Shown here: piece by piece, positions 1 through 64,000 of the stretch
How the letters are laid out: each line of letters starts with the position of its first letter
Position numbering within the stretch: the stretch's first letter is position 1
From: Haliotis cracherodii
Lineage: Eukaryota
Assembly (NCBI RefSeq): GCF_022045235.1
Contig: NW_027266297.1
Location: 26,102,001 to 26,166,000 of the forward strand
Length of the DNA stretch: 64,000 bases
Direction of reading: 5' to 3'
The notes under the pieces: model-generated
Told to the model about the DNA's origin: nothing
Seen by the model: only the letters and a program-made list of their open reading frames with translations
The model's database searches: none
Made by a program: the position numbers and the translations under genes

Positions 1-13300: not shown

Positions 13301-16300
13301 GACATGGGTTCAATGTGTGAAGCCCATTTCTGGTGTCCCCCGCCGTGATATTGCTGGAATACCAAACTCACTCACTCACTGTAAGTGCTCGTAATTGGGG
13401 TATAAGAGGATATATATTTATATTGTTGAGTGTGTATATATGTTTTGAACTTCTTAATTGATTGATGTTTTTGAAACTGCAGGTTATCTTCATTACGGAG
13501 TATATGTCCTCTGGATCTCTCAAACAGTTCATGAAAAAGACCAAAAAGAACAACAGGCAGTTCCCTCTAAAGGTGAGTTACAAATATAGGGAGAAACAAA
13601 GCTGTTCTTTGTACTACCCATTGCTTTTTTTTCTGAGAAAATGTAGAAAAATGTGGGTTTCCTGATCTCGTCAGCTGAGTTACTCCGTTGTTGAAACAAC
13701 ATCACATAATGTCGTCATGAACAATGGATGTCTTTGACTTTAATTATGTGTGACAATGTGTTCATATGATGTCATGTTGCTATTGGTCTCTTCACAAAGT
13801 ATGATAGCAATGGAACAATTGTTATAGTGCTCAGTAATCACTGAAAATAATTACCCTTATGACAAACATCCAGTCTTCAGGTCAACTAGGTTGTGTTGTA
13901 TTTATAGCTTCTGTTGTGTATATTCCTAACAAAGTAAAGTAAGGTAAAGTTTCAGATACATTTCGTCACTTCGGCTGGAAAAAAGCTGATGTAGAGTTGA
14001 GTATAGGGATGTTATCAACAATTGTTGTCAAGACTGAAATAACATAGAAAGTGCAGATTTCCTGGTTTTTTGGTATGAACTTTGCATGCGTTCTCAGGTA
14101 GTGTTCCAGTAACTTGTACATGCTTACACTGAGATGTAAAGGGCACAAAATTGGGTACAGTCTCATTCTACATTAGACCCGTGAAGATCCGGGGTAGAAT
14201 AGGTCTTCAGCAACCCATGCTTGCCGTAAAAGACACTATGCTTATCGTAAGAGGCGACTAACGGGATCGGGTGGTCGGGCTCGCTGACTTGGTTGATGCA
14301 TGTCATCGTATCCCAATTGCCTGGATCGATGCTCATGATGTCAATCACTGCATTGTCTGGTCCAGACTCGATTATTTACAGACCGCCGTCATATAGCTGG
14401 AATATTGCTGAGTGCGGCGTTAAACAACAAACAAACAAACATCATTCTGCATTAATTAACATTATACTATATTCTTCTCTCTTTTCATATATCAGAGTTG
14501 GAAAAGATGGTGTACTCAAATACTCTCAGCTTTGAGGTGAGTTGTATCTATGTTCATTATCCAGCCTGTTTCTAGCCCACAGTTCATTTCAGTTGAGTGT
14601 TATTTGTACAGGTCCATTGTACAGAAACAGCATGATTGTATTGTATTGAAGGCCAAGTATCGCAATGCACTGAGTTTTGTTTCACCATGGAAAAGAAGAA
14701 ATCTTGACAAAATATGGTGTCATGCCTTAATAGTAGCCCCTCTACAGGGTTAGAACAAGCAAAACCACAAAATCTAGACCCATTGTATCAATTCAAGTTT
14801 GGATATTTGCATGTGCCAAATAGAAATGTTCAGGTTTCTAGAAGCAGTACATTTTGTCATTCAGGAAACTCAAATAATTTGAAAGATTTCTATATCTTCA
14901 GAACAAATAATCAACTTGTTGTTGCTCTAGTGCCTTGCTTATGGACCCGTGAAGATCAGGGCTAGAATAGGTCTTCAGCAACCCATGCTTGCAGTAAAAG
15001 GCGACTACATGTTTGCTTGTCGTAAAAGGCGACAAATGGGATTGGGTGGTCAGACTCGCTTACTTAGTTGATGCATGTCATTGATCCCAAATGCGTGGAT
15101 TGATGTGCATGATGTCAGTCACTGGATTGTCTGGTCCAGACTCGATTATTTACAGACCGCTGTCATATAGGAGGAATATTACTGAGTGCGGCATTAAACA
15201 ACAAACCAAAGCAAAACCAAAGAACCTTGCTTATGATCTTGTGTTTCTTCCCAGTTATCTACATTCCTGTAATCCTCCAATCATTCACGGCAACTTGACG
15301 TGTGACACCATCTTTATCCAGCACAACGGCCTCATCAAGATAGGCTCAGGTACATTCTCACAGCTAGGGTGAACAGTTTCACTAACTGAAGATAGTAGAT
15401 GCATTTGTGGTTCATTTTACAAACATATGGTCCTCTACTTTTGATTGGGGTATATTTTTCTTTCAATGATACACATACATGATTCTCATACTATGTCATG
15501 TGTATATTTAATTAGAATTACATGTCTGATTACCCTTATCAGAAGTTGAGTAGTATATATAGTGCTCAACTGACTTGTTGAAGTCATGAAAGTCATACAA
15601 CAGGAGGTGTGGAGATACCTGTCAAAAGAGCCAACTAAATGTATCGGGTGGACAGGCTCACTGACTCGTCGTATCCCAATTGTGTGGATCGATGCTCATG
15701 ATGTTAATCAGGGGCACAGGAGGCCCAGTCGTCGAAGGCACCGCAATTCTCTGTGCAGAGTTGCGTCCCTTGGGCTCCCCAGAAACCTGTGATTGTGGGT
15801 TCGAATCCCGGTTTCCTCCAGATTATGTTTCTAGGTTTGTCAGCACCATACCCGTGCTCGTGGATTTCACCAAAATGGTAAACGTCTGAGACCTGCACCA
15901 CTTCAGGCTTTCCTCCCACATAAGGCTATGATATAACTGGAATGCTGTTTAAAGCGGTGTTAAAACCCAACTCACTCACTCACTCACTCATGATGTTAAT
16001 CATTGGATTGTCTGGTCCAGACTTGATTATTTACAAACTGACGTCGTGTAGCTGCAATGTTGCTGATTACAGTGTTAAACAACACAATGAAATCATTTCA
16101 TTATTTGATAGAATAACATGTAAAGTAGCAAGGCCACATGGCAGCCTGTTGCTGGACTGTAACTGTGATGTGTGTTCCAGTTGCTCCTGATGCAATCCAT
16201 CTGCATGTGAAGACGTACCGGGACGACCTGAAAAACATGCACTGCATCGCTCCTGATCCAGGTAATAAGGCAGGGAGAAATAACACTTGTGTCTCAGCTA

Positions 16301-19300
16301 GCATACCTTTAGCAGGTATGACTTGTAGAAATTTATACATTACTTTATTAACTTTTTGAATAGTCTACTAAGGATAATATAAATGTTCGTCTCTTTTCCT
16401 GACTAGTAACTGATGTCATAAACACAAAATCCTATGTTCTTGCCAGTTTTTGCTTGGTTTACAAACCTTTTTTTGATGATCCTATGAAATAGATCTTTAC
16501 AGGGACATCACCATCACCTTTACCCAACATTACATTTAGAGTTGTTTTAAAAAAAAAATTCAAAAATTAGTTCCAAATGGAATGAACCCTGATTTTGAAA
16601 TCCCTTTGTGCGTTTATTTACGATGGTTTGCTGGATGTGATGAAATAACCATCTTTCCCCTTTTCAACTACAGAACCCATTACAACGAAAGTAGACCTCT
16701 ATTCCTTTGGAATGTGCGCCCTGGAGGTAAGAACTAGTTTGTCACTACTTCATGTAAGTGTTATTATAATCTTGTCTATTAAACAGATTTAACATGGATT
16801 TCTTTAAAATGAAATTTCATTTAAGTGTTATTATGATCTTGTCTATCAAACGGATTTAACATGGATTTCTTCAAAATGAAATTTCATGTAAGTGTTATTA
16901 TAATCTTGTTTGTTAAAAGGATTTAACATGGATTTCTTCAAAATGAAATTTCAATGTTTTTTTGAAATAAATAAAACGGTTCACTTTTCTTCACACAGAT
17001 GGCAGCACTAGGTTTCCATGGAAATGGTGAAGGCGGGAATCTTGTGACCCTTGAGGCAATACAGCATACACTTGACTCTCTGGATAATAAGCTTCTCAAG
17101 GTATGTGTGATGTGAATTAGTCCTTTAAGGCTTCTGCCCAAGTCTACCCCCCTAAGTCTGTCCCCAGCCTTGCACTTTTGTTTTTGAAACTATGCAGTGC
17201 TTGGACACTTTATATGGGCTCTTTGTCCTTGTCAAACTAGTCCACATCGGATCGGAGAGGTTTTTTATAGGATATATGAACGGTGTCTGTCCATGCTGCA
17301 GCTTATCTAAGAGGTACTTGTCAAGATTGAATTTGAAATTGGTCCTGCCAATTTTTATCTTATTTATAGAGTTAGGGCCCTTGATCCATATAATCTATCT
17401 TGGTACATTGTGTCTGGTTGGGGACAAGTTTTCTCAGAAACTACTGAAGTTAGCCTATCTAAGAGGTAATTATCAAGACCGTTATTTTTTCCAGAGAAGG
17501 GGCCTTTTGTGTGTATTAATTTCACTTTTAATCTTTTATTCTGATGACATGAAGCAGCCTAAATGCCTATCTCTTCTCAAGGCTTTATAGGACTCTTTTG
17601 TTATAGTTTATGTTCACTACTATATGAACAAAGAATATTCTAATGTGCCCCATGGCGGGAGATAGTGATGACACTGTTTTTACTTGTCCAATGTCACTAT
17701 ATTTTCCAGATGTACTGTATTACTGGTGACAAAGTATTTGTTGCCATAACCATAATCAATTTCATACACTTCGCAGACCTTGTTTATGTTTTACTATAGT
17801 ACCATAATACACCTTTCTGCAACCTACGATGAAGTGTTGTTGGAAGACGTGTTTAGATAAAGTCTTTCTTATCCTATTTTCAGGATTTCCTGGTCAAGTG
17901 CATCGATAGGGATCCCCACAAGCGCCCCAACGCCAGAGAGCTGTTGTTTGAAGCAGTATTATTTGAGGTCCACTCTCTGAAACTGCTGGCTGCACACACC
18001 TATGCCAAGACTACATGTAAGTTCTATGTACTTGTTACAACTGCTGCTCAATGAACCGTGTTTGTGTTTATATTCAAGTTGGTATTTCCGCTATCTAAAG
18101 GCCATCTTATTGTTGAAAGTCATTTATCTTTTCAGACATAAATGCAAAATTTCATTAATGTGATCAAAGACCACTCTCATTTTTCACATTTAATTCACGC
18201 TCGCGTCAATTTCAAGATTTATAGTATTGTGCTTTGTTGAACAATGAAATGCCACAGAATCACTTGTAATTTATTTATTTTGTAGCCAATCTTCCAGAGA
18301 AGCTGACAGAAGAGGCCTGCTTTACCAAATCTGATCCAAACAAAGTGATAGCAGAGATACACCATCCGAACAAAAGCCCATTTCAAATGAGGCAAGTGAA
18401 TACTGCTGTCACACTTAGTAAACCCAGCTATGATGTGACTGGAATACTGGTGTTACTGATGTAAACCTATACTCACTGTGGGTTCCATGTGTGAAGCCCA
18501 TTTCTGGTGTCCCCTGCTGTGATATTGCTGGAATATTGGTAAAGGCGACAGCAAACCCAAACTCGTTCACTCTCCATACTCACAGATACCTAGTGTCTCC
18601 ATGTTAATATCGAACTAATTGTGCGTAAAATGTGATCAAGATGGATAATTTATCCTTCCTTGAAAAGATAAGAAAACACTCTATATGCATGTCGTAATTT
18701 TGGCAACCCATGCTTGTCGTAAGAGGCTATGTCACTAACGAGATTGTATGGATAGGCTCAATGAATTGATTGATGCTTGTCATCGTATCCTGAGTATGTA
18801 GATCGATGCTCATGATGTCAGTCACTGGATTGTTTGGTCCAGACTCGGTTATTTAGGATGTATGGTTATTTATCATATACCTGGAATATTGCTTAGTATT
18901 GTTACACAACAAACAAACAAACTGAAACTCTGGGAACATTATTAGTGACTGTCAAAGTGTAAGTGTTGAAGTGTTGCAACAACAAAATGCCTGTATTGTC
19001 TGATACTTATGTTCTTGCTTCCTCAGGTTTTCACAAGTGCCAGCATTGGAGTTGGAGAAGTTCCTAGAAGATGTGCGGTAAGTTTTAGGAATCGCTTTCA
19101 AATATTGTGCCATGAATCCATTGACATGATATATTTTGATTGATATCTGTATCTTTGGGACACAAGCACTCTATCAGTCTAACACCAGACAATTTGCTGT
19201 ACAGAATTGCATCCCTTAACCTTGCAGGATCTGCTGGCAGGGTACCTTTGTTTTTTTCACTCATTTGAAGTTGAATTGTAGCTTTTAGAATTTAAGTGTG

Positions 19301-21271
19301 CCAACTAGAAGAATAATTTTAAACCATCATCAAACACTTTGAATATCATTTCACCAAGGCTAGATAACAAGCAGTTGTATTTATGAAAGTTTGCCCTTTC
19401 CTTTTCATTGAGATTGGTAATCCCCGCTGTCATTTCTATATACCCAGTTATATTTTATGAAATATAACTGTGCATTAAGCCTGCTCCCATGTTCATCATT
19501 TTGGTCATGTTTTTGCATGGATTCATACAATAATGATAATAATCTCATTGTCTTGTTAACAAACATGATTATAAGTGTGCCCTTCAGCAACATTGCCATT
19601 TTGATTTGAACCATGGCTTTGGCATTGAAATACAAGGACCCTTGCAATGTTGAGAGCAACCCAACTCACGCAGTGTCTATGTGTTTACCAGGAATGGAGT
19701 GTACCCGCTGACAGCATTCGCAATGCCCCGTCCTCCTCCATCTAGGCCACAGGCCAAAACACCAGAACTAGCAGAGTCTGTGAAGTCCGAGACGCCGGAA
19801 CACATGGATGTTGAGACCAGGATGGTGATCAATATGTCATGTCAGACACGCAAGAATGAGGACAACCCCACCAAGTTGATTACTATATTGCTAAGGATGG
19901 ACGATAAAATGAACAGACAACTTCAGTGTGAGCTATCAGGGGAAGATAACTCCACAACTCTAGCTGAAGAGTTGGTTCACTATGGATTCATTAATGAGGT
20001 AGGAGTGTGTCAATAGAGCTTAATGCGCGTTAGCAATCTTGCAGCTATTGGAGCAAGTAATGGGGAAGGTATTAATCTACTGACACACAATGAAAACACA
20101 TAATCATGAGACCCATGAAGAGTAGGTCTTCAGCAACCCATGCTTGCTGTAAAAGGCGACTATGCTTGTCGTAAGAGGCAACTAATGGGATCGGGTGGTC
20201 AGGCTCGCCGACTTGATTGATGCTTGTTATCGTATCCCAATTGCGTAGATAGATGCTCATGATGTCAATCACTGGATTGTCTGGTCCAGATGCGATTATT
20301 TATGAAATATGATTATTTATCATATACCTGGTATAAAGCTGAGTATTGTTACACAACAAACAAATTGAAACTCTGGGAACATTATTAGGAATTGTCTGGT
20401 CCAGACTCGATTATTTACAGACCGACGTCATATAGCTGGAATATTGCTGAGTGTGGCATGGGTTCCTGAAGACCTATTCTACCCCAGATCTTCACAGGTT
20501 CAGTGTTATTTTGAGTGTAATTTAGTAAATGGGAATACTTAAGTACTTGTTCATAAAACACCATATCGTTTTTGTCAGGCAGTACAAATGGAAAAGGGGC
20601 GGTCGGGTAGCCTAGTGGTTAAAGCGTTGGCTCGTCACGCCAGAGACCCAGGTTCAAGTCCCGACATGGGTACATTGTGTGAAGCCCATTTCTGGTGTCC
20701 CCTGTCGTGATATTGCTGGAATATTACTAAAAGCGGCGTAAAATCATACTCACTCCCAAATGGAAATGAAGTGAAGGATTGAATGAGGGCAGGTAGTATG
20801 TGAATGTTGATTGACAAGGAAGAACAATGAGGTACTGACTGTGCACCAGGAATGGGCTTCACACATGTACCCATGTGGGGAATCAACCCCAGGTGTTCAG
20901 AGTGACAAGTGAATGCTTTACCCACTTGGCTAACCCACTATCACCAGGAAGTCAGATTGTTGTTTGCATATGTTGTCTCTTTAGCTTCCGGTTTCGTCAT
21001 ATCCAGATTGTTTTGCTTCCATTTTGGGTTGCCATCATGTAGCTGGCATGTGCTGATACAGCATTAATCCAATAGCACACAAATTGATTATAAACATTGT
21101 AAACTGTCCAGGAAACAATGTAGATGTATTTTTGCAAGAACCTTTAATATCAAATAATTGCTCTCTTTTCAGCTTGACAGAGACAAAGTTGCCGTAATGA
21201 TCGATGAGAATTTGAAAAATGGTATGTGCAACGAATCGCCCACTCCACCAATAGCCATTCCATCCTCGTAA
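1233..21271 (+). CDS. NRBP1: Nuclear receptor-binding protein (NRBP1/MADM-like pseudokinase), 14 coding exons, 500 aa
   Basis: Exons joined by hand with compatible phases: 1233-1352, 11267-11389, 11665-11766, 13483-13572, 14496-14536, 15255-15349, 16181-16261, 16674-16726, 16999-17100, 17884-18016, 18286-18391, 19027-19077, 19692-19998, 21173-21271 (sum 1503 nt). Peptides such as [10 protein letters not shown]-like [109 protein letters not shown] and DKMNRQL match NRBP1 as recalled. Confidence 0.95.
3658..3765. mobile_element. ~110-bp Harbinger/Tourist-like MITE
   Basis: TIR GGCCCTGTTCCACAAAGCGAT / ATCGCTTAGTGGAACGGGACC, flanked by CTG on both sides. Confidence 0.7.
4357..4860. mobile_element. 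MULE/Mutator-like MITE with ~90-bp TIRs
   Basis: TIR CGATCTCATTAAAATCAGATCTTAGTTCT...; 9-bp TSD TGTTAATCT / TGTTAACCT. Confidence 0.8.
7025..7086. repeat. (CTCA)n microsatellite
   Basis: About 15 perfect units. Confidence 0.95.
8057..8321 (+). mobile_element. SINE-like family C (non-tRNA head GACCCGTGAAGATCC..., (AAAC)n tail)
   Basis: Full copy; TSD CTGACAAAGT. Confidence 0.85.
11267..11389 (+). CDS. NRBP1: NRBP1 exon 2
   Basis: tgcag|[41 protein letters not shown]|gtatgt. Confidence 0.95.
11665..11766 (+). CDS. NRBP1: NRBP1 exon 3
   Basis: tcag|DKIRQVFDNLIQLEHPNIVNFHKYWTDTKGDKPR|gtacgt. Confidence 0.95.
12817..13086 (-). mobile_element. SINE-like family C
   Basis: TSD AGATAATGGAGGT / AGATAACGGAGGT. 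Confidence 0.85.
13243..13379 (+). mobile_element. tRNA-derived SINE family A ((ACTC)n tail)
   Basis: A box TAGCCTAGTGG, B box GGTTCGATTCC; 14-bp TSD TGTAAGTGCTCGTA. Confidence 0.88.
13483..13572 (+). CDS. NRBP1: NRBP1 exon 4
   Basis: gcag|[30 protein letters not shown]|gtgagt. Confidence 0.95.
14176..14441 (+). mobile_element. SINE-like family C
   Basis: TSD TCATTCTACATTA / TCATTCTGCATTA. Confidence 0.88.
14496..14536 (+). CDS. NRBP1: NRBP1 exon 5
   Basis: tcag|SWKRWCTQILSAL(S)|gtgagt, phase 2. Confidence 0.95.
14944..15222 (+). mobile_element. SINE-like family C
   Basis: TSD CCTTGCTTATG. Further partial copies at about 15600-16085, 18700-18920, 20110-20500, 31270-31450(-), 45952-45999(-) and 55360-55697. 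Confidence 0.85.
15255..15349 (+). CDS. NRBP1: NRBP1 exon 6
   Basis: ccag|[31 protein letters not shown]|gtacat. Confidence 0.95.
15711..15986 (+). mobile_element. tRNA-derived SINE family B nested in a family C copy
   Basis: GGGGCAC..GGCCCAGTCGTC head, B box GGTTCGAATCC; 16-bp TSD CTCATGATGTTAATCA. Confidence 0.88.
16181..16261 (+). CDS. NRBP1: NRBP1 exon 7
   Basis: ccag|(V)APDAIHLHVKTYRDDLKNMHCIAPDP|gtaata, phase 1. Confidence 0.9.
16674..16726 (+). CDS. NRBP1: NRBP1 exon 8
   Basis: acag|(E)PITTKVDLYSFGMCALE|gtaaga. Confidence 0.92.
16748..16952. repeat. 67-bp tandem repeat x3 in NRBP1 intron 8
   Basis: AAGTGTTATTAT recurs at 16756, 16823 and 16890. Confidence 0.9.
16999..17100 (+). CDS. 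NRBP1: NRBP1 exon 9
   Basis: acag|MAALGFHGNGEGGNLVTLEAIQHTLDSLDNKLLK|gtatgt. Confidence 0.92.
17884..18016 (+). CDS. NRBP1: NRBP1 exon 10 (end of kinase fold, BC-box-like SLKLLAAH)
   Basis: tcag|[44 protein letters not shown]|gtaagt. Confidence 0.93.
18286..18391 (+). CDS. NRBP1: NRBP1 exon 11 (GC donor)
   Basis: tgtag|(S)NLPEKLTEEACFTKSDPNKVIAEIHHPNKSPFQM(R)|gcaagt; only the GC donor gives the phase needed by exon 12. Confidence 0.85.
19027..19077 (+). CDS. NRBP1: NRBP1 exon 12
   Basis: tcag|FSQVPALELEKFLEDV(R)|gtaagt. Confidence 0.92.
19692..19998 (+). CDS. NRBP1: NRBP1 exon 13
   Basis: ccag|[16 protein letters not shown]...LLRMDDKMNRQLQCELSGEDNSTTLAEELVHYGFINE|gtagga. Confidence 0.93.
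20596..20757 (+). mobile_element. tRNA-derived SINE family A
   Basis: Full copy, TSD CAAATGGAAA. Other copies at about 18478-18575, 20845-20945(-), 29395-29550, 31469-31629, 58130-58203(-) and 60743-60868. Confidence 0.85.
21173..21271 (+). CDS. NRBP1: NRBP1 last coding exon
   Basis: ttttcag|LDRDKVAVMIDENLKNGMCNESPTPPIAIPSS* (TAA 21269-21271). Confidence 0.85.
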   Translation, partial: LDRDKVAVMIDENLKNGMCNESPTPPIAIPSS

Positions 21272-21551
21272 CTTCGAGGCTCTTCGAAATTCCCCAGGTT
21301 TTCGGCCAAATACTTTACAGGTTCTTCACCCATGATAAATTATGGGAACTGCCTAAACCAGAGCGAACACTTGGTTGCAGTACAAAACTCACGGAAATCA
21401 CTGTAATATCTGTCCTAGTCAATGCAGTAAATCAACAATCAAGGAAACAAGCACATGCTTCCGTAGTTTATCGTGGAGATGTGTCCAGTTGCCAACTCTG
21501 AAGAAGAAAGTGCCTTTACAGAAACTGTCCTGAGTTCCAGTCCAGCATCCT

Positions 21552-22546
21552 CTGATATATACCCAGTTCAGTAGCTGGTACATTGATATATACCTGGTAC
21601 AGTAGCTGGGTCATTGATATATACTCAGTTCAGTAGCTGGTACATTGATATATACCTGGTACAGTAGCTGGTACATTGATATATACCCAGTTCAGTGGCT
21701 GGTACATTGATATATACCCAGTTCCGTAGCTGGTGCATTGATATATACCCAGTACAGTAGCTGGTGCATTGATATATACCTGGTACAGTAGCTGGTGCAT
21801 TGATATATACCTGGTACAGTAGCTGGTGCATTGATATATACCTGGTACAGTAGCTGGTACATTGATATATACCCAGTTCTGTAGCTGGTGCATTGATATA
21901 TACCTGGTACAGTAGCTGGTACATTGATATATACCCAGTTCAGTAGCTGGTACGTTGATATATACCCAGATCAGTAGCTGGTGCATTGATATATACCTAA
22001 TACAGTAGCTGGTACATTGATATATACCCAGTACAGTAGCTGGTACATTGATATATACCCAGTACAGTAGCTGATACATTGCTGGTACATTGATATATAC
22101 CCAGTTCTGTAGCTGGTACATTGATATATACCCAGTACAGTAGCTGGTACATTGATATATACCCAGTACAGTAGCTGGTACATTGATATATACCCAGTAC
22201 AGTAGCTGGTCCATTGATCTATACCTGGTACAGTAGCTGGTCCATTGATATATACCCAGTACAGTAGCTGGTACATTGATATATACCCAGTACAGTAGCT
22301 GGTACATTGATTTATACCCAGTACAGTAGCTGGTACATTGATATATACCCAGTACAGTAGCTGGTCCATTGATATATACCCAGTACAGTAGCTGGTCCAT
22401 TGATATATACCCAGTACAGTAGCTGGTACATTGATATATACCCAGTACAGTAGCTGGTACATTGATTTATACCCAGTACAGTAGCTGGTACATTGATATA
22501 TACCCAGTACAGTAGCTGGTCCATTGATATATACCCAGTACAGTAG
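21552..22546. repeat. 31-bp minisatellite (about 32 units) downstream of the NRBP1 stop
   Basis: Unit CAGTACAGTAGCTGGTACATTGATATATACC; explains the 31-aa periodic minus-strand ORFs. Confidence 0.97.
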
Positions 22547-24492
22547 TACATAAGCAATTCAACGTCAGGTTGCCTGGGAGGCTCCATGTATTGGATGCTT
22601 TCATACAAGTTACTTTGAGTTTTGTTCAGTTGTATCATATAATTAAGAAATAATGATAATTACCAAAGCAAGACTGGTGTTATGTTTGGGGAAGAAACTC
22701 TTTTGTTGTTCCTCTCCTATCTCATTTGACACTGTGCAACAATAGCGGGAGAAAGTAACTCAGTTTTATCGTCACTATATCCTTATCATGTGAAGGAAAA
22801 TTACTTAAATGTTAGTATTTTGTAACCATCCTATGATGCCTATAGATACCTTAACCTTTTTCTATTTGGATGGGACAAGTGATAATTTCTTTCCGAACAT
22901 TCTAACACATTTCAGGTTCATGTCAAATGTAATTCTTGGACAGCTAAACTTTATTTGCATGCTAAGGAAATTAATCACATCTTTGTATAAAAATTTACTG
23001 ACCCATCCCCCCCCCCCACCCCACCCCCCCCAAAAAACCAAACAAAAAAAACAACTGAAAATAAAAGAGTCATATAACTGTAATCACAATAATAGAACCT
23101 GTGATGGAACCACAAAAGTTTTCTTTTAAGTTCAGCTGTAGAAGTTTCCAGGAACACTGAAAGATGGTAGTATGATAATGACAATCTTCGAATCCATATG
23201 TTTGTATGATATTAGATGTTATTAAATTTCATTTTTGGTTTGGGTATGTATCAATTGTGAATGAAATGTATTGAACTGTTTTCATTATCTTCATAGTTGA
23301 CATTGATTTTGATATCTGTGAAGTATATTCTGGTTTGTTTTAAGATTTTGGTGTATGCACCAGTACTGTGTTTCAAATAAAAATTGAACACATTATGAGA
23401 TTACAAAACAGATCTAAAATACATCCTGTTTCAAATTTCATCAACTAAAGTAAAGGCAGTGGCCATTGGCAACACAACTTAAATGTTTTGCACGTACTCA
23501 GTCCTCATTGTTCCTGCATCTCAACAGGGTTGTTTTAGATTGTGAGCCTATTTTGACATACTCCGATGACAATTGTATGCATGTGATATATCTTGTTGGT
23601 GTAAAAGCAGGTACTTGCATCATTGTATCATTTAGCTGTTTATTATTTTGGTCTGTTATCAACAGTATTATTCAGTGTATAGAGCTGTATGCCTGGGTTA
23701 TTGAGTATATCATGGTAGCAATGTGGATGTTTTGCTGTGTTGCCGAATGTGTTAATGCGGTTTGTAAAAATTATATATATGTATATAAACTTAGCAGTAT
23801 ACATACAATAGAAACTTGAACATGGGACGTCTTGTGTATGCATGGACGAATGGACGATTTTTTTCTGTAAACATTTGTGATTGGGCAAACCCCAAGACTT
23901 GTTTAATGATTGACTACAATGGTCAGTTTGGAGTTGAAGTGTTGACTCAATAACTGGAACACATGTGAATGGAATTTTATAGACATGAAAAAAGCACACA
24001 GCAATTCAGTTAGGGAGCATTTGCTCACCTGATTAGAAATCAAGAGAGCAATGGCATTGTCCTTCTGTCGTTACCGTATTCCTTTTTGACATTGATTTTG
24101 CAAGGCTTATGGAGGTGCTGAAATTTGTATGAATGACCCCAGTGATGGCTTCTCTGGAAATTGATCGTAGAGTTCCAATCTGATTTTACACATGGTTGCC
24201 ATTTTTTGTTCAGAATTCAGGTGAACTACAGAGCTTAGTGACTCTATAATATTAGTTTTATTCGTCCAATTAAGATATTTTTTTCAGTGAACACAAATGT
24301 AGTCTTTTACCCATTGAAACTGCTCTCAAGCCTTGTATAGTTCTTCCCCAGAAGCAGTCCACAATTACCCGAACTAGGATAAAGATTGCAGACAGGACTT
24401 TTCCTTGACAGTCCTGGTTGAAGCAGAGCATTTAGACTCGACATTCACAGCCTTGTATAGTTTTTCCCCACAAGCAGTCCAAAGTTTCTCAA

Positions 24493-24772
24493 GGGGGCAC
24501 GGGTGGCCCAGTCGTCTAAGGTGCCGCAATTTGCTGTGCAAAGTTGCGTCCCTTGATTGCGCCAGAAACCTTTGATTGTGGGTTTGAATCCTGGTTCGCC
24601 CCGAATATGTTGCTAGGTTTGTCAGCACCATGCCCATGCTTGTGGGTTTCACCGAAGTGGTAAACGTCTGAGACCTGCATCACCTCGGGCTTTCCTCCCA
24701 CATTAAGCTGACACGCCGTGATACTGACACTGTTATACTGTTAAAAGCGGCATTAAACACAACCCACTCACT
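24493..24772 (+). mobile_element. tRNA-derived SINE family B
   Basis: TSD CAAAGTTTCTCAA / CAAAGTTTCGCAA. Confidence 0.88.
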
Positions 24773-25246
24773 CAAAGTTTCGCAAAACAGCTTTTTGGGT
24801 CACATTGTGACAGTGTCAGTATACACAAATACAGCCATTGAAATGATACCCCAGCAACTGACATGGTTTGTGAAGACAAAAATGATGTGCAATGATGTTT
24901 TGTGTACAGAATGGATGTGAAGTTAATTTTGATATGTTCAGTGTAATATGAGCTCCTATGAAGTTTTTTTTATGTCAACTTTGCACAGGATTTGTGTTTG
25001 CCTTGTTTCCAAGTTGAATATGGACTTAAAGCCAACTTTGGTAAAAATTGGAATGGAATATTCATCTCCTCTTTGATAATTGTCTATTCTAAAACATAGT
25101 AAAAATATTAAAGGGGCCTTCAGCCCTTGTTTGAGAAGTATTTTTGTTATCAGATAAAGGGTGCAGTGATAAGTGTCATGATACACACTTACTGTTAAAG
25201 CTATATATTCAAAAATACATATCGGGGGTTACTCTTGAGTACAGAA

Positions 25247-25339
25247 ATATATTGTTCATGTCATCTTTTGTTTCGTCACAATATGGCTGAAATATTGCTG
25301 ATGTGACGTTAAACTTTAACTCACTCACTCACTCACTCA
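25247..25339 (+). mobile_element. 5'-truncated retroposon 3' end with (ACTC)n tail
   Basis: 13-bp TSD CTTGAGTACAGAA; tail GCTGAAATATTGCTGATGTGACGTTAAAC...(ACTC)n. Confidence 0.75.
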
Positions 25340-27563
25340 CTTGAGTACAGAATTGGGATACAGAAACATCTTATTGTTTGTTTTTATTTTTAAAAGTAAA
25401 CATAAGTATTTGTTCACTGATTTTAAATATATAATTAATAAAATATTCAAAAATGCATATCGGGGGTTACAAGTAATCTTTTGGCTTATGCGTTACCGAG
25501 GTATTGACTTGCTGCAGTTGTGCAACCATATTGTCCCACGGAATGAAAAAATACAACACTGATTATAACCTGAATGTGTGGTTGGTGATGTTGTACATAT
25601 GTGTTGGGTCTTGTGCTATAAATGGTGCTTCTGTCTGCTGCTTTTGGTGTGGACACTTTGTGAAATAAGATTAAAGTCATGTATGCTTCTCTAGTGTGTT
25701 TTAAGTGTGAAAAAAATCCTGTGATTATATTTTCTTACAAAGTCATTCAATGTATTTCCAGTAGTGAAAATGGTGATTTTTAGTTAAGTTACTGATATTG
25801 GTAAGTACTTACAAGCACTGAAGCTCCCAGAGACAAAAAGTAGAGGGTCAAAGTGATTTTGAAATTGTGATAGTTTGTTTAGAATTTCATGATACCATTT
25901 GCTAATGATAATCACAACAAAATCAAAATAAATCTCATTTAAGCTAAGATAATGGTCGATTTATCCATTCCAGCTGTCAGTGTAATTAGCCAAAGAAATG
26001 GATTACAGTGCATGTTATATTGTCCTTGTTTACATTGCCTGGAACAATCATTTTGATAGCACATGGAGAGATTTGTAAATATGTTTGTAATCACCATGGT
26101 TACAGTGTATGGTGCTTGTTTCAAATACATGTTTTTATCCAATCTTTGTGGGTTATCTCCCTTTACTCTGAGCCAAGATCACCTGGAAAGTTGTCTTCAG
26201 CTAATTCATCATATTCCACACTGGGGTGTAGAACTGCCCCTGAATGTTGTCCACAATGTCATAATGTGTTCACATAGTACATTGATTGAAATCAACATTT
26301 AAACATTCGATTATGTTTCTAGGTTTGTCAGCACCATCCACGTGCTCGTGTGTGTCACTGAAGTGGTGAACGTCTGTATCACTTCAGGCTTTCCTCCCAC
26401 AGTATGCTGACGCGCAGTGCTGTAACTGGAATACTGTTAAACACACCTTTAAACCCAACTTGTACACTATAAGAGGGTGTATTATTAGGCCAGACTGAAG
26501 TTTATTTTGTCTTTTTTTCTCTCAGAATTTCCAGATTAATATGACATGCCTTGGGACAGGAGCAAAGACATAATATATAATCGTTTTGATTAAGTTTTTG
26601 AAATAACATGCCTCTAAAAGTGTATTTTTCAACCACATGCAAAAATTTATTGCTTTTGTATTATTTTTACTTTTGCAAACTCCAGAGCATGCCCTTAACA
26701 AGATTAGATAGATCACACCTTTCATTGACACAAACCAGTGATTGTGGCTTCAAATCCCTGTTAATGTTTCAAGGTTTGTCAGCACCATACCCATGCTCGT
26801 GGGTTTTACTTAGGTGGTAAATGTCTAAGACCTGCATCACTTCAAGCATTCCCACATTAAGCTGACACCCCGTGATGTAACAGGAATACTGTTCAAAACG
26901 GTGTTAACCCCACACAAAGCAATTTAGCTGCACAGTGATCAACTTGCTGAGGCTGTGTCTTGTTTTGACAAGGTCATCTTTAATCAGGGTAAAACCTCTC
27001 TGACATTGGGTCCAGTTGGTCAAGGGAGGTAACTCACACCATCCTATCCACTTCCCTTTATTTCAGGATCTTGACATTGTTGTATGACATGTAGATGTAT
27101 ATTTATTTCTTATTGTTCTTCATGCAGATGTGTATCACCAAAGTACTGTGGCATGAATTCAGTATTTGTTCAAAGGCATTATTTTTGGTTCCTGCAGTAT
27201 ACATTATACTTTGATTTGGTTGTATATTTCTTTGTTTATGCATACATCCACTCGAATTCCAATCTAATTCCAATTCAGTGTTCATTGTGAATTTTCTGTG
27301 TAGTCTCAAGACATCCTTCTTTCATTTTGAATACAGTGATCCAGTCGTTGAATTTCCCGGTACTATTCAAAGCATATATGGACAATATTTTGAATTGGTT
27401 TTTAACCGGCTGTTTTATTTCTCAGATACCTGTATCATTGATAACCAGTTGCATAAGGTTCATTCTTTGTTGAAGCAGTGATGTGAAGTTAACTTCCAAA
27501 CAAATGTGATCTTTTCATGTCGGGTAATTTTCACCGCCGTAACAGGGTTCGACAAATATGCAG

Positions 27564-27670
27564 GGCCCCGTTCCACAAAGCGATCTTAGCGCTAAGTCGA
27601 TCGTAACTCCCATTCTTTAACACTGACTTACAGCAGTCGTAGTGCTAAGATCACTTTACGGAGCGGGTCC
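27564..27670. mobile_element. ~110-bp Harbinger/Tourist-like MITE nested in a TIR element (27543-27891, CAGGGTTCGACAAATAT / ATATTTGTCGAGCCCTG)
   Basis: Same TIRs as the 3658 copy; outer 17-bp inverted repeats visible. Confidence 0.65.
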
Positions 27671-30600
27671 TAGGTTCTCAAGACAAATACCACCCTGGTA
27701 GAGAACATGGAGATGGTCTGACAGGAAAGTAGGAAATATGAAATGTCACCTTCATTCGCGTTCACCTTTAACAGAAATTGGAGGAATATTTGTAACTTGA
27801 AGGTGTTAGAATCTGTGTAGAACTGATGTTTTTCTGTGGATCAGGAAATTTCTGTAGCATTGGTGGCCTAAATAATATTTGTCGAGCCCTGCATAACTTG
27901 TCAGAGGTAAACATTTGGATTAATGTTACTTAATGCATGTTTAAAGTGTGGTTTTTGAGTGTTTGAATTGACCAAGTTTAGTTTGAATTCAGCCAAGTAC
28001 CTTTATGTATTACTGATAATTTGCGTTCTCACAATCACAACATGTGCATTTATAGTTAAAAAGATCTTTCATTGAACTGATGAAAACCGTTTTCAATTTA
28101 TCTCCCCCCGCCTCAACTAAATGCCCCGAGGGGAAGTCGTCTATGGCCATAATTACTGGAAATACAATTTCCTGACATCCTACATGGTCATATACAGCTC
28201 CTAAGTCAGCCTTAGGAACAGGGTGACAGTCAATTTTGATCACTTCAAACAAGTGTAAGCTGTCTTCATTTTACAAATATTGAAAACAAATTTGTAATAT
28301 ATGTTCTGAAGTGTTGGTTTATTTCCTATTTTCTTTCACCATCTCTGCTAGGTTTGATTCAAAGGGTACATTGTTTTTAATGGCAGTAGATTATTTGTGT
28401 CCCAAAGGCATGCCAGAAATCAATGATTGTGGGTCAAATCCTGGTTCACCCTGATTATGTTTCTAGGTTTGTCAACACCATTCTAGAGCTTATGGGTTTC
28501 ACCAATCACTGGATTGTCACTTCCGGTTTCCACCCATATCAGCTGACACACTGTGTTGTAATTGTTTAAAGCGGAGTCAAATTCAACTCACGCACTCCTA
28601 ATTATTAGTTTTCCCATTTGTCATTTTTTTCGCCGAAAATTGGTGTTGTAAGCTCTCCCAAACAAATAAATTGGAAACGGTTACTGTATTTAGAATTTTG
28701 CCAGTTACTAAATTTCAATTGAAAAATGAAATGATCTAGGATGTAGGTTTTGAAACTGTTTGATCTTCATCAAGTTGGTTGGTACAGCAACATGCTCATT
28801 TGTTAAACAGTCCCAATCCTGTGGAGTTACCATGACCAGTGTGAATACAAGTACGAAGTTCTTCACGAATGACTTTTGTTTTTGCAGTTCCAAAATCATA
28901 ACTTGTTATCATTCCAAACTAGGAAATTTCTCTGAACTAGAAGAAACAAGACATTTGAAATTTTCTTAAATGTTTGTTTAAAATATCACAAAAAATCACT
29001 TACATTATTATGTACAAATGTTGATTGTTTTAAATTGAATCTTGTTCTCAAACCTTGCCATAATACATATCTGAAGACCTGTCCAGTAGGATCCATTCGT
29101 TGTGGAATCTCAGTATCACAAGTGCAGTTCTTTGAAATTGTTTGTGATTCCTTCAAGAGATGAAAGAGTGTAATTATGTACATAACAACCTCTTCAACTG
29201 GTAAAATGTGTGTGCAGTACGAAGTGTGTAAAGATGCAATAATTGTGAACTGACAAGTTTTGAGTATAAGTTGAACTGGACGGTGAGACAGGGTTAGACA
29301 CAACCATTAGTCAGAGGCCTGAACCATACTACTAAAAATGTTCAGGATCACCCATTTCTTTCATATTACTATCATTAATCTGTCATTGCATGAGAGGCGC
29401 TGGGGTTTTCTAGTGGTTAAATCGTTCAGTTGTCACCGAAGACCCAGGTTGGATTTCCCACATGGGTGCAATGTGTGAAGCCCATTTCTGGTGTCCCCCA
29501 CATTGTGATTTTGCAGGGAATATTGGTAGAGCGGTGTAAAACCATACTCATTGTCATGGCATGACAGATTAACTATTGTAATATGAATGAATTACGTGTT
29601 CCTTAACCTTAATGTTACAATACAGTAACCATTAGTTCGAAATTAGCTGGTGACTAGATTGATTTATCTCATGGTGTCTACCCCTGTGATATGGTGAAAG
29701 TTTCTATACAATGTTGTCAGGAGGTTAAAAAAGTAATTTTGGTAGTGATCTTGCAGCTCTTTAACTATATTACACAATCATTCTTAAGAAATGAGTACTA
29801 GTAAGAAGCATCCTATCATTCCTATGCATGGATGACAAACTTTTGGCTATGCAGAATTGAAAGCAAGTTGGGTCATTTCTGTGAATCTGTTTTCAATCAT
29901 TCAAGCCTACGAGGTGTATATTTGATGGAGATGTGACTTCACTCAAGCATCAATTAGATTGTTTATCAAAGGTATAGGTAGATGTTGACACTAGCCTGGT
30001 GGACTCCGAGTTTGTCCAGTGATGATTGGCCATAATCTGCACAACAGAAGAAAAGTAATGTCATTATTCTGTTGGCATTGAGCTGTGTTTCAAACCAGGT
30101 ATGAAAGTCACATGGTCCTTGTTATGGCCCTAATGTATAAAGTTATCTGATTTGGGGTCTCCAGCCTTAAATGCAACGCCAAAGGACTTAGAGGATCAGA
30201 TGACACCTCTATTTCTTACACACTTGGCAGTTCACTTGTGACTGATAAAATGACAAGAGTGAAGCTGCAAGTTTTTAAGGTATGTGAAAATTAGGGTGTT
30301 TCTCTGGTTAAGAGAGAACATGATTTGCTGTATTGGGCACCCTTGTACATCTGTGCACCACTTACCAGTAGTACAACACTGACATGGACGGCTTGACCTG
30401 TGGCTGTCACATTCTCACAGAAATCTCTCACTCGAAACTCTACTATACAATTGCCAAGCAATGCTTCGACAAAAGAAGTATATACTAATGTAAGCATGTA
30501 AATTCATTTTGCTCAATCATTAAACTAAATGATCCATTACCAGTGTTTGTGTTTTTTAGGCAACATGGGAGTCAACAATTGAGAGCATGCCTGGTGTTTA

Positions 30601-30780
30601 TAGACTGCCGTTTAGGGGTTATTTGGTCCATCTGGTGTGAGTCACCAAGGGGAATGTGCTCTGTCACTCAGTCACTATCTGTATGTACCATAGCGGAAAA
30701 TAAACATGCATTTTGTAATTGGTTGTGCAATGAATGATGCATATGAAATTGCCCTGTGGGAATGCCAGGTTGGAAATGCT

Positions 30781-30811
<31 letters not shown>

Positions 30812-30819
<8 letters not shown>

Positions 30820-31090
30820 GGGTGGCCCAGTCGTCTATTCGGTGTGAACAGTGCATCAATTGGGCATGCCAGAAAGCTATGATTGTTGGTTTGAATCCCG
30901 GTTCGCCCCGATTATGTTTCTAGGTTTGTCAGCACCATACCCGTGCTCGTGGGTTTCACCGAAGTGGTTAACGTCTGAGACCTGCATCACTTGGGGCTTT
31001 CCTCCCACATTAAGCTGACACACCGTGATATAACTGGAATACTGTTAAAAGCGGCGTTAAACCCAACTCACTCACTCACTCACTCACTCT
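30812..31090 (+). mobile_element. tRNA-derived SINE family B preceded by poly-G
   Basis: Same body and tail. Partial copies also at about 26310-26460, 26735-26915, 28405-28600, 32605-32860(-), 47110-47292(-) and 53620-53725(-). Confidence 0.85.
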
Positions 31091-31156
31091 TTTGTCGGTG
31101 AGTATAATGCTGAATGATGAGTGTATTTCTGCTTTTGTTGGAGTGTGAAGAAATGT

Positions 31157-31162
31157 AATAAA
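31157..31162 (+). terminator. Candidate distal poly(A) signal (NRBP1)
   Basis: AATAAA with a GT-rich stretch near 31201; other candidates exist, e.g. 23376-23381. Confidence 0.35.
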
Positions 31163-31193
31163 GAAACACAAAGACTACAAATTAAACACTATA

Positions 31194-31199
31194 TTTATT
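31194..31199 (-). terminator. Candidate poly(A) signal (polyamine oxidase)
   Basis: AATAAA on - followed by GT/T-rich tagtgtttaatttgtagtctttgtgtttc. Confidence 0.45.
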
Positions 31200-32996
31200 C
31201 CGTGTATATTGTATTGATACTGGCACTAACATACAAAATGGTACATACATTTTAGAAATATTCCAACCATATGACGGAGGCCTGGGTATAATTGAGTCTG
31301 AACCCGACAACGCAGTGATTGATTTTGTGAACAACGATCCACGCCGTCCGGGTAGGATGACAAGTCAGCAATCCTGACCAACCGATCCACTTTCGACCAG
31401 CATAGGTTGCTGGAGACCTATTCTCATCCAGATTAGAAACCTCTTACGTGGATTCATGAAAGGAGCAAGGGGCGGTTGGGTAGCCTAATGGTTAAAGCGT
31501 TTTCTCGTCACATCAAAGACCCGGGTTCGATTCCCGAAAAGGGTACTATGTGTGAAGCCCATGTCTGGTGCCCCCCGGGTGATATTGCTGGTATATTGCT
31601 AAAAGCGGCATAAACTCAAACTCACTCACGAAAGGAACACCTGCGTCTTCGTTCCTGTCACGAGAAACACCTGTTGCACGTGCGAAATTGACTACTCCCT
31701 CGTCGAGCCCACCACTGAATTGGGACCACACCAATATTTGTTTTTGCTCGACATATTTTCTCAATTTATTCTGACATACTTGTCCGTAATTTGACCGTAT
31801 CTAAATTTACAACCTATTAGACTCAACTAAATATATTGTTACCCAAAGATTCTGAGATAGATAACCACTCCCCCTCGGTTAAGGGGATGTAAAACCCGAG
31901 GCGAATTGGAACAGGTGATGCTTGACCGAGAGCGCGAAGAGCCGGAGGCTCTTCATTGCCGATACACAAACACCGAGGAGTCGTGTTTTATCCTACACAT
32001 CCACACGGGCCAATTGTGAGAAGAAAGTGTACACACTCAACACAACTTTTACACTTTGTCGGATGCTCAAGTTGGCAGTGTAACAGTGGGATGGGTTCGG
32101 AGATTTGGCGTTATTTGTTTTAGCCTATGGCCTTCTGCAACACTATGACCCTTCTCGACTGCCTGACCACTTGGTTTTAATTCCAGCCCTCCTTACAAAG
32201 AGTAACCCTGAACCCCGTCTTTGTTTTCAAAAAGTGAGGTAATTGTATAATTTGGTCACGAGCCTTCCAAATATTTGTTATGTATTTTCCGACGCTCCTA
32301 AGTGATCAAGACTTAGGTGTCTCGTGATTCTCTCCAATTTCGTTGAGTGCAACGACGTCATTCAGTTGGAATATTGCTGCGCGTGCCGTTAAAAAACACA
32401 AAACATATATGCAAGCGTTATGTTTACATTCACGAAAGAGAAATGGAAACGCATTAATACGCCCGAAAACAAGGAACTAAGTCTGTGGGTAAAAGGATCG
32501 TAGGCTATCTTAAGTTTGTTGTATCAAGTATATAGACATCGCAAAAACATTATTGTGAACTATGTTTTTAATCTACCAAACTCTCTAAGCGCCAAAAGAG
32601 ATATGGTGAGTCAGCGTGTGTTTTAACGCCACTTTTAACAGTAATTCACTTATATCACGGCGTGTCAGCTTGCTGTGGGAGGAAAGCCTGAAGTGATACC
32701 GAAAATCCTAGACGTTTGGTACTTAATTGTAACCCGCGGGTATGGTGTTGATAACCATATGAACACAACGGTTGAATCGGGATTCGAACACACGGTCATG
32801 GGTTACTAGCACACATAAGGAACGCAACCCTGACCGCCGAATTACGGCGCTTTAGTCACGATGTCACTTTAAGGAAGTATATCTGAAAGAGTATGCATGA
32901 ACTATGGACTGTTACGTAAAAGCATATAGATCGAAAGTAAATGCGGAATTATGTTGATAAAAAGGTTTAGCTATATAGTTAAACGAAGTCATACAT

Positions 32997-34435
32997 TTAC
33001 TTTAAGAACACTGCCATCATACACGCCAGGAGCGTGGCAAGTGGCAAAGACAACAGCGGCGCCTCACATGTAGTCGGGCTGGGTGGAGGTGTTGGAGGAG
33101 ATGGGTTGAACTGGGGACATTTATTGTCCATCATACATTCCCACAACTTCACCCCTGTGTGTTTACCTGAACGGGAAGCGCCTTCGAGAAAACCATCCAT
33201 CACGTCGTCGTAAGCCTCTCCAGCAAAGTAGACTCTTCCAACACGTGACTTCAGAGCCTCCATGAACCTTGGGTTGCCATCGTCTCCAACCTGGCGGGAG
33301 GTGAAGCTTCCCAGAGTATAAGGATTTCCCGTCCACCCCGCCACAAAGACCCGTTCTGGCTCTGGTGTTTCCTGTCCATACATGCCCTTGAGAACTGCCG
33401 TCACCTCGGCTTTCACTGTAGCATTACGCTCTCTGTCCACCCTCCGTGCTTCCTCTCCTGTGACGACAAACAGGAGTATGTTCGTGCCGGTGGGGAAGAA
33501 GCCCATGGCCTCCAGGTTGATGATGATCGGGTAGTATCCTCTTCGTGGGTGGGCGTGGAGGATGTATTGCTCAGACCCCCAAAAGTTGGTCACTGTGCTG
33601 GCAAATTTAACATAGATCTGAGTGTACGCGTTCATATTTGTTTTGTAGATGGTGTCTAACTTCCATGCGGGTAGAGGCGGGTTAAACATGTCGTTATTAC
33701 TCTTGAGGACGCCCATGCTGAAGGTGACTATGGCATACTTGCCCATGAAGGTTGTGCCTCCCGTGGTAGACACAGACACCGAGGTGTCGGTGTGGTTGAT
33801 GCTGTCCACAGATTCGAACAACTTTATTTGTGGTCCTGACGTGTTCATGAAAGAGCTGGCAAATCGTTCCATCACGTCCTGTAGCCCTCGCTGATCCGTT
33901 GACAGGAACATTTTGTCCTGGATGTCGGAGACGGACTGAAATCCTCGAGTTGACATGAGGGCTGGCACCTTGCTAAATTCGAAATCGTAATCATATATCT
34001 CTATAACGTCTTCCAAGGGGGTTCTAGGAAACCACTGCCCGTTCTCTAATGCAACTCTCATAGACATGTCGGCTATCTTGCCCTCTTTGATTTCACGGTA
34101 GAGATTCTTCACAATTTTCTGAGCGTTTTGTAATTTAGTCCAGGCTGCCTCCGCCTGCGTGTCCAGCGCCTGCCCTTGATGCGACTTCACGACGACGCTT
34201 TCGTAGTCAACGTACTTGCCTGTGATGTTGTAGTTGCTGACGGTGTTGTTAATGGATGCTTCGGGGCCATGTAAGCCCATGGATCCAACCTCCACCATTT
34301 TCCCGCCAAACATGACGCTCCAAGCTCTCCCGCCAATCCGCCAATTGCCCTCTATGATGATAAAGGATATGTTGTGTTTGGCTAGAACACTCGCTGCGGA
34401 CAATCCAGCATATCCGGCGCCGAGAATCAGAACAT
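32997..34435 (-). CDS. Flavin-containing polyamine oxidase (plant/fungal PAO-type), main exon; C-terminal Pro-rich linker and hydrophobic tail
   Basis: DVLILGAGYAGLSAA (Rossmann GxGxxG), RIGGR, YDYDFEF, DQRG, YAIVTFSMGVL, FNPPLPAWK, RRGYY, RVYFAGEA and GFLEGA resemble maize PAO-type enzymes. Acceptor tttcag precedes 34435 (phase 1), so the first 16 aa of the track ORF are intronic. Confidence 0.9.
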
Positions 34436-34996
34436 CTGAAACATAATACACACCATAAATTTTCAAAAATATTTTATATTTCATACCATCACCCGACCAA
34501 CCGTTGTCTAGTCCTGCATGGCATATGTTTGTATCATCGTAAATATTGTCGACACCTCTGAAATATCAAAGTCTATAAGACTAAAACCTCACATGGATAA
34601 TTTCGAAAGATATCTTTCATCCATGTTCAAAATGTCATTGGTGTCCATTGGTTAGGATCATAGGGTGTATTTTGTGGATATTTTCAACGCTTTCGCCTTG
34701 TGAAGCGTACAATCTAGTGAAGCTAACTTTTTAGAACTATCATCTGAAACGATGGGTTTATGATGCTAATATGTAGGAATGATCCCAGCAAATGGGTTTT
34801 TAATTATTTTTTTTAAAACTGACATAAAAATCCTTGCATATTTCAACATGACAAACATCTGAGTCATCATTCATTTGCACAATAATTCCTCTCCCATTTT
34901 AAGTTTAGGATTTGTGGTAATATATGCAATTTTTAAAACATATTTGGATAAGTTCGACCCAAGTCTTGCCTAACATAATGCGGTCAATCAATTATA

Positions 34997-36541
34997 AACT
35001 GACGTCCAAAAGAAACTTTACTAACTGAAAATATAAATTTCAGACAAAGTATAAATTTTTTTTCGAAAAAGTCTATCTAAAACACATAGCCTAAATACAA
35101 CAATAGTGTATGCAGAAAATGTTAATCGTCTGTTACATGTTTGCGAGATAACATGCGAAAAAGTGAAAAACACGTGCACCACGGACAACTGCAAATGCAC
35201 GTGCGGGTAAGGATATAAAACGATTGCAACGGCAAGTCAGACATCCACAGTGATAAAAAAAAACACCCAAAAGAAATGCCACGACTCACAGTCGAACATA
35301 GTGAACGAGCCTTGGGTATGGTACAGATGGGAGCCACCCACGTCCATATTGCACGAACCTTCGGTTGCTCCCGCGTTGCTGTTACCAACTTGATGCAACG
35401 TTACAGACAGACAGGGCGGACCGCTCTCAGGCCATGAACAGGCAGACCCAGGGTAACCACGCCCCATGATGACCGGTACTTGCGTACCTTGCATCTTCGA
35501 AATCGCTTCCTGACAGTGACGTCATCGGCGATAAATGCCTTAGGTCACAGGGTTAGTCGACAGACAGTGGCCAGGAGACTCAGGGCTCATGGAATCAGGG
35601 CTTTTAGACCATACAGAGGACAGCTATTGAAAGCGCAACATCGTCGTCTGCGATTGTAATGGGCCCATACTGTACGACGTTGGCAACGACGTGACTGGCA
35701 GAGGGTTGTCTTCACTGACGAAAGTCGATTCTGTACGTTTAGGGCTGATGGAAGACAACGTCTTTACCGCAGAAGGGGTGAACGAACGGCGGCGTCTTGC
35801 GTGCAGGAGGTCGTACCATATGGTGGAGGGAGCGTCATGGTGTGGGGAGGGATCTGTGGGCAGGAGAGGACACCGCTGGTCATCGTTGACGGAAACTTGA
35901 CAGTTCAGCGTTACATGAATAACATTCTTTGTCCAGTTGTCCTACCATTTCTCCAACAGCAGCCACGTTGTGTCATTTATCAGCATGACAACGCTAGAGC
36001 CCATACAGCCAGAACTGTCTCTAACTTCCTCGCAGCCAACAACGTCAAAGTCCTACCGTGGCCTGCACGCTCTACCGACATGTCCCTCATAGAACACCTC
36101 TGGGACTTGATGGATCGTCGTGTTCGACAACGACCACACTCTCCAGCCAACCAGCAAGAACTGATCTTGGCCCTCCAAGAAGAATGGCGTCAAATCCCAC
36201 GTGACCTCATCAGACAACTGACTTTTTCTGTGCGTCGAAGAGTTTTTGCGTGTATTGAGGCATTTGGGGGTCACACACGCTACTAATGACTTGTTATTGA
36301 ACATGTGCGATTGTTTATGTTCTCTGTCTATTGTCCATGATTCTGAAAGCTCGAGTTTTGTACCACACCAAACTTTGGGGGGCTCTAATGTCGTTCTCGG
36401 TCGCGGTATGATTGTCATTTTCAGTGTTGATTATGTTGATATATTGATCTTCTCAATACACTTACTTCATGCATGTATGTTTTGTTGTTTTTGAGCAAGA
36501 GTGATTTCAAACTCTGGTAAAGTTTCTTTTGGACGTCAGTT
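34997..36541 (+). mobile_element. Tc1/mariner DNA transposon, full length, DD34E transposase inactivated
   Basis: TIRs AACTGACGTCCAAAAGAAACTTTAC / GTAAAGTTTCTTTTGGACGTCAGTT with TA on both sides (34995-6, 36542-3). Confidence 0.95.
35276..36286 (+). pseudogene. Tc1 transposase pseudogene (337 codons, two in-frame stops)
   Basis: MPRL...TGRPRVTT...FTDESRF...VMVWGGI...QHDNARAH...WPARSTDMSLIE; 34 residues between the second D and E. Confidence 0.93.
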
Positions 36542-36698
36542 TATGTGAATCCCCTATAGTGAGTGAGTGAGTTGGGTTTAACACCATTTTCGATTTTCAA
36601 GGCCAAGCTAACCCTTTTTTACTTTTAAAAGTTGCTTGGTTGAATTGGTCATGTCAGAAAACATATTATTAGACACTAAAATCATGACTATTGGACAA

Positions 36699-36810
36699 TG
36701 TTAACTGTGTTTGTGAATTTCACCGACTGCCCAAAGTGCGTTGACCTTTCAACGTTTTTGGTCATAGCTCCCCCATTTAAGGTCGGAAGAATAACAAACT
36801 ATATATTTCT
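36699..36810. repeat. Dispersed repeat fragment; inverted copy at about 60629-60735
   Basis: TGTTAACTGTGTTTGTGAATTTCACCGACTGCC...TAGCTCCCCCATTTAA is the reverse complement of 60650-60735. Confidence 0.8.
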
Positions 36811-38037
36811 AGGTTTCTTATGACTGGACGAGTAATTTGATATGCATATCGACACAATTTTGAATTTTGACCCCGGGATTTTCAATGGATACAACATCCA
36901 ATTCTCTCGGAAAAATGGTGGAACCTTGAAACCAAGCACCTCTGCTACATACCAACCACTCATAGACATGACTCCATCACACCCTGATACCATGATGACT
37001 TCCTTAGTTGAGGCTCAGCGTCTGACTCAAATGACAGGTCAAGAGTACACCGTATTCACCTGTGATCAACAACTTTACAGAGTTGCCCTTCATGTGATGT
37101 GGGTGTATCCAGATAGATTCTCCAATGTTTTTCTACAGCTGGTAGGTATGCACCTACTGATGAACTTCGTAGGATCAGTAGGATCACTCATGGCAAATAG
37201 TGGTCTGGAAGAGGTAATGGGAAATGTGTTTGCTGGTGTGCCAAAGAGGCTGTCAGGCAAGAAATTTCCACAGAACGTCAGAGCTCTTCGTATAGTGGTA
37301 GAGGAAATTTTGAGAAGTGTGCTTGCACCTGGCAGTATCAGCAGTGGCAATCAACTTCAGCTTAAACTGCAAACTCTCTCTTCAGTAAGCAAGACAACAA
37401 AGCTGTGGGTTGACGTTCTCATCAAGCCTGTTTTCATTATGATGATGTATGTGAGGGCAGAGAGGGGAGGTGACTGGTCGTTGCACCTTGAAGCAGTTAA
37501 ACAAATGATGCCGTACTTCCATCTTAGGTCCACTGAAGCAATGCCCATCAAAATCCAAGAACACTTTCTTGCGGGTGAGCATGTAATGAGACACATACCT
37601 GGGTACTGGAACGGTATCTGGAGTGACATGTGGATCGAAACAACATTTATGAGATAAGGTCATGGGCTCGGGGGAAGAATGGGAGTTACCCTGAGGCCTG
37701 ACATGCTAAAGACATGGGCATTAAGCCTCCACATTTGCACACAATTAGAGGAAGATGTGTTAAAGATCAGTCAACGCAATGTGGACAGGATAAACACAAA
37801 GCAGAAAACAAATCAAGAATAGACTCGGATGCCAAGGACAGGGAGAACATTCGGCAGCAGCTTCAACTTTTCATTGATCCAATGAAGCCAGAAACTCATC
37901 CTGAAGATCTTGTGAACATCGTTTCCAGCAGGGTTTCTTCGTCTGCAGTTAACGTTCACAACGCAGTATCTATTGGAATAAAGCAGATGGAAAGCTTTGA
38001 AAGTGGGTGGCCAAACAGCTTTCATGAAACAATTCCA

Positions 38038-38608
38038 ACAAGCATGAAATACTCACATCCCCCGCCAATATGACATGTCAGGTGTGTGCAATGCATTAGC
38101 TCCTGTGAACTATGTTCACTGGGCCTTTTTGTAAAGAAACATAGTACGTTTTTCAAGATCTGCTCCGGAAACGAGGACTACCGCCATTTTCAGTCTAAAT
38201 CAAAGTCGTTGCCATGGAAACTCGAAAAATATATTTTTTGTAAATCCCAAACCATCAAAAGGCACCAGTTCACCACTAGACCTATCTATGTGCCAAGTAT
38301 GGTGAAGAAATATGGTACAGTTTTCAAGATCTGCTCCAGAAATGAGGACTACAGACATTTTCAGTCTAAATCAAAGTCGTTGCAATGGAAACTCGAAAAA
38401 AAATTTTTTTTTAAATCCCAAACCATCAAAAGGCACCGGTTCACCACTAGACCTATCTATGTGCCAAGTTTGGTGAAGAAATATGGTACGGTTTTCAAGA
38501 TCTGCTCCGGAAACGAAATGTGACGGACGGAAGGACGGCCGGACGGAAGGAAGGACGGCCGGACGGCACCCATTCCTATATCCTCCTTCCACTTCGTGGC
38601 GGGGGATA
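38038..38608 (-). mobile_element. Helentron-associated (HINE/DINE-1-like) non-autonomous element with internal 171-bp tandem repeats
   Basis: Sub-terminal IRs ATCCCCCGCC / GGCGGGGGAT, (GTCC)-like microsatellite, about 2.3 copies of a 171-bp unit, inserted in an A-run without TSD. Removal rejoins Academ ETIP|KKIVTM. Confidence 0.7.
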
Positions 38609-39478
38609 AAAAAGATAGTTACAATGGATACAGCAAAGAAGCATATCAATATTGGATCAATTAAAGTTTTCGACACAAGTTTGATCTACTCTCCTGTTAT
38701 TGGTCTGCAGGCCAGCACTCGTGATGTTGACATTAAGCATGTATTTTCTCATGGATTGGCACCAGTTCCTACTTCCATGTTCGGCGATGCTGGAGAAATG
38801 AGAGTTTGCAAGGCAAAGTCCACGATGACACGTATTTTACAAGTACCGGTATCTTCTCGTCAAACACATAATCAGACAACAGCCTTGATTATTGATGGAT
38901 CAGCATTGCTGTGGGTCATTCGCTTGCCAGAATGGGGAACAGTCCTAGATTATTTGCTAGGTTTCAAAGCTAACATCATATCAAAATTGAAAGTTGGAGA
39001 TGTGTTCTTGGTATTTGACCGCTACAAGGAGTACAGCACTAAGGATGTCACAAGGCAGGGAAGAACAACAAATGCCAGCAGTAGAGTTCATCACATGAAG
39101 GTGTCAACAATCTTACCTCCCCAGAAGTCAAAGTAAACAAACATGCGTTGATAAACTTGATTTCCCATGACCTCCTTAATGATGATGATCTGCTTCATGT
39201 TCACACCAAAGAACACAAACTTGTCATTACAGGGGAGAATAATGTCCCACATGGGCGCCACCTAGCGGTGTGTAGTGCAGCAGCAGAGAAATGTCGCTCT
39301 GAGAAAAAAATGAAATAACGTCACAACCAATCTACCACCAAAGGTAACATTTTGAGAAGTTCCTCATATCAACAACGTCTAGAAGATGATCTGTGAAAAT
39401 GCAGATTATACAGCCAGAATCGGCTGTTTTCACTCAATCTTTATCAACTTCATGTTCTAAAGAGCTAGACGAGCAGCC

Positions 39479-40271
39479 ATGAGACCGCACGTGCTGCGCG
39501 TGCCGAAGAACACCAGGTTACTTCTGCGTCTCTGTTTGTTTGTGTCTGTGTTGACGTTGACACTTAGCAACGATGTTGAGCCCAACCAAGGCCCGCCAAA
39601 AACCCGCCAACTGACGATTGAGGGAGAGTTTTCTGCTTCTGAAGTCCTAAAAGAACTGAAAGAAATGCGCCAGGAAATAAATGGGAACTTTGATAAACTT
39701 AATCGAAAAATTGAATCTGTTGAAAGGGATATGCAATTGGTGATGGAGGAAAACAAAGAACTGAAAGACACTGTGAATAATCTATCAAATAAAGTGGAAT
39801 ATCTGGAGGGACTTAGCAAAAGAGATAATCTGATATTCCATAATATTGAAGAATCTAATGGCGAAACCACAAGCGAAATCGAAAATAAACTTAAAGAAGT
39901 TATCACCAAAATGGAACTGAGACCCACAGACTTTGTATATGATGACATCAGACGACTTCCTACCAAATCACTGGGACCCAGACCTGTAACTGAAAGGATC
40001 GCAGTTTGGTATCTCTCAGGATTTTCCAGAAAAAGTACGACAAACCCGACGTAAGTTGAAAACGTTTCTAGATAAAGCAAGAGATGAAATGAAGTATCCA
40101 GTACTGAGATATGATAAGATTCAAATTGATAACAAACTGTACAGATTTGATCACATAAATGAAAACCTAATACACATAAAGACATTGTCACCAGTCACTA
40201 GGAGTGGTATAAACAAGGCAGCAGCAGTGACGGAATCAGCGGAAGCAACAGATACGAATGATGATGATTAG
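39479..40271 (+). pseudogene. LINE ORF1 with N-terminal 2A-like motif; frameshift near 40000
   Basis: LSNDVEPNQGP; heptad coiled coil; KRDNLIFHNIEE; second frame FGISQDFPEKVRQTRRKL...LRYDKIQIDNKLY. Confidence 0.8.
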
Positions 40272-41601
40272 GGGTGTGGCCAACGTCCATTATGCACAGA
40301 TATCAGCCTAAAACTGTCAGTGTGGAACTGTGAAGGTTTCAAGAGATTACTGCAAAAGAGTCTTTCTTTAGATTTTATCAATAAACATCATATAGCATGT
40401 TTCGTGGAATCCTGGTTGAATAAAGAAGACAAAGTAGACATTAATGGATATAATACATACAGCAAAACCAGAACTAAAGCAAGTGGTGCTATCAGAAACT
40501 CAGGCGGGACACTCACAAGTCATTTCATCTAACGTATGTGAATTACATGGCTGTACTAAAACAGATAATGTCCAGTGGATAAAACTTCAGTTAAACATTA
40601 CTGTGGTGATAGGCACAGTGTATTACTCTCCAGAAGGATCAACCAGCCCACACTCAAAGGAACAATTGTTTGATATTCTAGAAGAGGATATTGATACGTT
40701 TCGAAGTTCTTTTCCTAATTGTGAATTCATTCTACATGGTGACTTTAACGCCAGAACTGGGAATTTAGCAGACTATTTAGAAAATGATGATACCACCTAT
40801 TTGCCAACTGACGAAAATATAAACTATATAATGGATGAACCCACCCCAAGAATATCTCAAGACAAAAATGTAAACAAAAGGGGAAAGTCATTGTTAGACT
40901 TTTGCAAGAAAAATGAACTCCGTATCTGCAATGGTCGTTTGTTTCAAGATAAAGACATTGGGAAAATAACTTGTGTTGTGAATGAGGGCCAAAGCGTTGT
41001 AGATTATGTTTTGTGCTCAAATAACATATTTCACCAGTTTACCAGTTTCGATATTTGTAACGAAGTTGAATCCACACACTTTCCTATCACATACTCTGTC
41101 TTGTTCAAGGGATATAGATCACCTAAGTTGACCAACGATACATTATCTAAAAAGTCAAGATATGTCTGGAACGATAACAAAATGGTAAAATACACTGAAA
41201 ATTGGAATTTAATATCGGAACATTCTATCCAAGAATTAACAACAATAGCAGCATGTGGGCGTGTCGAGGAAGTTGCTGAAACATTCCACGATTTGCTACT
41301 GTCATGTTCAAAGGACTTCAAGAAATCGTCAGTATCCATAGTCAACAAGGGACATAACTGGTGGGATGCGGAATGCTACCAAGCCAGGTGTGACGCACGC
41401 CGTAAACTTCGTGCATTTCATGCAACTAACTGTACACGCGACCGCCTCACCTATATCGAAGCATGGAAATCATACAAACATTTATGTCACCTGAAATGTA
41501 CACGTGCTCTCAATATGAAAAAGGAAAAACTTCAGGAGAGCCTTCTTAATAGGGACAACAAACTATTCTGGTCAATTCTAAAGGGAAAACGACAATTCAC
41601 T

Positions 41602-42365
41602 AATATAGAATACTAAACGAGCTCCCGTGTAATACCAATTTTATGAAACGAGTGAATAGTTCTGGTATCTGACGAGCGAAAGCGAGTCAGATACCACAAC
41701 TATTCACGAGTTTCATAAAATTGGTTTTACACGAGAGCGAGTTTAGTATTTTATTTATTACTTGTCATTTATAATGTTTTTAGAATTATACTGTTGAGTG
41801 TAAATAGGCCGACACCTACACGATCCATGGCATGATCCAATTGAGTTTAACAGAATAATACTTCAAACACGTCAAAAGTTGAAACGTATGAATTTAATAT
41901 CATACAATGGTCCACCTTTAGAATTCAGGCGTTCGTCCCACAAAATTATCGTAGTGCTAAGGCTATCACAACTCACATAATTTAACTTAGACTAAAGACT
42001 CTCGTTGCGCTAGAGTACGATCGCCTTGTGGAACGGGGCCTTGCAGCTCAAAGTTTACAATGACGTCACAATACCCGATGACGTAATTTGTTGAATTTTG
42101 TTGCAAGATCCATCGGCGAGTCAAAGCAATGTGACGTCAGCCTAGCAACAAGGTTGCTGGGGTCATCGAGTGTCCATAAGCTCCTCCCAGTGATCTATCA
42201 TCTCCACACGCAATGTCGTTGAATACGCCAAGGGATGTTGAGAGCTTTCAATATTTGTTCGTGAAACGTGTTCCGAGAGTACATAAGCACGCGTTTTGGT
42301 ATTACACAATGTGTAATAAAGCTGTATGTTTATTAAACGGGTGATCTCTTCACGGGCAAGTAATA
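41602..42365. mobile_element. Non-autonomous element with a ~160-nt terminal palindrome (Crypton-like, tentative) inserted in LINE ORF2
   Basis: Removing it restores the frame ACT|AAC CCA GAT. Hairpin 41602-41759. Internal IR TTTATTACTTG / CAAGTAATAAA. TAATA at both ends. Confidence 0.65.
41928..42040. mobile_element. ~110-bp Harbinger/Tourist-like MITE, degenerate copy
   Basis: Ends GATCGCCTTGTGGAACGGGGCC; same family as 3658-3765 and 27564-27670. Confidence 0.6.
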
Positions 42366-45300
42366 AACCCAGATATTACACCTGCTGAGTGGATAAGATA
42401 TTTTGAAAGCCACTTTAATAGTATAAGCACTTCACCCGATGAACAATCCTTTATTGAAAGCATAATGGACTTTATTGACTCAATCACCGATGATTTGATA
42501 GATACAACTGTAAATACGAATGATTTAGATAGAGATATTAGTTATGATGAAATTACTGCTGCTATTTCAGGTATGAAAAAGGGCAAAGCTCCAGGATATA
42601 GAGGTATACCAATTGACTTTTTCAAAAATGCTCCATTTGCTTGCGTTAACCTATTACTGACTTTATACAATGCAGTATTGAGAACTGGCATCTATCCAAA
42701 ACAGTGGTCACTTGGTGCAATACTTCCAATTCATAAAAAAGGAAATGTTAACAATCCTAAAAATTATCGCCCCATAACTTTATTGGAAGTTTCTGGTAAA
42801 ATATTTGCTAAAGTTATATGTGAAAGACTGACCAAATTTGTTGAAACTAATGATATTCTTATCCCTGAATAAGCTGGTTTTAGACATGGATTTCAAACAC
42901 TGGACAACACCTTTGTTTTGGATACATTGATCGCTAAATACTTTGCTTTGTATAAAGGTCGATTATATTGTTGTTTTATTGACCTTAAAGCTGCATTTGA
43001 TTCAGTTAATAGAAAAAGTATGTTATATAAGATTTGGTTGTACAACATAAAAGGAAGTGTTTTTCGCCTTATTAGAAATATGTATTCCAATGTTCAGTCA
43101 TGTATTTCACTGCAGGGTGGTTTTACTGATTTTTTCAACTGCTTAAACGGTGTGAAACAGGGATGCCAACTATCTCCATTACTTTTTTCATTGTATATTA
43201 ATGATATTATAGATTTTTTGAATGTAGATGAGGACAGGTGTATAGAACTGGGTATTTGTAATATTCTTATGTTACTGTTTGCAGATGACATGGCACTCTT
43301 CGATAGTACATTAAAGGGTCTACAAAAAAGACTTGACAAACTATCTGTTTATTGTAAAAAATGGAGCCTCTGTGTTAATGTTGAGAAAACAAAAGTAGTT
43401 GTTTTTAGAAAAGGTGGTAGACTTAGGAAATATGAAAAGTTTTATCTTGACAATAGACCATTAGAAATAGTTCCTTCCTATAAATATTTAGGTGTTCAGT
43501 TCTCTAGCAGTGGTTCCTGGTATAAAACACAGAAAACTCTGTCTTTTCAAATGTCCAAGGTTTTGAATACAATGCGCTCCCAATGTAATAATTTTAGAAA
43601 TTTATCATTGCCAGTATTGCTGTATATTTTTTATGTTAAATTGTTTCCAGTGTTGATTTATGGATCTGAAATTTGGGGTTTTCATCCATCGCCAGACGCA
43701 ACCCGTGTTTATGATACTTACTTTAAGCAATTACTCTGTCTTGGTAGAAACACACCAAATGTTGTTGCTAGAGGTGAAGTTGGATATTGTTCATTAAAAG
43801 CTAAGATGTACATCAAAGTAATTAAGTATTGGCTGAGATTAATTTATCAACAAGATAATGTGATTTTACAGCAGGCATATTCTTTTCAATATAGGTTAGC
43901 TGAATTAGATAAGAGTTGTTGGGCATATAATGTTAAAATGCTTTTATTTAAGTACGGTTTTGGATTTGTTTGGAAAAATCAAAATGTTAATTGTATCACT
44001 TCCTTTTTGTCAGAGTTTGAAGAGCGTTGTAAAGAGATTGATTACCAAATGTGGTTTGAGGATTTGTCAAAATATTCTAAATTGAAAATGTACCAGTCTG
44101 TTAAGACTGTCTTTAAATTCGAAGAATACCTATCACTTGTCATTGTGCATCCTTATAGAAATGCTCTGATTAAATTTAGATGTTCAAACCATAAACTTAT
44201 GATTGAATACGGACGTACACTTGGTATAAGTGCGAATGAAAGATTCTGTCCATTGTGTATCGTACCTTGTGTCGAAAGTGAATACCATTTTTGTATGATA
44301 TGCCCATTCTATAATGATATAAGAAGTCTATTACCGAAATACTATGTACAAAACCCAACTCTTCTTAAATTCCAACAACCACAGCCATCACAAAATGCCT
44401 ACACTGTAAATGTCTTAGCGAAATATATTTTCCTGTCAATGAAAAAAAGATGTAAACAACTCAATATTCATTAATTGTCACTTTGATTGACCAATGTATA
44501 ATATTGTATGGCGCTCAATTGAATTGAAAAAAATCAATGAAATATGTATTGTATAATGGGCCGGTGGCCCCTTTACTGCAATAAACTCTCTCTCTCCATG
44601 AAGTGTTCAATGGCATCATATCCAGCAGACATGACATTGTCACAACGCAATGAGAAGCTGACAACATAATTGTCCAACAAGCAATTAAAGTAGCATCTGA
44701 TGGAATCCATCCAGTGACTGTTCTGTCAGATGATACCGACGTATTCCTCCTGCTGTTACATTTCTACTACTTACAGAATATGAAGGTACAGGTATTCATG
44801 GAGTCACCTGTTCAGGAGCGCACTATCATTGACATTGGAGCTTCTGTTTCCAAAAACGAACCTATTGTGCTAGACCTACTGGCAGCACATGCATTGAGTG
44901 GTTGTGATACAACAGCATCATGTTTTGGGGTTGGTAAAGGAAAAGTGGTCAAGGCATTAAAGGACGGTCACTCTCTCTCACTGCTTATAGATCCTACAGC
45001 AGATTTACCTAAAATCACTTTACAAGCAACTCAGTTCATTGCAGTCTGCTATGGCAAACCATACTGCACATCTATTACAGAAGCTCGCTTACAAGTTTGG
45101 GCAACCGAAACTGGAAGAGGCTGTTTCAAATTCCCAAGCTCTCAACTTTACCGCCAACAGATGAAGCATTTTTTGAAAATGTGAAGCGGGCACATCTCCA
45201 AACCAGTGTGTTGAAGGCTGCGTTACAGTCAGACCAACCTGCGATTGATCCAACCAAGTTTGGTTTCCACAAAGACATTACATCCAAGTGCCTTCTTCCA

Positions 45301-46234
45301 GTTACTGTACCTGAAAGTGGTACACTAGCACCACAATATATTTTGAAACTTGTGAAGTGCACTTGTGGCAGTGATACACCGTGTAGGACAAATCGATGTG
45401 GTTGCAGTCACGCCCAGTTACCTTGCACAGTATTCTGCTCCTGTAGCTCCAGTGTCTGCTTCAACCCACTCACTAAGCATGTTATTGATGATGAGGAAGA
45501 AACCTAAACTGATTGTATGTATGTGAAGAAAACCTTGAGCCAATATTCTCTTTTGAAAGTTCAGAATAATCAATTATCCTTAAAAGAATCCCGTGCTTGT
45601 TGACTTTTATTATGTTTCGACAAGCATTTTGCCAGTTATCTTGCTTATTTAAGAATCAAATTATGTTTTCAATGATACCAGTTAATTTAGAATACCATAT
45701 TCTAATTAGCTGAAAGCAAAATATTAGTGATATGCTCCAAAAGTAGTATCATATTCCATACTGTTAGCAGGGAAGCGATATTTTCATGTTTTGGCGGCCA
45801 TCTTGTCGGCCATCTTGAATATTTCAAAATGCCCAAAGATAACAGAGTGTCATCAGTCAGTTTCATAATCTAGAGTATATCATTAAATAATTCCAGCAAT
45901 AACAATTCTGGGTTTGGGGAAAATATTCATTTCTCTGCCGGACTAATACTACAAGCATGGGTTGCTGAAGACCTATTCTATCCCGGATCTCCACGGGTCT
46001 CCTTATTCTGGTCGAAGTGGCTTTTGAACTAGAGCTGTGTTTGCGTATAATGTCTGTCGATAGGATTCGGTTCACATCAGACGATATTATCGTTAGACGC
46101 GAGCCCCAAACCAGTTCTAGTCAATGTCCTTTGACCTCTGACCTTATTTTATTGCGCCTCTTTATTAATAGTTGATTTTTGTTGTTCATACATAATATAA
46201 TAAAACAACTAATTATTAACAACATGAATGGGGA

Positions 46235-47075
46235 TTGCAGTGTATCATATCACCCTTTACATCCAATGCGAGAGGGGTAGGTATTTTGAAATATAATAAT
46301 ATAGAAACAACTATACATAAATTTAATATTGATCATATTAATGGAAACTTTATTATAGCAGATATCAACACTGAAGGCATAAGGATGACTCTAGCTACAT
46401 TTGGCATTAAATACCACAATCTTACCTGGCTATAAATCTGACCATGTTGCTATTACTATAACTTTGTCAGATTCTTCATCCAAAGAAAGGGGTGGCGGTT
46501 ATTGGACATTCAATACCTCTTTATTGTAAAACAAGATTATATGGAAACTGAAAAAAAACATTTGTTGAAACAAAAGGGGAATATGCAGATTTGGCACTTG
46601 ATGAAAATAACTCAGGTATAGTAAGGACTCTAAATTAAAACTGTCCATCAGCGATTCTCTATTTTTGGAAACCCTCCTTATGAAAATAAGGGGAAAATCA
46701 ATTTCGTTCTCATCTTTACTGAAAAAAAATATAAAAGAGAAAACACAAAATTGGAGGGTAACATTTTAGAATTAGAAGAAACGATAAGAAATTACGTCCG
46801 ATCAGTAAGTGAGAGAAGCTTCTCTGATCTCTCAAAGTATAAAAATGAATTAGAACAAATGAAGGTAGATAGGGGAAGGCAACTAAGAAGTAGGATTCAG
46901 TGGTATGAAGACGGGGAAAACCCGTCTAAGTATTTATGTCACATGGAAAACAGAACTTACACAAATAAGACTATTAATAATTCAACAAATGCTAATGGTG
47001 AAGTCATCACTGAAGGTGACGAAATGCTGTCTGAACAGAAAGAATTTTACAAAAAACCTTTACTCAGCTAGAAGT
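46235..47075 (+). pseudogene. Degraded L1/Tx1-clade ORF2 fragment
   Basis: SNARGVGIL, SDH, YWTFNTSLL, RSRIQWYEDGENPSKY and EFYK motifs across frameshifts. Confidence 0.75.
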
Positions 47076-48296
47076 TCTGAAAGGGAACAAACTCTTGAAA
47101 TCAGACGCTGCTTTTAACAGTACTTCAAGTTATATCACGGCGTGTCAGCTTAATGTGGGAGGAAAGCCCTAAGTGATGCAGGTCTGAGACGTTTACCACT
47201 TTGGTGAAGCCCACGAGCACGGGTATGGTGCTGACAAACCTAGAAACATAATCGCTGTGAACCGGGATTCGAACCCACAATCATAGGTTTCTAATAAAGG
47301 ACTGCTGACTGACGCCCCTAGCGACATGCCACCTGTCATGCATCACAAGTCTCAACTTCATTGTAAATAGATAAGCATAAATGTCACCCAGGTAAAGTCA
47401 GTTTATTCATGTTTATCAAATGGCATTGTATTAGATTTATTGCTTATGTTGTCCAATCAGAATGTAGTTCGTACTTCTGTAAATGCATTCACTATCATGT
47501 ACGAAACTATATAACTGTACTGGTAAGAGAAAGTGGCAATCGACTCACGTGACTCGGGGGGTCACACTCTTGCTGGTCGCCTACCTCTCTCCGTGTGATA
47601 AAGACACGATTTACAGAAAGACTTAATACTTATGTATTATATATGCGATCCCCTATCGCCAGTTATACCGATATAACGAACTTGTTTTTTAGTCCCGGCC
47701 ATTTGTTGCATATATACTGTATATATGCTTATAACGAACTACGGTTATTACGAACTAAAATTAGTGGTCCCTTTGAGTTCGTCATAACCGTAGTTTACTG
47801 TCTAACGACCCCCTTGCGTCAGTCAGGTAGTGGCTCGGTCTCAACAAGAAGTAACAATTGTTGTGAGATCCAGACTTCCCCACTGAAGTACCTGCTGAAG
47901 ATAACACGAATCTCCAGAGTGATCACCAGGCCTCATGCATGAGGTAGCATGCAATGCATAGACGACAAGGTACAGACCAAAAAAAGTACAAATGTCTCCT
48001 TATCTGAAATCTGCATAACCCATGTTACAGATGTATTCTTTTCACGAAACTTAACGAAGTCACCGAACCGTGCCCGCCAGCATCACGTCGAGTTCATCAC
48101 GTTAACATCACAATGTCTGTTACACGCTTAGCTGATGATGGTTTCGCCCTGCTGTTTTCACAAGACAGAGACTGCAACGTCGTCTACAGTAGAACTAGCA
48201 TGAAACCCGTCTGCAATCATGTGTGCAAAATAGGCATTGAACATTCTGTCACATTTGTTTTAATCCAAAAAGAAAAAGATGTTCGAGAGTACTCTC

Positions 48297-48471
48297 AGTA
48301 AACTACGTTTATAACGAACACGCTTATAACGAACTTACCAATATAACGAATTTGTTTTTTAGTCCCGGCCATTTTTTGCATATATACTGTATATATGCTT
48401 ATAACGAACTACGGTTTTTACGAACTAAAATTAGTGGTCCCTTTGAGTTCGTTATAACCGTAGTTTATTGT
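48297..48471. mobile_element. pogo/Tigger-like MITE (partial second copy at about 47660-47801)
   Basis: TIR CAGTAAACTACG / CGTAGTTTA(T/C)TG; internal TATAACGAAC repeats. Confidence 0.65.
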
Positions 48472-48645
48472 ATATCACTTTAAATCGACTCGGGACTCGG
48501 GGGGCCCCCACGTTCTTGGGACCCCTGATCACACTATTGGTGGACGACTACCTCTCTTATTAAGACTTAATACTTATGTTTTATACGCGATCCCCTTATC
48601 GCGGGTTTGGAGGTGGTCGTTACTCACACGACTGCCGATGTATAA

Positions 48646-49739
48646 AGCCCCTATCTCACACAAACGATTTAAGAAATTGCGAACACGATTTAAAAAAAGT
48701 TGAAAAATCGTGTTGATTCGTGCTCGACCTTGTGTTTTATACAAATTTCTTAAACAAACACGACCCTCATACGACCAAAAACGACCCTCATACAACCCTG
48801 TACACGACACTCATACGACCGTCATAAGATATTCATACGATACAACACGATTTAACCACATTTAACACGACCCCAATACGACTGTCATACGACCAAACAC
48901 GACTGTCATACGACGCCCATACGACTTAACAAGAATCAACACGACCACCATACGATTAAACCCGGATCATTACGATGTCCATAGGACTACAAAAATAAAC
49001 ACGATCTCCATACGACTGAGCAAGACCTTCATACGACATATTTTTGTTTATTTTGTTCACGTGAGTCATGTAGTATATAAGCTGCATTGTAACATCATTT
49101 CTGTGCCAGTCTTCACCATGTTCAACAACGAACAAGACCCGCAAGAAGCAGCTTTGGGGGAGGAGGAAGTACTTCTGGTAGCTATGGCTTTGATGGTGAG
49201 GGGTAGGAGGCAGCGTAGGCGTCGCAGAGTGAGGAGCTTCCGTTTCGGCCGCCTGAGGTTTGGCATGGCTGTAGAATGAGCTTTCACTTTCAGGGGGTTT
49301 CCCACGTTCTCACTCAGTCACGTGATGAGCTCTTCCGGTCGTATGACAAACGTATGGATTTCGTGTTCAGGCGTATGGGAGTCATATGAAAGGCGTATGA
49401 AAGTCGTTTTGAATCGTGTTAAAACGTATGAAGGTCGTATGAGTTTCTTCCCACACTCCCCAACACGACAGAACGCGACTGAACACGATCTTCATACGAC
49501 TGAACACGATCTTCATACGTTTGAAAACGACTGTCATACGACCTTCATCCGACCTTCATCCGACCTTCATACGACTGAACACGACTTTTCAGCTCGGCTT
49601 AAATCGTGCGCGGCCTACCATGACTTAACACGAATGAACACGAATGAGTGTGCGGCCTTCATACCTTCTAACACGATTTAAAGAAAAACGTTAAATCGTG
49701 TTCATTCATGTTCAGATTCGTGAATGTGAGATAGGGGCA
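48646..49739 (+). mobile_element. PIF/Harbinger non-autonomous deletion derivative
   Basis: TIR GCCCCTATCTCACA / TGTGAGATAGGGGC, TAA TSD, dense ACACGA/ATACGA sub-terminal motifs, remnant transposase-like N-terminus (LLVAMALMVRGRRQRRRRR). Confidence 0.8.
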
Positions 49740-50084
49740 TAACGACCCCCTAGCGTCAATAAGATGGCGACTGTATAAGTAATAATTATACGCGAGCGAC
49801 ACACCCGTAAGTCACAATGAGTTACGTAGTGACTGTGACGCGCCAATAAGCAACAATACCCTGAAACTTTCCCTTCCGAAACATGCGCCGTGAACCATTT
49901 TGACTTTAACAAATCGAATGATGGTGACTTCACAGTTGCACAATGCAGTGGAAGTTTGAGACAGACAAGTCTATGCTTCTATGTACCTAAATAACAAAGT
50001 AATAGTGTTTCTTATTTACTAACATCACTTGCGGTTTAGGGTTTCGGAAAACATATGCCTAATGCAATACAACTATCTTCCCGA

Positions 50085-50250
50085 GTGAGTGAGTGAGTAT
50101 GGTTTTACGCCGCTTTTAGCAATATTCCAGCAATATTACAGCGGAGGACACCAGAAATGGGCTTCACACAATGTACCAATGTCGGGAATCGAACCCGGGT
50201 CTTCGGCGTGACGATCGAACGCTTTAACCACTATGCTACCCGACCGCCCC
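50085..50250 (-). mobile_element. tRNA-derived SINE family A
   Basis: Full copy; TSD TATCTTCCCGA. Confidence 0.88.
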
Positions 50251-50253
50251 AAT

Positions 50254-50461
50254 ATCTTCCCGAAGCCAGGGAGTTAACTGACACATCACCCGCATTTCCT
50301 TCAAACAATATGGCGGCGCCTAGTTAAGACGATCTGATTGATAATCAAGATCTATATTGTAATAAAACGGGTCTTACCTCGCGTAGTTCATAAAATCATT
50401 TGTTCGGCAAGGGTTGAAATTGGACTTTTATAGTCTGTTAACTCCCTTGCCTCGGGAAGAT
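50254..50461. mobile_element. ~200-bp MITE
   Basis: TIR ATCTTCCCGAAGCCAGGGAGTTAAC / GTTAACTCCCTTGCCTCGGGAAGAT. Confidence 0.65.
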
Positions 50462-51697
50462 GAATACAACTTTGAAACAGAAAGTCATTTGACTCTAGAT
50501 ATCATAATTAAAAAAATATAAGGTTTCCGGTTTAAATACATTAATTCCGGATAAGGAAACTTAACATACCACTTTGAAACATAACAACAATGAGCTGCCT
50601 ACAGACCCTGTATTTATAATGTCAAATCCAATTCTAAATGCTCAAGGTGTGTTTACATGTAGTTTGTAAGATCTACTTGCTACCGAGTGGCCTTGACCTT
50701 CATCGTCCTCCAATCACAAGCGAAAACATTTCGTGTTAGGTGTTGTATACATATGAATCCCTATACCTTACCAATAATACTTCCAGAATATAACTGTTTA
50801 CATGCCGTTTCATAAGTGAATGACCTTTTTAGTGAGTGACCTTGACATTTGACACAATAATGTCATATGATAGGTGGTGAGTTAGTTACTTAGGCTTCTT
50901 CTTAATGTCTGAAAAAAATCTCTGGGTTTTCACGAATTAATCCGAAATTTCGTGAAATTTGAATAATTCTTTTAATATTTGGACCACAAGTGTCCTTGAC
51001 CTTATATGAATGTCACCCAAAAGTTCGTGGCCCCTTCATAGAGATCATGTATACTACGTTTAGTCAAATATTTTTTAAAAATACTCAAGTTGTGATGTAC
51101 ACAAGTCTGTATGATGTCCAGCGTGTTACATAGGAGAACATTACAATCATAAATGCTTAATTTATCGAGTACACAAGTTCTAATGTCGTCGAGTTTATAT
51201 TAAATTCATACTTGTTTGATTCCGTTTGATTTTGTCTTCAATTCAAAGTTTTATAACGAAAAAAAGTAACAGTGGTTCATATAAAAAAATAAATGCATTT
51301 GAAATTAAATAATGCATATTTCAAAACATGTTCATGAAGGCATCTTCTCGACTTTAAGGTCGTGATTCACAGTTTGCATGTGCATGTTTATGCACGGAAC
51401 ACAATTTGGATGTTTGCATGTTTGTTGGGAGCATGTTACTCACAAACGTGTATTTTTTAATGCGAACAGAACACAATGTGATTTAACTATTAGGTGGTCG
51501 TAAAACATTTTTGTTTAACGGTAAATAACGCTTACGAAATGCCACGGCTTGTTGAAAATCAATGTCTACGCGCTTTGGATATGCTGCAAACAGAATGAAC
51601 GAAGTTGCCAGATATTTTTTAATGTTCATCGAAACACAGTATCATCTTTTGAAGACGTTATCTACAGCAGAGCAATGCTCATGACTTACCATGGACT

Positions 51698-52304
51698 CAA
51701 TCTCATCAAAATCAGATCTTAGTTCTCGCTTTCGCTGAACAAAGATCTGAGGACATTCCATTACGCGTCACGTCAGAACGACCTTTCATCCGACCAATCA
51801 AAGCGTCGCTTACAAGATCATGAAAGTGACAGTCGGAATGTGTTTTCTAATCATGCAACCTCGAAAACGTTAACACGGGGCATTCCGAACGACAGTTACG
51901 GCCCATACAACTGATTCCGTCAAAATTATCGTCTGTCTCTGACTTCCGTGGGATAAACGTTTAAACGGAGGAGGCGATGCACAGTACGTGGGAAGCACTG
52001 CCATACAATTTCAACCATATATCAGACATTCAGGAATGTTCGTTTGTTCAGTTTTCAAAATTTTAATCGAGAACTGTGTCAACATATTTTTCAAGCGTAG
52101 TCTGAAATGGAAGTCGCCAGGTTGAAACGAGTGCCGTAAAGCCCGAGAAAGCTGATTTCTAATTGGCTGATGTTGACTTTTTGTTAGTCATTTCAGTGGT
52201 CGGTCAAAGTTCGCGAAAGGTCGTTCTGACGTGACCCGTAATGGGATGTCCTCAGATCTTTGTTTTGCGGTAGCGAGAAGTTAGATCTGATTTTAATGAG
52301 ATTG
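51698..52304. mobile_element. Second copy of the MULE-like MITE, inserted in a Tc1 transposase
   Basis: Same TIRs as 4357-4860; degenerate 9-bp TSD CCATGGACT / CCACAGACC. Confidence 0.8.
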
Positions 52305-52551
52305 CCACAGACCGGTCGTCCACGTGTGACGTCACGTCAACAAGACAACCATATTCGGTTTTTGCATTTGCGGAATCGAAACCAAACTGCCATATTAACA
52401 GCTCAGAACCGTAGGCAACCGAGGGAGTACAACATCCGGCCCCGACTTCCAGCGATATGCCCAACTTTGATTAGCGTTTGCCTGGTTTGGTGTTAAAGAA
52501 ACAAGAATGGGACAGCATACTGTTCGCTGATGAGTTCAGGTTTCACCTGGA

Positions 52552-52688
52552 GTGAGTGAGTATTGTTTTACGCCTCTTTTAGCAATATTCCAGAAATGGG
52601 CTTCACACATTGTACCCATGTCGGAAATCGAACCCGGGTCTTCGGCGTGACAAACGAACGCTTTAACCACTAGGCTACCCGACCGCCC
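52552..52688 (-). mobile_element. tRNA-derived SINE family A inside the Tc1 remnant
   Basis: TSD TTTCACCTGGA / TTTCATCTGGA. Confidence 0.85.
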
Positions 52689-53239
52689 TTTCATCTGGAT
52701 AGCTCTGATGGTCGTGCAAGGGTCTACAGTCGTCCAGGAGAATGTTTTAGATACGCTTGCGTTACTCAGCCTCGTCAGTTAGGGGGTGCAAGTGTAATAG
52801 TATGGTGTGGCATCACAACTCATGGGAGAACACAACTCCTCATTGCTAATGACAATTTGAATGGCGTACGCAATCGGGACGACATCGTCATGATCATGTT
52901 CTACCCTTTCTTCAAACGCAGGAACGTGACGTCACGTTGCAGCAGGATAAAACCCACCCACACGTTGCACGTTTTAAAACCGACTTTTTGAGGCGGCTTA
53001 ACATTACTGTACTGTCATGGGCGGCTGTGTCTCAAGACCTCTCCCCAATAGAATGTGTCTGGGATGAGATAGATCGACGCCCACGACAGGACCAGATCGC
53101 TGTAACGCTAGCTCAGTTGGGCCAATCTTTGGTTGGCATTTGAAACAACACCCCCCGGGCTGGTTTTCTGGTGTCTGCAACGCTCCTACTCTGCCTTCGC
53201 CTATCACAACCAATATTGACGTTGTGAATAAATTGTTAC

Positions 53240-53450
53240 ACCACCCCTCTTTTAAGGCGTGTCTTTCTGTCTTCTGTTCCCAGGGATGGCTTTTGTCAAT
53301 GATTTCGTTATGATAGAACATTAATCAGCCGAATGACCAAACATTTTGATGTTATCTTAAATAACATAAAACTTACACAGCTTTATATGGAGCACAGTTA
53401 CTTTCTCCGTTAGTATATACCTAAAGTAATGTTAAGCCCAGAGTAATCCG
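53240..53450. repeat. ~210-bp direct duplication with 57530-57742
   Basis: Near-identical CCACCCCTCTTTTAAGGCGTGTC...CCAGAGTAATCCGT. Confidence 0.9.
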
Positions 53451-54553
53451 TTTTAAAAAAAAGGCCCCCGCTTTAACGGTATTTTTCCAACTGCATGCAA
53501 CCGGATGTGACGTTGACAAGCCGAGTGGACCCGAGTGAACCCGTGTGGGCCCGAGTGGTGTTCTCGTAGATAATTTGAGATACGAGAGTTGTGCCCCCCA
53601 TATAGCCACATGAGAGGAGAGAAACGGGAGTCGAACCCACAATCATAGGTTTCTGGCGTGCCCTCGGGACGCAAATATGCACAGCGAATTGTGGCGCCTT
53701 AGACAACAGGGCCACCGTGCCCTATTAGATTGAGAGAAAGAGTTGGATTTAATGAAGCACCAATTGTATCGTGGTGTGTGGGAAGAAAGTCAGGTCTCAG
53801 ATGTTTGCCACTCTGGGCGTCCACCCGGAGAGCGGAAGGTCGGTTAAAAGACGTTAATGGAGGGTGCTTGTTGTTACCCTGCCGGGAGCATCTCAGTACA
53901 CTGTAGGCGTGTTTGCGCGCGTCGAACCATGTTCTGTTTAACGTATTAAGACTAAACTGAAACCTGCATTATGTTATGTACTTAAATCCTAGAACAATTT
54001 CTTTTCTAGATACATTTCCTTATTTTACTGTTATATACTGCAATACCAATAGTATATACTGTTTTAACTATTAGGTGGTCGTAAAACATTTTTGTTTGAC
54101 GGTAAGTAACGCTTACGCAATGCCACGGCTTGTTGTCTACGCGCCTTGGATATGCTGCAAACAGGAATGAAGGCAGTTGCCAGATATTTTATTTCTAGGT
54201 GTAGGCGACGTGATTAATTATCTACACGAATAATACAATTGTTAGCATGCAAAGTGGATTTTGATTCTTTAAATTACATTTGCTCGGATTCCATCGATGC
54301 CAGAGCAATATCTCCATGTACATCGCCGAGAATCGGAGTTCGTATTCCACTGAGAAACAATTTGGCGGTTTGTGTTAATTTTACCGTTTGCATATGTACA
54401 TTTGGAAAACCCATCCCGCATCTTGATTCCAGCTTAGTGTACATGCTGCAAACATACTCATGAATAATGCCACTCTTTCCGCTCACAAACCTCATGTATT
54501 GTAACATTATGACTTTATAAATCTCAACTGCAAAAGTCAAATTGTGTTCTAAC

Positions 54554-54617
54554 CTGCATCAAACTGCGCTGACGCTCCAGACATCAAGGACGCCACCGCA
54601 CACACAAGCAACATCAT
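54554..54617 (-). CDS. Polyamine oxidase exon 1 (signal peptide MMLLVCAVASLMSGASA-QFDA)
   Basis: ATG ATG TTG CTT GTG TGT GCG ... GAT GCA G|gttaga. The phase-1 donor completes G+AT = Asp of DVLILGAG. Hydrophobic core with an A-S-A cleavage site. Joined CDS is 1503 nt / 500 aa. Confidence 0.8.
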
Positions 54618-54660
54618 CTTCAGTATTGTAAGATTCCGCTTCGACCTCCTAAATATGTTC

Positions 54661-54666
54661 TTTATA
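54661..54666 (-). promoter_or_regulatory. Candidate TATA box of the polyamine oxidase gene
   Basis: TATAAA on the - strand about 45 nt upstream of the exon-1 ATG. Confidence 0.45.
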
Positions 54667-57600
54667 CCTGTTGCAGAACACAGACAGTAATCAAGATGGC
54701 GGTAAATGCACACGACCACAGGACAGTGATTCTAATGTATGTTGCAACAGCCTTGGAAGTCTTAGTCAAACCGGTTTGTGTCCGGATGGGCTGTGAATAT
54801 GCTGAAAAGCATTGTTCACCTCCACAATGGCCTATCTGAATATGCATCGATTTCAGTCGCCTATGACGGTACATAATGTGCTCTTAAAATAACATGCGTT
54901 TTTTTATCTGATGAAAGCCAATGCTGTGGGTGTTTATTTCAACCTAACCGGTACGTAACGTTTCCCCTTTGGTTGATAATACACACCGGTTGAGAAGAAT
55001 GTGGGAACCACATACACTCACTCACTCTTGAAGAGATATTTCCGCTTATATCGTTACTGTTATTCAGATGTCAGTCATTCTAAATACAAATAATGGTATA
55101 CATTGCTGTCCATGACGGCATGACATCTACCGGAGAAATGTTATATGTTACTATTGGATATAAAGTTTGGTAAAGTTAATTTGGCATCAAAATTGAAATG
55201 TATGTTATTTAGATTGGGTTTGGTTGGGAGAATCAGTATAATGACAGTATAAATGCATTCCTACCAGAATGTTTTGATACAGACAGATGCATTTATCGTC
55301 AAGCTCGTAATGCATCTCCGTCACTCCGACCGAAAACATTAGGTTATTCTTTGAATATTTGTTTGTTTGTTTGTTGTTTGATGGTTAACACCGCACACTC
55401 AGCAATATTCCTGCTATATGACGGCAGTCTGTAAATAATCGAATCTGGACCAGACAATCCATGTGCAGTGACAGACATCATGAGCATCGATATACGCAAT
55501 TGGGATACGATGACATGCATCAACCAAGTCAGCGAGCCTGACCACCCGATCCCGTTAGACGCCTCTTACGACAAGGAAAGTCGCCTTTTTACACGTCAGG
55601 CACGTCACCGTATGATCATGATGTCAATCACTGGATTGTCTGGTCCAGACCGCCGTCATATAGCTGGAATATTTCTGAGTGCGGCGTTAAACAACAATTC
55701 TACCATGATTTTGGAATTTACTCGAGTCGGATTGGTCAATCGAGGCTATTAAATCACAATAAACCCCCTCTGATTGAAACAGCTGGTTTGAAGGCCGCAT
55801 CACCGCGGAAGCTCATATTCATAAAAATAGTACATTTTTCTTGTCTTGTCGGTAGGCATATATAAATGATTATATCTACAACTATAAATTACAAAATGCA
55901 AAGTGGCGGTTACTACAATATTCAAAGGATGCGTGGCAATACATTTCGTGCAGAAAACACGATATAAAACCATAGAGAGAATGTATTTTAAATTTTGAGG
56001 AGAATAGGTAAGCTGGGCCCCGTCTCTAATATCACAATATACACAAGTTGACGACGCGCATAAGGAGCCGGGAACCAGCTTACTTAGAAAATAGCGAGAC
56101 TGAATTTGGCCCTTTTCTATATACAACTGTGACGTCAAATCTTTTGCGTCACAATGCGCGATAGGACGTCATAATGGTGACGTGCATTGTAGAACGAAAG
56201 CTTTGCAAACCTTGCTTAGTTTTCTTTAGGTGTGCCCACCTCATGTTAGTTTCCAAGTTGCCGTGCTTTTATGCTTTCAATGCCTGCCATATGTTCGAGT
56301 GATGTATTACGGTGTAAACAAACTGTGGCCTACCTTTAGAATACAGTACCACAAACCTTTAAAACACGTGACAATACCCTATGACGAAATTTGTAGCATT
56401 TTGTTGCAAGTCACACCGGCGAAACAATGCCCTGTGACGTCAAGGGTCATCGTGTGTGCATAAGCCTCCCATCTCTACACGCAATGTCATTGAATACGCC
56501 CAGCGGTGTTGAGAGTTTTGAATATTTGTTTCACAGTGTGGACGTAGCTCAGTCGGTTTGCTGTCGGGCTATAGTCTACTAACAATCTGAAGGTCGCGAG
56601 TTCGCGTCCGACGGATTCTCATTAAAACTCGCAACTTGTCTTTGAGACATATGTGACCTACGGCAGAGATCGTCCTCACGAGAAGTTGTGGTACTGTATT
56701 CTCAACCCATGCCGCTTCACTCAATATATTTATTAGCACCAAAGAGTTCGCGTTTTAATTAGTCATGGTAGAATGGAGATAAAACATACTGTGTTTTCAA
56801 TGTAGAGCTAGGTTACCTGTAGATTTAACCTCGCTAAATTGAATTTGGAACCGAACGCCCATTATCTACCAGACAAACAAACAAGATGGGATGGCCTCCT
56901 TGTTAAGCCCACGAGAAACGTGCAAAATGTGGCGTCACACGACTTGCTCACGAGTTGTTTGATCAGTTGCAACATTCAAAGCCTTACTACAGCTTTCAAA
57001 GCGTTTATTGTAGACACATAAGGGACATTTTCAAATTTGACGCAGTGAATAATAGTTGTCTGATGCAATTCCCTATTTTGACTCGTACCATAACATGTTC
57101 CCCTTGTTTTTCAGGTGAATTGACTGCCTTTTCATGTTTTGTTAAAGCCTAAGTCACACTTGCGTTAAATAACGTACCTAAGCGTAGACAAATCTTACGC
57201 AGTGTAACGGGGGGCAGGCTAAAACGGCACCTCAGCAAAACGTCACCGATTTCTCTGGCGAAAACGGCACCGCATTTGGCGAAAACGGCTACTATGAGTC
57301 GGGCGAAAACGGCACCTCTATTTTTAATAACGATAACAACGATTTTTGTAGTAATATATATGGTTTATTTACATGGTATTTTATTAGTAATGTATTTACA
57401 TTTCCTCTTTTCAGAGATATAAGTAAATATAGGGTTTATTTACATAGTATTTGATTGGTGATTTACATTGTATTTCCTCTTTTCAGTAAATATGTTCATA
57501 TATACATGTCCATCTTCATCATCTCCTCCACCACCCCTCTTTTAAGGCGTGTCTTTCTGTCTCCTGTCCCCAGGCATGGCTGTTGTCAATGATTGTGTTA

Positions 57601-58336
57601 TGATAGAACATTAATCAGCCGAATGACCAAACATTTTGATGTTATCTTATATAACATAAAACTTACACAGCTTTATATGGAGCACAGTTACTTTTTTCCG
57701 TTAGTATATACCTAAAGTAATGTTAATCCCAGAGTAATCCGTCTTCAAACGTATCCATACGTGCTTCATCGTAGCTGTCCGTGTGCGTGAACAACAGATA
57801 GCCACGTAAGCTGACATTTTTGTTGACGTAGTAGTAACTGAGTTTAATGTAGTTAGATGTAGTTTGCGGTAGTTATAACCATAGTCTACTATAGCCAAAC
57901 GTAACGAACGTCGTAGTTATCAAGGCATAAAATATCTACGAACAACTACGGTAAACTACATCTTAGTAGGGGCACAAGTCCGTCTAACTTCGTTTAACTT
58001 CACATGACCCGGATATACTACACTACATTTATCTTATTGACATTAAAGATCGTTTCAGTACAGTGAACTAAGTATTTGTACAGTAATCTACGTTTTGAAA
58101 ATGCTATATCACGTCTTGCTAGGCGTGCTCTTAGCAATATTCCAGCAATATCACGGCGGGGGGACACCAGAAATGGGCTTCACACATTGTACCCATGTCG
58201 GGAGTAAGTTAAAGTAAGTTAAATACGTTTAACTAAATTAAACTAAGATAAACTACAGATAACCAGGTAGCAAGTATGGGTTGATACACGTGATATTTAT
58301 AACCCATGATGATATCAGTCTGATCATTTGTTGTCT

Positions 58337-58613
58337 GAGTGGGTGAGTTGGGTTTAACGCCGCTTTTAACATTATTCCAGTTACATCACAACGCGTCAGC
58401 TTGTTGTGGAAGGAAAACCCCAAGTGATGCAGGTCCCAGATGTTTACCACTTCGGTGAAACCCACGAGCACGGGTATGGTGCTGACAAACATAGAAACAT
58501 AATCGGGGCGAACCGGGATTCGAACCCACATTCATAGGTTTCTGGCGTGCCCAAGGGACGCAACTCTGCACAGCGAATCGCGGCGCCTTAGACGACTTGG
58601 CCACCCATGCCCC
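58337..58613 (-). mobile_element. tRNA-derived SINE family B
   Basis: Full copy in reverse orientation. Confidence 0.88.
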
Positions 58614-58640
58614 TATTTGTCTGAACTCTGCAGACACAAC

Positions 58641-59908
58641 ATGAGTGATAGAAGAGTAAATATGATTCGGTTCTGGGCTGTTGTCAACAAAGAGCTGCTA
58701 TGTTATGCCCAGTGTCTCATGCAATTTGAAGAGGACGAAGAGAAGCAGAGAAAACAGAGAGAATGGTGGGCTCGTGACTGGCTTCGGCGCAGATCAATCC
58801 ATGGTCAGTATGACGCCGTGATGGAAGCATTACAACTTGAGGATCCTGAAGCTTTCATGAACTTTCTGCGCTTGGACATGGCCACATTCCATGAACTGTT
58901 AGCAAGGGTAGAGGACCGTCTCACTAAGAATAGGACCCGATGGCGTGATCCTGTGTCCCTGTGACATTAAGGTTCTTGGCTACTGGAGACTCATACCACT
59001 CACTGATGTATAATTTTAGACTTGCTCACACCATCTCAGGAATGATTGTTTCCGTGTGTAAGGCTATTTTGGATGTCATGGAAGCCGAGGTTATGAAGAC
59101 TCTTATCGAACCCCAAGATTGGTTACAAGTGGCAGAGAGATTTCAAGGGAGATGGCAATTTCCACATGTCTTGGGTGCTCTTGATGGCAAGCATATCGCC
59201 ATAAAAAAACTTTGAATTCAGGCTCTACGTATTATAACTACAAGGGGTTCTGCTCCATTTTATTAATGGGCCTGGTTGATGCAGATTACAAATTCCGATG
59301 GATTCAGGTTGGTGATGTTCGGTCTAGGTCCGATAGCCAAATATGGAACCACTGTGCCCTCCACCAATCAATACAACGGGTAATCTTAGGTATACCAGAT
59401 GCAGAGCCTTTACCATTTGATGACGTTGATATACCTTATTACATCATTGCAGATGATGCCTTTGCCATGCAGAGTCGGCTAATGAAACCATTCTCTCGCC
59501 GGGGACTGGCACATCATGAGCTAGTTTTCAATTATCGCCTTTCGAGATCGCCGTGTGGTTGAGAATGACTTTGAGATACTCGTAAACAGATTCAGGTGTC
59601 TGCTTAGCACTCTCCAGGTTCAGGTAGATACTGCATCTTTGATAGTGAGAACGTGTGTGGTGCTGCACAACTACTTCAGAGAAAGGAACCCCTCCTATGA
59701 TGTCATGATCCTGGACAAGGAAGATACAAACCACAACTTAGTTCCTGGTGCCTGGATGGACACAGCCGACTTGGAGGACATGAATCACACTTATTGGGAT
59801 AACCGTGACACAGTAGCAGCCAAGAAACAGCGGATTTACCTGAAACATTACCTTTGCTCACCCGCAGGGTCGGTTCCATGGCAGGGTACACATCTTCGCC
59901 AATACTGA
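58641..59908 (+). pseudogene. PIF/Harbinger (HARBI1-like) transposase pseudogene
   Basis: WWARDWL, FMNFLRLD, TLRFLATG, GALDGKHI, YYNYKGF, VDADYKF, ADDAF, FNYRLSR, VENDF, CVVLHN; three frameshifts. Confidence 0.9.
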
Positions 59909-61121
59909 ATCGTTGTTGAACGTCCAATTTAAGGGCAAGGTGAAGAACCATGTTTTACTCTTTTAAGTTAATGCCCTTGTACCAGCTTTCATTAAAATAT
60001 CAGACCTGTGCATTTGTATTTGTTTGTGTCCTTGTAGTTTTGTTATAATCAAGACTAAACAACAACAAACAATAATGATGTTACAAAAATATATAATTTA
60101 CAAAGTAATTTAACACCTTTCTTTTCAAAATATGGTACTTGGAATTAATGATTTTGAAAGAAACTCTCATGTTAAATAAAGGCATATTATAACATAAACA
60201 AGATAAAGGTGATTTGGACAGACAAATTCTTTTGAAATTATATCTTTATCAGAATGTTACATTTGATTATGCCAACTCATGAACCAAAGGAGCTGCATGA
60301 AGTCAAAATTATTGTTTGGTTTCAGACTAAAATCATCATCTGAGTTTTCTTCATGAAATGAAAACTATTTACCTCATTAAGTAGTAAAATTGTCATGTTC
60401 GAGTTTTTGATCGAAACAAATAGTCATATTTATTATGACCACACACCCTTTTTGCACGTGCTATAAGGTATCAAAATTTGATCTTTGCAGCCAAAATGTA
60501 GATAACGACCCAAAAGGTCTGACCCTCCTTTTCACCCCTTAAATTTCCACAAAATGATCTCAGATTTTGCGTGAATACTAAGCAAAGATGTCTCTATCAA
60601 AATATTTGAAAACCTTTAAAGGGTAAGATATATAGTTTGTTATACTACCTACTTTAAATGGGGGAGCTATGGCCAAAAACGTTGAAAGGTCAACGCACTT
60701 TTGGCAGTCGGTGAAATTCACAAACACAGTTAACAATACGCCACGCCGAAGACCCGGCTTCGATTCCCGACATTGGTACAATGTGTGAAGCCCATTTCTG
60801 GTGTCCTCCGCCGTGATATTGCTGGAATATTGCTAAAAGCGGCGTAAAACCATACTCACTCACTCACTTCAACGCTCTCCCCATTTAACAACTCATAATT
60901 TTCACACCTCCCTCTCCTCACTGCTCTCCCTGCATCATCTTACCAACCAACCAACCAACCAACCAACCTACCTACTCTTCTTTGCTGAAGTTCATGTAGT
61001 CCAGCAAGAGAGATTTTATGCCCGTTTCCTAAGGTTCATTGAAAGTATGTATGAAACATAACATTGTTGACAAATATTGTTTCAGATCACAATTTCGGTT
61101 AAGAAGCTGGATAGAAGCCCG

Positions 61122-61166
<45 letters not shown>

Positions 61167-61199
61167 ACACTCTCAACACTCTCTCCGATTAACTTTCTT

Positions 61200-63620
61200 T
61201 ACCAATCAACACTTTTCACAACCAACACTTACTGCTCTCCCCATATCACCCTTACCAACCACCCAACACTTATTGCTCTCCCCATATCACCTTTACCATC
61301 CAACCAACTCTTACTGCTCTCCCCATATCACCTTTACCATCAACCAACACTTACTGCTCTCCCCATATCACCCTTACCAACCAACACTTACTGCTCTCCC
61401 CATATCACCTTTACCAACCAACACTTATTGCTCTCCCCATATCACCTTTACCATCAACCAACACTTACTGCTCTCCCCATATCACCTTTACCATCAACCA
61501 ACACTTACTGCTCTCCCCATATCACCTTCACCAACCAACCAACACTTATTGCTCTCCCCATATCACCCTTACCAACCAACACTTACTGCTCTCCCCATAT
61601 CACCTTTACCAACCAACACTTATTGCTCTCCCCATATCACCTTTACCATCAACCAACACTTACTGCTCTCCCCATATTATCTTTACCAACCAACCAACTC
61701 TTACTGCTCTCCCCATATCACCTTTACAACCAACACTTATTGCTTTCCCCATATCACCTTTACCATCCAACCAACACTTACTGTTCTCCCCATATCACCT
61801 TTACCAACCAGCCAACACTTACTGCTCTCCCCATATCACCTTTACAACCAACACTTATTGCTCTCCCCATATCACCCTTACCAACCAACACTTACTGCTC
61901 TCCTCATATCACCTTTACCATCAACCAACACTTACTGCTCTCCCCATATCACCTTTACCAACCAGCCAACACTTACTGCTCTCCCCATATCACCCTTACC
62001 AACCAACACTTATTGCTCTCCCCATATCACCTTTACCATCAACCAACACTTACTGCTCTCCCCATATCACCTTTACCAACCAGCCAACACTTACTGCTCT
62101 CCCCATATCACCTTTACCAACCAACCAACACTTACTGCTCTCCCCATATCACCCTTAACAACCAACACTTATTGCTCTCCCCATATCACCTTTACCATCA
62201 ACCAACACTTACTGCTCTCCCCATATCACCTTTACCAACCAGCCAACACTTATTGCTCTCCCCATATCACCTTTACCAACCAACCAACACTTACTGCTCT
62301 CCCCATATCACCCTTACCAACCAACACTTATTGCTCTCCCCATATCACCTTTACCATCAACCAACACTTACTGCTCTCCCCATATCACCTTTACCAACCA
62401 GCCAACACTTACTGCTCTCCCCATATCACCTTTACCAACCAACACTTATTGCTCTCCCCATATCACCTTTACTATCAACCAACACTTACTGCTCTCCCCA
62501 TATCACCTTTACCATCAACCAACACTTACTGCTCTCCCCATATCTCCTTCATCAACCAACCAACACTTATTGCTCTCCCCATATCACCCTTACCAACCAA
62601 CACTTACTGCTCTCCCCATATCACCTTTACCAACCAACACTTATTGCTCTCCCCATATCACCTTTACCATCAACCAACACTTACTGCTCTCCCCATATTA
62701 CCTTTACCAACCAACCAACTCTTACTGCTCTCCCCATATCACCTTTACCAACCAACACTTATTGCTCTCCCCATATCACCTTTACCATCAACCAACACTT
62801 ACTGCTCTCCCCATATTACCTTTACCAACCAACCAACTCTTACTGCTCTCCCCATATCACCTTTACAACCAACACTTATTGCTCTCCCCATATCACCTTT
62901 ACCATCCAACCAACACTTACTGTTCTCCCCATATCACCTTTACCAACCAGCCAACACTTACTGCTCTCCCCATATCACCTTTACAACCAACACTTATTGC
63001 TCTCCCCATATCACCTTTACCATCCAACCAACACTTACTGCTCTCCTCATATCATCTTTACCAACCAACACTTACTGCTCTCCCAAAATCACCTTTACAA
63101 CCAACACTTATTGCTCTCCCAAATCACCTTTACCATCCATCCCATATCACCTTTACCATCCAACACTTATTGCTCTCCCCATATCACCTGTACCAACCAA
63201 CACTTATTGCTCTCCCCCATATCACCTTTACAACCAACACTTATTGCTCTCCCCATATCACCTTTACAACCAACACTTACTGCTCTCCCCATATCACCTT
63301 TACAACCAACACTTATTGCTCTCCCAAATCACCTTTACCATCCATCCCATATCACCTTTACCATCCAACACTTATTGCTCTCCCCATATCACCTTTACAA
63401 CCAACACTTATTGCTCTCCCCATATCACCTTTACAACCAACACTTATTGCTCTCCCCATATCACCTTTACAACCAACACTTACTGCTCTCCCCATATCAC
63501 CTGTACCAACCAACACTTACTGCTCTCCCCATATCACCTTTACAACCAACACTTACTGCTCTCCCCATATCACCTTTACAACCAACACTTACTGCTCTCC
63601 CAATATCATCTTTACCAACC
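61200..63620. repeat. C/A-rich minisatellite (about 35-43-bp variable unit)
   Basis: Core CCAACACTTA(C/T)TGCTCTCCCCATATCACCTTTA with variable ACCA linkers. Confidence 0.97.
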
Positions 63621-64000
63621 AACACTTTACACCCACCCTTTCCTCAACTTCTCCCCGTGTCACCAACACACTTAACACCCACCCTCTCCCCGTATCCCCA
63701 ACACACTTTACACCCACCCTCTCCTCAACTTCTCCCCATGTCACCAACACACTTAACACCCACCCTCTCCCCATATCACAAACACACTTAACATCCACCC
63801 TCTCAACTTCTCCCTGTATCCCCAACACACTTTACACCCACCCTCTCCTCAACTTCTCCCCGTGTCACCAACACACTTTACACCCACCCTCTCCTCATCT
63901 TCTCCCCGGGTCACCAACACACTTAACACCCACCCTCTCCCCATATCACAAACACACTTAACATCCACCCTCTCAACTTCTCCCTGTATCCCCAACACAC
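63620..64000. repeat. Second, related C-rich minisatellite running off the window
   Basis: CCAACACACTTTACACCCACCCTCTCCTCAACTTCTCCCCGTGTCA alternating with a shorter unit. Confidence 0.9.

Follow-up and report, generated by a model that had tools for sequence, protein, structure and literature searches.

The minus-strand gene in the window, by which we mean the whole 64,000-nucleotide stretch of Haliotis cracherodii DNA that was analyzed, encodes a protein that is a Clade I (ZmPAO1-like) polyamine oxidase (PAO) by descent and not a member of PAOX/SMOX, and that carries Gln294 where maize PAO has its catalytic Lys300. The gene is intact, and its model, already present in the RefSeq annotation, is not a new one. 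Joining of the two coding exons (Table 1) gives a frame of 1503 nt encoding 500 amino acids and a stop, and the product is identical, letter for letter, to XP_071119351.1. The donor of the 64-nt exon (CAG/GTTAGA) is joined in phase 1 to the acceptor at 34435 (TTTCAG/AT). The earlier note on this DNA had predicted this junction and the 500-residue product, and both are borne out on sequence grounds by the RefSeq identity and by the N-termini of the H. rufescens and H. asinina proteins, which match the window at 54617-54555 only, so that the signal exon is kept in two other abalone species. When we scanned the minus strand from 34500 to 64000 for mini-exons running from an ATG to a phase-1 GT, this exon ranked first among 339 candidates; a filter on donor and hydrophobicity passed three, two of which were the same exon. 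The view of the distant exon as hidden or special did not hold, since RefSeq has the exon and the paralogues share the layout. The 20-kb transposon-filled intron is ordinary.

Table 1. Features of the gene and its surroundings (positions in the window)
Feature	Positions	Strand	Remark
3' UTR	31580..32996	-	covered by the same run contigs; AATAAA at 31770
Second coding exon	32997..34435	-	whole PF01593 amine-oxidase domain, Pro/Thr stalk, hydrophobic tail, stop
Candidate GPI signal	33000..33068	-	omega site Cys478 (C-E-A) and 22-residue mostly hydrophobic propeptide, no cytosolic tail; heuristic
Patch of clustered H. rufescens differences	33321..33434	-	residues 356-393
Gln294 codon	33618..33620	-	by alignment to maize PAO Lys300
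Ser73-Met74-Gly75	34275..34283	-	Ala58-Asn59-Trp60 in maize PAO
Phase-1 intron	34436..54553	-	20,118 nt, transposon remains inside
DDE_3 in intron	35660-36283		
Endonuclease in intron	40438-41613		
Reverse transcriptase in intron	42873-44471		
First coding exon	54554..54617	-	predicted signal peptide and mature protein start, phase-1 GT donor; RefSeq-identical
Probable 5' UTR of signal exon	54618..54667	-	from sequence and paralogue layout

The protein matches PF01593 with an E value of 1.8e-43 (positions 2-437 of 443), and its top match among solved structures is maize PAO (E = 1.8e-52), followed at a distance by SMOX (7e-19), PAOX (2e-15) and Fms1 (9e-10). A structure model (pLDDT 88.9) superimposed on maize PAO with Z = 47 and an rmsd of 1.8 A over 435-439 residues, compared with Z of about 38-40 for PAOX and LSD1. 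In two quick trees the protein grouped with plant and fungal proteins, away from Clade II (SH-aLRT 100), and the AU test rejected its grouping with PAOX/SMOX (P = 0.0006). The kinship with maize PAO over PAOX/SMOX, as originally proposed, is thus upheld by the structure matches, the fold comparison and the trees. Note that ZmPAO1 was represented in the trees not by its own row but by grass and poppy proteins bearing its six active-site residues, and that the trees were built without named Clade III and IV rows. The quick tree separates Clade I from Clade II but gives no firm order among the Clade I rows of animals, plants and fungi, so it does not decide between animal monophyly and horizontal transfer. 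A search of the ESM Atlas returned generic PF01593 clusters and nothing more specific.

Named relatives come from a sponge, corals, a sea anemone, a nemertean, gastropods, echinoderms, hemichordates and amphioxus (genera Haliotis, Gigantopelta, Tubulanus, Branchiostoma, Ptychodera, Glandiceps, Amphiura, Acropora, Exaiptasia and Halichondria). The invertebrate proteins listed in databases as "polyamine oxidase 1/6/7-like" are of the same lineage and 28-42% identical; their N-termini are mostly hydrophobic, as are the tails of many. If this widespread secreted or surface PAO-like family is real, extracellular polyamine handling in marine animals becomes testable. The reference phylogeny holds that Clade I was lost in animals, which have Clade II only, and that Lys300 is strictly conserved across all PAOs (PMC7576179); the present data contradict it on both points.

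The abalone protein is about 29% identical to ZmPAO1 (PDB 1b37; K300M 3kpf, 3ku9, 3l1r) and shares its fold and signal peptide. The FAD motifs are retained (GxGxxG at G27, Glu50, GGR at R58 and Glu428), and so are Glu174 (maize Glu170), Tyr292 (Tyr298), the aromatic sandwich Phe399/Phe437 (403/439) and the C-terminal Cys455/Cys461 pair (Cys457/Cys463). The two proteins differ at Lys300, Glu62 and Ala-Asn-Trp 58-60, where the abalone has Gln, His77 and Ser-Met-Gly, and the abalone protein adds a Pro/Thr stalk and a hydrophobic tail. Its gene has one coding intron, whereas plant ZmPAO1-like genes reportedly have eight. The region of Peptide A (maize residues 174-182) aligns with a three-residue gap and low similarity. 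PAOX/SMOX, including the SMOX-like gene of the abalone (L007, P0079), share the PF01593 fold and His at position 62; these Clade II proteins are reported to be intracellular, to have Thr at 439 and to retain Lys300 (PMC7576179), whereas the abalone protein has Phe437 and a predicted signal peptide.

The change from Lys300 to Gln was absent from the earlier note. Gln294 aligns with the Met of a second maize sequence, whose entry is titled Lys300Met. Lysine is found at this position in none of the 12 abalone rows and in 160 of the 202 others, so that the invertebrate proteins outside abalone mostly keep it, although the Gigantopelta protein also does not. Flavin reduction in maize K300M is reported to be slowed 1400-fold (PMC3184146), and this lysine is described as critical for rapid reaction with O2 in the flavin amine oxidase superfamily (PMC12272882). 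Among the abalone proteins this orthologue group alone has lost the 58-60 motif, which most paralogues retain; note that LSD2 has no Trp60 in the alignment, and Trp60 is not universal in active relatives of the superfamily. Because of the Gln at the Lys300 position and the changed 58-60 motif, generation of H2O2 is doubtful, and without Lys300 we regard the protein as a Clade I descendant, not as a canonical PAO enzyme.

Lysine loss required 17 changes on the tree of 198 rows, at least 11 of them forced, and the relatives concerned are intact. This repeated loss suggests that members without the lysine may function as enzymes by a different route of O2 activation, and natural, long-lived members of this kind offer probes of O2 activation by flavin amine oxidases. 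A fully active surface amine oxidase, producing H2O2 from a different substrate and activating O2 without the lysine, is the proposal of the earlier note with its chemistry altered; it would accord with these losses, with the retained FAD motifs, Glu174, Tyr292 and Phe399/Phe437, and with His77, since His is the residue of most PAO clades at position 62 (PMC7576179, Table 1); set against the altered active site, we consider it rather doubtful. It is improbable, in our judgment, that the protein is an amine dehydrogenase that hands electrons at the cell surface to an acceptor other than oxygen. The superfamily does contain dehydrogenases, set apart from oxidases by lysine placement (PMC12272882), and the dehydrogenase activity of AtPAO5 is reported to exceed its oxidase activity (PMC7576179). 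However, these dehydrogenases retain the lysine, in maize PAO flavin reduction, too, is affected by the lysine (PMC3184146), and no acceptor was identified. An association of lysine loss with the hydrophobic tail was also considered (Fisher P = 0.002 in 186 non-abalone rows) and rejected, as independent tree pairs gave a median P of 1.

The reading that we prefer, though we rate it as evenly balanced, is that of a secreted, GPI-anchored Clade I homologue that is likely to hold FAD together with an amine ligand and to react only slowly with O2. The signal peptide would be cleaved after Ala17 and the chain transferred to GPI at Cys478; FAD would be bound, and the lysine-less protein would give a low output of H2O2. 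Its most likely role would be to bind polyamine-like amines at the surface, polyamine binding there being the alternative named in the earlier note, or to turn them over slowly, not to mount an oxidative burst.

The signal peptide claimed for the first exon is corroborated by heuristic criteria, namely a hydropathy of 2.6 over residues 1-11 and a -3,-1 site, with cleavage most likely after Ala17, and it is kept in two other species. Six sequons and the Cys pair fit a secreted protein. The Pro/Thr stalk and the terminal hydrophobic run are present as described, although the tail is not unique, for GPI-like hydrophobic tails occur in 53 of 214 relatives. By our own heuristic (a small omega residue 17-31 from the end, a hydrophobic tail and no cytosolic part), Cys478-Glu-Ala, 22 residues from the end, is the sole omega candidate, and it is found in three species. 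Tail hydropathy is about 2.1, and the model has a tail helix at 484-499. The ends of several paralogues are GPI-like in textbook form. The spacer after Cys478 has a mean hydropathy of 1.2, whereas in paralogues P0367 and P0006 the spacers of the best candidates lie between -1.3 and -2.1. Such a hydrophobic spacer as that after Cys478, unlike that of a typical GPI signal, makes a tail-anchoring helix possible; in either form, surface anchoring appears plausible from the sequence.

The abalone protein differs from its H. rufescens counterpart at 38 of 500 residues, whereas the SMOX-like control differs at 4 of 469 (Fisher P = 9e-8). Fifteen of the 38 differences fall inside one 40-residue window, a clustering reached in 0 of 2000 shuffles. 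Of the 37 codons that differ in exon 2, 11 are two substitutions apart, and the H. cracherodii genome has a single copy of the subfamily. These observations would suit a non-catalytic recognition protein (for a microbe, gamete or larval cue) under positive selection, with the oxidase fold as scaffold. We hold this improbable, however, because the rate contrast rests on one housekeeping control, the paralogues likewise differ by 2-6%, the FAD motifs are entirely retained, and gene conversion, a hidden H. rufescens paralogue or relaxed constraint could yield the patch. The gene is not decaying, since 72 of 84 strongly conserved columns are kept and identity to H. asinina is 72.8%, compared with 79.3% for the SMOX-like control. 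A wider proposal, unlikely in our view, is that animals from sponges to amphioxus kept the extracellular PAO lineage of plants and fungi, of which the abalone family became lysine-less, surface-anchored flavoproteins; this member would be a receptor for amines or a recognition protein that evolves fast under positive selection.

As for the 5' end, contigs from all four runs (three studies) end their match at 34438 and leave the bin 34542-34775 uncovered; their RNA origin is a guess, and none of the runs is recorded as RNA. The TATAAA reported upstream of the signal exon is present at 54666-54661, but it is probably no TATA box or promoter: a possible acceptor CAG (54670-54668) adjoins it on the 5' side, the minus strand of the window has 38 TATAAA, and the signal exon is internal in all four paralogue loci, with an AG at the ATG or one base before. 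Note that acceptor-like sites are frequent (104 of 1321 AG). A TATA box at this place would give, by rule of thumb, a 5' UTR of about 20 nt. Such a box is unlikely, as two plus-strand contigs (X4 and X5) have 215 and 87 letters unmatched past 34438, which after subtraction of 61 coding letters leave 154 and 26 nt, if exon-derived. Two minus-strand contigs (X1 and X2), whose unmatched end is our reading of the table, would leave 66 and 124 nt.

Maize polyamine oxidase (PAO) is the closest solved structure to the product of the minus-strand gene in sequence comparison (E 1.8e-52), and other solved relatives lie far behind (LSD2, 3e-19; SMOX, 7e-19; PAOX, 2e-15; Fms1, 9e-10); the Pfam match to PF01593 spans almost the entire profile. 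With an AlphaFold model built on a 46-row alignment (pLDDT 88.9), maize PAO also ranked first in Foldseek and VIA-align (Z 47, rmsd 1.8 A; LSD1 and PAOX, Z 38-40). In a 75-row quick tree, 12 abalone proteins grouped together (SH-aLRT 97) within a 56-row group (SH-aLRT 100) of 6 plant, 4 fungal, and sponge, cnidarian, echinoderm, hemichordate and amphioxus rows, among others, apart from 18 PAOX/SMOX rows. A 31-row tree with five unnamed outgroup rows agreed with this placement, and the AU test on it rejected abalone and Clade II (PAOX/SMOX) sequences as a single clade (p = 0.0006). The structure matches, this test and the phylogeny that the earlier note had suggested bear out its view of a maize-PAO-like rather than PAOX/SMOX-like protein. 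Gigantopelta and the nemertean Tubulanus adjoined the abalone rows in the 31-row tree (support 89 and 92), a fit with vertical descent of the abalone proteins that is not strongly supported.

The interest lies in a lineage at odds with the published loss in animals, together with an absent active-site lysine. PMC7576179, the reference PAO phylogeny in which animals have lost Clade I, mentions neither molluscs nor GPI, and its supplements list Branchiostoma under Clade II only; five other names that we looked for there were not found. The accessible part of PMC3517346 names no mollusc and describes no extracellular form. A full-text literature search, whose coverage excludes most subscription journals, returned no report of animal Clade I (maize ZmPAO1-like) or GPI-anchored PAOs. 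Automatically assigned database names already mirror the plant-type likeness, one example being the 'polyamine oxidase 1-like' of the H. rufescens orthologue.

The 64-nt signal exon is followed by a GT donor that connects it in phase 1 with the acceptor preceding 34435; the two coding exons together make a 500-aa reading frame. The joined protein (P0002) is identical in every letter to a Haliotis cracherodii 'uncharacterized protein', RefSeq XP_071119351.1, and the N-terminal stretches of its counterparts from H. rufescens and H. asinina align with the window solely at 54617-54555. Among 339 ATG-to-phase-1-GT mini-exons at 34500-64000, three passed a donor and hydrophobicity filter, two of them being this exon. 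Contigs from 4 of 21 listed sequencing runs (3 studies), whose RNA nature is a guess only, were aligned here; in all four the match ends at 34438 and the adjacent bin lacks cover, and two plus-strand contigs extend 215 and 87 unaligned letters past that end. The frame, the RefSeq identity and the N-termini of two species uphold the proposed join as far as sequence can tell; the gene model is an ordinary one and is confirmed. The earlier claim of a "hidden" exon finds no support: the exon is already in RefSeq, and its layout is common across the family, each of the four paralogue loci examined having a signal-peptide exon that ends at a phase-1 GT and a catalytic domain encoded by a single exon.

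Active-site residues were read from the maize PAO alignment and a multiple alignment (A1). The FAD motifs (G27, E50, R58, E428), Glu170 (E174), Tyr298 (Y292) and the aromatic sandwich (F399, F437) are kept, Glu62 of maize is His77, and Lys300 is Gln294. Among 214 relatives, counted without Clade II rows, P0047 and P0071-P0078, the lysine is missing in all 12 rows labelled abalone (2 Gln, 10 Ser) and kept in 160 of 202 others, including every named row from plants (7) and fungi (4); one of the 42 lysine-less rows is another abalone protein. A second maize sequence with Met in this column is an entry titled Lys300Met. A FastTree was computed for 198 of these 214 relatives, mostly unnamed, with this column removed; on it the lysine changes state 17 times, and supported branches force at least 11 of these changes. 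The 500-aa protein also deviates at 12 of 84 strongly conserved columns, including Ala-Asn-Trp 58-60 (maize numbering), whose loss is confined, among the 12 abalone rows, to this orthologue pair.

From the kept motifs, FAD is predicted to be bound and a tunnel for amines to be present. In the parts of the sources available, the lysine is present across all plant subfamilies (PMC6341606). Without it, flavin N5 chemistry would likely be slow: flavin reduction is 1400-fold slower in maize K300M (PMC3184146), and the lysine is described as critical for fast O2 reaction superfamily-wide (PMC12272882). The missing lysine, overlooked in the earlier note, weakens its idea of an H2O2 source. Surface binding or slow turnover is the favoured reading, at about even odds; an active oxidase using other chemistry, with the FAD motifs kept and the lysine gone, seems rather unlikely, and a dehydrogenase improbable.

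Through its signal exon the protein would enter the secretory pathway, and six sequons and a maize-like Cys455/Cys461 pair would fit extracellular life. Under a simple omega-site rule the sole candidate is Cys478, which is kept in three species and lies 22 residues from the end; the following spacer is unusually hydrophobic, that of paralogues P0367 and P0006 being polar. Of the 214 relatives, 53 have a hydrophobic tail; it is present in 7 of the 12 abalone rows and in none of the 11 named plant or fungal rows. By these heuristics only, GPI anchoring is likely, and GPI would then replace the tail. In the predicted model the domain is followed by a low-confidence Pro/Thr stalk and a helix (484-499); alternatively, this helix may itself serve as a tail anchor.

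The protein differs from its H. rufescens orthologue at 38 of 500 residues, versus 4 of 469 for the SMOX-like gene (Fisher p = 9e-8) and 2-6% for paralogues. A single 40-residue window holds fifteen of the differences (matched by 0 of 2000 shuffles), and among the 37 exon-2 codons that differ, 11 require two base changes. In the comparison with H. asinina the two genes are close (72.8% identity, and 79.3% for the SMOX-like control). The excess, counted as protein differences rather than dN/dS against one control gene, is a hint of positive selection in the recent past, or of conversion; a recognition scaffold under selection is improbable.

Besides a separate SMOX-like gene, the H. cracherodii genome has five paralogues (38-42% identity), the subfamily of the 500-aa protein being single-copy. 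About 500 kb from the gene lie L002-L004 and L006, of which three are near-identical tandem paralogues (spacing about 16.6 kb) with GPI-like ends and a fourth lacks a hydrophobic tail; all four have Ser at the Lys300 position. L005 and the tandem copies have Cys where maize has Gly438, and a second Cys near position 404. An unnamed 661-aa relative (P0039) has a PF00014 (Kunitz) domain at its C-terminus, fused to the PAO domain. Two Branchiostoma lanceolatum Clade I proteins (P0048, P0395) bear the database name KDM1B, apparently a misannotation.

At the four paralogue loci an AG stands at the ATG or one base ahead of it, and the signal exon is therefore internal there. The upstream TATAAA noted earlier is present; it directly follows CAG, the window's minus strand has 38 such motifs in all, and we infer 5' UTR rather than a promoter. 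Five of 14 window ORFs tested have Pfam matches, three inside the intron, where transposon remains (DDE_3, endonuclease, reverse transcriptase) account for its length. The LINE between two transposon-like ORFs is possibly a nested insertion. Both tandem repeats yield spurious long ORFs.

Features of the window and paralogue loci
Feature	Position	Strand	Remark
Signal exon	54617-54554	-	
Domain exon	34435-32997	-	
TATAAA	54666-54661	-	
Broken LINE	39461-44474	+	in intron; endonuclease, reverse transcriptase
Flanking ORFs	36836-39136; 44654-45507		resemble two parts of one DNA transposon; no Pfam match
Broken DDE_Tnp_4 transposase	58503-59908	+	upstream of gene; Harbinger-like
Exon	19654-20016	+	resembles the C-terminus of nuclear receptor-binding protein NRBP; no Pfam match; probably part of neighbouring gene, opposite strand
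Long tandem repeat	61033-63961		GC skew extreme, near -0.85
Long tandem repeat	21625-22659		
L002-L004, L006	G000:C34:26642448-26715227		three with GPI-like ends, a fourth without hydrophobic tail
L005	G000:C23:52104736-52106022		fifth paralogue, other contig; soluble-looking, lysine-less
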